A DNA stretch of 64,000 nt from an uncultured Acidobacteriaceae bacterium (GCA_963813905.1 CAWFAY010000014.1:149875-213874); one strand, 5' to 3'. Shown: positions 1 to 64,000, counted from the stretch's first letter. Numbers and translations are program-made. The notes: generated by a model from the letters alone, not told the origin.

Positions 1-257
1 TTGCGACGATTCGCGTCCGGGCACAGCCATGTGGCGCCGGGAGTGCCCTGGCTGTACCTGTGGGGTTGAGTTGTCGCTGGCAATGAAGCACGCGATTTCG
101 AGCGCCTGGTTTGGGTTGAGCCGGTTGAAACCGAACCGCAAGGCGGGGAACGGTGAGCACTTGGCAAAGCTCGCGGGCGAGACTGACTCGCAAACTGCTG
201 TTCCAATTTCAGCGGGAAAAGTAAGTCAAAGTTTGCGTCTTTGCATTCATTAAGTGA

Positions 258-1484
<1,227 letters not shown>

Positions 1485-1618
1485 CTGCGACCTTATCGGC
1501 GGCCTGCTTCGCGAAAGCCGAGTTGTGATGGATCCGGTTTGGGTGGAGGCCCACGCATTTATGCGTGGGATAAAGTGTCGAACAAAGATTGCGGGCTTTA
1601 TTGATTCCTGCATAAATA

Positions 1619-2664
1619 ATGTCCTATACTGCTGGTATGCGTCCCAGTGGCAGTCCGCACGAACTGGAGCAGCGTCGTTACCGCGCGCTGGCTCTGCTGC
1701 AACAAGGACTCAGTCCGGTCGAAGTCGCGCAACGGGTTGGGGTTGATCGTCGCAGCGTTCGACGATGGAACTCGGCCGCACGCCACCAGGGCCGGCAAGC
1801 GCTGGCCGCTCAACCCGCTTGCGGACGGCCGCCGCGACTCAGTGCCGCCCAGCGGCAACGGCTGGAGAAGACCTTGCTCGGGGGCGCGGAAGCGGCGGGT
1901 TTCGCTACCCCGCTCTGGACCTGTCCCCGCGTGGCCAGCTGGATCGAACAGCGGTTTGGCATCCACTACCATCCCGATCATGTCTGCCGCCTGCTGCATG
2001 CCCTCGGTTTCACTCCTCAAAAACCTGTACGTCGGGCGGTGGAACGCGACCAGGAAGCGATTGGCCAATGGGTGAAGCAGCAATGGCCCGCCATAAAAAA
2101 AAAGCGTCGCGCTTGAAGGCCTGGCTGGTATTTCTGGACGAGAGCGGCTTTCTGATGGCCCCGCTGGTGCGGCGCAGTTGGGCTCCGGCGGGCCAGACCC
2201 CGGTGCTGTACCAGCGGGGCGCGCACCATCGCAAGGGGTCGGCGATTGCCGCCCTGTGCGTTTCGCCGGCGCGTGATGACGTACGTTTCTACTTTCGCCT
2301 CCATGCCAGCGATATCGCCGCCGCCCAAGTGATGGCCTTCCTCTCCGCCCTGGATGGCGAACTCGACGCCCCCTGGCTGATGCTGTGGGACCGGCTGAAC
2401 GCGCATCGCGCCCGCCGCACGCAAGACTTTCTTCTCGCCCGCGGCTGGCCGCAGCCCTGCTACTTCCCCGCCTACGCTCCGGAACTGAACCCGGTGGAGT
2501 ACGCCTGGAGCTGGCTGAAGAACAATCCCATGGCCAATCGGGCGCACCTCGAGCTGGATGCGCTGGCCGACGCCGCCCGTCAGTCGGCCCGCCGCCTGCA
2601 ACGCCAATCCTGGTTGTTGCGTTCCTTTATTCACCACAGCCCGCTTTTTTTGCGGCTCAAATAG
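1619..2664 (+). CDS. IS630-family transposase, two overlapping frames joined by a likely -1 frameshift (OrfA 1619-2116; DDE part continues in the -1 frame to 2664)
   Basis: The OrfA HTH region ends in ...QWPAIKKK. The -1 frame continues KKASRLKAWLVFLDESGF...LWDRLNAH...APELNPVEYAW (D, D, E catalytic residues). Confidence 0.85.
2095..2104 (+). promoter_or_regulatory. Candidate -1 ribosomal frameshift slippery run (A9 followed by G) inside the IS630 transposase
   Basis: aaaaaaaaag sits exactly where the HTH frame and the DDE frame overlap. Confidence 0.6.
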
Positions 2665-2816
2665 GACATTACTTATGCAGGAATCAATAGCCGTGGTTCT
2701 TGCACGCCGAGGCTAAAGCCATTTGCTATAGAACGGTGTTCACCGGGCTGAAGCCCGGTGCTTCCACCGGTCAAGATTACGGGCTGCCCAGTTGTCTCAT
2801 ACCGAATTCCGACCCA

Positions 2817-3977
2817 TTAATCCGCTGCTGTTCCCACCGGTACCAGCTCCCCGTTGCGAATGTAGTACTCGTGATTACGCCAGCTGATGGTGTTACGGGT
2901 GAAGCTCCGGAGCCAAATGCCGACGGCCAAAGCGTCCCAGAGCGGGATGAGCACGAAGTATCGCAGGTGAAAGCGCTGTTTCAGTCCCCAGCTCCCGATG
3001 AGCCATGTCATGGTCAGTCGCAACGTCAGATACGTTCCAAGGTAGATCAGACCAATGCTGCCGGAGCGCGATGCCAGCCATGCGATGAGGACCCATGGCA
3101 AGCCGAAGGTAAACACCAGTCCGATATGTCCCCAGGGGCGCATGTGCCGCATTACGACCATCCAGCGCAGCCGCTTCAGAACGAGGTCGCGCATCGAGTG
3201 GAAGTCGGCTACCGTATCGATCCAGTACCGCAGCAGCTTGACTTCGTAGCCCTGATCGGCGATCAGCCGTCCGACCAGCAGGTCGTCGCCAGGCCGATTC
3301 TCAATGGCTTCGAATCCACCGAAGCCCTCGATCCTGGCGCGCGTGGTGGCAATGGTTGGCCCCAGTGCGAACTTCACGCCATCCAGAAGCCACGCCACCA
3401 GAATGCCGGGGTAGAAGTCGGAGAGCATTCCCACCGACTGGAGACGTTGCACGGGCGAGGTTTCGTTGATTGCCACATAAAAGCATGTGGCTGCGCCGGT
3501 TCTGGGATTGGCGAGCGGAGCTACAACCTTCCGCAGGTACCCGGATTCGGCGCGCACATCGCTGTCATTGATCACCAGGGTGTCGTAGTTCGCCTCGCGC
3601 GTGAGGCGGGCCAGCTTCGCGACCTTGTCATTGGTTGCATCACGTCCGGAGCCGTAGAGCAGGCGAATTTGGCGCTCCGGAAAGTCCATGGCGAGTTTTT
3701 CGATGACCGGCACCACAGGGTCGGACGCATCGCCTACACAGAAGAGAATCTCGTATTCGGGATAGTCCTGACGGCAAAAGCTGGCGAAGTTTTCGTAGGC
3801 GTCGGGATCGAGGCCGCGAACCGGTTTGAGGATGCTCACAGGAGGCGTGTAATCGGAGCTGGCCGCCTCGTCATCGCCCGAGAAGAAGCGCCACGAACTG
3901 AACAAAGCGAGGGCGTAATAGACAAAAGGTGCGCCGGCGACAACCAGCAGCACATACTTCGTCAGGTGATAGCCCAT
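2817..3977 (-). CDS. Membrane glycosyltransferase, GT2/GT21-like (ceramide glucosyltransferase / HpnI-like)
   Basis: 386-aa ORF. N-terminal TM segment, VSILKPVRG...DYPEYEILFCV...INDSDV (DxD-like), and C-terminal TM segments with a RWMVVMR motif typical of this family. Confidence 0.7.
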   Translation of the reverse strand: MGYHLTKYVLLVVAGAPFVYYALALFSSWRFFSGDDEAASSDYTPPVSILKPVRGLDPDAYENFASFCRQDYPEYEILFCVGDASDPVVPVIEKLAMDFPERQIRLLYGSGRDATNDKVAKLARLTREANYDTLVINDSDVRAESGYLRKVVAPLANPRTGAATCFYVAINETSPVQRLQSVGMLSDFYPGILVAWLLDGVKFALGPTIATTRARIEGFGGFEAIENRPGDDLLVGRLIADQGYEVKLLRYWIDTVADFHSMRDLVLKRLRWMVVMRHMRPWGHIGLVFTFGLPWVLIAWLASRSGSIGLIYLGTYLTLRLTMTWLIGSWGLKQRFHLRYFVLIPLWDALAVGIWLRSFTRNTISWRNHEYYIRNGELVPVGTAAD

Positions 3978-4069
3978 CGCTCCTCGTACAGTGCTAAGTC
4001 TAAGGGACTATTCAGTGTAGACGATTGGAGATGATGTTGCAGGTGGAGGAAGCAGGTGGGCGGCGACTA

Positions 4070-5230
4070 CTACTTCCTGCCTGTCTTCTTGAGCAGCAGG
4101 CGTTCGTACATTGCGCCCGTGCGTGCGGCAGCGATTTCGATTGAGAGGTTTTCCCGCGCGTGCTTTGCCGCGGCTGCTCCCAGCCTACGACGCAGCGTGT
4201 CGTCGGAAATCAGTCTCTCTAATTGAGAGGCGAGGGCATCGGCATCGCCGCTGGGGAAGAGCAGGCCGCGCTCTTCGTTGCTGCCCGTCAACTCGGGCGT
4301 GCCACCGACGCGAGAACCAACCACCGCGCAGCCGCAGGCCATGGCTTCGAGTAGGGAATTGGAGAACGCTTCCGAATACGACGGCAGGACGAAGATGTCC
4401 ATCTTGCGCAGCCACTGGGGAACCGCGCGCGTTGCTGGAATGAAGTCAACGGCCTGGCTGATTCCCAATCGTGCGGCATTGTTCTGCAAGGCCGGAAGCT
4501 CCACGCCGCTGCCGACGATCACGAGCCTCAACTCCGGATGCGAAGCGTGCACCTTCGCGAATGCCTGCTGCAACAGCGGCAGGTTCTTCTCGGCACGCAG
4601 CGCACACACGATACCAATCGTGGATGCCTTCGCCGGGCGCGATTCCGGCGGAAAAAACTGTGTGGTATCGACGCCGTTGTAAATCAACTCGACACGGTTT
4701 TCACGCACGTGCTCCTGCTCGATCAGGTAGCGGCGCATGGCTTCGCAATTTGCCAGCATGGCATCGGGGACGCGGTTGCCCAACCGTAGCCACATCTGCG
4801 TGCGTTCATCAACAGTGTCGAGATAGCTTAGCTGGCTGCCGATCGTCACCGGCACGCCGGAGAGACGCGCGACGGTGCAGGCGAAGACGTAGCTGGCATC
4901 GTAGGAATGCAAGACCTGAAACCCGTGCTGCTTGATGTACCGGCGAAGTTTAGCGGCGAGTCGAAGAGTCTCGATCGACGTAAGCGAGCGCACCGGAATT
5001 TCAATCACCGGCACGCCTGCCGCTTGCAGTTCGTCAAAACGGAACCCATGCGCCCAGAAGGCCATCACGTGAGGATCGAAACGCTCGCGATCCAGGTGCG
5101 TGGCGATCTTGGCGACATCGCGCTCTATGCCGCCTTGGTCGAGCTCGCGCACTGTAATCAGGACGGGGATGCGAGGCTTCGCAGCGGATTGAGTCGCCGC
5201 CCCCGGGCCGCTGGTTGGGACGGGCATCAT
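4070..5230 (-). CDS. Glycosyltransferase family 4 (GT-B fold)
   Basis: 386 aa. C-terminal motif PSYSEAFSNSLLEAMACGCAVVGSRVGGTPEL is characteristic of GT4. Confidence 0.8.
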   Translation of the reverse strand: MMPVPTSGPGAATQSAAKPRIPVLITVRELDQGGIERDVAKIATHLDRERFDPHVMAFWAHGFRFDELQAAGVPVIEIPVRSLTSIETLRLAAKLRRYIKQHGFQVLHSYDASYVFACTVARLSGVPVTIGSQLSYLDTVDERTQMWLRLGNRVPDAMLANCEAMRRYLIEQEHVRENRVELIYNGVDTTQFFPPESRPAKASTIGIVCALRAEKNLPLLQQAFAKVHASHPELRLVIVGSGVELPALQNNAARLGISQAVDFIPATRAVPQWLRKMDIFVLPSYSEAFSNSLLEAMACGCAVVGSRVGGTPELTGSNEERGLLFPSGDADALASQLERLISDDTLRRRLGAAAAKHARENLSIEIAAARTGAMYERLLLKKTGRK

Positions 5231-5841
5231 GAGTGGCTAGGGGATATCGTCTCCAGGGCCGCGTCGTTAGGCGCGGGCGCCTTCTGGAGAGGCCTTGCCG
5301 GATTACCGGCTACGACGGATCGTGGCGGCACCGGCTTCGTCACCACCGACCCTGCTCCCACCGTAACGCTCTCTCCCAGGTCGGACATGACGATGGCGCC
5401 ATCGCCGATCCAGCAGTCTGCGCCGATGACGGTGCGATCGTTGACCGAGTCGCTCAAGCTGCCATCAGGATTGCGCATGTGCTGGCGACGGCCGCTAGGG
5501 ATGAGTACGTGGGACGCAATCTGGCTCCGTGCCCCGATCGAGGAACGCCCTATCACGCAATAGCTGCCGATCGAGACGAAGGGATCGACGGTGCTATCGG
5601 GCTGCACGAAGTAGGTTCCGAACGAGATCGTGATATCGAGTGAGCATTGGCGCAGAGTGAGCTTGTAGTAAGCGGCGCGCAGGTAGCTTCCGGGCAATCC
5701 TGGGGCCAGGGCGAACGACTGCGCAAACATCGTGTAGACGGGCCCAATCCGGCCGAACACGGTCAGGGCTGCGGCGGGAGAAGCAAGCACGAGTGCTATG
5801 GCCTGGAATAGCCGTTTCAAGCCTAGCCTGAGGAGTCTCAC
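5227..5841 (-). CDS. Hexapeptide-repeat (LbH) acyl/acetyltransferase
   Basis: 204 aa. C-terminal left-handed beta-helix repeats (IGADCWIGDGAIVMSDLGESVTVGAGSVV...GNPARP). 4-nt overlap with the downstream GT4 gene. Confidence 0.7.
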   Translation of the reverse strand: MRLLRLGLKRLFQAIALVLASPAAALTVFGRIGPVYTMFAQSFALAPGLPGSYLRAAYYKLTLRQCSLDITISFGTYFVQPDSTVDPFVSIGSYCVIGRSSIGARSQIASHVLIPSGRRQHMRNPDGSLSDSVNDRTVIGADCWIGDGAIVMSDLGESVTVGAGSVVTKPVPPRSVVAGNPARPLQKAPAPNDAALETISPSHS

Positions 5842-6202
5842 GAATAACCTCCTCGAAGAGCCGAGCGATTTTCCGAAGACCGCGAGGAAGGACCACGCTC
5901 TGCCACGACGCCTTTGCTGCGATTCGCGAGACGTTTGCCGACTCGTAGAGTGCGCAGCGGGCGCGCATCGGAAGCGGCAAGAGCATTCATCTCGCGCGTA
6001 TGCGTCCCGGGTACGTTGCCCACATCCCTATTGAACAACAATATCTTGAGCATTTGAGCGTAGCGCAAGCATAAACCGAATCGACTCTGGCTAGAAAGCC
6101 ATTTGGTGCCTACGTGCCAGTTCGATCCACCCGCGTGCGTATTCCAGGCTGCCGGCGCTGCCATTCGGGTAATAAGCCAGGTGCAGGCGATAAAATCATG
6201 CT

Positions 6203-6403
6203 ATGGCTAAGCTCACCTTGGTGTATGGCATGCGTCTGCTACCCGCAGAGGAAGTGGAAGAGGTCGGGGAGGGCGCCGTTAAGCTGAAGAACGGACGCGA
6301 GGCCCACGTTACCCTGCACATCCTCGAAGGCTCCAAAGAAGAAATCGAAAAGCAGTTACGTCAGAGCGTCGATGCCTTCTTCGATCTCTACCCGGAAATC
6401 TGA
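6203..6403 (+). CDS. Small hypothetical protein (66 aa)
   Basis: The ORF is the only evidence. The composition looks protein-like and acidic, and there is no clear SD. Confidence 0.3.
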   Translation: MAKLTLVYGMRLLPAEEVEEVGEGAVKLKNGREAHVTLHILEGSKEEIEKQLRQSVDAFFDLYPEI

Positions 6404-6480
6404 CAGGCCCCGACAAACGCACTCGCGGCGCTTCCGGCGGGTGCGACTCGATATAGGATAGCGAATGTACCGCCGCGCGC

Positions 6481-8691
6481 GTGCGCGTAGCGTTCGCTCA
6501 ATTCATGAAGTTGCCCGACGCAAATCAGATCAAAGCTCGTGTGCGGCTTATTCTGCGTCCGCAGACCAAGCTCGGTAAAACCACGCTCTGGTTTGGCGTG
6601 CTCGCCCTGGCGGCTGAGATTTTGCAGAGCATTACCCACCCCGCTCCCGGCACCATGCTCAGCGGCTGGGCGCAATTCCTGTCTTTCCTCTTTGTGGTCT
6701 TCCTTCTGCTGATGGGGTTCCGCTGGGTTCGGCGAAAGCTGATGTGGCGCCTGCGCAATCGCCTGATCGTCACCTATATTTTCATCGGCGTCATTCCGAT
6801 TCTGCTGCTGGTTTCGATGGCGCTGCTGGCCGGATACCTCTTCGCCGGGCAATTCGCAACCTACATTGCTCTTTCCGATCTGCAAACCGAGCTCGATCAC
6901 CTGGAATCCGCCAATAACGCTCTCACAGCGCAGTTCCGTTCGCTCTCTCGCAGCAATAGCCTGACACCTCAGCTCGCCGCCGAGATCGCCAGCGCCTCGG
7001 ATGAGAACTTTCATCAACGTTCGGTCACTGTTCTGGATGGTGACTCCGGTTATGTGATCAGCCCGGGTGGACGCATCGAGATTACTCAACCGAAGCTGCC
7101 AGAGGCCGTCAAGGGTGACTTCAGTAGCTTTACGATGGACCAGGGCCGCCTCAATCTGCGCGCGTGAAACACGCCGAGGTTGGCCCCAAACATCTGGTCG
7201 TCATCTCCAACTTGCCGGTGAGTTCTGGGCTGCTCCAGCGCGCGGCCGCGATGGTTGGTGCGATTTACCTGTACCCGCCGAAACCGGAGAACAGCGAGTC
7301 GAAGGCGGGCAAGCGGCCGGAGCCCAACAAGCGGGCGAAGGAAGACTCGACCGTCAACATCGACCTCGGCGGCTCGCACTCTACAGTTACGCTTTCCGGC
7401 CAGAACCAGACGGGCGTCTCGGACAACATCGAGGTCGGCAAGGTGCCGCCTGCGGCGAACAGCTTCGACCGCGAATTCAACTTCTGGACGCTGTTCAATG
7501 CGACCGACTGGCAAACCGGCTCACAGGAAACCGGCGCGCTGATGGTCAGCACCCGACCATCTCTCCTATACAACGTGCTCTTCGGCAGACTCGGGGAGAA
7601 GGCAGGTATTTTCGTTCAGGCCCTCGCCGCGATCGCAGTCTTCTTTGGCTGCATCGAGCTGATCGCGTTATTTATCGGTGCCCGTCTTACCCGTAGCATG
7701 ACCAAGTCAGTCGCCGAGCTCTACAAAGCCACCGAGAGCGTGAACCGCGGTGACCTCACACACCGCATCAAGGTCGAGTCTCGCGACCAGATGGCCTCGC
7801 TGGAGCAGTCGTTCAACTCCATGACCACTTCGCTCGCCAGGCTGATGGCCGAGCAGAAAGATAAGCAGCGGCTGGAGAATGAGCTGGCCATCGCGCATGA
7901 AGTACAGGAGCTGCTGTTTCCTCGCGAAGCCTGCGACTTGCCGACCTTGGAGGTCCATGGCGTTTGCCGCCCGGCGCGCACCGTCAGCGGAGACTACTAC
8001 GACTTCATTCGGCTGCCCGACGATCGCATGGTTCTCGCCGTGGGTGATATCAGTGGCAAGGGAATTTCTGCCGCCCTGCTGATGGCCACCGTGCATGCCT
8101 TCGTGCGTGCCTATTCGCTCGAGCCCGAGCTGGCGCTTGCCCCTTTGCTCATGGCCGGAGCCGGCCGCCCGCAAGCGGCGAGTGCCGAGCTTTATTATCG
8201 CGACGATGGAATTCAGGATGCAGACTTGGCGCCCGGCCGTTTGATGACAACCCTGAACTATCAGCTCTTCCGCGCGACGCCGCCGGAGAAGTACGCGACC
8301 ATGTTCCTGGGCTGCTACGACGCGGCCTCGCAATCACTGGTCTACTCCAACGCCGGACACCTCCCTCCGTATCTCGTTTCCCACGATCGCAGCGTGGTTC
8401 GGCTGGAGAGCTTCGGGAACTGTGGTGGGCCTGTTCGACGGCGTAGGCTACGGAGAGAGCCGTGTACCTATGCGTCCGGGCGACATCTTCGTCGCCTTTA
8501 GCGATGGCGTGACCGAGCCGGAGAACGAGTTCGGCGAGTTTGGCGAAGAGCGCCTGATTGAGTTGGTCCAGCTTCACCGCGATCAGCCGCTGGCGCGCAT
8601 CAGCGAAGTAGTAACGACCGCGGTCGCCGATTGGATTGGTGGCGCCGAACAGCCGGACGACGTGACCCTGGTACTCGCGCGCGCCCGGTAA
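6481..8691 (+). pseudogene. Membrane sensor HAMP-PP2C (SpoIIE-family) serine phosphatase, reading frame broken twice (near 7160-7167 and 8405-8425)
   Basis: Three consecutive ORFs in frames 1/3/1. They give N-terminal TM helices plus an extracytoplasmic region; its continuation with a TM helix, HAMP and the PP2C core (VSGDYYDF, VGDISGKG); and the PP2C C-terminus (GTVVGLFD...FSDGVTE...DDVTLVLA). The middle ORF has no N-terminal TM or signal, so it only makes topological sense fused to the first. Confidence 0.75.
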
Positions 8692-8694
8692 CGC

Positions 8695-9471
8695 TCACTT
8701 TTGGAGAATGGGCTGAGGATCCGGAAGAAAGCGGTATCCCACGCCTCGAACCGTCAGTAAGTGACAGGGCTTCGAGGGATCGGGTTCGATGTACTTGCGC
8801 AGACGCACGATGAAGTTGTCGATGGCGCGCGTGTCGGTGTCTTCGTGCAATCCCCAAACCTGCTCTAGAATCTGCTTGCGCGCAACATTCTTTCCCGCAT
8901 TGGCGATGAGGTAGCGAAGCAGCTCCGCTTCCATCAGGGTGAGGCGGAAGCTCTTGCCCTCACTGTGCAGCTCCAGCGTGCCGAAATCGACTTCCTTCCC
9001 GCTGAAGCGGTAGACATCAAACTCGCGGGGCTGATTGCGATTCCTGGCATCTGCGATTCGAGCTTCGGCCGGAGGGTCCGACAATAGAGCTCCCGCCCAC
9101 TCCCGCCGCCGCAGCAGACTGCGAATGCGCGCCAGTAATATCGCCAGGTCAAAGGGTTTCGGCAGGTAGTCGTCGGCGCCGGAGGCGAAACCCTTTAGCA
9201 CATCTGCGGGCTGGCCACGCGCTGTCAGCATCAGCAATGGGATATATTCATTCCCCTTGCGCAGCTCCGAGGCGACGGTGAATCCGTCCTTGCCGGGAAG
9301 CATGACGTCGAGCACAAGTAGATCGAAGTTCTCGCGCTTGCCCAGCAGCAGCTCCAGAGCAGTTTCACCGTCGCCTGCGACCTTGGTCTGATAACCCTCG
9401 GCCTCGAGGTTAAACTTCAACCCCGCGGCAAGATGCTCTTCGTCTTCGACCAGCAGGATGCGAACGCTCAT
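8695..9471 (-). CDS. OmpR-family response regulator (receiver plus winged-helix) with an unusually long linker
   Basis: 258 aa. Receiver motifs LLVEDE...DLLVLDVMLPGKDG...KPF. C-terminal LTLMEAELLRYL...VRGVGYRF. Confidence 0.9.
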   Translation of the reverse strand: MSVRILLVEDEEHLAAGLKFNLEAEGYQTKVAGDGETALELLLGKRENFDLLVLDVMLPGKDGFTVASELRKGNEYIPLLMLTARGQPADVLKGFASGADDYLPKPFDLAILLARIRSLLRRREWAGALLSDPPAEARIADARNRNQPREFDVYRFSGKEVDFGTLELHSEGKSFRLTLMEAELLRYLIANAGKNVARKQILEQVWGLHEDTDTRAIDNFIVRLRKYIEPDPSKPCHLLTVRGVGYRFLPDPQPILQK

Positions 9472-10376
9472 GCGATGTGCCTTGGAAGTTCGATGGTAAC
9501 AGTCGTGCCTTTGCCCGCACCTTCACTTTCCGCGTAAGCCCGTCCGCCGTGGCGGCGCGCAATGGCGCGCACGATGAACAGCCCCAGGCCGCTACCTTTT
9601 ACCTGTACCGCCGGAGAGGCGACGACGCGGTAGAAACGCTTAAAGATCTGCTTCAGTTCTCCGCGCGGGATACCCACGCCATTGTCCCTCACGCAGATGC
9701 GCACATGCTCCAGATCTGGAGTTACTACGTCCACCTGGATCTTTGGACCCGCAGGTGAATACTTGACGGCATTGTCCAGCACATTGGAAAGAGCGGTCGA
9801 CAGCTCTTCGCGGTCCCCAATGGTTAGCAGGCGCTCAGCTGGCCGGCCATCCAGCTCCCATACCAACGCCTGTGATGACAGGTGATGCCGCGCCCTCGCC
9901 AACTCGACGGCATCCTGCACCAGTGGCCCGATCTCGACTTCAGCGCGATTAAGCACCGCGTTCTTCTGCGTCACCCGCGCTGCCCGAAGCACCTGCTCGA
10001 CCGTTCCCATCAGCCGCTGGGTGTCGTCCACCATTATTTGGTAGAACTGCTGCCGCTGCTGCTCATCCACCGGCCGTCGTTGCAGAGTCTCGAGATAAAG
10101 CCGTATCGAGGTGATGGGAGTTTTCAACTCGTGGGTGATGGCGTTCAGAAAGCTGTCCTGTTGTTCGTTGCGCCGCACCTCACGCACCAGAAAAATCGTG
10201 TTGAGAATCACCCCCGCGATGATCACCGGAAAAAATACAACGCCCAGAAGCAGCGGCACAACCTCGCGCCAGTTGAGGATGACCCAGCCGATATTGAGTA
10301 CCGCCGCGACTCCGGCGATGAGAACACCCAGAGTGATGAAGAACGCGATGGTAGTTGTCCGGCTGGTGATCCGCAT
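9468..10376 (-). CDS. Sensor histidine kinase (2 TM, HisKA, HATPase_c)
   Basis: 302 aa. H-box ITHELKTPITSI, N-box LDNAVKYS, G-boxes DNGVGIP and GSGLGL. 4-nt overlap with the response regulator gene. Confidence 0.9.
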   Translation of the reverse strand: MRITSRTTTIAFFITLGVLIAGVAAVLNIGWVILNWREVVPLLLGVVFFPVIIAGVILNTIFLVREVRRNEQQDSFLNAITHELKTPITSIRLYLETLQRRPVDEQQRQQFYQIMVDDTQRLMGTVEQVLRAARVTQKNAVLNRAEVEIGPLVQDAVELARARHHLSSQALVWELDGRPAERLLTIGDREELSTALSNVLDNAVKYSPAGPKIQVDVVTPDLEHVRICVRDNGVGIPRGELKQIFKRFYRVVASPAVQVKGSGLGLFIVRAIARRHGGRAYAESEGAGKGTTVTIELPRHIA

Positions 10377-10653
10377 GAGCTTTCAGGAGGAGGATAGCAC
10401 CGACGATGGTGCAGGGGCCCAGACTGAGAGCTTAGAATCCCCTTTGCCGAAAGAGGCGCTGTTGCTCGCCAGCGAGGATTGGGAGCGGAGTCCGCCGCGC
10501 CGGCGGGATGCACGCGTCGTGGTTGAGAAAACTTTTACGCGCTCTTTATTCGCGCTTTAGGTGCTTTCGACTCAAATGTAGGGTGAAGTTCACGACCGCT
10601 AGGGTCTGGGGAAGATCCGAACTGCGCGAAGAACTTCCGGGAGAAACGTTATT

Positions 10654-11874
10654 GTGGCTAGTCTCGTAAGTCTGAACCGCATCAACACGCTCACCGTGGT
10701 TGCGGTTTGTTTTGCAATCGCGTGCTCTGCTTACGCGCAGGACACGCCCAACCCGCAGGGCCCCGAGCCGCAAACCGCAGCGCCATCTACGCCGTCCAAC
10801 CCGAGCACGCTTCCCGCTCCTGGCATGACAGGTCCCCTTCAGCTAAGTCCCTCGGTGTCGTTTGAAGCTGGCCCTTTGGGCAAGCTCAACCTGAATGGCA
10901 TTGCCAGTGCCACAGGGTTGTTTCAAAGCAATCCGGTTCCCGGCAACAACACGACGCAATGGTCGATCGCCAATGGAGAGCTGTTCCTGCAAAAGACCTC
11001 CGGCTGGTGGCAGTTCTACCTCCAGGCAGGCGCCTACAATCTGGTGTCTGTAGGAGCCCCCTACATCTCTACCCAAAGGGCAATTGATGGCCTGTACGGT
11101 CCGATACCAGTGGGCTACTTGAAGTTCACACCCACGAAGAGCTTGTCGATTCAGATCGGCCAACTGCCCACGCTGATGGGCGCGGAGTATACCTTCGACT
11201 TCCAAAACATGAACATCGAGCGCGGCCTGTTGTGGACGCAGGAGAACGCCATCACCCGCGGGATCCAGCTCAATCAGACGCTCGGCAAGTTCACCCTGTC
11301 GTTCAGCTGGAACGACGGCTACTATTCCAACCGCTACTCCTGGCTCAGCGGGGCGCTGGCCTACACCACGGGACCGCACACTCTGTCGTTTATCGGCATG
11401 GGAAACCTCAGTAAAACGGCCTATCAGACGTTGGCCACGCCGGTGCAAAACAACGGGTCCATGTACGCCTTCATCTACACCTACACCAAGGGGAGCTGGA
11501 CCGTGCAGCCTTACTTCCAGGTTGGAAACGTGCCCACCAACCCGGGAGTGGGGGTTGTTAACGGAGCCTCCACCTGGGGCGGAGCAGTGCTGGTCAACCA
11601 CAGCTTCAAGCATGGTTTCTCGTTGCCGTTCCGCTGGGAGTACCTGGGTACCACGGGCAGCGCTGTAAAGCAGTCGGTAAACCTTCTATATGGTCCGGGA
11701 AGCGCGGGCCTGTCGCTCACCGTGACCCCCACATATCAGTACAAGCACTTCTTTAGTCGCGGCGATGTCTCGTGGGTGCGGGCATTCGATTCCACGCCGG
11801 GAAATGCCTTTGGCCCGCAGGGTACCGAACAGAATCAGGTGCGCGGAGTGATTGAGGTTGGCTTCCTTTTTTGA
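10654..11874 (+). CDS. Putative outer-membrane beta-barrel porin
   Basis: 406 aa. Signal peptide ending AYAQD, alternating beta-strand pattern rich in G/Y/N/T, and C-terminal ...VGFLF (terminal Phe typical of OMPs). Confidence 0.6.
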   Translation: MASLVSLNRINTLTVVAVCFAIACSAYAQDTPNPQGPEPQTAAPSTPSNPSTLPAPGMTGPLQLSPSVSFEAGPLGKLNLNGIASATGLFQSNPVPGNNTTQWSIANGELFLQKTSGWWQFYLQAGAYNLVSVGAPYISTQRAIDGLYGPIPVGYLKFTPTKSLSIQIGQLPTLMGAEYTFDFQNMNIERGLLWTQENAITRGIQLNQTLGKFTLSFSWNDGYYSNRYSWLSGALAYTTGPHTLSFIGMGNLSKTAYQTLATPVQNNGSMYAFIYTYTKGSWTVQPYFQVGNVPTNPGVGVVNGASTWGGAVLVNHSFKHGFSLPFRWEYLGTTGSAVKQSVNLLYGPGSAGLSLTVTPTYQYKHFFSRGDVSWVRAFDSTPGNAFGPQGTEQNQVRGVIEVGFLF

Positions 11875-11886
11875 AGTACCGATTCG

Positions 11887-12658
11887 CTAAGCGCGTGGCA
11901 GTTGCACGAGCAAAGTTGTGCTGATCAGCAGCAGGCCAAAAGCAACGATCACAACCGCAATGCGAGGTCCCAAAATCTTGAAGCGCTGACTGAGCGCCGT
12001 GAGCAACAAGACTGTCGCCAGGAACACCGTGACTTTCACGTACTGATCGCCGGTCTCGCGGCTGGCGACCGCTTGTTCGAAATATCCCTGCGCTTTCTTG
12101 CCGAGGACGATCGACTCCTCGGAGTGGCTGTCTCTATAGCCGGGCATCGAACTAGGACCAGCCGGCGCCTCCGGATTGTGGAAAGGATCGAGCTAGAAGC
12201 CAGGCATCGAACGCCTTACGGTATTCCGGCCGGAAGCGTCGGACGTAGAACTCCATCAATGCTTCGTCTTTGGCGTTTCTGGCGAACATCCAGCCGTTGA
12301 AGGTGGTGGAATCATACAGATGATCCTGGCCGGCGATCGTGGCCTTCTCCTGTGACGACATGATCGCGCTGGCGTTCAGAGCGTACTGTTTCGCCGACAG
12401 CGCATCCCACTTCGCCGCCTGATAACCGCTCCATGCGGTAGCCACGGCCACAACCGCCAGCACGATCGCCTCTGCGATTGCCAGCCATTCGTGACGCCGG
12501 TCTGAGGGCTCGTGATGGTGCTCATGACCGTGCTCATGGATGCGATGCGCGTATTCGACGTTCGAATTGACTTCAGCCAAGGCGACCTCAACGAGAACCC
12601 TGTCGCAAGACAGAGTTGCTCGCTGCATTTTTTTAGCAGCTTCGCTGCAAGGCCGCAA
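11887..12658 (-). pseudogene. Hypothetical membrane protein apparently split into two ORFs (12152-12658 and 11887-12147)
   Basis: The upstream ORF has a His-rich N-terminus and one TM helix. A third frame reads through the stop as ...LDPFHNPEAPAGPSSMPGYRDS... into the downstream ORF, which has two C-terminal TM helices. A single indel within 12155-12195 would fuse them. Confidence 0.4.
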
Positions 12659-12733
12659 GGCGAGATTTGCCGACGTGCGAACGACGCATGCATCGAAGCG
12701 CGGGCTCCAGCATTGGATCGGCAGGCTAGGCGG

Positions 12734-13771
12734 CTATTGTGGGTTAGGTGCGGCGGCCGCAGTGGAATTGGAAAGTCTCTGCAGCGCACTCTTCACCTGC
12801 TCGGCATCGGGACCGTTCGGGCTTTCGCGCAAGTACGTTGTGTACTCGGCGGCGGCCTGTGCGTACTGGTGTTTCTCCTCCAGCGCCGCTCCTGCCACGA
12901 AGTGGACGACCGAGTATCCATCGTGCGGTAACTCGTGGACCTTCTGCGCATCTCTGAGAGCGTCGTCTACCTTGCCGTCCTGGATCTCCGCAACTGCCAG
13001 CATGGTTAAAGTGGCGGCATCCGGCGGCTGAACCGCCAGCGACTTCTTCAGCATTTCTTCAGCGTGCGGAAAATCTTTCTGTCGCATCAGCATCCGGGCC
13101 AGGTTTCGGTCGGCATCTCCGTTCTTGTCGTTCAACTCTACCGAGTGTTTGAACGCGGCCATGGCCTTGTCCGTCTGGTTCAGGTGCGCGTACATCACTC
13201 CCAGGTTGTTGTACGCCGTGTCGTACTTAGGATACTCAAGCACCGCCTTCTCGAACTTCTCGGCCGCTTGCTGATAGTCCTTCTTCTGCCATGCCGTCAT
13301 TCCCTGGTCGAATGCTTTGCGGGCACTCTGCGGAACGAGCAAATCCGCCGTCGAGGTTACCGCTGCCTGGCCCGACTTCGCGGTGCTCTCCGTGGTTTCA
13401 GCCTTGGCCTTCACGTGCACGTAAACCGACCGCGTACACCCCTGTTCCATCGGGCATGGGGTGACCTCGACTGACTCTGAAGCGTCCTTCTGGATGTGCT
13501 CGCCCGAAATCTTGAGCATATAGCCACCAGCACCGGGGGCTTGTAGCACCGTTCTACCGCTGCCGTCAGTAAACCCTTGTGAGACAGGAATGCCGCCGGC
13601 GTTTGTCAGATTAACTTGCAAGTGTTCGCCCGCTGGACGATTGTCGTCGAAAAACACGTATATCTGAAGATTAGTGGGTCCCTCCGGACGTTCTTTGCGC
13701 TGCGCTTGCAGCGGAATAGAGAGAAGCACCAGCGGAATCAGCAACCCGATTGGACGGAAATACCGGTTCAT
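12734..13771 (-). CDS. Secreted TPR-repeat protein with an N-terminal beta-sandwich (carboxypeptidase-regulatory-like) domain
   Basis: Probable start is the MNRYFRPIGLLIPLVLLSIPLQAQ signal peptide. TPR motifs follow (AYNNLGVMYAHLNQTDKAMAAFKHSVELN etc.). Confidence 0.75.
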   Translation of the reverse strand: MNRYFRPIGLLIPLVLLSIPLQAQRKERPEGPTNLQIYVFFDDNRPAGEHLQVNLTNAGGIPVSQGFTDGSGRTVLQAPGAGGYMLKISGEHIQKDASESVEVTPCPMEQGCTRSVYVHVKAKAETTESTAKSGQAAVTSTADLLVPQSARKAFDQGMTAWQKKDYQQAAEKFEKAVLEYPKYDTAYNNLGVMYAHLNQTDKAMAAFKHSVELNDKNGDADRNLARMLMRQKDFPHAEEMLKKSLAVQPPDAATLTMLAVAEIQDGKVDDALRDAQKVHELPHDGYSVVHFVAGAALEEKHQYAQAAAEYTTYLRESPNGPDAEQVKSALQRLSNSTAAAAPNPQ

Positions 13772-13869
13772 ACAGCCCCCACAGTGCGTCTTGGGTACGC
13801 ACATTTGTGTGGATTGTACGCCCGAATGCCCAGCTCTATGTCAAATCGATGTCACCTACGGCCAAAACT

Positions 13870-16060
13870 TCACTTCCCCGACGAAGCCTTCGCTCCATTT
13901 CCAGCCGGCTCTTCCACCCCTAGCTGCGCCAGCATGAACGCGTAATCAAACGCGACCTCGTGGTATCGGTCATAGCGTCCGCTGGAGCCGCCGTGGCCAC
14001 CATGCATGTTGGTGTAGAACACCAGCGGATTCTGATCGGTCTTCATGGTGCGCAACTTAGCAACAAACTTTGCCGGCTCCCAGTACATCACCTGGCTGTC
14101 GTCGAACGAGGTACGTACCAGGATCGACGGGTACGCCTTCTTCGCGATGTTGTCATACGGCGAGTACGACAGCATGTAGTGGAACGCGGCCTCATGCTCC
14201 GGATTACCCCACTCTTCATACTCCGGCACGGTCAGGGGCAGGGAAGGATCGAGCATGGTGTTCATCACGTCGACGAACGGCACCTGTGCCAGCACCACTT
14301 TGAACAGATCAGGACGCATGTTCGTCACCGCGCCCATCAGCAGGCCGCCGGCGCTGCCGCCTTCGATCGCCACCCGGTCCTTCGCACCATAGCCGTGCGC
14401 AACCAGGTATTCGGTAGCGGCGATGAAGTCGGTGAAGGTGTTCTTCTTCTCCATCATTTTGCCGGCATCGTGCCAGGGCTTGCCCAGCTCCCCGCCACCG
14501 CGAATGTGCGCCAGCGCCACAATGACCCCCCGATCAGCGATGGGCAGCCGAGCCGCACTGAAGCTCGCCGGAAGCGGGTAGCCATACGATCCATAACCGT
14601 AGAGATACAGCGGAGCCTTGGCTTTGTCCTTCACGTCCTTGCGATAGAACAGCGAAATCGGAATCTTCGTCCCATCGCTTGCCGTCGCGAACACGCGCTC
14701 AGAGACGTAGTTTTTGCGATCGAATCCGCCGGGCACCTCATTCTGCTTCAGCAGCGTCGACTGGTGCGTTTCGACGTTGTAGTCGTAGACCGATGGCGGC
14801 GTAATCAGCGACTGATACTGATAGCGATAGGCCCTGGTGTTGAACTCGGCGTTCGCCTGGCCTCCGGCAAAGTACGCGGGCTCGGGAAACTCGATTTGCT
14901 TGGTCGAGCCATCGGCAAACTGCACCACGCGAAACGCGGGATATCCGCCCAGCCGCTCGGTCACGACGTAGAAGTTCTGGAAGACGTCGATGTCTTCGAT
15001 GGGCACATCCGGGCCGGGAAGCGATCAGCTCCTTCCAGTGCTCGCGGCCCGGACTCGCGACCGGTGCGGTTACGATGCGGAAGGTCTGCGCCTTATCGTT
15101 GGTGCGGATGTAGAACTGGTCGCCGCGATGGTCGGCGTAATACTCGATATTGTCGCGCCGCGGCTCGATTGTTCTCCACTCGGCTTCCGGCTTTGCCGCG
15201 GGCAGGAAGCGCATCTCGGTCGTGACGTGGCTGCCGATGAACAGCGTCACGAACTCGCGGCTGCGGGTGCGGTCAACGTTAATGTTGAAGCGCTCGTCAG
15301 CTTCCTCGTAGAGCAGAGGATCCTTGGCGGTGTCGGTTCCAGCCGTATGGCGATACAACCGATAGGAGCGCTTCTGGACTTCGTCCTCGATGGTATAGAA
15401 GAGCGTCTTGTTGTCCGACGCCCAAGCCACCGACGTCACGCGCTCGGCTATATCGGGCAGGTCCTTGCCGGTGCGCAGGTCGCGGATGTGCAGCTTGTAC
15501 TGGCGAAATCCCACATTGTCGGTGGTGTAGGCCAGCCAGTTGCCATCGTCGCTTACCGCCGAAGGTCCCAGCGCCATGAACGGCTGGCCTTCGCCCATCA
15601 CGTTCAGGTCGAGCAGCACCTGCTCGGGCGCGTCGATTGATTCCGGGGTCCCCAGGGCGCCCGGTTTTGGCGCACTGGGGTGGGAGTCCTGCTTGCGGCA
15701 CAGCACGAAGTACTGCTTACCCTTCTCGGTGCGCGTGTAGTAGTAATAGCCGTCCTTCAGGTAGGGAACGGTATCGTCCGTCTCTTTGATGTGGCTGACG
15801 ATCTCGTCGTAGAGTTTCTGACGAACCGGCGCCAGCGCAGCGGTCATCTGCTCGGCGTAGGCATTCTCGGCTTCGAGATAGGAGTTCACGTCGGGATTGT
15901 CGCGCTCGCGCAGCCAGGCATAGTCATCCGTCAAGGTGACGCCATTCAGCGTGCGCTGGGTGTGGACCTTCTTGGCTACAGGTGGTTGTTTCGTGGTGGT
16001 CTGGGCTTCAGAGGAGGCAAGGGCAAGTGTCATAAGTGCGATGAAGAAGACTCGTGTCAT
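13870..16060 (-). pseudogene. ptrB: Oligopeptidase B / prolyl oligopeptidase family S9A serine protease, frame broken near 15010-15025
   Basis: The N-terminal ORF has a signal peptide plus LTDDYAWLRERDNPDV..YLEAENAY. The C-terminal ORF has GGSAGGLL (the GxSxGG nucleophile), plus D and H regions. The frames meet at ...ELIA / PGPDVPIEDIDVF with one extra base. Confidence 0.85.
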
Positions 16061-16395
16061 TTGGGATTGTGCGGGCCCGGCGTTGGGGCGTTCAGCGCCC
16101 GTAGCCGCTCAACCCCACCCCGGCAAACGATGCCGGAATGGGGCACCCGCAATCCGTGATTATAGGCGAACTGCGGTTTCAGAACGGGGCCGGGGCGTGT
16201 CCTAATTTGAATTGTCATCCTGAGGTCGCCTTGGCGACCGAAGGACCTGCTCTCGCCCGTAGTGCGATGGAACTCTGCTGCCGGTAAATCCAGCAAATTA
16301 GGAGGCACAAATATACGACACGCACATGCGCGAAATCGCGCAGCGTGGGTGTCCGTGTTACTCCCGTCGCGGTAGTAACTGTCGTGACAGGATTG

Positions 16396-17379
16396 CTATG
16401 GCGGAGCTTCGTTGTTGGGATACCCATCAATATACTCCAAGAATGGAATACTGATCCTTGGGTCGCATGGAGTGAGTGTGGTCTTCTTAGAGGGAATACT
16501 ATAGCTGCTTGCTACACAGAACTGCCATACCTGCTTCGGCCTATCCGGGAATCCATCGCCGTAAGTAATGGTTCCCCCGACAACGATGCGCTGCTCTCCC
16601 TTTTCCAGCTTCTCTTTATCCAGCGCAAAAACTGGAACAGAAAGGGCTATGGGGTTATTGGGGGTAATGGTGTTCAGGGGATGATGCTGCCAGTGTTTCT
16701 CTACGACGTACCTAGAATCCGTGTGACCCTCCACGGGCTGATTGAATGTCGCCTCGTGAACGACCACAGTAATCTCACCCGAAGGAATATGCCCCACATT
16801 GATAACTGGTATGTCCATGAACTTTGTAGAGTAATTAAATCCGGGATCGCCAATTACAACGTACGCCCTCTGAGAAACATACAGAGTCTCTTTAGCGGTA
16901 TCGGCTGCACTAACGGCAGCGTTAGCCGCCCGTTTGTTCGCGCGAGCTTGCTCTTCGGCGCTACGGGCCAAGTCCTTAGTCATGTCAGCCTGATTCTTGG
17001 CTTGAATAGCAAGTTCGTGGGTATCGCTGACCTGTTTGGTCAGTTGCGCCAGTTGCTCCTGATAAAGACGGATCAGTTTGTCGGTTTGCGTTCCCGCTCC
17101 CCTCATTTGCTCAAGCTGACCACGCATCGCCTCCAATTGTCCATGATAAATCCAAGCCAAGACGCAAGCGATGGTAATGGCTCCAACCTCCAACACTATC
17201 TTCCAAAATGGAGTTGGATCGGGACGGGCATAATAGCTTTCGCTCTCATATTTTTTGGGTGGTTTCACCTCCGTAGGGAGCAGAATGGAATCCAGTACGT
17301 CGTCGCTCTCTTTGGCGGACTTGCTCTGTGGTGTTTCGTTATCCATTGGGGGGGTTTGGAATATGAAAGCAGAATACAA
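16396..17379 (-). CDS. Hypothetical single-pass membrane protein with a coiled-coil and a C-terminal beta-rich domain
   Basis: 327-aa ORF in a locally lower-GC stretch (my hand counts of two 60-nt lines gave 47-48% GC). One TM helix (FWKIVLEVGAITIACVLAWIY). No family recognised. Confidence 0.55.
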   Translation of the reverse strand: MYSAFIFQTPPMDNETPQSKSAKESDDVLDSILLPTEVKPPKKYESESYYARPDPTPFWKIVLEVGAITIACVLAWIYHGQLEAMRGQLEQMRGAGTQTDKLIRLYQEQLAQLTKQVSDTHELAIQAKNQADMTKDLARSAEEQARANKRAANAAVSAADTAKETLYVSQRAYVVIGDPGFNYSTKFMDIPVINVGHIPSGEITVVVHEATFNQPVEGHTDSRYVVEKHWQHHPLNTITPNNPIALSVPVFALDKEKLEKGEQRIVVGGTITYGDGFPDRPKQVWQFCVASSYSIPSKKTTLTPCDPRISIPFLEYIDGYPNNEAPP

Positions 17380-17475
17380 AGAAGGGCCGGAAGCAAGAGA
17401 AAACTTCCCTTACGAATAGGGATCTCGGCAATGGTAGCGACGGACTCCCGGCACGCGCAACCCCCGTGGCGTATG

Positions 17476-17734
17476 CGTCCGATAATGTGCAAAACACGAA
17501 AAAAATTGTTTGCGCGATCCTTTGTTTTCATCGTTGTAGCGCATTTTTGTCTGCAAATTCCTGAGCCCATGGAAGTTATAGGCAAATTATAGATTTCAAA
17601 GAACTTAGCGGGACGCATCCCGCAGGAACACCCTTTGTGTCCTCGTCGGCAGTTTATGAGTTGCCGAACTGATCCGCACCAAGAAAGTGCGGTGCGGAGG
17701 TTACGAAGGTCGTAGAAATTCCCGAAATGGGAAT
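17476..17734 (-). repeat. Copy A of a roughly 260-270-bp dispersed repeat (partner at 61089-61359, opposite orientation)
   Basis: The reverse complement aligns with 61089-61359. Shared exact blocks: attcccatttcgggaat, tctacgaccttcgtaacc, taagttctttgaaatct, ctcaggaatttgc, cattatcggacg. Confidence 0.8.
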
Positions 17735-17888
17735 GGGCGGGCGAACGAGTCCTCGCCCCGAACATTCCTCCTTTTCGAGATGTGCGGGATGGGGATCGCG
17801 AAGGTCCTGCACGAATTTGAACTAAAAGTGTTCCGCTCTCCCACTCATCCGAAAACCGCGGATGAGTGGAGTACGCGGCCAAGCGGGG

Positions 17889-17927
17889 AAACAAAAGATC
17901 CCACTCAGGCGATGAAGCCTGAGTGGG
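17889..17927 (-). terminator. Rho-independent terminator of the collagen-like/propeller gene
   Basis: On the minus strand: CCCACTCAGGC-ttcatc-GCCTGAGTGGG (11-bp stem) followed by atcttttgttt. Confidence 0.7.
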
Positions 17928-17945
17928 GCGAGGACTGCGATGCGT

Positions 17946-20078
17946 CTACCTGGCGGGGATTTTGGTCACGGTGTTGTCGCCATTATTGACTACCCAGATG
18001 TTGGTTCCGTCGAAGGCTACGCCATAGGGAGTGCTTCCAACCGGATAGGTGCCGACCAGCGCGCCGTTACTGGCCAGCAGCTTGGTCACGGTGTTGCTTA
18101 GAATATTCGTGACCCAGATGTTGGTTCCGTCGAAGGCGACGCCGTAGGGATCAGTTTCGGTCGGATACGTGCCGACAAGCGAACCGTCAGCAGCCAGCAG
18201 CTTGGTCACGTTAGCGCTATTTCCATTCGCGACCCAGATGTTAGTCCCGTCGAAGGCTAATCCCCAGGGAGTAATTCCAGCCGTATAGGTGCCGACCAGC
18301 GAGCCGTCGCTAGCCCGCAACTTGGTCACGGTGTCGCTGTATACACTCGCGACCCAGATGTTGGTTCCGTCGAAGGCGACTGCGACGGGGTTACCTGCAA
18401 CTGGATACGTGCCGACGATCGCGCCGCTACCGGCCAGCAACTTGGTCACGGTGTGGCTGTGTGGATTCGTGACCCAGATATTGGTTCCGTCGAAGGCGAT
18501 TCCAAAGGTCTCTCCGGCCGGATAGGTGCCGACCAGCGCGCCGTTGCTGGCCAGCAACTTGGTCACGGTGTTGTCACTTGCATTCGCGACCCAGATATTG
18601 GTTCCATCGAAGGCAACTCCACGAGGATTAGTTCCAACCGCATAGGTGCCGACCAAGGCACCGGTGTTCGCCAGCAACTTGGTCACGCTGTTGCCGTCGA
18701 AATTCGAGACCCAGATGCTGGTTCCGTCGAACGCCACTTGCGTGGGGAAAGTCCCAACCGGATACGTGCTGGGATACCACTGCAACAGCGCTGCCCGAAG
18801 CTCGGCCAATCCCGCGCCGGGAGCGCCCGGGGCACCGGTGTCACCCTTGGGTCCTTGCGGTCCCTGGGGTCCGACCGGTCCCATCAACCCGATTGGGCCG
18901 ATCGGGCCCTCCGGACCAGTTAGACCAATTGGACCTTGTGGCCCAGTTGGACCTTCCGGGCCAGTCAGCCCAATCGGACCCTGCGCGCCCGTATCGCCCT
19001 GCAGGCCCTGAGTACCCTGTGGGCCGGTGTCGCCTTTGGAAGCGATGAGCTGCCAGTTGGGATTGTCCAGCGCGGGCTCTGAATGATAGTTGGCGGTCAA
19101 TGCCAGCCAGGAAGAGCCGCCGTCGGTCACTGCATCATCAGGGTCATACTGGGCAAACTGGTTCCAGGGGCCCTGATTGTTCAGCCCCTTGGCAGCCAGC
19201 ACTTGCCAGTTGGGATTGCTGTTATTGGGTTGCGAGTTCTGGTTGGCCTGGAGCGCAATCCACGAAGATCCGTCATAGCTGACAGAATCGTTGATCTGGT
19301 ATTGCACCGTTGAGAGCCAGTATCCGCGATTGTTGACCCCGACCGGGCCAGCCGGCCCTGGAATACCCTGTAGCCCCTGCAGGCCTTGCGGACCAGTCAG
19401 ACCGAGTGGCCCTTGCGCGCCCGTGTCGCCCTTCAGTCCCTGAGGGCCTTGCAGTCCCGGAGGTCCCGGAGCTCCCGTTGCACCCTTCGGCCCCGTCGGA
19501 CCGACTGGTCCGGTTGGGCCGGTTACGCCGGCATTGAGCACCGCGTCATGGCTTGTATTGGCGCTTTCCTTGGATTCAAAGCTGACCGCAATGGCAGAGC
19601 CTGTCGAGGGCCGCAGCAGGAGGCCGAAGTTGTTGTTCTCTGCTGCGTCCAGCCAGCTCTTTACAAATGGGGTGACATCCACCTCCACGTATTGGTTGAG
19701 GCTTGTTACGGAGCCCCCCGGCAGACATAGCCCGTAGGGGGGTAGTGTGTTGTAAGTGACAGTTCTTTCCTGCCACGGGCCGTTGATCTGGCAGACATCG
19801 AAGGTGCCAGGGCTCGACCCAGCGACAACGAACAGCTTCATGGTTGCGTGCGTGATTTGGCCGGAAGTGATGCCCGCCGGCAGTACAGAGTTATCGAATC
19901 TCACTAAGCTGAATCTGTTGGGGGACTGAACCACCAGCGTGTTGGCGCTCCCGTTGTTACCGTTGCGAGCATTCGAGTCCACCCAGGCGTCGTCGGTTAC
20001 GGGAGCTTGTGCGAAGCTAAGAGTGGAAGCAAGACAGAGAACTACTACGGCTACAAAGGCCAGTCGACGAAGTTGCAT
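17946..20078 (-). CDS. Secreted mosaic protein with five parts in order: N-terminal DNRLRE-like domain, collagen-like GXY stretch, two CBM5/12-like modules, second GXY stretch, seven-bladed propeller
   Basis: Start chosen at [26 protein letters not shown], with AGGAGG just upstream. GXY runs ([38 protein letters not shown]...). Two W-rich modules ([17 protein letters not shown] and [17 protein letters not shown]). Seven 39-40-aa repeats of the form [15 protein letters not shown]...[14 protein letters not shown]. Confidence 0.8.
17960..18800 (-). repeat. Seven tandem 117-120-bp coding repeats (propeller blades)
   Basis: cccagatgttggttccgtcgaaggc-like cores start at 17993, 18113, 18233, 18353, 18473, 18590 and 18710. 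Confidence 0.9.
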
Positions 20079-20499
20079 GATATGCCTCCTTGGCACAGCG
20101 GTCTCAGAGCGAGACGACGGCGCTGGGAGTCCGCGCCAGTCTGTAGAGGCGTCTCTGAGATGGAATAAAGGTGGGAACAATCTCTGCATCGCGGGCTGTT
20201 ATGGATGGGGCTACAACTCAGCGCTGGCGACGCATCGAGAAGGGAGCGATTGCATTGCATCGTGCACCTCCAGACACCAAATGTTGCGGGCTGAGGGAAT
20301 GGTTTACTTATTTAGAAACTGAGTTCTTTCGTCCCAGGGGGTGTTGCGCTTCCGCAGCGGGAGCTGCTCTTCGGAGAGGCGAAGTACTACTACCTGCCAA
20401 TTGTTGTGCTAAAGCTGGTGACAGGAAAGAGAAAAGTCCTCGAAAATAAAAAAGTGTTCCCGAATCGGGAAAGCAGCGCGCTACTTGCCCGTGCCGCCC

Positions 20500-20770
20500 C
20501 AAGGCCGATTTCAGCCCCGACGCATCTCGCCCTGGCAATGAGACGTGTCGCCCCTGAAGGGGCTTGGAGATTTCGCGTGGCGTGCGGCCCGACTGAAGTC
20601 GGGCCCTGATACAAAGCGGCCCGCATTTCCTACGCCTGAAGGCGTGGGCTTCCACCGTCAAGACGTGTCGCCCCTGAAGGGGCTCGGAATTTCATATTCA
20701 GCCTACCCAGCACTCCGGCCAAAGATGGCCGTAGCCTGCCCTGAAGGAAGTCGAAGGGGGCTGGGCTAAG
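20500..20770. repeat. Intergenic cluster of short hairpin (REP-like) repeats with TGAA loops
   Basis: agacgtgtcgcccctgaaggggct occurs at 20541 and 20661. Hairpins include ggcccgac-tgaa-gtcgggcc and acgcc-tgaa-ggcgt. Confidence 0.7.
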
Positions 20771-21051
20771 CTATTTCGCGCCTACGGCGCTGGGTTCATA
20801 CCCAATCGCGGCGATGTCGCAAACTCATCGGGCGCTCGTCAAATACTCTACTGCGTTGCTTGAGCAGTACGAATAAAGTCCGTACGCCGTTCGCACGCGC
20901 CTTCGCTTCGTGTTGAAGCGACGCCTCCACCAAGACTCCATCGCATGCTCAGAAGTTGCGCGGTACAGTGGCCGCCTTTCCGCCACGCATCCAAAACTCG
21001 CGGACGCGTGGCGTGCTCGAAGCAGGACCCGCGGATGCCTCGGTCACCGCA

Positions 21052-21741
21052 TCAGTACTTGTTGCTCGCGACGGCATCCACATTCGTCGTGGTTTCCTCG
21101 GTCGAGGCGGTAGTCGGCGCGACGGGTTGCAAGTCCGGCGATATTCTCACGTCACCGGTCATTGTCGTTAGCGTCCGCTCCCATACGGCATAGCCATTTT
21201 TCGTGAGCTTCACGGTGTGCTCTCCCGAGGGAACTTTCACCAACGACGGCGTGCTGCCGACAAATTTTCCATCGATTTCGATGTCGCTTCCGGCCGGACT
21301 GGAGGCGATCTCAATCTGAGCCGTATTGGGCTGCGCAGTTGCTCTGAACTTCGCCTTCAGACAGCTTTCGCGGGCCGCCATCAGAGCGGTCGGCATATAG
21401 TCGGAGTCGAGGATGAATACGTCAGAGCCACTCGCCTGCAGGTTGCGGACATCGTGCTCCGTGAGCTTGTTGTGGAAGCTGACTCCGTCGGGCAAATTAC
21501 CTTCCACGAACTGAAACTCACTTCCGCGGACACCGAACGACAGCACGCGGCTGGTGACTTGACCGACGGCTCCCATGCGCTCCAGGATCACGCAATTCGT
21601 TTGTCCTGCGCGCTCAGCATTGCCCGACTGTATCGCAGGCCTGGCTTGTGCAAACGACTGTCCGGCTGCCAACAGGCCGGCACATAACGTCACTATTTGG
21701 GCAAATCGGAGCATGACCGATCTCATATTCTGCGCATTCAT
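21052..21741 (-). CDS. Secreted PEGA-domain protein
   Basis: 229 aa. Signal peptide ...GQSFAQA. C-terminal IEIASSPAGSDIEIDGKFVGSTPSLVKVPSGEHTVKLTKNGY matches the PEGA pattern. Confidence 0.7.
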   Translation of the reverse strand: MNAQNMRSVMLRFAQIVTLCAGLLAAGQSFAQARPAIQSGNAERAGQTNCVILERMGAVGQVTSRVLSFGVRGSEFQFVEGNLPDGVSFHNKLTEHDVRNLQASGSDVFILDSDYMPTALMAARESCLKAKFRATAQPNTAQIEIASSPAGSDIEIDGKFVGSTPSLVKVPSGEHTVKLTKNGYAVWERTLTTMTGDVRISPDLQPVAPTTASTEETTTNVDAVASNKY

Positions 21742-22011
21742 CGTTACTCCTCCTGGCTTTGTTCACCAGATCCATTCCCTAACACCAGATAGAGATGCAA
21801 CGGGGGTTCCAAACGGACCAAAGCCCAGAAACCTAAGCTCAGGCGCGAGTCCAGGGCCATATTTCGCGTTGAGAGTCGAAAGTGTCGGAGGCGGATTCGA
21901 CAGGTACGTAGCCAAAAAGATAGTCGCTATCTTTTTTGTTCAATCGAAGCCGAGCGCAGAGACTCGCATGAGGCGATAAACTGGTCGGCGACTTTCAGGT
22001 GAGGAGCACAC

Positions 22012-22475
22012 ATGGCGCAACACAAATTCAGCGTCAAGCTGATTGGTCAGGAGGGTTCGCAGGTGGCGGCCTGAAGCCGCCCTTCGACGTGGTTGAGGTC
22101 TTCGGGCGCAAGGGACGGGTGCCGGTGAAGGGCACCATCAACGGGTTTCCCTTTCGCAGTTCGCTCATGAACATGGGCGAAGGACACATGATGGCGGTCA
22201 ACGCCGAGCTGCGCGCAGGCGGCAAGTGCAAAGCCGGCGACACGGTCAAAGTCGTGATGGAACTGGACGAGGAAGAGCGCAAAGTCGAGGTGCCGGTCTA
22301 CCTCAGGAAGATCATCAACAGCGATGCGCAGGCGAAAGAGTATTGGTCGAAGCTCTCCTTCACCCATCAGAAAGAGTATGTGCGCGAGATTGAGGACGCC
22401 AAGAAACCCGAAACCCGCGAGCGCCGCATCGCCAGCATGATGGATGCCCTGCGCAACCGTCAGCAGAAGAAGTAG
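22012..22475 (+). pseudogene. YdeI/OmpD-associated family protein (DUF1905-type N-terminus), probable frameshift near 22051-22058
   Basis: An ATG at 22012 with GAGGAG 5 nt upstream opens MAQHKFSVKLIGQEGS..., which stops after 20 codons. The family-typical sequence (PFDVVEVFGRKGRVPVKGTINGFPFRSSLMNMGEG...) continues in another frame from about 22055. Confidence 0.6.
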
Positions 22476-22597
22476 CTCGGAGAGTCGGTCCTGGTCCCGT
22501 AGAGAATCTCCTCTCCCACTCCAGATCGAGGTTCGGTTACGATGGGCCCGGTGTAGGCTTCGTTTAGAGGTGCAGAAACCGGAGCTATACTCACCCG

Positions 22598-23755
22598 ATG
22601 GCGAAGCTGATTATCGCAGTCATCACGTTCCTGGTTGCGGCTTCCAGTGCGCAGGATAAGACTCCCAACACCCGTCCTCGCGCGCCGGAGCTGGGCATCA
22701 AGGTCGGCGTTCTTCCCGCCGGGCCGCTCGATGCGATTACCGACGTCGCAGGGGTTGAGGTCGGGCAGACCACCATCATTCGCGGCGACAACATTCGTAC
22801 CGGCGTGACCGCCGTTCTGCCACATTCGGGCAATCTCTATCGCGAGAAGGTGCCTGGCGGAGTTTTCGTCGGCAACGGTTACGGCAAGCTCACCGGGACC
22901 ACGCAGGTCGACGAGCTGGGCAATATCGAGACGCCGATTCTTCTCACCTCCACCATGAGTGTATTTCGCGTCGCCGATGCGCTCGTGAGCTATATGTTCG
23001 CGCTGCCGGGAAATGAGGATGTGCTGTCCATTAATCCAATTGTCGGTGAGACCAATGACGGGTACCTGAACGACATTCGCGGGCGGCACATCACACCCGA
23101 AGACGTCTTCGCTGCGATCAAGAATGCGAAGGGCGGTCCCGTCGAGGAGGGTGATGTCGGCGCCGGAACAGGAACCATCGCCTTTGGTTGGAAGGGGGGC
23201 ATCGGCACCGCATCCCGGCGCCTGCCGCAGAGTCTCGGAGGCTATACCGTTGGCGTGCTGGTGCAGACGAATTTCGGCGGCATACTCACGATCAACGGCG
23301 CTCCTGTCGGGCAGGAGCTTGGCAAATACTATCTGCGCGAAGAGGTCCATCCCCCAAGCGGGAAGAATAGTCCCGACGGCTCGTGCATGATGATCATCGC
23401 CACCGACGCTCCCATGGAGTCGCGCAACCTCAAGCGACTGGCGGCGAGAGCCTGGGTGGGCATGGGACGCACGGGAAGCTCAGCCTCGACCGGCAGCGGC
23501 GACTATGCCATCGCCTTCTCCACTGCGCCCCAGGTGCGAATCCACGCGAATAGCAAGGCTTTAACCCAGCAGGTTGAGCTGCTGACGAACGACGCCACCT
23601 CTCCTCTGTTTGAAGCTGTGATCGAAGCTACCGAAGAGGCGATCTACAACTCGATGTTCCGCGCAACTACGATGACCGGCAACGGCCATACCATCGAGGC
23701 GCTGCCCATCGACAGGACGGTGGAGATCCTGCGGGCGCACAGGGCTATTCAGTAA
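22598..23755 (+). CDS. P1/S58 family peptidase (DmpA-like L-aminopeptidase/D-esterase), secreted
   Basis: 385 aa. Signal peptide, AITDVAGVEVGQTT..GVTAVL, and GETNDGYLNDI..GAGTGT, as I recall for DmpA/BapA homologs. Confidence 0.75.
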   Translation: MAKLIIAVITFLVAASSAQDKTPNTRPRAPELGIKVGVLPAGPLDAITDVAGVEVGQTTIIRGDNIRTGVTAVLPHSGNLYREKVPGGVFVGNGYGKLTGTTQVDELGNIETPILLTSTMSVFRVADALVSYMFALPGNEDVLSINPIVGETNDGYLNDIRGRHITPEDVFAAIKNAKGGPVEEGDVGAGTGTIAFGWKGGIGTASRRLPQSLGGYTVGVLVQTNFGGILTINGAPVGQELGKYYLREEVHPPSGKNSPDGSCMMIIATDAPMESRNLKRLAARAWVGMGRTGSSASTGSGDYAIAFSTAPQVRIHANSKALTQQVELLTNDATSPLFEAVIEATEEAIYNSMFRATTMTGNGHTIEALPIDRTVEILRAHRAIQ

Positions 23756-23822
23756 TAACACCTCGCACCGCTGCGGTCGAAATCGAACCCCGCCAGCGGT
23801 GGTGCACATCTACTAGACCTTA

Positions 23823-25436
23823 ATGAAGCCCCCCTGCGATGAAGCTGTAATGCGTTCGCGCGATGGGATCTCGCCTTGCCGAGATAAGCAGGCGATCTGG
23901 ATCCTCGCAGCCACGATTCTCGGCTCGAGCATGGCGTTCATCGACAGCACTGTGGTTAACGTCGCTCTGCCGGCATTGCAGAAGAGCTTTGGCGCGAGTG
24001 TGCTTGGCGTCCAGTGGGTGGTGGAAGCCTACGGTCTCACCCTGTCTGCGCTGATCCTGGTGGGTGGATCGATGGGCGACCTGTTTGGCCGCCGCCGCAT
24101 GTTCGTGTTTGGCGTCACGGTTTTCGCAGCCGCGTCGGCCTTCTGCGGTTCGGCTTCCACCATCGGGCAGTTGATCGCGGCGCGAGCTATTCAGGGCGTG
24201 GGGGCCGCGTTTCTAGTGCCAGGGAGCCTGGCGCTCATCAGCGCGTCGTTTGACGAGAGCGAGCGCGGCAGAGCCATCGGCACGTGGTCGGGGTCGACTG
24301 CAATCACCACCGCAGTCGGCCCCGTTCTCGGAGGCTGGTTAATCGAGCGCCTGTCGTGGCGCTGGGTATTCTTCATCAACCTACCTCTCGCACTCGCGGT
24401 AATCGTGATCAGCTTGTGGAGGGTACCTGAGAGCAGGAGCAGTCGTCAGGGACGCATTGATTGGCTGGGCACACTTGCAGCAACCTTCAGTTTGACCGGG
24501 CTGGTGTTTGGGCTGATTGAGTCGTCGAGGCTGGGATGGAGGTACCCACCGGTTCTCGCCGCTTTCGCTGCCGGCGTTCTGGCATTGTTGGCATTTCTGC
24601 TGGTCGAGTCCTCAGCAGACTCGCCGATGGTCCCGCTTGCGTTATTTCGATCGCGTGCTTTCAGCGGTGCAAACCTGCTGACGCTGTTTCTGTACTCGGC
24701 CCTCAGCATCTTCTTTTTTGTTTTCCCACTCGATCTCATTCAGGTGCAGGGATACTCGGCGACGGCAGCGGGTGCAGCAATCCTGCCGTTCATCTTGCTT
24801 ATGTTCACGCTCTCTCGCTGGTCAGGAGGTCTGGTCGCTCGCTATGGAGCGCGAATACCCCTGATAATCGGCCCAGGAATAACCGCGCTTGGGTTTCTCC
24901 TGTTTGCGATACCTTCGGTCGGAGGCAGCTACTGGACTACGTTCTTCCCGGCTGTGATCACGCTAGGTCTGGGGATGGCGGTCAGCGTTGCTCCCTTGAC
25001 CACGGTCGTGATGGGTGCTGTCGATCAGGACCGCGTGGGAACGGCCTCGGGTATCAATAATGCTGTCGCTCGCGTGGCTGGAGTACTGGCTGTTGCCGGT
25101 CTGGGAGCGGCGATGGTCGCAACCTTTGGCAACCACTTGAATCGCCGCTTGGACAGCGTCGCCATGCCCAACGAAGTGCGGACTGAACTGCAATCGAATG
25201 AGATCAAGATGGCGGCCCTCACGCCACCGGATACAGTCGAGCCTCAAACCGCGGCCGCCATTCGCGTGGCAATCGCCGCCTCATTTGTCAGCAGCTTCAG
25301 GTTGATGATGTGGATTTGCTTCGCGCTGGCTCTCGTCAGCTCCGCGGTTGCGTGGCGGATGATTCCCCAGGCCACCCGGTTGGCCGGCAATGCAGAACAG
25401 AAGCGCGACGCAAGGGCGCAAACTATTCGTAGCTAG
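23823..25436 (+). CDS. MFS transporter, DHA2 (EmrB/QacA, 14-TM) type
   Basis: 537 aa. Multiple TM segments; motif A-like GSMGDLFGRRRMF; VVNVALPALQ near the N-terminus. Confidence 0.85.
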   Translation: MKPPCDEAVMRSRDGISPCRDKQAIWILAATILGSSMAFIDSTVVNVALPALQKSFGASVLGVQWVVEAYGLTLSALILVGGSMGDLFGRRRMFVFGVTVFAAASAFCGSASTIGQLIAARAIQGVGAAFLVPGSLALISASFDESERGRAIGTWSGSTAITTAVGPVLGGWLIERLSWRWVFFINLPLALAVIVISLWRVPESRSSRQGRIDWLGTLAATFSLTGLVFGLIESSRLGWRYPPVLAAFAAGVLALLAFLLVESSADSPMVPLALFRSRAFSGANLLTLFLYSALSIFFFVFPLDLIQVQGYSATAAGAAILPFILLMFTLSRWSGGLVARYGARIPLIIGPGITALGFLLFAIPSVGGSYWTTFFPAVITLGLGMAVSVAPLTTVVMGAVDQDRVGTASGINNAVARVAGVLAVAGLGAAMVATFGNHLNRRLDSVAMPNEVRTELQSNEIKMAALTPPDTVEPQTAAAIRVAIAASFVSSFRLMMWICFALALVSSAVAWRMIPQATRLAGNAEQKRDARAQTIRS

Positions 25437-25482
25437 TTGCCTCGGCCAGATGTATAACTCTCTTTTCCGCCCAACCACTGTT

Positions 25483-27121
25483 ATGAACGCTACCGATAAG
25501 TTCCTCGCCGCCCGCGAGGTTTTGCTGGACAACCGGGACGATTACGAGACGGCCTTCCGCGAATTTCGCTGGCCCGAGTTCACCGACTTCAACTGGGCGC
25601 GCGACTGGTTCGATGTCTATGCGCAAGCCAATCGCAAGCCGGCGCTGTGGTTGCGCAGCGAAACCAAGGGTGAGTCTAAGTACACCTACGAAGAAATGGC
25701 CGAACGCTCGGACCGCGTGGCACACTTCCTCCAGCGCCAGGGAGTCGAGCCCGGCCATCTGGGAGCTAATACTGGCCGCCATCAAGATCGGCGCAGTGAT
25801 TGTGCCGACTACCACTCTGGCCACCGAAGCCGAAATCCAGGACCGGCTGGAGCGCAGCCTGCCACGCATGATCGTCACCGACGAAAGTGCTATGGGCCGC
25901 ATCCCGGCGGACGCACAGCTCAAGAAGATTTTGGTCGGCGCTCCATCCGACGGCTGGATTCCTTACGAGCTTGCCCTCGAAGGAGACCGCGAATACCAGG
26001 CCGTAACCACGCAGGCGAAGGATCCCTTCCTGCTTTACTTCACCTCCGGCACCACAGCCAAGTCGAAGCTCGTACTGCACACGCAGGAAAGCTATCCCGT
26101 TGGCCACCTCTCGACCATGTACTGGATCGGCATCCGAGAAGATGACATTCACCAGAACATCAGCTCGCCGGGTTGGGCGAAGCATGCCTGGAGCTGCGTC
26201 TTCGCGCCGTGGAATGCCGGGGCCACGACATTTGTTCACGATGCTCCGCGCTTCAACACCGCCAACTCCTTGCGCGCGTTGGAGGACGCCGGCGTCACCA
26301 CGCTGTGCGCGCCTCCGACGGTGTGGCGCATGCTGATTCGCGACGAGCTTGGACAGAAACCACGCGGCTTGCGCGAGTTGGCCAGTGCTGGTGAGCCGTT
26401 GAACCCCGAAGTGATCGAGCAGGTCGAGAAAGCTTGGGGACTGACGATCCGCGATGGCTACGGCCAGACCGAAACCACAGCCGTGATCGGCAACTCTCCG
26501 GGACAGAAGGTGAAGATCGGCAGCATGGGACGGCCGTTGCCGGGATATCAGATCGCTCTCGTCGATATGAACGATCAGCCGTGCGAAGAGGGCGAGGTTG
26601 CGGTGCAGCTTCAGCCTCGGCCGACGGGCCTGATGATCGGCTACATGGATGATCCCGAGAGGACGGGGGCCGCTATGCAGAGCGGTTTGTATCATACTGG
26701 CGACCAGGCGTTGTGCGATGAGGATGGCTACTTCTTTTTCGTTGGCCGCGCCGACGATGTCTTCAAGAGCTCCGACTATCGCATCAGTCCGTTCGAACTG
26801 GAGAGCGCGTTGATGGAGCATCCGCTGGTAGCCGAGGTTGCAATTGTGCCCAGCTCCGACCCGATACGCACCAACGTTCCCAAGGCATTCATCACACTGG
26901 TTGCGGACGCGCAGCCGTCGCAGAAAATCGCGAGCGAGATTCTGTTCTTTGCCAAGGAAAAGCTGGCGTCCTACAAGCGCGTTAGAAAGATCGAATTCCA
27001 CGAGCTACCCAAGACTATCTCGGGCAAGATCCGCCGTGCCGAATTGCGCAAGATGGAAGCGCAGCGCGTCAGCGAAGGAAAGCGCGGCGACCTGGAGTTC
27101 TGGCTGAAGGACTTCGAGTAG
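25483..27121 (+). pseudogene. AMP-dependent acyl-CoA synthetase/ligase with an internal out-of-frame deletion near 25751-25762
   Basis: The N-terminal frame (MNATDKFLAAR...FLQRQGVEPG) switches directly into WELILAAIKIGAVIVP... in another frame. About a dozen residues normally found between these motifs appear to be missing. Downstream motifs are intact (YFTSGTTAKSK, GYGQTET, GDQA..DEDGYFFFVGRADD, PKTISGKIRR). Confidence 0.8.
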
Positions 27122-27180
27122 TCGTCCGATAAATCTCCCCGCCTCAGTCACGGCTCTAACCCTCTGCGAAAAACTTGCTT

Positions 27181-27345
27181 CGCGACGATTCGCGTCAGGG
27201 CACGTCTTCAGACGTGCCGTTTGTGGCCGAATAAGGAGCCGGTTTTAGCCCCTGCGGGCGTTCGTCTCTCAGGGGCTAAAGCCCAACTGAATTGCACGCG
27301 TTTTCGACACGACTGGAAGTCGTGCCCTGACTCGAGTTCCTGGTC
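27181..27345. repeat. REP-like hairpin repeat cluster (family also at 1-40 and 38335-38405)
   Basis: cgcgacgattcgcgtcagggcac matches the window start. Hairpins: ggcacgtc-ttca-gacgtgcc, agcccctg...caggggct, gcacgact-gga-agtcgtgc. Confidence 0.75.
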
Positions 27346-27374
27346 TACTCACGCTTCATGTCATCGCAAGGTTT

Positions 27375-28259
27375 TTAAATCTCATCTTCCAATGGGAATT
27401 TCGCTCTCCGATAAAGCCGGTCAAACACCACGAACATCACCGCGATCACCGGAAAGACGAGGCGGCTTGCCTCGGGTCCAAGCAGCCCTCCTGTGACCCA
27501 TTGCGGTCCCTGCCAGCTCGTCTGCAGCAAGTGTCCAACCGCGTACTCTCCGGCGTTCTGTCCCGACCAGACGAAGAGGTTCGCGAAGTCGAAAGCCGCG
27601 TGAAAGCCGATGGCGAAAGCCAGGGAGCCGGTGCGCCGCAGCGTGAAGCACATGAACAGCCCAAGCAGTGCAGTGGAGGCGAAGTCTTCCCAGCGTTCGT
27701 GCGGCTTGAAGAAGAAGTGCATCGCGCCGAAGCCTATGGAGAGAAGAATGGACGCCGCCCAGAATCCGATGCCATCAGCAGCGGTGGCCAGCAGGTAGGC
27801 GCGAAACTGGATCTCCTCGGAGAATCCGATCAGCAGATTGGCGATGGTCCAGAGCGCCGCGAAGTACCAGAGTTCGCCGCCATGAATTGCGAGCCCTAGA
27901 ACGCGATAGCCGCCGAACGCAGCGATCAGCCCTACGAGCAACAAGGTTGAGCCTATGCCCCAGGCAGCTCCAATCCAGAAATGCTCCCCAAAGGCATTGC
28001 GTAGCGGCGGGATGCCATAGGCTTGGAAGCGCCGGCGCTCGATACGGGCCATGATCCAGATAGCAATGAGAACCAGTACCAGCGACGTCGTCTCAGCTTC
28101 GATGAAGGAGACGGGGTCCAGAAACGGTCGCTGCTGGGGATGAAAGATTCTCGTGACGATCCAATCGGTCACGAAAGACAGGGCAACGAAGATGCCGACG
28201 AAGATCAGCAGTCGCCAACCGGCACGCAGTCCACGGGAATTGAAGAAGACTTTCTTCAT
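27375..28259 (-). CDS. CPBP-family intramembrane glutamic endopeptidase (CAAX protease-like)
   Basis: 294 aa, polytopic. Motifs FSEEIQFRAYL (EExxxR), FGAMHF and HAAFDF. Confidence 0.8.
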   Translation of the reverse strand: MKKVFFNSRGLRAGWRLLIFVGIFVALSFVTDWIVTRIFHPQQRPFLDPVSFIEAETTSLVLVLIAIWIMARIERRRFQAYGIPPLRNAFGEHFWIGAAWGIGSTLLLVGLIAAFGGYRVLGLAIHGGELWYFAALWTIANLLIGFSEEIQFRAYLLATAADGIGFWAASILLSIGFGAMHFFFKPHERWEDFASTALLGLFMCFTLRRTGSLAFAIGFHAAFDFANLFVWSGQNAGEYAVGHLLQTSWQGPQWVTGGLLGPEASRLVFPVIAVMFVVFDRLYRRAKFPLEDEI

Positions 28260-28361
28260 ATCGCCCAGTACGCCTGGCCCAGGCGGTTGGTTCCACGGCC
28301 GTCAAGAATGGATGTGCTACGAACTTCGCGGCTGTTTGTGACGACTCCTTGCTTCAATGGG

Positions 28362-28670
28362 TTAACTCTTGGCACGAGCAGCGGCCACCCGCATGGGATA
28401 GACCGCGAAGCGGTTCATACCCGCCGTGACCGAGGGATCGTTCTCGCCGAAGGTGCGGGCCTCGGCCTCGTCGGCGACTTCCAAAATGCCTACGCCGAAC
28501 GCTCCATCCGGCGACATCACCGGTCCGTAGAGCAGCAGCTTGCCCGCTTCAAACTGCTGCTGACAATAGTCGCTGTGTTGTGCCATGAGAGCTTGCTCTT
28601 CGTCGGTTATGTCGCTGGGAAAAGTTGCGCGGGGCGGAATGAGCTTGAAGTAGAAGTGTTGTTTGTTCAT
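28362..28670 (-). CDS. YciI-family protein
   Basis: 102 aa. Typical size and pattern (...H..Y......G.LL.GP......G..ILE.....EA......DP). Confidence 0.65.
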   Translation of the reverse strand: MNKQHFYFKLIPPRATFPSDITDEEQALMAQHSDYCQQQFEAGKLLLYGPVMSPDGAFGVGILEVADEAEARTFGENDPSVTAGMNRFAVYPMRVAAARAKS

Positions 28671-28719
28671 CGTGGCAGCGATGATAACGCATGGAGGAGC
28701 GATCCACGCGGCTGGAAAC

Positions 28720-29874
28720 CTACTTGAGACTGGCGGCTCCGGCCAGCGTATCCGAAGTCGAGGTTTGACGAGTTGAGCTGAGCCTCAACGCCTGCTCCTC
28801 TTGCCGCAGCACGCGCAGTGCGCCTTCTGCCAGCGCCTGTAGTTCGTCTTCACCGGGATAGAGAACGACGGGCGCGATCCATTGGACATGTGCGGTCAGT
28901 TCCGCAACCAGTCGCGCGGAGTGAGCCATGCCGCCGGTGAGCAGAATCGCGTCCACGCGACCGCCCAGCACGGCTGACATCGCTCCGATCTCTTTCGCGA
29001 TCTGGTAGACCATCGCGGCGAAGACGGTAGCGGCGGGCTCATCTCCGGAAGCAATGCGGCGTTCCACCTCGCACAAGTCCTTCGTTCCGAGGTACGACTG
29101 GAGACCGCCGTCGCGGACTAGCAACGCTTCGATCTGCTTCTTTGTGTACTGTCCCGCGAAACAGAGGTCGAGCAATTGCATGGCGGGTACGCCGCCGGCA
29201 CGCTCGGTGGAGAAGGCTCCCTCTTCGCGGGAGTTGGTGGCATCGATCATGCGGCCGCCTTCGTGCGCCGAAACCGAGATGCCACTGCCGAGGTGCGCCA
29301 CAATGAGACGCAAAGACGTATACGCCTGGCCTCGCTCGCGGGCGTAGCGCTTGGCGACAGCTTTGGAATTGAGAGCATGCGATAGCGACTGACGCTCCAG
29401 AAGAGCGGTGCCAGAAAGGCGCGCGATTTCTGGCCACTCATCCACGCTCACCGGATCGACGATGTATGCTCGCACGCCCGCCTTCTCAGCAAGCGAGTGC
29501 GCGAGATAAGCGCCCAGATTCGAAGCGTGCTCGCCGCGCTTCGCCCGTTGAAGTTCCTCAAGCATCTCCGCGTTCACTTCATACGTTCCACTGGCTAAGG
29601 GCGGCAAGAGTCCGCCCCGTCCGACCACGGCATCGAGCTCCGTGAGACGTACATCCGCTCGTTCGAGCTCCGCCTCAATCTGTGCCGATCGAAATTGTTG
29701 CTGATCCAGAATGGGCCGATTGCGAAACGCTGCCATCTCGCCATCGCTGTGCCGGAGGTTCTTGATCCAAGAAGATCGTTCGTTCAGGAAGAGCGCGAAT
29801 TTGGTTGATGTCGAGCCGGGGTTGATAGCGAGGATTCGAAACTCAGCGGCGGGCAAAGAGCACCCCCAGGGCAA
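28720..29874 (-). CDS. buk: Butyrate kinase
   Basis: 384 aa. ILAINPGSTSTKFALF and AHLGSGISVSAHEGGRMID are ASKHA acetate/butyrate kinase motifs. Directly downstream of ptb. Confidence 0.85.
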   Translation of the reverse strand: MPWGCSLPAAEFRILAINPGSTSTKFALFLNERSSWIKNLRHSDGEMAAFRNRPILDQQQFRSAQIEAELERADVRLTELDAVVGRGGLLPPLASGTYEVNAEMLEELQRAKRGEHASNLGAYLAHSLAEKAGVRAYIVDPVSVDEWPEIARLSGTALLERQSLSHALNSKAVAKRYARERGQAYTSLRLIVAHLGSGISVSAHEGGRMIDATNSREEGAFSTERAGGVPAMQLLDLCFAGQYTKKQIEALLVRDGGLQSYLGTKDLCEVERRIASGDEPAATVFAAMVYQIAKEIGAMSAVLGGRVDAILLTGGMAHSARLVAELTAHVQWIAPVVLYPGEDELQALAEGALRVLRQEEQALRLSSTRQTSTSDTLAGAASLK

Positions 29875-30799
29875 TGGAATTCACCTTGTCGTCAACGCTC
29901 TCTACGCGCGATGGGATGAGTATGGGCACCTTCGCCCCAACCACCACGTGCGCGCACTGTGAGCCGCCGAGATACTTGACGGCTTTTCCGAGCAGGTTGC
30001 CGGCCTCGATGTTAGGAACCACCATGCAATCGGCGTGGCCGGCGACGGGATGAGCAATCCCCTTCGACCGGGCTGCTGATTCGAGCAGCGCGCAGTCGAG
30101 TGCGACCGGCCCAAACAGATCGACTTCGCCAAACTCTCCCGACTCCGCCATCCGGGTAAGACGAAGCGCGTCTTCGGTCGAAGGGACTGATGCACTTACC
30201 GCCTCAGTGGCGCTCATGATGGCAATCTTCGGCCGTCTGCGCCCCAGGCAGCGCATGACCTCAATCGCGTTCTGCACGATCTGCTGCTTCTGCTCGAGAT
30301 TCGGCAAGACATTGAGGCCGCCATCGGTGATCCCAACCAGTCTCGGCTCGCCTGCCAGCGTGTCCTCGTACAGCAGTACGTCGCTCAGCAGCCGGCCTGT
30401 GCGGAGGCCAGTGTCCTTGTTCAGGACGGCGTGTAAGAGCTCGTCGGTTCGCAAGTGCCCCTTCAGCAAAACCTCGACATCGCCTTCGCGCGCCATACGC
30501 ACGGCGTCGACAGCCGCGTCGGCTGTATCGATGAACTCTGCCTGGGACAGAAGGGTAGAGAGGGCCAGTTCTTCAGCTTTGGCGCGAATCTTCTCGATAC
30601 TGCCAAGAAGAACTGGAGCCGCAATCCCTAACTGCAAGGCGCGATCGGCGGCGGTCAGGGCAACCTCATCATCGGCGACAACAATCGCAACCCGCCGTGG
30701 CCCGAGCTGCCGGGCCTGATCGCGAAGTGCACCGAAGGTGGCAATCCTCCGGATCTCAGGAGCGATATCAGTGGTGACCATATCGCTATCGTCCGCCAT
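29843..30799 (-). CDS. ptb: Phosphate butyryltransferase / phosphate acyltransferase (PTA_PTB family)
   Basis: 318 aa. LKGHLRTDELL, IAIMSATE, VPNIEAGNLLGK motifs. Overlaps the buk start. Confidence 0.8.
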   Translation of the reverse strand: MADDSDMVTTDIAPEIRRIATFGALRDQARQLGPRRVAIVVADDEVALTAADRALQLGIAAPVLLGSIEKIRAKAEELALSTLLSQAEFIDTADAAVDAVRMAREGDVEVLLKGHLRTDELLHAVLNKDTGLRTGRLLSDVLLYEDTLAGEPRLVGITDGGLNVLPNLEQKQQIVQNAIEVMRCLGRRRPKIAIMSATEAVSASVPSTEDALRLTRMAESGEFGEVDLFGPVALDCALLESAARSKGIAHPVAGHADCMVVPNIEAGNLLGKAVKYLGGSQCAHVVVGAKVPILIPSRVESVDDKVNSIALGVLFARR

Positions 30800-30994
30800 C
30801 GGCGGTTACATTTCTGTGTCGTGCGTCACACGTCTGCGAACGAAACACGGGGGCGAAGGGCTCATTTGTGGAACGATTACAGAGCCTCAACAGAACAATT
30901 CTTAGCGATGGGTGCGCGGCCATGCTATCTTTCGGCAGCGCACAACTGAGCGTGCGCCTTCCATTCAAGGGAGAAACTTTACAGGAGAGCATAC

Positions 30995-31171
30995 ATGTCT
31001 CTTCAGTACGTTGAACCGACGACACCAGACTTTCCCCCGCTGGCAATTTTCGCGAGAGGCGGCGGGAATCAAAAACCAGGCACTCGATCAACTGGACAGG
31101 GCGCTGGAAAGCCCGCCAAAAAAGCAGCGAAGAAGTCGGCGAAGAAAGCCGCGAAGAAAAAGAAGAAGTAG
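30995..31171 (+). CDS. Small lysine-rich basic protein (58 aa, below the ORF-track cutoff)
   Basis: ATG at 30995 preceded by caggagag. Translation is MSLQYVEPTTPDFPPLAIFARGGGNQKPGTRSTGQGAGKPAKKAAKKSAKKAAKKKKK, with a histone-H1-like AKK tail. Confidence 0.4.
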   Translation: MSLQYVEPTTPDFPPLAIFARGGGNQKPGTRSTGQGAGKPAKKAAKKSAKKAAKKKKK

Positions 31172-31303
31172 CTTCCCGCTCTTTACTGAGAGATAGGTTT
31201 CGACCGCACTCCCAGGCGACGGGCCCAGCGTCGCCTTTATCTCGCTCCAGCGGTGACCAACCTCACAGAAGGAGACGGCCACGCTGGTCTACACTGCGTG
31301 GTC

Positions 31304-31864
31304 ATGCTGAAGGAAAAACAATTTCGTGAACGCGCCTCGCGCGAGCTGCGCGAGCTCGGCAATCAGGTGCTCAGCCTTTGCACGGACCGCGAGCTCTATC
31401 GCCGGCTGGAGGCTGAGGTCCTCGAAGCTAATCCAGATCTCGCCGGCAATGGCAGTGCCTTCCTGGAACTTGTCCGGGGAGCTTACACCGACGCCACCAC
31501 CATGCGGCTGCGGCGGCTGGTGGCGCCCGAAGCTAACCTTTCCCTGCGACGCACCATCGTGCAACTGAGCGACTATCCCGACCTGCTGCACCAAAGGGTC
31601 AACAGCCGCGAGCTGGTCGATGATGCTGCCTCGCTCGACAAGATGGCAGTACACCTGAAGGAACAAATCGAGCCCCACTTCCTGGCGCACGAGCGAACGC
31701 CCGGCGCCCTCGCTCCCACGCTACGCGAGCTCGATCGCGCATTGGACCTGGTGAGCGAGCTGCTCAAGAAGTATTACTGGGTGGTATGTGAGGGACACCT
31801 CGACCTCGCGGTGAAGACCAGCGGCGACCCTTTCGCTGCGCTTCGGAGAGTGTGGGCGAAATGA
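31304..31864 (+). CDS. Hypothetical helical protein
   Basis: ORF with helical, charged composition. Start chosen at MLKEKQ. No family recognised. Confidence 0.45.
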   Translation: MLKEKQFRERASRELRELGNQVLSLCTDRELYRRLEAEVLEANPDLAGNGSAFLELVRGAYTDATTMRLRRLVAPEANLSLRRTIVQLSDYPDLLHQRVNSRELVDDAASLDKMAVHLKEQIEPHFLAHERTPGALAPTLRELDRALDLVSELLKKYYWVVCEGHLDLAVKTSGDPFAALRRVWAK

Positions 31865-32013
31865 TGGCAGGTTTCGTTACCGGCCGGCCTTCTTTGATAG
31901 AAGTTGGTCCTGAGCAGTGGCAATGCTGGTGTGCCGCGGGCCGACGCATCTCACGAAAACTGCTACACCCTTCTCGCCGCATGTCGTATGATTCCCTGTC
32001 CACGGAGAATCCT

Positions 32014-33411
32014 ATGTACTTCCAGCAGTTCTACCTTGGTTGCCTGGCGCACGCGTCCTACATGTTCGGCTCGAAAGGCGAGGCCGTAGTTGTCGATCCG
32101 CAACGCGACGTGGAGATCTACCTTGAGGCAGCGCAAAAGAACGGCCTTACGATCCGCCACATCTTCGAGACCCATCTGCACGCCGACTTCGTCTCCGGCC
32201 ATCGGGAGTTGGCGCAACGCACCGGCGCGAAGATTTATGTTGGAGCTGCCGCGGGTGCGAAATTCGAACACGCCGCGCTGCACGATGGGTTCACATTGCA
32301 GGTGGGCGACACTTGCATTGCCGCGCTGGAAACCCCCGGCCACACGCCCGAAAGCGTCTGCCTGGTGCTCACCGACTGCGAGCACGGCGACGAACCCTGG
32401 GCGGTGTTCAGCGGCGATACGCTGTTCATCGGCGATGTAGGACGGCCCGACCTTTCCCCGACTCACACCCCGCAGCAGCTCGCCGACATGATGTACGACT
32501 CTCTGCACCATAAGCTGATGGCGCTGCCTGACAAAACGCTGGTGTATCCTGCCCACGGCGCCGGATCTCTTTGTGGACGAAATATGCGCGCCGAGAGTTC
32601 GTCGACCATCGGCACCGAGCGGCTGACCAACTGGGCATTGCAGATTAAAGGGCGCGAGGACTTCATCGCGCAGATGACCTCCAACTTGCCGGCGCGTCCC
32701 GAGTATTTCGCGCAGGATGCGGCCATCAATCGTGAAGGTGCTCCGGCGCTGAATGAGCTTCCGCCGCTCGCGCCTGTTGCGCCCACCGACTTGCAGTACC
32801 AGATTTCTCAAGGTGTAACCGCACTCGATGTGCGGCATCAGGACGAGTTTGCGGCTGGACATGTACCGGACTCCATCAGCATCCCATTGGGCGGCCAGTT
32901 CGCGTCGTGGGCAGGAGCGGTCTTGGGACTGTCCGCGCATCCGGTGCTGATCGGCGAAACAGCGGAGCAGATTTCGGAGGCGCGCTTGCGGCTGGCGCGT
33001 GTCGGTGTCGAAGATATCGCCGGCTATCTGGAGGGCGGCGTCGCAGCTTGGAAGGCTGCTGGATTGCCGCTGGCGCAGGTGCCGCAGGTAACAGTGCAGG
33101 AGTTACGGAATCGTCTCCAGAAGAAGGCCCTCCATGTGCTCGATGTTCGCCGTGAAGGCGAGTGGAAAGCGGGCCATCTCGAAGGCGCGAGCTGGCATCC
33201 GCTCGACGGTTTCAAACGCGCACTGCCTGACCTCGATGACGAGGCACCAGTCGCGGTCCATTGCAAGAGCGGCTACCGCAGCATGATTGCGTGCAGCTTC
33301 TTGCAGCGAGCAGGGCACACCAACGTCGTCAATGTAGTCGGCGGTTTCGACGCCTGGGAGAAAGCCGGCCTGCCGGTCGCTGCGGACCTGGCGGCGAGCG
33401 CCAAGGCCTGA
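32014..33411 (+). CDS. MBL-fold hydrolase (persulfide dioxygenase/glyoxalase II-like) fused to two rhodanese domains
   Basis: Start at MYFQQFYLGCLAHASYMF, with GGAGAA upstream. THLHADFVSGH metal motif. Two C-terminal rhodanese modules, the second with the active-site loop HCKSGYRS. Confidence 0.8.
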   Translation: MYFQQFYLGCLAHASYMFGSKGEAVVVDPQRDVEIYLEAAQKNGLTIRHIFETHLHADFVSGHRELAQRTGAKIYVGAAAGAKFEHAALHDGFTLQVGDTCIAALETPGHTPESVCLVLTDCEHGDEPWAVFSGDTLFIGDVGRPDLSPTHTPQQLADMMYDSLHHKLMALPDKTLVYPAHGAGSLCGRNMRAESSSTIGTERLTNWALQIKGREDFIAQMTSNLPARPEYFAQDAAINREGAPALNELPPLAPVAPTDLQYQISQGVTALDVRHQDEFAAGHVPDSISIPLGGQFASWAGAVLGLSAHPVLIGETAEQISEARLRLARVGVEDIAGYLEGGVAAWKAAGLPLAQVPQVTVQELRNRLQKKALHVLDVRREGEWKAGHLEGASWHPLDGFKRALPDLDDEAPVAVHCKSGYRSMIACSFLQRAGHTNVVNVVGGFDAWEKAGLPVAADLAASAKA

Positions 33412-33416
33412 TTGGG

Positions 33417-33917
33417 GTGCCGGTCTGCACAAATTGCGATCGCCAGGTATCGGAGGCGACGCGCTTCTGCCCGAGCTGCGGTGCCGGCATCCCCACAACT
33501 CCGGCGGGCCCAGCGCCTGCTGTTTTGCCGAACGCCGCTGCTCCAAGCGGCGCGAAGGGTCTGACATTGTCAGATACGGGGGAACTGCCTGACAACATTG
33601 CGGGTATGCTAGCCTACTTCATATTGCCCGCCATCGTGTTCCTGCTGATTCGGCCCTTCAATCGCAATCGCTTCGTTCGCTTTCATAGCTTGCAGTGTTT
33701 GCTTACGGTGGCTGTGTTGATCGTCTTGCTGCTTGTTCTGGCTGTATTCGGGAAGGTCATGCCGCTGTTCGTTTTGTCCCTATATGGGCTGCTGTTCCTG
33801 GCTGCAATCACGTTGTGGCTGTTACTGCTCTTCAAGGCGTACCGGCACGAGATGTTCAAGCTGCCGGCGGTGGGGGATATCGCTGAGGGATGGGCAGGCA
33901 AAAGCGCCTCCGCTTGA
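33417..33917 (+). CDS. Zinc-ribbon membrane protein (DUF4870-like C-terminus)
   Basis: A GTG start gives MPVCTNCDRQVSEATRFCPSCGAG (CxxC...CxxC), then a linker and three TM helices. Confidence 0.6.
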   Translation: MPVCTNCDRQVSEATRFCPSCGAGIPTTPAGPAPAVLPNAAAPSGAKGLTLSDTGELPDNIAGMLAYFILPAIVFLLIRPFNRNRFVRFHSLQCLLTVAVLIVLLLVLAVFGKVMPLFVLSLYGLLFLAAITLWLLLLFKAYRHEMFKLPAVGDIAEGWAGKSASA

Positions 33918-34017
33918 CAGCGCCCTAGCGCGCATGTCATTTCTATCTACTTTTCACTTTTTAATTTTTGTATTCATCGCAGTGTCACAAACGGTCTGAA
34001 GGGAGCTTGCATAATCT

Positions 34018-34992
34018 GTGCGGGTCAAAGTCTTTTACCACGATCGTTGTTTCGACGGCGCTTGTTCGGCGGCGGTATTCAGCCGTTTTTATCGGGAGCG
34101 TATTCGCGAGCACGCGGAGTTCGAATATGCCGGGCTGCTGCATCGTGCGGGGGCCCTCTTCAATGAAGGCGACTTTACCGGCGACGAGAATGCCATTGTC
34201 GACTTCAAATATTCTCCATCACCGCAGATTACCTGGTGGTTCGATCATCACCAGAGCGCGTTTCTGACCCCCGAGGATGCGGAGCACTACGAGCGCACTC
34301 TCAGCAACACCAAGTTCTACGATCCCGATTACCGCTCTTGTACCAAGTTCATCGCCGATGTGACGGAGAACCGTTTCGGCTTCAAGAAGGAACCGGTTGC
34401 TGAGGTCCTTGAGTGGGCCGACATCATCGACGGTGCACTGTATCCTGATCCGCAAACCGCGGTTGCCATTGGCGAGCCGGCAATGAAGCTGACCATGGTG
34501 ATCGAATCGAACCAGGATTCGGAGTTGCTGCCTAAGCTGATCCCGATGCTGGCTTACAGGCCGCTGGCCGAAATCGTGGCTGAGCCCTTCGTGGCCGAGC
34601 GGCTGCCGGCGTTACTGGAGCGACACAAACAGTCGATCGAAATCTTGCGCGAACGCTCGACCTGCAAAGACGGCACCATTTTCTTCGACGTTACCGACCA
34701 CGACCTCGAAGGCTACAACAAATTCATTCCGTACTACCTGCATCCGCGCTGCACCTACAGTGTGGGACTAAGCAAGAGCACCTTTCGCACCAAGGTGTCG
34801 GTAGGCTCGAACCCTTGGGCGCCGCTGGAGCACATGGAGAACCTGGCAAAGATTTGCGAGCGTTATGGCGGCGGAGGCCACGCCCGTGTCGGCGCTATTT
34901 CGTTTCCTCCGGGAAAGTTCGACGAAGCTCGCAAGGCGGCGAACGAAATTGTCGAAGAGCTTCGGGCCAGCTATCGCAAACAAGCGGGGTGA
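34018..34992 (+). CDS. DHH/DHHA1-family phosphoesterase
   Basis: 324 aa. HDRCFDGACSAAV (motif I/II-like), FDHHQS (DHH) and C-terminal GGGGHARVGA (DHHA1 GGGH). Confidence 0.65.
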   Translation: MRVKVFYHDRCFDGACSAAVFSRFYRERIREHAEFEYAGLLHRAGALFNEGDFTGDENAIVDFKYSPSPQITWWFDHHQSAFLTPEDAEHYERTLSNTKFYDPDYRSCTKFIADVTENRFGFKKEPVAEVLEWADIIDGALYPDPQTAVAIGEPAMKLTMVIESNQDSELLPKLIPMLAYRPLAEIVAEPFVAERLPALLERHKQSIEILRERSTCKDGTIFFDVTDHDLEGYNKFIPYYLHPRCTYSVGLSKSTFRTKVSVGSNPWAPLEHMENLAKICERYGGGGHARVGAISFPPGKFDEARKAANEIVEELRASYRKQAG

Positions 34993-34999
34993 GGGAACT

Positions 35000-35233
35000 A
35001 TGATGCGACCTTGGTTTCGCCGTTGGGGCTGGATTTACCGGCCAATCGCCTTGCCCGGTTGGTTTGTCGTCGCGATTGCTGCGGCATTCTGCGTGAACGT
35101 CTTCCTCGCGGTCGATCGCCATTCGCATTCCGCCAGCGACACGCTCTACGGCATTTTTCCGTTCGTCGTGCCGACGCTTGGAATCGTTGGCTGGATTGCA
35201 TCGCGCACATCAGGGCGCGCCTCTTCCCGTTGA
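35000..35233 (+). CDS. Small two-TM membrane protein (77 aa)
   Basis: An ATG 8 nt after the DHH stop. MMRPWFRRWGWIYRPIALPGWFVVAIAAAFCVNVFL... has two hydrophobic helices. Confidence 0.45.
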   Translation: MMRPWFRRWGWIYRPIALPGWFVVAIAAAFCVNVFLAVDRHSHSASDTLYGIFPFVVPTLGIVGWIASRTSGRASSR

Positions 35234-35301
35234 TTCGCTTGGCCCGCACGTACCAACCCGGAACCAGAGAGCTTCGCATTCATTTTTGACGGAATTCCTG
35301 C

Positions 35302-35330
35302 TTGCACCCGCGGGAATACCGTACTATAGT
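35302..35330 (+). promoter_or_regulatory. Near-consensus sigma70-type promoter
   Basis: TTGCAC (35302-35307), a 17-nt spacer, then TATAGT (35325-35330). The next ORF with a good SD starts about 580 nt downstream. Confidence 0.55.
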
Positions 35331-35336
35331 GTTCGC

Positions 35337-35916
35337 CTCAGCCGGAGTGCGAATCCGGCCCTTCCGTGGTGTCATTCATTTTGCGTGGAGGCATGGCAAC
35401 CAACCTGGGCACGGGCGGCATTCGCCAAGGCCGCTCAAGTCCTACGTCAGCCTAAGCTTCTCCTATCGCTTCCGTTGATCCGCTCTGGGAGTCCGCACCT
35501 GTGCTTCGAACGTCCTCCCCTGTGCCGTTGACTCGCTTGACGGCTAGTGCCGGGCTATCTCGCAGGATAGAGAGCCGTACTTCGAGCACTGCTGGTCAAG
35601 GGTGACTCGCAGAATAACTCGGGAGTAAGCCGTTGAAAGCACGCGCCTCCTGAAGATGACAGGTCCGCCGCGGTGCAGTCATGCCCAATTGGCAGTCAAG
35701 CTGCACCGTCTCAAGCTGCTGATCCGATTCCCGCGATCGTTCAAGCATTCACCACAGGAGCGAAGTTCAAGGCTAAGTGGCACTCTCGCGTGAGAATCCC
35801 GCGGTCACCAAGCTCTTCAATCACCAGCTATTCGCGATAGGAAGGCGGCCTCAGCCTTGTACTACCTAATCTTGCCGCCTTTGTTCCCGCGACTCGCCAA
35901 TATCAAGGAGAGATTT
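35337..35916 (+). other. Long non-coding leader / candidate structured RNA upstream of the 779-aa orphan gene
   Basis: No credible ORF. Several perfect stems: GCCGGA-gtgcgaa-TCCGGC at 35341-35359, GGTGCAG...CTGCACC, and CTATC-tcgcag-GATAG. Confidence 0.3.
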
Positions 35917-38256
35917 ATGGCAAAGGAAGAAATCAAGAACCCGTCGCTGCCGGAACAGGTTAAGCTGCCGGCAGAACGCATACAGTTTAAGAGTCTGGTC
36001 TTTTCAAACCCGAACTACTTCGGCACATTCCCCAAACTCGGCGGCAAAGCGGTCAAGGCTTTCAGCGGAGATACAACGTACGAACAGCTTGAGTGCCTGG
36101 GACTGAACCAGAGCGCGAATCTGCTCGAGGGCGTAGTCAACATCAAACTGCACTCCGGCTACGGCACCAATGCCTGTGGCGCCGGAACAACCGAGTTCGT
36201 CCGCTTCTTCGTGAAGGATTCCACCGGCTGGCACGACCTAGGCCTCAGTACGGTGCAGGTATTCGATCTTGCCGGCCCGCTGCCGCTCAGCTATTCCGTC
36301 TCGGTGGATTTCAGCGAAGGCCGCAAGTTCTGCTTCACCGAAAACATCGTTGATGTGCGCGCCATTCTCTCGTGGGAATGGGAACCGACACCGGGCGATC
36401 CGAATTTCATCCCGGTGTGGGGCAATGTCGTCAACGCCCAGGTACAGGTCGCGCCTCGGCTGTTCTTCGAGATCCCGCTCTCGGAGTTCATTGAGCAGAA
36501 GACAATCTCCATCGACCCCGGCGTGCTCAGTCAACTGGATACCACTCAGAAACTTTCTGCCGCCGAAGTCAAGCCGCTCAGCTATGGCGAGCTAAAAGCT
36601 CTCTATGCCAAAGAGAAGGTCCCTCAGCACCGCTTTGGTTTCGAATTCGCGCAGAAGGTTTCAGGCGGACCGATCAGCCAGGGGCTGAACCAGCTCTCTT
36701 CCGGTAAGCTCGAAGCCAATTCCGGATTGCTGTCGGGCGAAGAACTGTCGGGCATCCTGGGAGCGCTTCAGAAGCTTCAGGGCGACACGACCTACGAGCA
36801 GTTGACCTGTGCCGGATACAATCCTCAGACCCGCGAACTGGAGGGCGTTATCCAGGTCAAGCAAAGCAGCGGCTATTCTGGAGGGCTGTGTACGCACGGC
36901 AGTACGGAATACGTCGGCTTTTATGCCTTCTTCGGCGGCGTCTGGAACACACTCGGCGTGGCCCAGGTGCAGGTGCACGATCTGAAGGCGGCGAGTCCGG
37001 CGCATCCCATCAGCTATGCCGTGTTCAGGATCACCAACCTGACCGAGATGGAGTGCCAGAACCTGGAAGGCGTCCCGCTGCGCGCCATCCTGTCGTGGTC
37101 CACACCGCCCACCGGGCCGAACTTTATTCCGGCGTGGGGCAATGTGGTGAACACCCATGTTCAGCCGCAGATCGAAATTGGTGATGGCGAACAGATGCGC
37201 CTGATGCGCATTGGCCGCGTCACGGTCGCCAACATCTCCAACAGCACTGGCTTGGCAGTGGTCGATCCGTTGTTCGTCCCGGCATTCCCTCCGGGCCTCG
37301 GCTACGTGGCAGGCGACTGCCCTGGCGGCGCACCGTGGTTGTACTTCCCGGTGCAGCCCGACTCACCCTTCGGGGGCAGCACCATCATCGAAGGCGACTT
37401 CAATCCTAAGATCGACGTCTTCGACCACACCACCGGCATGCTTCTTGGGGGCGCGTTCCCCATCATCTACCAGGCCTGGGTAACTCCGCCGGTCGGCTCT
37501 GAGTTCCAGCTCACCGACCCGTTCGGCATCGAGCTCTATCCGCCGAATTCTCCTGGCGGAGTGTTCTACCCGCAGCACCAGGTTCCGGCTCTCGGACCGG
37601 TACCGACGGGTGTTCCCGGAACCAACTACTACGTCTACTACGAGTCGAATTTCCAGGCTGTCAATCCGCGCACCCTGGCGATCTTCGAAGCCGGTGGACT
37701 GGCGGAAGGCGACTACATCATTGAGGTCCGCGGCTTTAAGTGGAATGGCGTCGAATACGTGCCGATTCCGGTCCAGAAAAAGAAGATCCACGTATACAAC
37801 GGCTACATCCACACGGAACTCGTCGAGCCCGCGCCGGGCGCGCCGCTCATCTCAGTCACAGAGCAGCGGCCGCAGGTGTTCATCACTCTCACTTCGCCTT
37901 CGGGAGACTGCGGCGATGTGGTGGTGGGCGACACCATCACCGGCAGCTACAGCGTGACCGACGAGTTCTTCGGCGTCGTCAGCATCGGCCTGGTGCCGAT
38001 TACTGTCGGGGGCGTTCTACAGCCGGAGAATGTAGTTACCTTGTCGAACGCGAACGTCGGTGCGAGCACGGTGGCTTATGACGGCACCAACACCAACGGC
38101 ACCAGTGGTACCTTCACCTTGCCTACGGCCAACATGACACCTTGCGGGTACACCATCCTGCTAACGGCGTGGGACCGGGGCATCAGCTCCAACACTTGCC
38201 ACGGCCAATACAACCAGGAAGGAGTCGGCTTCTGCTTGCGGAAGAAAGGCTCTTAG
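35917..38256 (+). CDS. Large orphan protein (779 aa) with two tandem roughly 130-aa homologous domains; no signal peptide
   Basis: ATG preceded by AAGGAGAG. Internal duplication: GDTTYEQLECLGLNQSANLLEGVVNIKLHSGYG...RAILSWEWEPTPGDPNFIPVWGNVVNAQVQ versus GDTTYEQLTCAGYNPQTRELEGVIQVKQSSGYSG...RAILSWSTPPTGPNFIPAWGNVVNTHVQ. Confidence 0.8.
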   Translation: MAKEEIKNPSLPEQVKLPAERIQFKSLVFSNPNYFGTFPKLGGKAVKAFSGDTTYEQLECLGLNQSANLLEGVVNIKLHSGYGTNACGAGTTEFVRFFVKDSTGWHDLGLSTVQVFDLAGPLPLSYSVSVDFSEGRKFCFTENIVDVRAILSWEWEPTPGDPNFIPVWGNVVNAQVQVAPRLFFEIPLSEFIEQKTISIDPGVLSQLDTTQKLSAAEVKPLSYGELKALYAKEKVPQHRFGFEFAQKVSGGPISQGLNQLSSGKLEANSGLLSGEELSGILGALQKLQGDTTYEQLTCAGYNPQTRELEGVIQVKQSSGYSGGLCTHGSTEYVGFYAFFGGVWNTLGVAQVQVHDLKAASPAHPISYAVFRITNLTEMECQNLEGVPLRAILSWSTPPTGPNFIPAWGNVVNTHVQPQIEIGDGEQMRLMRIGRVTVANISNSTGLAVVDPLFVPAFPPGLGYVAGDCPGGAPWLYFPVQPDSPFGGSTIIEGDFNPKIDVFDHTTGMLLGGAFPIIYQAWVTPPVGSEFQLTDPFGIELYPPNSPGGVFYPQHQVPALGPVPTGVPGTNYYVYYESNFQAVNPRTLAIFEAGGLAEGDYIIEVRGFKWNGVEYVPIPVQKKKIHVYNGYIHTELVEPAPGAPLISVTEQRPQVFITLTSPSGDCGDVVVGDTITGSYSVTDEFFGVVSIGLVPITVGGVLQPENVVTLSNANVGASTVAYDGTNTNGTSGTFTLPTANMTPCGYTILLTAWDRGISSNTCHGQYNQEGVGFCLRKKGS

Positions 38257-38273
38257 CTCAGCAATATGGAGCA

Positions 38274-38302
38274 GGGGCATCGGTAACGGTGCCCCATATT
38301 TT
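38274..38302 (+). terminator. Rho-independent terminator after the orphan gene
   Basis: GGGGCA-tcggtaacgg-TGCCCC followed by atatttt. Confidence 0.6.
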
Positions 38303-38334
38303 CACTGGTTACGAGCTATCTCATAAATCACTCC

Positions 38335-38405
38335 GCGTCAGGGCACGGCTTTAGACGTGCCGAAAGTGCCGGAAATAAGAACCAGGGCTTTAGCCCCTGA
38401 GGCTA
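38335..38405. repeat. REP-like hairpin repeat (same family as 27190-27260)
   Basis: cgcgtcagggcacggctttagacgtgccg...ccagggctttagcccctg parallels 27190-27260. Confidence 0.7.
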
Positions 38406-38442
38406 TAGCAATCTGTGAGATAGGTTCTAATGAGGTCACCTG

Positions 38443-38901
38443 ATGCCTTCGGCCAATGTCTGGTTTCGATTCGTCGTGGCTTTGCTTGCCACCTGGCGAG
38501 TGACGCATCTACTGGCCAACGAAGACGGCCCGGCGGATGCAATCGCGAGCATACGCGCCTGGCTGGGCGATCGCTTCATCGGCAAGCTGATGGACTGCTT
38601 TAACTGCCTCAGCCTATGGATCGCAGCCCCGGCGGCGCTCTTCGTCTCGCACCAGCCGCTGGAGTGGACGTTCACCTGGCTGGCGCTTTCCGGTGGCGCT
38701 TGTTTACTGGAACGATATCAGCAGGACCCGGTAGTCATCGAACCCGTTTCCCTAATCGAGGAAGGAGAAACTAATCATGTGTTGCGGACAGAAACGCTCG
38801 GCGATGCGAAACATTGCGAATTCTTCAGCGCAGAAGGCGCCCACGACAGTAACGACCGCGAATACCACGCCGTCTCCCAGGACCGCTCTTCGTTACACTG
38901 A
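38443..38901 (+). CDS. DUF1360-like integral membrane protein
   Basis: FVVALLATWRVTHLLANEDGP...LMDCFNCLSLWIAAP matches my recollection of DUF1360 (W-R-T...D..P...C..C.S.W). The hydrophilic C-terminal tail overlaps the next ORF, so the true end is uncertain. Confidence 0.6.
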   Translation: MPSANVWFRFVVALLATWRVTHLLANEDGPADAIASIRAWLGDRFIGKLMDCFNCLSLWIAAPAALFVSHQPLEWTFTWLALSGGACLLERYQQDPVVIEPVSLIEEGETNHVLRTETLGDAKHCEFFSAEGAHDSNDREYHAVSQDRSSLH

Positions 38902-39034
38902 AAATTCCAGCGTCAAGGTGAAAGGGCCCGCCACCGGTCGCGAGTACGAGTTCTCGTCCTCACGCCCGACCCAGAACGTTGATCCGAGAGACGCTCGCCT
39001 CCTGGTGCGCTCCCGCTTCTTTCGCCAGGGGTGA
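38777..39034 (+). CDS. Small hypothetical protein starting MCCGQKR (85 aa)
   Basis: Strong SD (GGAAGGAGAA) 8-9 nt upstream of the ATG. Overlaps the 3' tail of the DUF1360-like ORF in another frame. Confidence 0.5.
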   Translation: MCCGQKRSAMRNIANSSAQKAPTTVTTANTTPSPRTALRYTENSSVKVKGPATGREYEFSSSRPTQNVDPRDARLLVRSRFFRQG

Positions 39035-39076
39035 AGGGTCAGCGTTCGGATCGATCCGGCCGGCAAGGGCGCAAGC

Positions 39077-39107
39077 AAAAAGCCCGCTTGCGCGGGCTTC
39101 GCTGTTT
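39077..39107. terminator. Bidirectional rho-independent terminator between convergent genes
   Basis: aaaAAGCCCGC-ttgc-GCGGGCTTcgctgttt, with an A-run upstream and a T-rich tail downstream. Confidence 0.6.
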
Positions 39108-39121
39108 CGAGCTGAGAAGAT

Positions 39122-40773
39122 CTACCGATTGGTTGTAGTCGCGGCCTTGGCCGTTTCCTGCTGGCCTGCCGTAAGGTGGGCGCTATTGCGTGCGGCGATG
39201 GTTTTCTTGGCATTGTCCGCCAATTCCTTCGCCTTGGGCAGAAGCTCCAGCGCCTTCGCCACCGCAGGATCGTTCTCGGTGTGGACCTTCATGCCTTCCT
39301 GCTGCCCGAACTCGTTGATGAACAGCTCGGCCTTGATATTCGAGCGCACCCAGTCGTTGTTCTGCGCCAGCTCGGCCTCGTTATACGGAATCTTCTGCTC
39401 GTCAAGGAACTTGCGGAACTCCTGCATCACCGCTTCATCCACCTCGAACTGCTTGGTCACTTTGTGGTTGATCACGTAGTGCTTGGCAAAATTGAAGAAG
39501 GTGTACTTCTGCAGCAACTCGTCCTGGAAGCTGTTGGTCTTGATCGGCGGAATCTTGATGTCGGGGTTGATGCCACCGCCGCCGTACACCGTGCGGCCGC
39601 TATCGGTCATCTTGACTTCGCGATTCGCCGTCGAGATCTCGTCGTCGCCGCTGGCATCGCGATTGTTGTAGTAATAGTCGTAAAGCGAGACACCGTTGTA
39701 GTCGCGCTGAATCAGGCGTCCGCTGGGCGTGTAGTACTTGGCCGTGGTCAGCGCCAGGCCGGTGTTCTCCGACAGCGGATATACGGTCTGCACCAGTCCC
39801 TTGCCGAAGGTCGACTCGCCGACGATCAGCCCGCGATCGTGGTCCTGAATGGCGCCGGCGACGATTTCAGCCGCCGAAGCAGTGCCGCGATTGACCAGCA
39901 CTACCAGCGGGTAATCCTTGCCGCCATTGCCGTGGGCCGCTTTGTATACCTTCTCGGCCGAGGCGCGGCCATGATGCGAAACAATGACCTGTCCCTTCTT
40001 CAGGAACTTGTCGGCCACGCCGACGCCTTCGCTCAGCAGGCCGCCGGGATTCTGGCGCAAGTCGAGAATCAATCCCTTCAAGTCGGGGCCCATCTCATCC
40101 AGGGCTTCAGCGACTTCGTGCTCGGTGGTTTCCTGGAAGCCGGAGACGTGCATATAGCCGATGCCGGGACGAATCATGAAGTGGACATCAACGCTGTAGC
40201 GGGGAATCTCGTCGCGCACCACGCTGAAGTCGAGCGGCTTGTCGGAACCTTCGCGCAGAACCGTGATCTTGACGTTGTGTTCTTGGGCCCTTTCAGCAGT
40301 TCGGCGACGTCGCTGGTGCTCATGTTGTCCGTCGGCTTGCCGTCGACGGCAACGATGACGTCACCCGGACGAATGCCCGCGCGGTAGGCCGGCGCTCCGG
40401 TGAAGGGAGCGATCACAATAACCTTATTGTTACGCGGCCCCACCTGCATTCCCACGCCGTAGTATTTGCCGCGCTGCTCTTCGCGCAGGGCGGAATAGGC
40501 CTTGGGATCGAAGAAATTCGAGTGGGGATCAAGCACGCGCAGCATCCCTGGAATGGCGCCGTTGTAGATGGCTTTGTCCGGGCTGACGGGCTCGGCATAG
40601 TTCTGCTGCACCACTTCGTAGACCTGGGTGAACTCGTGAACGCTATCGCGAATGTCACCGTCACTGGGAACAGCGGTGGAGGTCAGACGCTGGCCAAACA
40701 ACATGCCTGCACAACCACAGGCAATCACGATGACGAGCACAAGCACGGCGGAGCGGCGGGAACTACTTGCCAT
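39122..40773 (-). pseudogene. Carboxyl-terminal processing peptidase (S41, PDZ-containing), frame broken near 40271-40275
   Basis: The N-terminal ORF carries a signal anchor and PDZ (GIRPGDVIVAVDGKP..LLKGPKNT). The downstream frame continues KITVLREGSDKPLDFSVVRDEI..., then LILDLRQNPGGLL and the S41 core. One base is missing at ...acg(g)tcaag.... Confidence 0.85.
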
Positions 40774-41017
40774 TATGTTTTCCTTCGACTGGCAGGAGGT
40801 GCATCTTTAAGATTAGCGCAAAACGCAGCGAGATTTGAGCAAAAGTATAGCACTTTCAACGGCGCGGCCAGTGCGCTAATCCGCCTTGCTCGTTGGATGC
40901 CGCCCAGCCCTTCACGGTGCGAAATTTGGCCGTTTCCTCTAGCGTGAGACGCAACCGGCGAAGCGAGGTGAGCGAAGGACGATCAAGGGTCGTGGCCACC
41001 GAGGCGGGAAAAAGCGT

Positions 41018-41164
41018 AACCACGGATTTACACGGATCTCCACGGATCAGGTTGGAGCTCTAAGACTGGCCCATCGAACGCGCCCGCAAACACGACAATC
41101 TCGATACGGATATTAGCTCTTAGGCCCGATTCCGATCCGTGCTCATCCGTGCAAATCCGTGGTT
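41018..41164. mobile_element. MITE-like element: 31-bp imperfect terminal inverted repeats rich in CACGGAT motifs
   Basis: aaccacggatttacacggatctccacggatc (41018-41048) versus the reverse complement of gatccgtgctcatccgtgcaaatccgtggtt (41134-41164). I count 27/31 matching. Confidence 0.55.
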
Positions 41165-41237
41165 CGGGCTGCTCTTTCCAGGCGGGATGCGGCGCGCCTG
41201 ATTGCTGCCCCGGCTGACCCCGGTTATCATTGACTCC

Positions 41238-41636
41238 ATGAATCTCGGCATGCCAGAGATGATTTTCATCTTCTTGATGGCCCTGGTGATCTTCGGGCCC
41301 AAGAAGCTTCCCGAATTGGGACGCCAGCTGGGCAAGGCCCTCGCCGAGTTCAAGAAGGCCAGCAACGACTTCAAAAACCAGCTCGAAGTCGAAATGATGA
41401 ACATCGAACTGGAAGAGCGGGCCAAGAAGCAGGAAGTCGAGCGCGCGACCGACGAGTCCCAGAAGATTCTTCCTGCCGAGAAGCCGTATGAAACCCTGAT
41501 CGTCCCGGCGCCCGGCGCAGTTAGCCGCGACTCCTTCGAGCCGGTTCCCGACGCAGCCGAGCCCGCAACCGAAGCAGCACTTCCACCCGCCGAGACCCCT
41601 GCCAACGGCAACGCGCGGGCCGTTCCCGATGCCTAA
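41238..41636 (+). CDS. tatA: Twin-arginine translocase TatA/TatB-family subunit
   Basis: MNLGMPEMIFIFLMALVIFGPKKLPELGRQLGKALAEFKKA is the canonical TatA/E/B N-terminus. The long acidic/Pro-rich tail is more TatB-like. Confidence 0.85.
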   Translation: MNLGMPEMIFIFLMALVIFGPKKLPELGRQLGKALAEFKKASNDFKNQLEVEMMNIELEERAKKQEVERATDESQKILPAEKPYETLIVPAPGAVSRDSFEPVPDAAEPATEAALPPAETPANGNARAVPDA

Positions 41637-42433
41637 CCCCGTCTTAGAGAAAGCCCAGGAGCGCGCCTCGGAAGAAATGACGGGGATGAGCTTCCTCGAT
41701 CATCTTGAGGAGCTGCGCCGCCGCATCATCTTTAGCTTCCTCTCCATCGTCGGCGGATTCGGCGTCTGCTGGTGGTATCACGAGCAGATCTTCGGTCTGA
41801 TGCAGAAGCCCATCGTGCAGGCGCTGGCCAATCACGGCCTGGAGCAGAAGCTGGTCTACCTGAACCCGACCGACGCCTTCAACATGTATCTGAAGGTCTC
41901 GTTCCTGGCGGGAATCTTCGTCGCCTCGCCCTTCATTCTGTATCAGGTGTGGTCGTTCATCTCGCCCGGACTCTACCGCCACGAGCGGCGTTACGTGCTG
42001 CCCGTTCATGTTCAGCACCGTGGGCCTGTTTCTGGCTGGCGGCTTTTTCGGCTACAAGATGGTCTTTCCCGCGGCGCTGGATTTCCTCATCGGCTGGAGC
42101 TCGCAGTTCAAGCCGATGGTGACCATCAGCGAATATACCGACCTGTTCCTCACCATCATCGCCGGCTTGGGCATCGTCTTCGAGATGCCGATCCTCGTCT
42201 TTTTCCTGGCGCTGATGGGCGTCGTCACCGCCGGCTGGATGTGGCGCAACCTGCGCTACTCGATCCTGGTCATCTTCATCATCGCCGCCGTCATCACCCC
42301 GACCACCGACATCATGAACATGTGCATCTTCGCCGCGCCCATGATCATTCTGTACCTCGTGAGCATCGCGATTGCATGGTTCGTGCACCCGGCGCAGAGA
42401 AGGAAGAGGGCGGAGAAGAACGCGGGGGAATAG
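41629..42433 (+). pseudogene. tatC: Twin-arginine translocase subunit TatC, frame broken at a C-run (42001-42004)
   Basis: FLDHLEELRRRI...WSFISPGLYRHERRYVL in frame 1 continues as PFMFSTVGLFLAGGFFGY... in frame 2. The sequence ctgCCCgttcatg has one C too many. 8-nt overlap with tatA. Confidence 0.85.
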
Positions 42434-42554
42434 CCCTATCTTCTAAGTTGCGTTCACAAACGTGTCATCCCGAGTGGAGCGCAGCGTAGCCGAGGGACCT
42501 GCAGTTGTGCGGTACTCAGTAACACAGTGGCTGCGCGAGCCCGTAAGAAATCGC

Positions 42555-42584
42555 TTGACGACGCTCTCCTATCGAGAGCATAGT
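42555..42584 (+). promoter_or_regulatory. Putative promoter of GloVer paralog 1 (TTGACG-N18-CATAGT)
   Basis: The same -35/-10 architecture and 5'UTR (gggtcat...ccggagg) recur upstream of paralogs 2, 3 and 6, and in degraded form (gggtcac only, no ccggagg) upstream of the 51125 operon. Confidence 0.45.
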
Positions 42585-42626
42585 TCCTAGCAATCCTGGG
42601 TCATCTCCGTTCGCGCCGGAGGTTCC

Positions 42627-44648
42627 ATGCGCCGCCCCATACTGACCTTCCTTCTTTGTTTCATCCTCGCAACGGCGATTGTCTCGCCCGCACAGAGCGT
42701 AACCACGCTCCACAGCTTCAATGGCGCTGACGGAGCTGAGCCTCGTTCAGCTCTAGTGCAAGGCACGGACGGGAACTTCTACGGGACAACGACAGACCTG
42801 GGCACGGTCTTCAGAATCACCCCTGAGGGCACGCTGACCACGCTGCATATCTTCACTGGTGCTGACGGCGGTCTTCCAGTCGGGGGGCTGGTGCAAGGCA
42901 CGGACGGGAACTTCTACGGGACGACCGCAGCGGGCGGGATTTACGGCGGCGATTGTGGCTCAGAAGGCTGCGGCACCGTTTTCAAAATCACCCCCCAGGG
43001 CAAACTGACAACGCTATATATGTTCGAGGGAGCTGACGGTTTGGGTCCCTCGACATCACTCGTCCAAGGCAGCGATGGTAACTTCTATGGGACGACCGCA
43101 GTGGGCGGGATTTACCTCTCTGATTGTGGTTTAAATGGCTGCGGCACGGTTTTCAAAATCACCCCCCAGGGCACGCTGACCACGCTGCACAGCTTTTGCT
43201 CTGAACCCAACTGCTCTGACGGTTCCAGCCCTCGAGCAGCGCTGGTGCAAGCCAGCGACGGAAACTTCTATGGGACCACGTCCGCCGTCGAAGGGCAAGA
43301 GTGCTACAGTGACTGCGGTACTGTATTCAGGATCACGCCTAGTGGCGATCTGACGACGCTACACACGTTCAGCGGCTTTGACGGCACCAGCCCTCAAGCA
43401 GCGCTGGTGCAAGCCAGTGACGGCAACTTCTATGGGACAACCGTAGCAGGCGGAAGAGGCTGCCGGGCTGGTTGCGGCACGGTCTTCAAAATTACTTTCG
43501 GGGGGGTGCTGACCACACTCTACTACTTTTTTTGCGACCAACAAGACTGCTCGGACGGCGCGGCTCCCTATGCGGGGTTGGTGCAAGCCAGCGACGGGAG
43601 CTTCTACGGAACCGCCACATTTGGGGGGATTAACGTCGATGGTGATGGGACGGTCTTCCGAATCACACCCGGAGGTGTCCTGACCACGCTCTATAAGTTT
43701 TGCGCAGAATACCTGTGCATGGATGGGGGTGTTCCTTATGCGGGGTTGGTGCAAGCCGGCGACGGAAAGTTTTACGGGACTACCTCGGCGGGCGGTAGTT
43801 ACGGCCACAGTTGCGTGCCTGAGTCCTGCGGCACGGTGTTCGTTCTTGATTTGAACCTGGACAGCTTATCCGTGACAATATGCTGCGGCAGCGGCAGCAT
43901 CACGAGCGGCGACGGCTACATCAACTGTGGGGCGGTTTGCTCTCACAGCTATCAGCCTGGAGCTTACGTAACACTAACCGCGACCCCGGCGCAAGGCTGG
44001 GCTTTTTACAGTTGGACCGGCTGCGACAGAATGGATGGCAACTCCTGCGAGTTGACGATGAATCAAGCTCGTATTGCGGCGGCGGCCTTTGCCCCCGCGT
44101 ATCTGCTTTCCGTGTCCAAGGCAGGAAGCGGCTTAGCAATCAGCGGCGACGGGCATATTTATTGTGGCTCGGTGTGCTCCTATTACTATCTCATTGGAAC
44201 ACAGATCGGTCTGACGGCGATTCCCGGCCCTGGCTACACACTTAGCATGTGGACTGGCTGCAACAACGTCAATGGCAATCTCTGCCTGGTCACGATGGCT
44301 GGCGCCAAGAACGTTACAGCCACCTTCACCGCCGCCCAAATCACACTAACTTCGCTGACGTTCATGCCTTCTTATGTAAAGGGGGGCCAGCTGTCGGCTG
44401 GCACGCTTACCCTTTCCGCGCCAGCGCCGCCTGGAGGGCTGGGCGTGGCCCTCAGCAGTGATCATCCCAACGTCGCACATCCGCCGTCATTAGTCCTGGT
44501 TCCCGGGGGCAAGAGTTCCATCGTCTTCGGCGTGAATACATTTCCGGTGAAGACCAACACGACGGTGACGATCACGGCCACAGCGGGCAACTCCCAAGTC
44601 AGCGGGACGTTGACGGTGGGCACGTCGTTTTCGCAATCCGTGAGATGA
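42627..44648 (+). CDS. Secreted GloVer (Gloeo_Verruco-type) repeat protein, paralog 1: 7 repeats, two InlB-B-repeat-like Cys modules, C-terminal Ig-like domain
   Basis: Signal peptide MRRPILTFLLCFILATAIVSPAQS. Seven units of ...P...LVQ..DGNFYGTT..GG....GTVF.ITP.G.LTTL..F. Two SGDG.I.CG..CS..Y...WTGC...G..C modules. Conserved tail ITLTSLTF.PSYVKGG.LSAGTLTLSAPAPPGGLGVALSSDHP... Confidence 0.85.
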   Translation: MRRPILTFLLCFILATAIVSPAQSVTTLHSFNGADGAEPRSALVQGTDGNFYGTTTDLGTVFRITPEGTLTTLHIFTGADGGLPVGGLVQGTDGNFYGTTAAGGIYGGDCGSEGCGTVFKITPQGKLTTLYMFEGADGLGPSTSLVQGSDGNFYGTTAVGGIYLSDCGLNGCGTVFKITPQGTLTTLHSFCSEPNCSDGSSPRAALVQASDGNFYGTTSAVEGQECYSDCGTVFRITPSGDLTTLHTFSGFDGTSPQAALVQASDGNFYGTTVAGGRGCRAGCGTVFKITFGGVLTTLYYFFCDQQDCSDGAAPYAGLVQASDGSFYGTATFGGINVDGDGTVFRITPGGVLTTLYKFCAEYLCMDGGVPYAGLVQAGDGKFYGTTSAGGSYGHSCVPESCGTVFVLDLNLDSLSVTICCGSGSITSGDGYINCGAVCSHSYQPGAYVTLTATPAQGWAFYSWTGCDRMDGNSCELTMNQARIAAAAFAPAYLLSVSKAGSGLAISGDGHIYCGSVCSYYYLIGTQIGLTAIPGPGYTLSMWTGCNNVNGNLCLVTMAGAKNVTATFTAAQITLTSLTFMPSYVKGGQLSAGTLTLSAPAPPGGLGVALSSDHPNVAHPPSLVLVPGGKSSIVFGVNTFPVKTNTTVTITATAGNSQVSGTLTVGTSFSQSVR

Positions 44649-44659
44649 TCGCGATGCTC

Positions 44660-44745
44660 ACTTCTCTACCATGAGCATCGCCATCGCTTGGTTCGTGCCC
44701 CCGGCACAGAGAAGGGAGCGGGCGGCGAAGAACGCGGCGGAATAG
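44660..44745 (+). other. Relic of the tatC 3' end (duplication scar 1)
   Basis: Translates MSIAIAWFVPPAQRRERAAKNAAE*. The genuine TatC C-terminus is VSIAIAWFVHPAQRRKRAEKNAGE* (42344-42433). Confidence 0.85.
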
Positions 44746-44783
44746 CGAGCTACAGCTTCTGAGCCGCTGGCTGCGAAAACTAC

Positions 44784-44812
44784 TTGACACTCTTATGGAT
44801 GTGGGTCATAGT
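44784..44812 (+). promoter_or_regulatory. Putative promoter of paralog 2 (TTGACA-N17-CATAGT)
   Basis: Conserved cassette; see 42555. Confidence 0.45.
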
Positions 44813-44855
44813 TCGGCACCGTCCGCTAGTCATATCCGTTCGGGCCGGAGGTCTC

Positions 44856-46598
44856 ATGCGTCGCGTCGTTCTCGTTCTCGCCTTCTGCACCGCTATGGCT
44901 ATGGCGATTGTCTCGCCTGCACAGACCTTCACCACTCTGTACAACTTCGCGGGATATCCTGAGGGTGATGGCGCTGCTCCGTATGCTGGGCTGATACAAG
45001 CCACCGACGGTAACCTCTACGGGACAACCCTTAATGGCGGGGACTACAACAGTGGCACGGTTTTCAGAATCACGCCCCAGGGAACGCTAACGACGCTGTA
45101 CAGCTTCTGCTCTCAACCCAACTGTACTGACGGCGGCGAGCCGTACGCCGGACTGGTGCAAGCCACTGACGGGAACTTTTACGGAACTACCAGCCTCGCC
45201 GGCGCCGACGGCTATGGCACGGTCTTCAAAATCACCCCAAGCGGCTTGCTGACCACGCTGCACAGTTTCACGGGATATCCGACTGACGGCGCCGAGCCAT
45301 TGGCCGGGCTGCTGCAAGCCAGCGACGGAAGCTTCTACGGGACAACTGTCGATGGCGGGGGGAACAACAATTGTATGAATAATCCTAGTGGCTGTGGCAC
45401 GGTTTTCAAAATTACTCCAGGGGGTACGCTCACTACGCTATACAGCTTCTGTGCTCAATCTGGTTGCCCTGACGGCTCCGGCCCTCACGCCGGACTGATC
45501 CAAGCTACCGACGGCAACTTCTACGGGACAACCTCTGATGGCGGTGCTAACAACGGTGGCACGGTCTTCAAAATCACGCCAAGCGGCACGCTCACCACGC
45601 TGTATAGTTTCTGTGCTGGAGGATTTTTCTGCCCTGACGGCGCTGACCCTCATGCCGGAGTGGTGCAAGCCACCGATGGCAACTTCTACGGGACAACCTA
45701 TTTTGGCGGGGCCCCCTTCACCGGCACGGTCTTCAAAATCACCCCGCAGGGCGTACTGACCACGCTGCACAGCTTTGAGGGCACTGACGGCGCTAACCCT
45801 TATGCCGGACTGGTGCAAGCCACCGATGGAAACTTCTACGGAACAACCTACGGGCTCTACGGTGCTAGTACGGTCTTCAAAATCACCCCGCAGGGCGCAC
45901 TGACCACGCTGCACACCTTCGACTACACTGATGGCCGATACCCTGCCGGCGGGCTGGTGCAAGCCACCGACGGGACCTTCTACGGGACGACCAGCAACGG
46001 CGGGGCCAACGGCGCCGGCACGGTCTTCCGCCTAGACGCGGGACTTGCTGTACTCCTGTCCGTTACGAAGGTTGGCAGCGGCACCATCACCAGCGGCGAC
46101 GGCCACATCTACTGCGGCTCCGTCTGCTCATACACATATAACGGAGGGGCGCAGGTTGGACTAACGCCCATTCCTGCTCCCGGCTACACGTTCAGCGGAT
46201 GGAGCGGATGCGACAACGTGCAGGGCTATGTGTGTGTGGTGACGATGTCGAGTGCCCGAACCGTTACCGCCACTTTCGATGTCGTCCAAATCTCACTCAC
46301 TTCGCTGACCTTCAATCCGTCGTATATAAAGGGGGGCCGACTATCGGTTGCGACCCTTACCCTCAGTGGGCCGGCTCCCTCGGGAGGATTGGGTGTGGCC
46401 CTCAGCAGTGATCATCCCAACGTCGCACATCCGCCGTCATTAGTCCTGGTTCCCGGGGGCAAGAGCTCCATCATCTTCGGTGTGAACACGTTCCCGGTGA
46501 AGAGCAACACGACGGTGACGATCACCGCCACGGCGGGCGCCTCGCAGGTTAGCGGAACGTTGACCGTGGGCACGGGGTATTCGCAATCGGCAAAATAA
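44856..46598 (+). CDS. Secreted GloVer-repeat protein, paralog 2 (7 repeats, one InlB-B-like module, Ig-like tail)
   Basis: Start at MRRVVLVLAFCTAMAMAIVSPAQT, after GGAGG. Seven ..YGTT units. The tail is identical over 71 nt to paralog 1 (46395-46465 = 44445-44515). Confidence 0.85.
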   Translation: MRRVVLVLAFCTAMAMAIVSPAQTFTTLYNFAGYPEGDGAAPYAGLIQATDGNLYGTTLNGGDYNSGTVFRITPQGTLTTLYSFCSQPNCTDGGEPYAGLVQATDGNFYGTTSLAGADGYGTVFKITPSGLLTTLHSFTGYPTDGAEPLAGLLQASDGSFYGTTVDGGGNNNCMNNPSGCGTVFKITPGGTLTTLYSFCAQSGCPDGSGPHAGLIQATDGNFYGTTSDGGANNGGTVFKITPSGTLTTLYSFCAGGFFCPDGADPHAGVVQATDGNFYGTTYFGGAPFTGTVFKITPQGVLTTLHSFEGTDGANPYAGLVQATDGNFYGTTYGLYGASTVFKITPQGALTTLHTFDYTDGRYPAGGLVQATDGTFYGTTSNGGANGAGTVFRLDAGLAVLLSVTKVGSGTITSGDGHIYCGSVCSYTYNGGAQVGLTPIPAPGYTFSGWSGCDNVQGYVCVVTMSSARTVTATFDVVQISLTSLTFNPSYIKGGRLSVATLTLSGPAPSGGLGVALSSDHPNVAHPPSLVLVPGGKSSIIFGVNTFPVKSNTTVTITATAGASQVSGTLTVGTGYSQSAK

Positions 46599-46617
46599 CC
46601 CGTGGCTCATCCGCTCC

Positions 46618-46710
46618 GATGATCATTAGTGGTGGCTAGCAATTGCCAGCGCCTGGTTCGTCCCCCCGGCCCAGAGAAGGAAGCGCGCGGAGAAGGCGGC
46701 CATAGAGTAA
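46618..46710 (+). other. Relic of the tatC 3' end (duplication scar 2)
   Basis: gatcatt...AIASAWFVPPAQRRKRAEKAAIE* parallels the TatC C-terminus. Confidence 0.8.
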
Positions 46711-46768
46711 CCTAGGAACGCCAGCGAGGCTCCGAGAGATGAGCCGAGCCGCCTCACAGGGGAAGGCC

Positions 46769-46797
46769 TTGACGGGACTCGGCGAGTCGGCAATAGT
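46769..46797 (+). promoter_or_regulatory. Putative promoter of paralog 3 (TTGACG-N17-AATAGT)
   Basis: Conserved cassette; see 42555. Confidence 0.45.
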
Positions 46798-46839
46798 TCG
46801 AAGCGTCCTTGGGTCATTCTTGTTCGGGCCGGGGGTCTA

Positions 46840-48834
46840 ATGCGTCGTGCCGTTCTCGTTCTCGCCTTCTGCGTCGTTATCGCGATTGCCTCGCCTGCGC
46901 AAACTCTCACTACCCTTGTAGATTTTGAAGTCCAAAACGGCACTAATCCCGATTCGAATCTCATCGAGGGCACCGACGGAAACTTCTACGGAACAACTTT
47001 CGCCGGCGGGGACGACGGTTCTGGCACGGTCTTCAACATAACCCCCGAAGGCACGCTGACCATACTTCACAGCTTCGATTTTACCGACGGCGCCTACCCT
47101 ACCGCCGGGCTGGTGCAAGCCACTGACGGAAACTTCTACGGGACAGCCCAATATGGCGGGGACAACATCGCTGGCACATTCTTCAAAATCACTCCGGGAG
47201 GCGCATTTACCACCCTGCATAGCTTCGACTACATGGAGGGCGCTTTCCCTTATGCCGGGGTGGCGCAGGCTACTGACGGGAACTTCTACGGAACAACCTT
47301 GCTTGGCGGGGCCGATAATAATGGGACAGTCTTTAACATCACTCCCCAGGGCATTTTGACCAACCTTCATAGCTTCAGCTTCAACGGGACGGACGGCAAC
47401 CATCCTTATGCGGCCCTGGTGCAGGCCACCGATGGGGACTTTTATGGGACCACATTCTATGGCGGCGTGAATAACGATGGCACAATCTTCAAAATCACTC
47501 CCGAGGGCATACTGACCATACTTCACAGCTTCAACGGGACGGACGGCGCTAATCCTTATGCCGGGCTGGTGCAAGCCGCCGACGGGAACTTCTATGGGAC
47601 AACAGAGGATGGCGGCGCGAATAACAATGGCACGGTCTTCAAGATCACTCCCGAGGGCACGCTGACCACCCTGCACAGCTTCGAAGGAACGGACGGCTCT
47701 CACCCTCAAGCCGGGCTGGTGCAGGCCACCGACGGGAACTTCTACGGAACAACCGAAAATGGTGGGGCCCACCTCGACGCTGGCACGATCTTCAGAATCA
47801 CTCCCGAGGGTACGCTGACCACGCTGTACAGCTTTTGCTCTCAGATGGGCTGCGCTGACGGCCGTGCTCCTAACGCAGTCGTGCAAGCGACCGACGCGAA
47901 ATTCTACGGGACAACCTTTGGAGGCGGGCTAGCCGATTGGGGCACGGCATTCCGCCTGGATGCAGGGCTCGGTGCGCTTCTATCCGTAGGCAAGATAGGA
48001 ACCGGCACCATCATCAGCGGTGATGGCCATATCTACTGCGGCAGTACGTGCTCATATACATACCTAAGTGGTACCCAGGTCGGGCTGACCGCCCTTCCTG
48101 CTCCCGGCTACACCTTCAGCAGTTGGACCGGCTGCGACGACGTGCAGGGCGATATATGTGTGGTGAAGATGTCGAGTGCCCGAAACGTTACTGCCACCTT
48201 CGATGTCGCCCAAATCACCCTCACTTCGCTGACCTTCAATCCGTCGTATGTAAAAGGTGGCCGGCTATCGGCTGCCACCCTCACGCTCAGTGCACCGGCT
48301 CCCTCGGGAGGACTGGGTGTGGCCCTCAGCAGTGACCATCCCAGCGTCGCGCATCCGCCATCGTTCGTCATCGTTCCCGGAGGCAAGACTTCGATCGTCT
48401 TCGGCGTGAATACCTTCCCGGTGAAGGTCAACACGACGGTGATGATCACGGCCACAGCGGGCGCCTCGCAGGTCAGTGGAACGTTGACCGTGGGCACTGT
48501 AGCGGCAGAGCATGGCGTCATTCTAACTTGGACTCCATCGACGGGGGACGGAGTTACCACGCAGCAAATATTCCGAGGGCTGGCATCGGGATTGGAAGAC
48601 TACGAGCATCCTTTAGTGGAAATTCAAGACAACATCACGAGCTCCTACTTGGACGCGACAGCGCAGCCAGGAACGACGTACTACTACACGATGAAAGCCT
48701 GTAACGCTGCCGGATGTAGTATCGCTTCGAATGAGGCCAGCAATATGGGCACAAGCGGCAACTTTAAAGCCAATCGGTGCGCGTGTGATTTGAGCAGAAG
48801 CTCAAAGAATACGAGGCCGCAAGCAGGAGACTAG
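46840..48834 (+). CDS. Secreted GloVer-repeat protein, paralog 3, with an extra C-terminal fibronectin-III-like domain
   Basis: Same architecture as the other paralogs. After ...SGTLTVGT it continues VAAEHGVILTWTPSTGDGVTTQQIFRG...TSSYLDATAQPGTTYYYTMKACNAAGCSIASNEAS (FN3-like) instead of GYSQSAK*. Confidence 0.85.
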   Translation: MRRAVLVLAFCVVIAIASPAQTLTTLVDFEVQNGTNPDSNLIEGTDGNFYGTTFAGGDDGSGTVFNITPEGTLTILHSFDFTDGAYPTAGLVQATDGNFYGTAQYGGDNIAGTFFKITPGGAFTTLHSFDYMEGAFPYAGVAQATDGNFYGTTLLGGADNNGTVFNITPQGILTNLHSFSFNGTDGNHPYAALVQATDGDFYGTTFYGGVNNDGTIFKITPEGILTILHSFNGTDGANPYAGLVQAADGNFYGTTEDGGANNNGTVFKITPEGTLTTLHSFEGTDGSHPQAGLVQATDGNFYGTTENGGAHLDAGTIFRITPEGTLTTLYSFCSQMGCADGRAPNAVVQATDAKFYGTTFGGGLADWGTAFRLDAGLGALLSVGKIGTGTIISGDGHIYCGSTCSYTYLSGTQVGLTALPAPGYTFSSWTGCDDVQGDICVVKMSSARNVTATFDVAQITLTSLTFNPSYVKGGRLSAATLTLSAPAPSGGLGVALSSDHPSVAHPPSFVIVPGGKTSIVFGVNTFPVKVNTTVMITATAGASQVSGTLTVGTVAAEHGVILTWTPSTGDGVTTQQIFRGLASGLEDYEHPLVEIQDNITSSYLDATAQPGTTYYYTMKACNAAGCSIASNEASNMGTSGNFKANRCACDLSRSSKNTRPQAGD

Positions 48835-49114
48835 CCGAATCGAAAGCATTGTTTGTTCTCTGTCGCGAACTTCCCATCCGGACCCTACATCCCCGGCTGC
48901 CCAAACAAGTGGTAGTTGGTGTTCAGCGTTGTCACAACCACCTCGTTGGCCGCAACGTCCAACCCCGCCTTCCCTGCGGTCATTGATTGACCTATCCGAC
49001 GAATCAGCGCAAACTAGCGTCAGCACTGGCCGTCCCCGACATCCTCCCAGTTGTCGGTGGATGAATAGTCTCCCAGATATGCAGTCTCCCTTGCTTGGAC
49101 CAGGCAGAGGTATC

Positions 49115-50794
49115 ATGCGCCACACGCTTATCCTGTTTTGCGTCTGCGCGGCGCTCGCGATCGCCGCCCCCTCACAGGATCTGACCACGTTAGTGAGTTT
49201 CAATGGCGACAACGGCGCCTATCCCGTTGGGACTCTTGTGCAGGGCACTGACGGCAACCTTTACGGAACTACCAAGAGTGGCGGGACCGCCAACAGCGGC
49301 GGTACGGTCTTCCAAGTCACGCCGAATGGCACGCTGACCATCCTCCACAGCTTCGGCAGCCAACAAGATGGCGCTGAGCCTCTTGCAGGCCTGGTGCAAG
49401 CTGCCGACGGGAACTTCTATGGAACAACCCTCTATGGGGGAACCGGCGGCTACGGAACAGTATTCAAAGTGACTTCCGACGGCAGCTTGAGCACGTTGCA
49501 CAGCTTCGCAGTGGCCGACGGCTACCAGCCCTATGCCAGGCTGATACAGGGTGCAGATGGGAACTTCTACGGGACAACCGTCTACGGAGGCTCCAGCAAT
49601 TCCGGCACTGCCTTCCAAATTACTCCAGGGGGAACGCTCGCTACCCTGCATGGCTTCCGCAATCTGGGCGAAGGCCGCAAGCCTTACGCAGGGCTGGTGC
49701 AAGCTACCGACGGAAACTTCTACGGCACAACTCGCGAGGGCGGGAGCGCGGGCTATGGCACGGTCTTCAAAATCACTCCCCAGGGGACGCTCACCACCCT
49801 GCACAACTTCGATTACGCGGACGGCGCCTACCCTTACGCGGAGCTGATACAAGCCACCGACGGAAACTTCTACGGTGTCACCTACTATGGCGGAGCCAAC
49901 GACCAAGGCACAGTCTTCAGGATTACTCCCGATGGTACGCTGACTGTCTTGCACAACTTCATCTGTACGGATGGCTTGTTCGCCAATGGGTTAATACAGG
50001 CTGCGGATGGGAACCTCTATGGGACAACTATGTTTGGTGGCAATACCCAGGACTGTTTGGCCGGGTGTGGGACCATCTTCCGAATCAGTCCACAGGGAGG
50101 CGAGCTGACAACCCTGTACAGCTTCAGCGGTAGCGACGGCGCCGCCCCATCGGGTTTAGTCGAAGTCACCGATGGCGAGTTCTACGGGACCACCGGCAGT
50201 GGCGGGGCCTTTAATGATGGCACCGTCTTCCGCCTGGTCGCTGGTGCTGTTCTGTCCGTGATGAAGTCGGGCCTGGGCACCGTCACCAGCGGAGATGGGT
50301 ACATCCACTGCGGCAATACATGCGCGTATACCTACCTGGGTGGATCCCAGGTAGGGCTGACGGCCCTCCCAGCTCCCGGCTACACGTTCAGCAGTTGGAC
50401 CGGCTGCGACAACGTGCAAGGCGATATATGTGTGGTGAAGATGTCGAGCGCCCGAAATGTTACCGCCGCCTTCGATGTCGCCCAAATCACACTGACTTCG
50501 CTGACGTTCAATCCGTCGTATGTAAAAGGTGGCCGACTATCGGCTGGCACGCTCACTCTCAGCGCGCCGGCTCCCCCCGGAGGACTGGGCGTGGCTCTCA
50601 GCAGTGATCACCCCAGCGTCGCACATCCGCCGTCATTAGTCCTGGTTCCCGGCGGCAAGAGCTCTATCGTCTTCGGTGTGAATACCTTCCCGGTTAAAAC
50701 CAACACGACGGTGACGATCACGGCCACGGCGGGCGCCTCGCAGGTCAGCGGAACGTTAACCGTGGGTACGGGGTATTCGCAATCGGCGAAATAA
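49115..50794 (+). CDS. Secreted GloVer-repeat protein, paralog 4
   Basis: Start at MRHTLILFCVCAALAIAAPSQD. Seven ..YG(T/V)T units, an InlB-B-like module, and the conserved tail ending GYSQSAK*. Confidence 0.85.
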   Translation: MRHTLILFCVCAALAIAAPSQDLTTLVSFNGDNGAYPVGTLVQGTDGNLYGTTKSGGTANSGGTVFQVTPNGTLTILHSFGSQQDGAEPLAGLVQAADGNFYGTTLYGGTGGYGTVFKVTSDGSLSTLHSFAVADGYQPYARLIQGADGNFYGTTVYGGSSNSGTAFQITPGGTLATLHGFRNLGEGRKPYAGLVQATDGNFYGTTREGGSAGYGTVFKITPQGTLTTLHNFDYADGAYPYAELIQATDGNFYGVTYYGGANDQGTVFRITPDGTLTVLHNFICTDGLFANGLIQAADGNLYGTTMFGGNTQDCLAGCGTIFRISPQGGELTTLYSFSGSDGAAPSGLVEVTDGEFYGTTGSGGAFNDGTVFRLVAGAVLSVMKSGLGTVTSGDGYIHCGNTCAYTYLGGSQVGLTALPAPGYTFSSWTGCDNVQGDICVVKMSSARNVTAAFDVAQITLTSLTFNPSYVKGGRLSAGTLTLSAPAPPGGLGVALSSDHPSVAHPPSLVLVPGGKSSIVFGVNTFPVKTNTTVTITATAGASQVSGTLTVGTGYSQSAK

Positions 50795-50910
50795 CAGAGG
50801 CTCGTCCGCGAATCTAACTCAAGATCGTCGGGTGCCCCATCCAAGCCATCGTTTGGCTTGGGCGGGAGTTCTGCAAACCGTCACTCGGAGGGCGCGGTCC
50901 CGAAAATTCC

Positions 50911-50939
50911 TTGACAGAGTTTCTCCGCTAAGACGTAGT
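50911..50939 (+). promoter_or_regulatory. Putative promoter (TTGACA-N17-CGTAGT) of the 51125-54602 operon
   Basis: Same -35/-10 architecture, followed by gggtcac rather than the fuller gggtcat...ccggagg 5'UTR seen upstream of the GloVer genes. Confidence 0.4.
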
Positions 50940-51124
50940 AGGGGCACTCTGGGTCACATTTTGGAGCTACCTTGGCGTCCTAACTCTTTCTTGTGGGTGT
51001 TGTCCTGAGCCCAGCAGCAATTCCGTTGATCCGTTATCCGCTTAGCCGCGCGCGTCGCGAATCGCGTCTGGGAGAGCTTGCGGCGCTCTCTTCCCCTCGG
51101 CAGACCAGAAAGAGCAGGAGACTC

Positions 51125-51646
51125 ATGAAATTCGTCCAGCTACTGATCGTCGCAGCCGTATTGGTGCTGGCTGGATTTGACAGCTGCGGCGGAATGCCCA
51201 CGCCCGGTACAAACAACAACAGCTACGATTTCGGCCAGCGTCTTGGCGCTGTTGTCTCCATGCAGCCTGGGCCGCCGTCGTACACGTTCCCTTCGTGGTC
51301 AGGTGACAGCCCCGGCATCCGCATTGATCAGGTACAACAGTTTTCGTCAACTGCGCACCCAACCGGAACCGACATTAATCAAGTCACTACACAGGTGGTT
51401 TTTGGCCAAGTCACGGGTCCGATTGGCGACAAGGTGGTTGTTGTCTATAGCTACACCAACAATTACTACGTCCAGCCCTTAACCAGTACCACGATCAACA
51501 TCGCCGGCGACTTAACCTGGACAGCACCAGCCAATCCCGGCAATATCACGGAGCTGTTGGTAAAGCAGGGTTACTCATTGCCTGACACGACTTCTAGTTT
51601 ACCAGCCATCGATAGTGTGAATGTATTTGCGATGGCGGGTCAGTGA
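51125..51646 (+). CDS. Small secreted/lipoprotein-like hypothetical protein
   Basis: AGGAG precedes the ATG. MKFVQLLIVAAVLVLAGFDSCGG is a signal peptide with Cys. Shares a Y..TN.YYVQP motif region with the N-terminus of the next protein. Confidence 0.6.
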   Translation: MKFVQLLIVAAVLVLAGFDSCGGMPTPGTNNNSYDFGQRLGAVVSMQPGPPSYTFPSWSGDSPGIRIDQVQQFSSTAHPTGTDINQVTTQVVFGQVTGPIGDKVVVVYSYTNNYYVQPLTSTTINIAGDLTWTAPANPGNITELLVKQGYSLPDTTSSLPAIDSVNVFAMAGQ

Positions 51647-51732
51647 ACACGTTACGAAGCGGAGTACTGCGCATCACTATATAGAGCAACTTAGAAACAT
51701 TCTGAGTCCACGGACTCGTCCGCAAGGTTTCG

Positions 51733-52827
51733 ATGGGACGTCACAACCTGCTTCTCCGATTGTTGATCATAGCGACGACGCTGACGCTAGTTCGCTGCGG
51801 TGGTAGCAACAATAACAACACCCAGACGATGAATAATGGCGGACAGAATATGCAAGCGCCGTCAGTCATGCTGAACACACCCAGCCCGGGAGCGAGTCAG
51901 CTCTCAGGCCGTGTTTCGGGTGTGGACAACAGTAAATACAAGGTTGTAATTTATGCCTTGACCAACCAATGGTACGTTCAGCCATTCGCCGACGCTCCTT
52001 ACACCAACATAATATCCTCTGATGGATCATGGAGCAGCTCGACAAACCCTTGGCAGAGCCTCGTGGTGCTGCTGGTTGACCCGAACATCTACAAGCCCGC
52101 GGCGACGGAGATCACCAACCCGGCACTGGATGCGAACGTTGCTACTTACACTGTGTACCCAGCAGGTCCGGTCAGTGTGATGTTTAGCGGTTTCACCTGG
52201 GGAATCAAGACTACGGGAACCGCGCCGAGCGATCATTTTGATCCCGGCCCGAACTTCTGGTCGAATGATCCATCTGTGGTCCACGTCGCCAGCGACGGTC
52301 TCCACTTGAAGCTTAGTCAAATTAATGGAGTGTGGCAGTGCGGCGAAGTTTACCTCACACGATCGCTTGGATACGGTACCTATACCGTGCAAGTCAACTC
52401 ACGCCTCGATCAGCTCGATCAGAATACCGTGGCCGCCCCGCTGTTCATTTACGCCGCGCCTGGACAGGAGCTGGATAACGAGTATAGCGGTCTCGGGGGG
52501 CTTGTTCCCGCGCCGAATAACGCCCAGTTCGTAGTCCAGCCGTACACCGTGCAGGGGAATATCAAGTATTATTTGCAGCCGGCCGCCACTCAAATAACAA
52601 CGCAGATGGAGTGGCGTTCCGACCACGTAACCTTTCGTGCATGGAATGGGTGGGCGACCACGCCCGCTTCCACCGACATCATTTACCAATGGTCCTACAT
52701 GGGAGGAAACATCCCTCCCGTCGGCCAGGAGCGCGTACATATCAACCTGTGGCTGCTGAGTGGCAGCGCGCCGACTGGTGGTAGCGGTGACGAGATGGTG
52801 ATCAATTCTTTTGTGTTCCAGCCGTGA
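51733..52827 (+). CDS. Lipoprotein with a concanavalin-A-like / GH16-like domain
   Basis: Signal plus LVRCGG. The C-terminal roughly 230 aa contain GQELDNEYSG (an ExDxE-type GH16-like motif) and a beta-sandwich pattern. Its stop overlaps the next gene's GTG (GTGA). Confidence 0.55.
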   Translation: MGRHNLLLRLLIIATTLTLVRCGGSNNNNTQTMNNGGQNMQAPSVMLNTPSPGASQLSGRVSGVDNSKYKVVIYALTNQWYVQPFADAPYTNIISSDGSWSSSTNPWQSLVVLLVDPNIYKPAATEITNPALDANVATYTVYPAGPVSVMFSGFTWGIKTTGTAPSDHFDPGPNFWSNDPSVVHVASDGLHLKLSQINGVWQCGEVYLTRSLGYGTYTVQVNSRLDQLDQNTVAAPLFIYAAPGQELDNEYSGLGGLVPAPNNAQFVVQPYTVQGNIKYYLQPAATQITTQMEWRSDHVTFRAWNGWATTPASTDIIYQWSYMGGNIPPVGQERVHINLWLLSGSAPTGGSGDEMVINSFVFQP

Positions 52828-54602
52828 GAGGGGGCTGCGTGAGGAAACTCGTTCTCGGGGCGATGGTTTGTGGCTTAATAGCGTTCTGGGCCACAGCAGG
52901 GCTTGTCTCGGAGGCACAAACCCTCACCACGTTGGTGGACTTCAACGGTACCAACGGTAGCTCGCCTTCGTTTTCGGCTCTTGTGCAAGGGACCGACGGC
53001 AACTTCTACGGGACGACCGTCGATGGCGGCCTCGGCGGCCGGGGCACGGTCTTCAGAATGTCCTCAAGCAACCAGTTGACGACGCTGTGGAGTTTTCTTG
53101 GTCCGTATGACGGCATAAATCCCAGAGGTGGTTTGGTGCAAGGCAGCGACGGGAATTTCTACGGAACCACCTCTTTGCTCGGAACCCACGGTCGGGGCAC
53201 TGTCTTCAAAATCACGCGAGACGGCATGCTGACACCGCTGTATAGCTTCAGTGGCTCTGACGGCGCTTATCCAGAAAGTACCCTGGTCCTGGCCCGCGAC
53301 GGAAATTTTTACGGAACCACGCGCAATGGGGGAACTGACAATAATTGCTTTAACGGATGTGGCACGATTTTTCGGATAACCCCGGCAGGCGTGCTCACTA
53401 CGCTGCACAGCTTCAGCTACATCAGCGGTCATTATCCTGTCGGGGCATTGGTGCAAGCTATCGATGGGAACCTCTACGGAACCACTAACGGTGACGGGTT
53501 TTTCGGTTCCGATATGGCATTCAAAATCAGCATACAGCCCCCATACACGCTGACTCCGCTGCACGTATTCGACTTTTACAGCGACGGTGGTTTTCCCAAT
53601 GGCGGCCTCGTGCAGGCTGCGGACGGGTACTTCTACGGTACGGCAGAATATGGGGGGAGCAGCAGCAACTGCAGCTTTGATCGCTGTGGCACCGTCTTCA
53701 AGATGACCCCTGATGGTCAGCTGACGCCTATGCATAGCTTCGCAGGCACGGACGGGGGCGTACCTATCGGCCCGCTAGTGCTCGCCACAGACGGCACTCT
53801 CTATGGGACCACCGAGGAGGGCGGAACTGGTCTCAATTGTACGGAGGGCTGTGGCACTGTGTTCCAAATCATCCCGGAGTCGCCGTACACGCTGACCACG
53901 CTATATAACTTCGACAGTGCTGATGGTGCTAACCCGAACAGCGGGCTGCTGCAAGTCACCAGCCCTGAATTCTATGGAACAACTGCTGCAGGCGGGTCTG
54001 GCGGGAACTGTATGGGTGGCTGTGGCACGATCTTCAGCCTCTCACTTCCACCGGTCACGCTGTCCGTGAGCAAGACGGGCAACGGCACCGTCATCAGCGG
54101 CGATGGGTACATCTATTGCGGTGAAATGTGCTCCTATCTGTACATTCATGGCACGCGAGTCGGGCTGGTGGCCGTTCCTGCTCCCGGTTACACGTTTAGC
54201 AATTGGACTGGCTGCGACAACGTGCAGGGCGATGTATGTGTGGTGGCGATGTCGAGCGCCCGAGACGTTACTGCCACTTTCGATGCGACGCAAATCACAC
54301 TGACTTCGCTGACGTTCAAGCCTTCTTACGTAAAGGGCGGGCAACTGTCGGCTGGCACGCTCACGCTCAGTGGTCCGGCTCCCTCGGGAGGACTGGGTGT
54401 CGCCCTCAGCAGTGACCATCCCAACGTCGCGCACCCTCCGTCGTTGGTCCTGGTTCCCGGGGGCAAGAGCTCCATCGTCTTCGGTGTGAATACCTTCCCG
54501 GTTAAAACAAACACGACGGTGATGATCACGGCCACGGCGGGCGCATCGCAGGTCAGCGGAACCTTGACCGTGGGTACGGGGTATTCGCAATCGGCGAAAT
54601 GA
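52824..54602 (+). CDS. Secreted GloVer-repeat protein, paralog 5 (most divergent propeller)
   Basis: GTG at 52824, or an in-frame GTG at 52839. Signal ...GLVSEAQT, seven ..YGT(T/A) units, InlB-B-like module, conserved tail GYSQSAK*. Confidence 0.8.
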   Translation: MRGGCVRKLVLGAMVCGLIAFWATAGLVSEAQTLTTLVDFNGTNGSSPSFSALVQGTDGNFYGTTVDGGLGGRGTVFRMSSSNQLTTLWSFLGPYDGINPRGGLVQGSDGNFYGTTSLLGTHGRGTVFKITRDGMLTPLYSFSGSDGAYPESTLVLARDGNFYGTTRNGGTDNNCFNGCGTIFRITPAGVLTTLHSFSYISGHYPVGALVQAIDGNLYGTTNGDGFFGSDMAFKISIQPPYTLTPLHVFDFYSDGGFPNGGLVQAADGYFYGTAEYGGSSSNCSFDRCGTVFKMTPDGQLTPMHSFAGTDGGVPIGPLVLATDGTLYGTTEEGGTGLNCTEGCGTVFQIIPESPYTLTTLYNFDSADGANPNSGLLQVTSPEFYGTTAAGGSGGNCMGGCGTIFSLSLPPVTLSVSKTGNGTVISGDGYIYCGEMCSYLYIHGTRVGLVAVPAPGYTFSNWTGCDNVQGDVCVVAMSSARDVTATFDATQITLTSLTFKPSYVKGGQLSAGTLTLSGPAPSGGLGVALSSDHPNVAHPPSLVLVPGGKSSIVFGVNTFPVKTNTTVMITATAGASQVSGTLTVGTGYSQSAK

Positions 54603-54610
54603 ACGTAAGG

Positions 54611-54702
54611 ATGCATTCTCTACCTGGTAAGTATCGCCATCGTCTGGTTCGTCCACCCGGCACAGCGAAGGAAAGCGGTCAGCGAAGAATGCGGGAGAGT
54701 AG
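54611..54702 (+). other. Relic of the tatC 3' end (duplication scar 3)
   Basis: Translates ILYLVSIAIVWFVHPAQRRKA.... TatC has IILYLVSIAIAWFVHPAQRRKRA.... Both are followed by tagccc. Confidence 0.85.
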
Positions 54703-54762
54703 CCCAGGAACGCTAGCGATGCTCCGAGAGAAAAGAGCCGAGCCGCCTCACGGGGAAATGCC

Positions 54763-54791
54763 TTGACACCACTCGCCGAGTAGGCGATAGT
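54763..54791 (+). promoter_or_regulatory. Putative promoter of paralog 6 (TTGACA-N17-GATAGT)
   Basis: Conserved cassette; see 42555. Confidence 0.45.
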
Positions 54792-54834
54792 TCGAAAGCA
54801 TTCTTTGGGTCGTTACTGGCCGGCCGGAGGTTCT

Positions 54835-56506
54835 ATGCGGCGTGCCATTGTCGTGCTCGCCTTCTGCACCGCTATCGCGATTACCTCGCCCGCTCAAACC
54901 CTCACGACCCTGGTGAATTTCGACGGAGCCAACGGTTATGCTCCGAGTTCGACTCTCATCCAGGGCACCGACGGGAACTTCTACGGGTACCGCGAGCGAG
55001 GGCGGGGCTAACGGCGAAGGCACGATCTTCAACGTTACCTCCGATGGCAAGCTGACTACCCTGCACGACTTCGATTTCGCCGACGGCGCTACCCCTTTTG
55101 CGGGGCTGGTGCAAGCCACCGATGGGAACTACTACGGAACAACCTTCCTTGGCGGAGCCGATTTCGATGGCACCGTGTTCAAAATCACCCCCGACGGCAC
55201 GCTGACCACCCTGCATAGCTTCGGCACCGCCAACGGCGGCGTTAACCCTAATGCCGGGCTGGTGCAAGCCACCGACGGAAGCTTCTATGGGACAACCGTT
55301 TCTGGCGGGCCGGGGTCCAGCAATGGCACAGTCTTCAAAATCTCTGCCGACGGCACGCTGACTGCCCTGCACAGCTTCAACGGCGCGGATGGATCTTACC
55401 CTTATGCCGGGCTGGCGCAAGCCACCGACGGAAACTTCTACGGGACAACCACCCTTGACGGGGCGCACGGCAGCGGCACCGTGTTCAAAATCACCTCCGC
55501 GGGCGTACTGACCACTTTATACAGTTTCGCCGGAACGGATGGCTCTAACCCTTATGCCGGGCTGGTGCAAGCCACCGATGGGAACTTTTATGGGACTACT
55601 TTCCATGGCGGGTCGAATAACGACGGTAGCGTCTTCGAAGTCACGCCTGGGGGCGCGCTGACCATCCTGCACAGTTTCGCCGGAGCGGATGGCTCTAACC
55701 CCTATGCCGGGTTGGTGCAAGCCACCGATGGGAACTTTTATGGGACTACTTTCTATGGCGGAGCCAATAACGATGGTACCGTCTTCCAAATCACCCCTGC
55801 GGGCGTGCTGACCACCCTGTACAGTTTTGCCGGAACGGATGGCGCTAACCCTTATGCCGGGCTGGTGCAAGCTACCGACGGGAACTTTTACGGCACAAAC
55901 GTCAGCGGCGGAGCCAGCAACGAGGGCACGGTCTTCCGCTTCGACACCGGCCTTTTTGCCGGCCTGTCGGTGACCAAGGTGGGCAACGGCACCGTCATCA
56001 GCGGCGATGGACACATCTACTGCGGCGGCGTCTGTGCCTATCCGTACCCTAAAGGAATACAAGTCGGGCTGACCGCCGTTCCGGCCCCCGGCTACACCTT
56101 CAGCGGTTGGACTGGCTGCGACAACGTGCAAGGCGATGTATGTGTGGTGATGATGTCGAGCGCGAAGGCTGTAACTGCAACCTTCGATGTTGCGCAAATC
56201 ACGCTGACTTCGCTCACGTTCAAGCCGTCGTTTGTAAAGGGTGGCCAGCTCTCCGCAGGAACGCTAACCCTGAGCGCTCCGGCGCCTCCTGGCGGACTGG
56301 GTGTCGCTCTCAGCAGTGATCATCCCAGCGTCGCACATCCACCATCATTCGTCATCGTTCCCGGAGGCAAGAGCTCCCTCATATTCGGTGTGGTCACCTT
56401 CCCGGTGAAGGTCAACACGCCAGTGACGATCACAGCAACAGCGGGCGCATCGCAGGTCAGCGGAATGTTGACTGTGGGCACATCATTCTCGCAATCGGCA
56501 AAATAA
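54835..56506 (+). pseudogene. Secreted GloVer-repeat protein, paralog 6, frame broken inside the first repeat (54985-54990)
   Basis: MRRAIVVLAFCTAIAITSPAQT...IQGTDGNFYG then stops. The family sequence (T)ASEGGANGEGTIFNVT... continues in another frame. tacgggTaccgcg has one extra base. Confidence 0.8.
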
Positions 56507-56533
56507 CTGGGCTCGACTGCGAATCCAGAAGAT

Positions 56534-56990
56534 CGCGGGTGCCCATCCAAGCCTTTGTGTGGCTTGGGTGGGAGCTCTACAGAGTGTCACTGAGACGGCT
56601 CTCCGCGGGTGCCCATCCAATCGTTCGTTTGGATTGAGTGGGAGTTCTACAGAGTGTCACTGAGACGGCTCTCCGCGGGTGCCCATCCAAGCGTTCGTTT
56701 GGATTGAGTGGGAGTTCTACAAAGTTTCACGGACATGTGTGATCCCGATCGTTCCACTTTGTCGTGTCATCCCGAGCGCAGCCGAGGGATCCGCAGTTGC
56801 CTGGTGCCGCATCCAAGCCTTCGGTTGGTTTGGGTGGGAGTTCTACAAAGTGTCACTGACATGTGTGATCCCGATCGTTCCACTTTGTCGTGTCATCCCG
56901 AGCGCAGCCGAGGGATCCGCAGTTGCCGGGTGCCGCATCCAAGCCTTCAGTTGCCTTGGGTGGGAGTTCTACGAACTGTCACTCGGGTCT
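56534..56990. repeat. Composite tandem repeat array: three 70-bp units, with the third extended into roughly 125-bp units (x3)
   Basis: cgcgggtgcccatccaa... starts at 56534, 56604 and 56674. The longer unit (g/t)ggtgcc(g)catccaagcc...gtcatcccgagcgcagccgagggatccgcagttgcc restarts at 56802 and 56928. A single related copy lies at 50833-50890. Confidence 0.85.
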
Positions 56991-57610
56991 TCGACGTGCT
57001 CTTGATCCCACTCATTCCAAGACTGAAGGAATGAGTTGGGGCACTCGGCGTGGGCTCCGCCGACCAGACAATTCCAGCCCAACGCGGAAGCGTTGGGAAC
57101 ACGGCCCCTAATTACCCCCGAGCCCCTTTCAGGGGCGGCACAAAACAAGAGTGTCGCCGGTTGAAACCGGCTCAGGAACAAATAAACCGACGCTGTCCCA
57201 GTGCTTCCGCACTGGGCTGGAATTGTGTCACCTCAGGTTTGTCATCCTGAGCGGAGCGATCCGCCGCAGGCGGAGAGCGCGGTCGAAGAGCCTGCCCTGA
57301 GCGCAGTCGAAGGGACCTGCTTTTGAGCCTTGTATCACGCCGGGTGCCCACTCATTCCTTCGTTTGGAATGTGTGGGAGACACACGGCAGGCACTACAAC
57401 TCCCTGAGCGCAGGGACGAAGTTGTGTAGTAGGTTGAACTGAAATCAGGAAGTTGGGCAATACCGTTCTGGCCAACGAGCACGTCGAAGATCAGCGTCCG
57501 TCCATCCCACTCATTCCAAGACTAGGAATGAGTGGTGCACCAGGCCACCCGTCCGTCCGTATCGTTATTCCTGGGTTTGCCCAGGATAACCCGTTGTACA
57601 CTGGTGCCTT
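56991..57610. repeat. Field of unrelated short perfect hairpins (REP-like)
   Basis: Examples: cccactcattcc...ggaatgagttggg, cccaacgc-ggaa-gcgttggg, gccggt-tgaa-accggc, cccagtgc-ttcc-gcactggg, and gtcatcctgagcg...gaagggacctgc. Confidence 0.7.
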
Positions 57611-57613
57611 CCC

Positions 57614-60600
57614 ATGCAACAGCTCAACCTGAAGCCCACGCACAAGCTCGTGAAAAACTACTACGAGGCGCTGGGCCAATTCGGCCAATTAAACATTGAT
57701 CACGAGATGGCAGTGCGTAGCGCCTTCCAATCGCTGCTTGCCGGATGCGGCCGCCAGTTCGACTGGACGTTGGTTCCCGAATACGCCATCAACCGGCCAC
57801 CCGCTCGGCTCATCAAGGTTGATGGCGCCATGCTCGACACCTTTCGCCTGACGCACGGTTTCTGGGAGGCCAAGGACGAGCACGATGATCTCGAAAAGGA
57901 AATCCGCCGCAAGTTAGATCAGGGCTATCCGCGCAACAACATCATCTTCCAGGCGCCCGAGCGGGCCGTGCTCATCCAGAACGGAATTCGGCAGGGATTG
58001 CCCGACGATATACGCGACTCCGGCAACCTTGTAGAGCTACTCAAATCGTTCTTCGCCTATCGCGAGCCACATCACGAAGAGTGGGACGAAGCGGTCGCCG
58101 AATTCAAAATTCACATACCCGAGATCGCCAAGGCGGTGCAGGAGAAGATCGAAGAGCAGCAACGGACCAATCCTGCTTTCGTCGAGCGCTTCAAGTCCTT
58201 CTACGAGGTCTGCCGCCAGTCCATCAATCCCAACCTGTCAATCGAAGCGGTCGAGCGGATGCTGGTACAGCATCTGCTGACTGAGCGGATCTTCCAACGC
58301 ATCTTCGACAACCCCGATTTCACCCGCCGCAACGTGATTGCCGTAGAAATCGAAAAGGTCATCGAGTCGATGACCGCCAAACAGTTCAGCCGCAACGCTT
58401 TCCTTAAAGACCTGGATCGTTTCTACAAGGCCATCGAGCTTGCGGCCGACAATACCGAGGATTACAGCGAGAAGCAGCACTTCATCAACACTGTCTACGA
58501 GCGCTTCTTCCAAGGCTACTCGCCCAAAGAGGCCGATACCCACGGCATCGTCTACACGCCGCAGCCCATCGTGGACTTCATGGTGCGCAGCGTGGAAGAC
58601 ATTTTGCAGAAAGAATTTGGGCGCTCCCTCAGCGACAAAAGCGTCCACATCCTTGACCCCTTCGTGGGTACCGGAAACTTCATCACGCGAGTGATGAAGG
58701 AGATCAAGACCAGCGCTCTGCCCTACAAGTATGAGAATGAACTGCACTGCAACGAGGTGATGCTACTGCCGTACTACGTGGCTTCGATGAATATCGAGCA
58801 CGAGTACATGGAGCGGACCGGCGAGTACAAGGCGTTTCCTGGGATTTGTTTGGTGGATACGTTTGAGCTCGCAGAAGCACAGCAGCGCGGACTCTCGTTC
58901 ATGACAGAAGAGAATACGGCGCGAGTTAACAAACAAAAGGAGTCGCCGATCTTTGTAGTGATGGGCAATCCGCCGTACAACGCTGCGCAGGACGTGGAGA
59001 ATGACAGTAACAAGAATCGTATTTACCCACTTCTCCGAAGACGTGTCTGGGACAAGTACGCCGTAGGCTCGAAGGCTACGCTGCTGAACACGCTAAGCGA
59101 CCCATACATCCAAGCATTTCGATGGGCAACCGACAGGTTAGGTGCGAGCGGTATTGTTGCATTCGTCACAAACGGGCGCTATCTCGACGGAGTTGCGACC
59201 GATGCCATGCGACGATGCATCGCGACAGAATTTGACAATGTTTACGTCATCGATCTGGGAGGAGACGTTCGACGGAATCCAAAGCTATCAGGAACAACCC
59301 ACAACGTATTCGGCATTCAGGTCAATGTTGCGATCAGTCTTCTTGTGCGTACCGAAGCAAATACCGGTACGCCAAGACGGGCGAATGTCCTCTACAGGCG
59401 CTTGCCAGAATATGCACGCAGGGAGCAGAAGTTCGCGTATTTGGATCAGGCGGAGTTCGACCATACATGGCAGCGGATCCCAATCTTGCCAAGTGGGGAT
59501 TGGCTGGTTGGCGAAGCCCAAACCAACTTCGCATCGTTGCTACCTCTAGGCACGAAAGAAAGCAAAGGGGCATCGCAGCAAGATGTCGAGGCCGTGTTCA
59601 AGCTCTTTAGCAATGGCGACAAAACGAATCGGGATACTTGGGCATTCAACTTCGATCCTGAGGCGCTTAAAAAAAACATCTGCCGAACGATCAGCTTTTA
59701 CAACGAACATGTTGATCGGCTGCGCCGGTCGAAATCCCGAAAAATAGATGTGGACGCATTTGTCACCAACGACGACAAGAGTATTAGCTGGAGTGGCGAT
59801 CTCAAACAGTCGCTTGAGAGATTTGTCTCAGCGGAATTTGCCATTGAGAAAGTTCGTCGCGCCTATTACCGTCCGTTCACGGCCTGCTGGCTCTTCTTCG
59901 ATAGAGTCCTCAATAATAGGGTTTACCTGTTGCCGCACGTGTTCCCAGATCCGAGGAGCGAAGGCCAGAACCTCGCAATTGGCGTAACAAGCCACTTGCA
60001 ATCACCTTTTGCGACCCTGATCGTCGACAGGCTTCCGTGTCTTGATTTCGGGGGTAGGCCTAGTCAATTCTTTCCGTTCTACGCCTACAAAGAAGACGGC
60101 TCGAACCGCCGCGAGAACATTACCGATTGGGCGCTGAACGAGTTTCGCAAACACGACGACGACCCGAGCATCACCAAGTGGGACATCTTTCATTACGTCT
60201 ATGCAGTGCTGCATCATCCCGAGTATCGCGAGCGCTACGCCGCCAACCTAAAGCGTGAGCTGCCCCGCATCCCGTTTGTGGGGGCTGGTGTGGGTAGAGC
60301 TGGCCTTCAGGCCAGCGTTCCAGCCGATCCCACATCCTCCAGAGCCGGGCTTCAGCCCGGCGGCACGGGGTCTAGCGGCCGCGCTGCCTTGGGTAGCCCC
60401 GGCCTTCCGGCCGGGGAACAGAATCGCGCCGAAGGCGCTTCCTCTCTGCCGAAGGCTAACGCGCAGCCGCCGGCGGAGCGTTACAAGCAGATCCCTCAGG
60501 GGCTCAAGCCCCTTCGGGATAACAAATCATTGGGTGTACCGGAACGCGGGCCTGAAGGCCCGCACTACCCGGAATCGGGGCACGGCCCGCAATGTACCGC

Positions 60601-61088
60601 TGAAGCGGTACTCCACCCCCCTGGAGGCACGCTCTACCAATCCGACCGCGAGGTCTTCCACGCCTTCGCCGAAGCCGGCCGCAAACTCGCCTCCCTCCAC
60701 GTCAATTACGAATCCCAATCCGAATATCCGCTGGAGCGCGTCGAGAATCCCAAAGAAAAACTCAATTGGCGCGTGGATGAAGATGCGACTGAGCAAAGAC
60801 AAGGCCACGCTCGTCTACAACGACTTTCTTACCCTGAAGGGCATTCCGCCCGCGACCTACGAATATCGACTGGGCAATCGCTCCGCGCTGGAATGGGTGG
60901 TTGACCAATACCAGGTTTCGACCGACAAACGCAGCGGCATCGTTAACGACCCGAACCGCGCCGACGATCCCGAATACATCGTCCGTCTCATCGGGCAGGT
61001 AATCACCATCAGCCTCGAAACCATGAAGATTGTGAACGCCCTCCCGGCGTTCGTGATCGACACCGAGGCCGCAGCATCCCACGTTTGA
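57614..61088 (+). pseudogene. Large solitary N6-adenine DNA methyltransferase (gamma-class NPPY; type IIG / type ISP C-terminal-domain-like) with an in-frame repeat insertion and a frameshift near 60775-60781
   Basis: ILDPFVGTGNF (motif I) and VMGNPPYNA (motif IV). N-terminal VDGAML...HGFWEAKD is a D...ExK-like motif. The C-terminus ...KMRLSKDKATLVYNDFLTLKGIP...YRLGNRSALEWVVDQYQV continues in another frame after LNWRV. Confidence 0.8.
60280..60640 (+). repeat. Cluster of REP-like hairpins inserted in-frame inside the methyltransferase ORF
   Basis: ggccttcaggcc, gggcttcagccc, ggccttccggcc, gcgccgaaggcgc, ggggctcaagcccc, gggcctgaaggccc, gtaccgctgaagcggtac. They lie between the conserved RIPF and FHAFAEAGRKLA motifs and contain no stop codon in the ORF frame. 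Confidence 0.75.
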
Positions 61089-61359
61089 ATTCCCATTTCG
61101 GGAATGTCTACGACCTTCGTAACCCCGCCTCTTGGCTTTTCTCGTGCTTCGTAATTCAGCAACTCCTAAACTGTCTTCGAGGACACTGAAGAGGTGTGCC
61201 TGAGCCAGCCGCCGAGACGGCGTGGCAGTAAGTTCTTTGAAATCTCGAATTTGCCCGTAAGTCTAACGGACTCAGGAATTTGCGGCGAAAATCGCGCTAT
61301 ATCATTGAAAACAAGGATTCACGCAAACACTTTTTTACGGTTTCGCGCATTATCGGACG
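61089..61359 (+). repeat. Copy B of the dispersed repeat (partner 17476-17734, inverted)
   Basis: See 17476-17734. A diverged partial third copy lies at about 61575-61625 (tttcaaagattttacctctaagtctcacggactcaagattttgcgg). Confidence 0.8.
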
Positions 61360-61371
61360 TAAAGAGCAACT

Positions 61372-61394
61372 AGCAATTAGCAATTAGCAATTAG
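61372..61394. repeat. Heptanucleotide tandem repeat (AGCAATT) x3
   Basis: agcaattagcaattagcaattag. Confidence 0.9.
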
Positions 61395-61490
61395 TGAAAG
61401 GCCAAAAAGCTAAGAGGCAAAGCCAAGAGCTAAACGCCAATTGCCAGCCGCGCAATAGCAGATCCCCTCACCCGCCGCGGCGGACTCGTG

Positions 61491-61556
61491 ATGGCGAAGA
61501 GCGAAGAGCGAAGAGCGAGCGACGAGCGAATGGCGAATAGCGAATAGCGAAGAGCG
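61491..61556. repeat. Heptanucleotide-periodic tandem repeat (GCGAAGA / GCGAATA variants, about 9 units)
   Basis: atggcga agagcga agagcga agagcga gcgacga gcgaatg gcgaata gcgaata gcgaaga. Confidence 0.9.
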
Positions 61557-61720
61557 GCACTAACCCATTTGTTTCAAAGATTTTACCTCTAAGTCTCACG
61601 GACTCAAGATTTTGCGGAGATCTTTTTCTGGCACCCCAATGGAATCAAGATTTTACGAGCCGCGAGGGGGAGGGGGTCCTTTCAGTTGTAGTTGTCGGCT
61701 TCGAGTTTCAGGAGAACAGC

Positions 61721-61813
61721 GAGCTGGCGGCGAGGGCTGGCAGCTCTTGGCGAGTGGCTGGAGGCTGGAAGCTGGGGCGGCGGCTGGCGGCTGGCGACTG
61801 GAAGCTGGCGGCT
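61721..61813. repeat. Heptanucleotide-periodic GCTGG-rich repeat
   Basis: ...gtggctg gaggctg gaagctg gggcggc ggctggc ggctggc gactgga agctggc ggct. Confidence 0.8.
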
Positions 61814-61885
61814 AAAAGCGAACAGCAGCCAACGCAAGCGCAAAGGCGGACCCATCGGCGTTAGAATAAAGAAGACGGCGTTACC

Positions 61886-62980
61886 ATGCAGTTAACAGTC
61901 TTAGAACCCGAAACCCGCAACGCCCACGAAGCCCGCTGGTGGGAGCCGATGGCCGATGGCCGTCTGCATTGCTATCTCTGTCCGCGGCATTGCCACATTG
62001 GAGAAGGGCAGCACGGCTTCTGCTTCATCCGCAAGAACGAGCACGGACGGCTGGTGCAACTCGGCTATGGAAGGCCCGCGGCGATCGCCATGGATCCGGT
62101 CGAGAAGAAGCCACTGAACCATTTCTTCCCCGGAACCAAGATCCTGTCGATGGGCACGGCCGGCTGCAACATGGGCTGCTTCTTCTGCCAGAACTGGGAC
62201 ATCTCGAAGGCCAAGTCCGACCAGGTGAACTCGCTGGAACTCAGCCCCGATCGCGTGGTCGATGTCGCGCTGCAACATCATGCTCCGCACCTCGCGTTCA
62301 CCTACAACGAGCCGACGATCTGGGGCGAGTACGTTATCGACATCGCGCGCGAGGCACACGACGCCGGCCTGAACACGGTCATGGTGTCGAACGGATACAT
62401 CACGCGCGAAGCCTTCTTCGACGTCTACCGTTACATCGATGCCGCGAACATCGACCTGAAAGCGTTCACCGAGAACTTCTACGCCAAGATCACACTCACG
62501 CATTTGCAGCCGGTGCTCGATACGCTGAAGTGGCTGCGTCACGAGACTGGCGTGTGGTTCGAGCTGACCAACCTCATCATTCCGACGCTGAACGACGGAG
62601 ATTCGGAATTCAAAGAGCTGTGCGACTGGGTGCTGGAGAATCTGGGCGACGATGTTCCGCTGCACTTCACGGCGTTCCATCCTGACTTCAAGCTGACCGA
62701 CAAGCCTGCGACTCCGCCGGAGACGCTGCACCGCGCGCGCCGCCTCGCCATGCAGATGGGACTGAAGTATGTGTACGAGGGCAACATCTTCTCCGATGGC
62801 GGAAACACCATCTGCCCGGGATGCAAGCAAGTGGTCATCACGCGCTCATGGCACTCGGTGATGTCGAATCGACTGAAGAACGGCTGCTGCACCAATTGCG
62901 GCACGCGCATCGCAGGCGTGTTCACGAATGCCGAGGCGGAGAAGCGGAGAGAGTGGGCTGGCGTCAAGACTGGCAACTGA
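61886..62980 (+). CDS. AmmeMemoRadiSam-system-type radical SAM enzyme (PflA-like activase fold)
   Basis: 364 aa. N-terminal CYLCPRHCHI..G..GFC, the CNMGCFFCQNW (CxxxCxxC) cluster, and C-terminal CPGCKQ...CTNCG are as I recall for this family. Confidence 0.75.
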   Translation: MQLTVLEPETRNAHEARWWEPMADGRLHCYLCPRHCHIGEGQHGFCFIRKNEHGRLVQLGYGRPAAIAMDPVEKKPLNHFFPGTKILSMGTAGCNMGCFFCQNWDISKAKSDQVNSLELSPDRVVDVALQHHAPHLAFTYNEPTIWGEYVIDIAREAHDAGLNTVMVSNGYITREAFFDVYRYIDAANIDLKAFTENFYAKITLTHLQPVLDTLKWLRHETGVWFELTNLIIPTLNDGDSEFKELCDWVLENLGDDVPLHFTAFHPDFKLTDKPATPPETLHRARRLAMQMGLKYVYEGNIFSDGGNTICPGCKQVVITRSWHSVMSNRLKNGCCTNCGTRIAGVFTNAEAEKRREWAGVKTGN

Positions 62981-63355
62981 CTACTCCCGTCGTCGCATCT
63001 ATGCCGAAGTCATACGGAGGCCATCCCAATGCCGCAGCACCGCCAAGACCGCGACGAAGATTCCGGCAAAGGCGCAGTGGAGCAGGACCGCCCAGACCAA
63101 CCGACCAACGTGTCGATGACGGGGCAGAGCGGCCATCGCGATCAGGATCCGCTGCTGAAGTCGAGCGACAGCGATTTCCCCGAGGCCGGGACAGAACGAA
63201 GAGCACAGCGGCGAGCCACATGGACACAACCAGCTCGCCGATGACAGCGGCTGCAATCCCGCGCGCAGTGCGCCAGATCAAGGCCCCAGCGTTCCCCCAA
63301 AGAAGAGTCAGAACGAGTAGCGGCGAACCCGGCTCTGCGTGACGGGTGGATCGAG

Positions 63356-64000
63356 CTAGTCCTCGCCGTGACTTTTGAACGTCTGCAGCGAGAACTGAAA
63401 ACCTTCGGGGTCCACTCGCACCGGTCCCTGATACGGTTGATCGATATTCGCAATCGCCACCAGCACCAGCGAGATCAGGAAGCTGAGCACCACGACCTGG
63501 AGAACGTGGAAGCGGAAGTTGGGTACGCCGAAGAAGCAGGATGCCGCGACGGTAATGATTCCGCCTGAGATCAGCACGGCCCACAGAATCGCCGGCAGCC
63601 CTTCGCGGCTTTGCGTGATACGAATGCGCCGGTACTCGGTAAGCATGCGCAACTCTTCCATGAGCTGATATGCCCCGATGGAGTCGGCGCCGGAATGTGC
63701 CTGGCTTTGCCCAGCCAGACGCCAAAGCTGGTTAATCAAGTCTCCGGCTTCGGGTGGCAAAGGGGAGCGGTTCGCCATCGCCGGCCACTCCTTGTCGACC
63801 GCGAACTGGGCATACTTCAGGCATACTGCCTGAATGTCTTTTGCATAGGGAGAATTCAGTTCGCCGGCAATGCGCCAGACATTTACCAGGGCATTGGCCT
63901 CTTGTTCTTCGTTGGTTTCCGCCTGCTGCGCCATGTTCCAAACGCCACTCAGCATGAAGGCAAGAATGACCGCGTAGGTGGTGCCGATTACTGCGACAAC
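63356..64000 (-). CDS. DUF4239-like membrane protein, 5' end outside the window
   Basis: The ORF is open to the window edge (...VVAVIGTTYAVILAFMLSGVWNMAQQ...). There are C-terminal TM helices. The family call is from memory and is tentative. Confidence 0.5.
   Translation of the reverse strand, partial: VVAVIGTTYAVILAFMLSGVWNMAQQAETNEEQEANALVNVWRIAGELNSPYAKDIQAVCLKYAQFAVDKEWPAMANRSPLPPEAGDLINQLWRLAGQSQAHSGADSIGAYQLMEELRMLTEYRRIRITQSREGLPAILWAVLISGGIITVAASCFFGVPNFRFHVLQVVVLSFLISLVLVAIANIDQPYQGPVRVDPEGFQFSLQTFKSHGED

Follow-up and report, generated by a model that had tools for sequence, protein, structure and literature searches.

The GloVer or Gloeo_Verruco repeat family (TIGR03803) is already catalogued and is uncharacterised. 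We found no paper mentioning either TIGR03803 or Gloeo_Verruco, and phmmer and profile searches against PDB sequences gave no sequence relative with a solved structure, which agrees with the original prediction that the family has no established function. Soil and peat Acidobacteriota, Verrucomicrobiota and other phyla contain GloVer proteins in very large numbers (at least 8000 candidates in one search, all at E <= 1e-10). The proteins have either 7 or 14 repeats, their C-terminal modules vary, and none of the domains fused to their propellers (dockerin, SLH, PKD, TIG, fn3, Ig, FG-GAP) is catalytic.

The Photorhabdus PLL/PHL lectins (PDB 5c9o, 6rg2, 6t96, 8q83, 5mxh) are seven-bladed propellers built from a four-strand repeat of ~50 aa, and they bind fucosylated or O-methylated sugars. 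Their sugar sites, some hydrophobic and some polar, lie between adjacent blades, with Trp residues stacking on the sugars; binding is multivalent by avidity, and several homologues occur per genome (PMC12203525). The Methanosarcina mazei surface-layer protein (PDB 1l0q) is an archaeal cell-surface protein in which a seven-bladed head of YVTN repeats is followed by Ig-like (PKD) domains. Modules of the PF18998 type (Flg_new_2) are found in surface proteins.

Here we describe a new array of six GloVer paralogs (p1 to p6) in the window, i.e. the whole stretch of 64,000 nucleotides from an uncultured Acidobacteriaceae bacterium that was analysed. The six proteins share the repeat model of the family with 7 repeats each, and add to other GloVer proteins a particular cassette of InlB-B-like and Ig-like domains, of which the Ig-like domain is unmodelled in any library. 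With slightly less than even confidence, we read them as Sec-exported, disulfide-stapled, modular and non-enzymatic binding proteins, most likely lectin- or adhesin-like, encoded in a duplicating cassette locus.

The array and its slot

Gene calls gave six tandem GloVer paralog genes on the same (+) strand within 42627-56506, and profile matches placed tatA and tatC directly upstream, as had been predicted. The summed length of the six genes is 10.9 kb, close to the 11 kb first estimated. The common plan is a short signal peptide, 7 GloVer repeats, one or two InlB-B-repeat-like modules (Cys modules) and an Ig-like domain of ~100 aa (tail). The features of the region are as follows:

41202..41636 (+): tatA (PF02416 TatA_B_E, E 6e-19), left-flank context outside the GloVer family
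41629..42433 (+): tatC, a conserved gene bordering the array on the left; a 1-bp insertion near 42004 splits it
42555..42584 (+): promoter-like site of p1, TTGACG-18-CATAGT
42627-44648 (+): p1, 673 aa; signal peptide, 7 blades, two Cys modules, Ig-like tail
44784-44812 (+): promoter-like site of p2, homologous to that of p1
44856-46598 (+): p2, 580 aa; paralog chosen for the AlphaFold2 model
44856-44921 (+): p2 signal peptide
44922-46046 (+): p2 propeller
46047-46286 (+): p2 Cys module
46287-46595 (+): p2 Ig-like tail
46769-46797 (+): homologous promoter-like site of p3
46840-48834 (+): p3, 664 aa; common plan plus a C-terminal FN3-like extension
49115-50794 (+): p4, 559 aa; N-terminus MRH, without twin arginine
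50993..51646 (+): unrelated 217-aa ORF, no Pfam or NCBIfam match
51733..52827 (+): lipoprotein-like gene of predicted GH16 fold, 364 aa, ExDxE motif; directly upstream of p5
52824 (more likely 52839) to 54602 (+): p5, most divergent head
54763-54791 (+): homologous promoter-like site of p6
54835-56506 (+): p6, one extra T at 54988 shifts the frame
57614..60904 (+): type ISP restriction-modification enzyme (PF18135, PF22240, PF02384), context
61886..62980 (+): AmmeMemoRadiSam radical-SAM gene (TIGR04337, 480 bits), conserved right border of the variable locus

The FN3-like extension of p3 covers ~95 aa (about 48520-48834) with a weak fn3 match (E 0.025). In p5, the first GTG (52824) overlaps the preceding stop codon, and the GTG at 52839, with GAGGGGG before it, is a better fit to the other N-termini. 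In p1, p2, p3 and p6 the distance from the promoter-like site to the ATG is 43-44 nt. Taken together, the promoter-like matches of the region do not exceed the shuffled expectation, and the argument for promoters rests on the conserved position and the homology of the upstream regions, not on the match count. The region upstream of p4 is unlike those of the other paralogs. A promoter scan gave no site for p5 itself, which is therefore probably co-transcribed with the preceding gene (51733-52827).

The slot between tatC and the radical-SAM gene is conserved in related loci, and the number of GloVer copies between these flanks varies: 1 in L006, 4 in L004, 4-5 in L003, at least 5 in L001 and 6 in the window. 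In L003, L004 and L006 tatA is syntenic and tatC is undivided in one frame; radical-SAM copies 93-94% identical lie beside the arrays in these three loci and in L001. The type ISP gene, in a low-GC stretch (GC 0.53) and without a counterpart in the syntenic loci, is an insertion separating the array from the conserved right flank. No conserved neighbouring gene family was found among 101 flanking ORFs. In the loci examined, the cassette of InlB-B-like and Ig-like domains was present only in L001-L004 and L006, from a few close Acidobacteriaceae relatives. Tandem GloVer arrays as such are common in relatives, so that the local expansion, although real, is less striking than had been claimed.

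Heads, stalks and tails

In a profile search with TIGR03803, all six proteins scored 322-441 bits (cutoff 44; E 2e-98 to 2e-135), which bears out the GloVer assignment. Each protein has seven TIGR03803 stretches, and independent blade anchors likewise gave seven blades in 6/6 paralogs, exactly as expected; the repeat period, put at 40-45 aa before, was measured by the anchors as 45-61 aa, about 50. The seven-bladed fold also has the support of structure prediction, since the AlphaFold2 model of p2 (pLDDT 92.1, pTM 0.82) is a propeller followed by two beta-sandwich modules. The best PDB matches of this model in Foldseek are the seven-bladed lectins PLL, PLL2, PLL3, PLL5 and PHL (E 5e-10 to 5e-8, TM 0.63-0.69 normalised on the lectin), a likeness that is generic for seven-bladed propellers, with lactonases, sialidases and the YVTN S-layer protein scoring almost as high. 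The likeness to the lectins is one of fold only. We rejected membership in the PLL family by sequence: identity is 13-15%, no phmmer or profile match of p1-p6 to any PLL was obtained, and the GloVer blade consensus has no Trp, so that the conserved Trp pairs of the PLL sites are absent. Unlike p1-p6, the PLLs are without stalk, Cys modules or a recognised signal peptide.

All 42 blades keep one framework. Identity is 55-57% between blades at different positions and 60% between those that occupy the same position in different paralogs, a pattern of likeness that repeat lectins typically show and propeller enzymes do not. A comparison of 43 homologues showed that, apart from Q23, the propeller columns that never vary are all Gly, Tyr, Phe or Asp residues belonging to the repeat consensus. 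p1 has 26 Cys, many of them in extended B-C loops closed by C-x3-5-C pairs.

The propeller faces had been named as the diverged part of the proteins. This holds for the B-C and D-A loops, which are 31-47% identical between paralogs, and not for the strands and the A-B and C-D turns (the inferred bottom face), which are 67-80% identical. In standard propeller topology, the B-C and D-A loops are on the top face. dN/dS is 0.11-0.30 in all paralog pairs including those with p6; it is 0.11-0.20 for the framework and 0.35-0.57 for the loops, and the genes are therefore functional and under purifying selection. The diversifying selection proposed for the blade loops was not borne out by these loop values, for which dS is saturated. 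As loop dN/dS is below 1, the faster evolution of the loops may reflect relaxed constraint instead of diversification.

The Cys module matches PF18998 in all six proteins (35.8-70.3 bits, gathering score 23.6) with two copies in p1, and can thus be taken as the divergent InlB B-repeat, doubled in p1, that had been recognised from the sequence. The modules differ from other PF18998 modules by four conserved Cys in each (C-x3-C and C-x7-C), implying two putative disulfides per module. In relatives, head and tail are separated by 1, 2, 3, 4 or 5 Cys modules, in the manner of a spacer.

The Ig-like tail was rightly described as conserved, being 81-94% identical between paralogs over ~100 aa. No NCBIfam or Pfam model matches the C-terminal 100 aa, and the domain belongs to a very large Ig-like repeat family, found in up to 28 copies in giant proteins typical of surface fibres. 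We considered the tail as a C-terminal anchor or sorting domain ('choice of anchor') and rejected this for p1-p6: it is no terminal sorting or anchor signal, because thousands of other proteins contain it internally, in tandem copies. The six tails of the window form one clade, with a nucleotide identity of 0.83 within the genome against 0.68-0.74 to other genomes, and dS is 0.37-0.88 for tails against 0.84-2.7 for heads. The tails are thus homogenised within the genome; the heads do not cluster by genome. We infer that gene conversion keeps the 3' stalk and tail segments alike, an argument from incongruence that is weakened because the head tree is poorly resolved.

Binding, coat or catalysis

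In the reading we favour, a closed seven-bladed GloVer propeller would be the head, and the stalk that carries it would consist of at least one InlB-B-repeat-like module and then the Ig-like domain. The variable B-C and D-A loops on one face would determine specificity, giving each paralog a distinct and probably multivalent surface, and the most likely ligand would be a glycan or another polymer. Within the fixed slot from tatC to the radical-SAM gene, head-plus-stalk cassettes with promoters of their own would be duplicated and lost, the heads diverging while gene conversion acts on the 3' segments. A binding instead of a catalytic role is suggested because the invariant columns (Q23 excepted) belong to the repeat framework, the blades are equally alike and the fused domains are non-catalytic. 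The locus is a compact case, with six diverged heads, one common stalk and a structural lead towards lectins; further value lies in the one copy probably co-transcribed with a GH16-like enzyme and in natural copy-number variation between fixed flanks. If the heads are lectins or adhesins, they would add a new propeller lectin family and help to explain how abundant, poorly understood soil bacteria recognise polymers and surfaces; if they are not, the locus is a well-described, ordinary paralog expansion. A wider reading, which we put forward as speculative, is that GloVer propellers form a large class of multivalent bacterial lectins that has gone unrecognised, and that the slot is a cassette locus where heads duplicate, diversify and are exchanged on a stalk kept uniform by gene conversion. 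Soil acidobacteria would then recognise polysaccharides or cell surfaces with a repertoire that evolves rapidly.

Alternatively, the six could be structural proteins of a surface coat or matrix (S-layer-like, or a biofilm scaffold), with the propeller as packing unit and the paralogs providing antigenic or structural variety. We consider this unlikely. The Methanosarcina protein 1l0q is at Foldseek rank 4 (E 4e-9 over 563 columns) and has the same head-plus-Ig layout as p2, but the overall superposition is poor (TM 0.31/0.45, rmsd 20 A). Some GloVer members end in SLH domains and the tail domain recurs in the fibre-like giant proteins, whereas dockerin-bearing relatives suggest recruitment into complexes. 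No self-assembly signal or anchor was seen in the six proteins, and six diverged heads, four with homologous promoter-like sites of their own, argue for a repertoire over a lattice.

That the propellers are enzymes resembling, for example, lactonases, sialidases or glycosidases, having their active site at the centre and a substrate differing by paralog, is quite improbable. p1-p6 have no catalytic-family match in Pfam or NCBIfam, Q23 is the only blade-specific invariant polar residue, and the seven blades, 55-60% identical to one another, are unlike those of known propeller enzymes. Lactonases, DFPase, sialidases and GH43 are among the Foldseek matches (E 1e-8 to 1e-5), although mostly 5- or 6-bladed and with lower TM scores; a weak phmmer match to the gluconolactonase PpgL (E 0.15) and the GH16-like gene adjoining p5 also speak for catalysis.

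Two unrelated genes (50993-51646 and 51733-52827) are interposed between p4 and p5. The AlphaFold2 model of the second product (pLDDT 88) predicts a beta-jelly-roll with the catalytic ExDxE motif, as in GH16; the first 36 structures matched by Foldseek are without exception GH16-type enzymes or Rv0315-like pseudo-glucanases, the best being GH16 lichenases and laminarinases (E 4e-7, TM 0.65). Within E246-x-D248-x-E250, D248 and E250 are invariant in 41 homologues and E246 is at least 90% conserved. Sequence searches of Pfam, NCBIfam and the PDB gave no match to this product, GH16 models included, even at E <= 1. The position of p5 directly after this gene is a hint at glycans, and the hint rests on one operon, because two independent homologues of the GH16-like gene have no GloVer gene nearby. 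The C-terminal part of the 217-aa ORF resembles the N-terminal domain of the GH16-like protein (YxxTNxxYVQP, translations compared by eye).

Export route and integrity of the array

p1-p4 and p6 have signal peptides of 21-23 aa with a strongly hydrophobic core, and 4/6 N-termini begin with MRR (RR at residues 2-3), p4 having RH and p5 RK. A Tat motif is S/T-R-R-x-F-L-K after an extended n-region. A short signal peptide with RR at positions 2-3 and a hydrophobic core we take to be Sec-like, and p1-p6 were rejected as Tat substrates; from their N-termini, export via Sec seems probable. We infer an extracytoplasmic final location, because of the short N-terminal signal peptides and the Cys residues, which occur in close pairs and in even counts in 5/6 proteins. 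No recognised outer-membrane export or anchoring signal was found in the six proteins.

A functional coupling of the array to tatA-tatC, where propellers would fold in the cytoplasm and leave by the Tat pathway, is very unlikely. It could draw on the MRR starts and on the array being directly 3' of tatC in the window, L003, L004 and L006. However, these three are the only ones of 80 related loci with a tat gene within 10 kb of the GloVer locus; since the other 77 are without, the adjacency is lineage-specific synteny by shared ancestry, not a functional link. Furthermore, RR is unconserved, the signal peptides are short and Sec-like, the abundance of paired Cys favours folding in an oxidising compartment, and separate promoter-like sites precede four of the paralogs.

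That the array consists of decaying pseudogenes, or of repeats falsely duplicated in the assembly, a reading to which the p6 frameshift at 54988 and split GloVer ORFs in L001, L003 and L004 could point, is extremely unlikely in view of the low dN/dS in all pairs, the five intact reading frames, the six clearly distinct copies, the arrays in the same slot in four other genomes, and the 1-bp indels which also disrupt tatC in the window and the radical-SAM gene in L001 and L004, suggesting sequencing error in such a MAG. Collapsed or duplicated copies are not involved, because the propeller DNA of any two copies agrees at only 58-71% of positions, and no two copies share an exact stretch longer than 71 nt. 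The insertion in p6 is likely a sequencing error, since tatC carries a 1-bp insertion too (profile positions 1-98 in one frame and 100-208 in another, local sequence ...ctgccc-g-ttcatg...). Without the extra T, p6 is a full-length protein of 556 aa with a gapless alignment; it is otherwise intact and under the same constraint as the other paralogs. For p2, an identical protein is present in a public protein collection (P0001).

Architecture of the array products

The array codes for a set of exported head-stalk-tail proteins that belong to the already catalogued GloVer family. To this we add a variable slot between fixed flanks, a stalk of varying length, homogenisation of the tail within the genome, a structural lead to propeller lectins and a GH16-like neighbour of the fifth paralog. 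All six genes of the original prediction (p1 to p6) are present on the plus strand with one shared architecture, and two unrelated genes lie between p4 and p5, which corrects that prediction.

Genes and domains of the array region, in window positions
42627-44648, plus strand: p1, architecture common to the six paralogs
44856-46598, plus strand: p2, common architecture
46287-46595, plus strand: Ig-like tail of p2, with equivalents in the other five paralogs
46840-48834, plus strand: p3, common architecture plus an FN3-like C-terminal extension
49115-50794, plus strand: p4, common architecture
51733-52827: GH16-like, lipoprotein-like protein of 364 aa, no Pfam, NCBIfam or PDB sequence match
52824 or 52839 to 54602, plus strand: p5, common architecture
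54835-56506, plus strand: p6, common architecture, extra T at 54988
57614-60904: Type ISP restriction-modification enzyme with coupler, N6 methylase and Type ISP C-terminal specificity domains, GC 0.53

Both family assignments made earlier were borne out by profile search. TIGR03803 matched all six proteins with E-values of 2e-98 to 2e-135 (322-441 bits against a cutoff of 44) and gave seven stretches in each of them. PF18998, representing the Cys module as a divergent InlB B-repeat, scored above its gathering threshold in all six, and the two modules predicted for p1 were matched as two copies. The repeat period, put at 40-45 aa, is in fact 45-61 aa (around 50), with the blade consensus xDGxxPxAGLVQATDGNFYGTTxxGGxxxxGTVFKITPxGxLTTLHSF. 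Only p3 extends beyond the usual stop codon, adding an FN3-like domain (48520-48834; weak fn3 match, E 0.025). The end of this extension is short, basic and Cys-containing.

In p1-p4 and p6 the signal peptide has 21-23 aa and consists of MRR or MRH, a hydrophobic core and then SPAQ or APSQ; in p5 it has about 26-31 aa, according to which start codon is used. The mature N-terminus, (Q)TLTTLxxF, matches the sequence of a blade outer strand, and this strand is missing from blade 7, so that the N-terminal strand would close the ring. An AlphaFold2 model of p2 built from 43 homologues (pLDDT 92.1, pTM 0.82) has an all-beta propeller (residues 24-394) followed by a beta module (398-476) and then a beta sandwich (481-572). 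Close Cys pairs (C-x3-6-C) occur in some B-C and D-A loops, where p1 and p5 carry Cys-bridged insertions, and every Cys module has one C-x3-C and one C-x7-C pair. The pairing, together with an even Cys count in five of the six mature proteins, would fit an oxidising, extracytoplasmic location.

In relatives 1, 2, 3, 4 or 5 Cys modules separate head and tail, a variation that amounts to spacer-like behaviour. The tail of about 100 aa had no match in Pfam, NCBIfam or PDB sequences, and a word-indexed search with it as query returned only fragments. Among 1.84 billion representative proteins, a profile search found 15,727 proteins at E <= 1e-3, making this a very large family without a Pfam or NCBIfam model. 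The best-scoring of these proteins are giants of 1-4.6 thousand residues in which the tail occurs in tandem up to 28 times, and one of them has an N-terminal polysaccharide deacetylase domain. The tail also stands mid-protein in fusion proteins of about 1830 aa at two related loci, L001 and L003. We rejected a role as C-terminal anchor or sorting signal: being internal in some relatives and tandemly repeated elsewhere, the tail is rather a general extracellular Ig-like repeat.

The fusion ORFs (L003 11911-17424, L001 3346-8838) read propeller, three Cys modules, tail, a region of about 590 aa without assignment, five Cys modules and tail. For a 467-aa core of the unassigned region Pfam gave no match; this middle region looks like a second, unrelated head on a like stalk.

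Predicted binding function and its alternatives

Searching the p2 model against PDB with Foldseek placed the seven-bladed Photorhabdus lectins PLL, PLL2, PLL3, PLL5 and PHL on top (E 5e-10 to 5e-8, TM 0.63-0.69 on the lectin, identity 13-15%). This agrees with the seven-bladed propeller expected earlier, but a Methanosarcina YVTN-propeller/PKD surface-layer protein, sialidases and lactonases rank close behind, so the fold match is real but generic. No PDB sequence relatives of the whole protein were found, and a profile of the single blade gave only marginal matches to PDB sequences, at the generic L-x-A-x-DG-x-x-Y hairpin (BamB and others). Searching the literature by specific terms, we found no paper naming the GloVer family; the "choice-of-anchor" papers found treat other families of that name. 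The PLL lectins bind sugar at avidity-driven sites between adjacent blades for which conserved Trp residues are needed (PMC12203525), whereas Trp is missing from the GloVer blade consensus. The six paralogs are outside the PLL family, but may have a similar mode of action.

Three observations favour a displayed binding head. With one exception, the propeller columns that are invariant among the 43 homologues are Gly, Tyr, Phe or Asp residues belonging to the repeat consensus; the exception, Q23, is the Gln where the signal peptide is predicted to be cleaved. The 42 blades of the six proteins are near-equally alike in every comparison: identity is 57% between different blades of one protein, 60% between proteins at equal blade position and 55% between proteins at unequal positions. 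Near-equal likeness is typical of repeat lectins and is not known from propeller enzymes. The modules fused to the propeller in the wider family are dockerin, SLH, PKD, TIG, fn3, Ig and FG-GAP, and no fused catalytic domain was found.

We tentatively predict the paralogs to be multivalent binding proteins, lectin- or adhesin-like, and put this at slightly under an even chance. That they build a structural coat instead is unlikely. An enzyme is more doubtful again: the 43 homologues showed no His, Glu, Lys, Ser or Cys that is invariant and specific to one blade and so could mark an active site, and both the evenness of the blades and the non-catalytic nature of the fused modules speak against it.

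For the predicted binding proteins, the only direct hint of a glycan context is the gene next to p5, and it is a local one. The 364-aa product of 51733-52827 belongs to a well conserved family, with 364 proteins at E <= 1e-5 and identities of 53-85% for the 120 listed. GH16 lichenases and laminarinases are the nearest structures to its model (pLDDT 88; E 4e-7, TM 0.65), and an E-x-D-x-E motif is kept across 41 homologues; it is probably an unclassified beta-glucanase. The start of p5 lies 4 nt before or 12 nt after the stop codon of this gene, and p5 has no promoter-like site of its own, which makes co-transcription of the two probable. A general linkage of GH16-like and GloVer genes was considered and rejected, as two independent contexts of GH16-like homologues held no GloVer, tail or Cys-module gene; weak co-occurrence was seen at one related locus (L073). 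The preceding 217-aa ORF (50993-51646) also contains the motif YxxTNxxYVQP, which in the 364-aa protein lies in the N-terminal domain.

The locus in related genomes

A scan of species-representative genomes gave at least 585 confirmed relatives, these being among the 600 pattern matches listed, and the best 80 loci were compared. Most of these loci belong to Acidobacteriaceae, Bryobacterales or further Terriglobia, and some to Verrucomicrobiota or different phyla; every one comes from a MAG, in many cases of peat or bog origin. Synteny with Acidobacteriaceae MAGs served to place the organism of the window. In the best 80 loci a gene has 7 or 14 blades as a rule, and tandem arrays of 2-6 GloVer genes are common (e.g. 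L015, L028, L054, L062, L065, L066, L069).

Several close relatives have the window's flanks. The left flank, tatA-tatC, is also found in L003, L004 and L006 (tatC identity 90-95%), with orf799 farther upstream in L003 and L006, and the right flank, an AmmeMemoRadiSam radical-SAM gene, in these three and L001 (identity 93-94%). Between the flanks L006 has one GloVer gene, L004 four, L003 four or five, L001 at least five and the window six; the slot is a hotspot of copy-number variation. The window's slot has further gained the two unrelated genes and, in a low-GC stretch, the Type ISP gene. As the latter is missing from the syntenic loci, it was inserted between the array and the radical-SAM gene.

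The position beside tatA-tatC could be taken as coupling of the array to Tat, a very improbable reading: in 77 of the best 80 loci tat genes are absent within 10 kb, so the adjacency reflects common descent rather than a functional link. No recurrent operon partner was found in a set of 101 flanking ORFs of GloVer genes, called heuristically and sometimes picking an antisense ORF; the commonest family occurred three times.

Divergence and integrity of the copies

Propeller codons were partitioned by their position in the repeat, and pairwise dN/dS was calculated for each partition.

Divergence of propeller partitions between paralogs
Strands with A-B and C-D turns: amino acid identity 67-80%, dN/dS 0.11-0.20
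B-C and D-A loops: amino acid identity 31-47%, dN/dS 0.35-0.57

The propeller faces had been proposed as the diverged part; this holds for the B-C and D-A loops, but the strands and the A-B and C-D turns are well kept. Standard propeller topology puts both kinds of loop on the top face, which is where the divergence would be concentrated. The loops evolve at about three times the framework rate. A test for positive selection gave no partition with a dN/dS above 1; dS, running from 0.8 to more than 2, is saturated in most pairs, and this limits the test. Blades evolving neutrally like pseudogenes were not found; all six genes, p6 included, are clearly under purifying selection. DNA identity among paralogs is 58-71% in the propeller and 78-89% in the tail, and the longest exact stretch common to any two copies is 71 nt. 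The low propeller identity and this short stretch make the copies real and distinct, which, with the purifying selection, leaves junk or an artefact hardly credible.

Homologous upstream regions precede p1, p2, p3 and p6, each with a promoter-like site, TTGAC(A/G)-17/18-NATAGT, ending 43-44 nt before the ATG, so the duplicated unit includes a promoter. The ribosome-binding site is GGAGG in p1, p2 and p6 and GGGGG in p3. The six tails form a single clade, with a nucleotide identity of 0.83 within the genome versus 0.68-0.74 to tails of other genomes, and dS is 0.37-0.88 in tails versus 0.84-2.7 in heads. The heads are not grouped by genome in a poorly resolved tree. The simplest explanation would be gene conversion homogenising the 3' part of the genes.

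Without its one extra T, p6 encodes a protein of 556 aa, which can be aligned to the other paralogs in every column, and its dN/dS matches theirs. Likewise tatC (41629-42433) is split near 42004 by one extra base (ctgccc-g-ttcatg), the TatC profile matching its N-terminal half in one frame and its C-terminal half in another; its relatives are single-frame. Split ORFs also occur in related MAGs, both in GloVer genes and in genes of the flanks, the radical-SAM gene among them, and we take the 'MFD' names of these MAGs to suggest long-read assemblies. Indel noise is evidently common in this assembly type and a broken tatC is biologically unlikely, so p6 is not read as a pseudogene; the tatC insertion is probably a sequencing or assembly indel.

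Long antisense ORFs (223-349 aa) run through GloVer genes on the minus strand at 46837-47886, 49190-49954, 53064-53735 and 55517-56197. When translated they mirror the blade repeat and are repetitive like it; most likely these ORFs are not genes but result from the GC-rich repeated coding sequence. At 39176-40387 lies a 403-aa ORF that aligns in L003, L004 and L006 in one frame up to its last 39 residues, which align in another; in the window this may be another indel or a fused gene pair.
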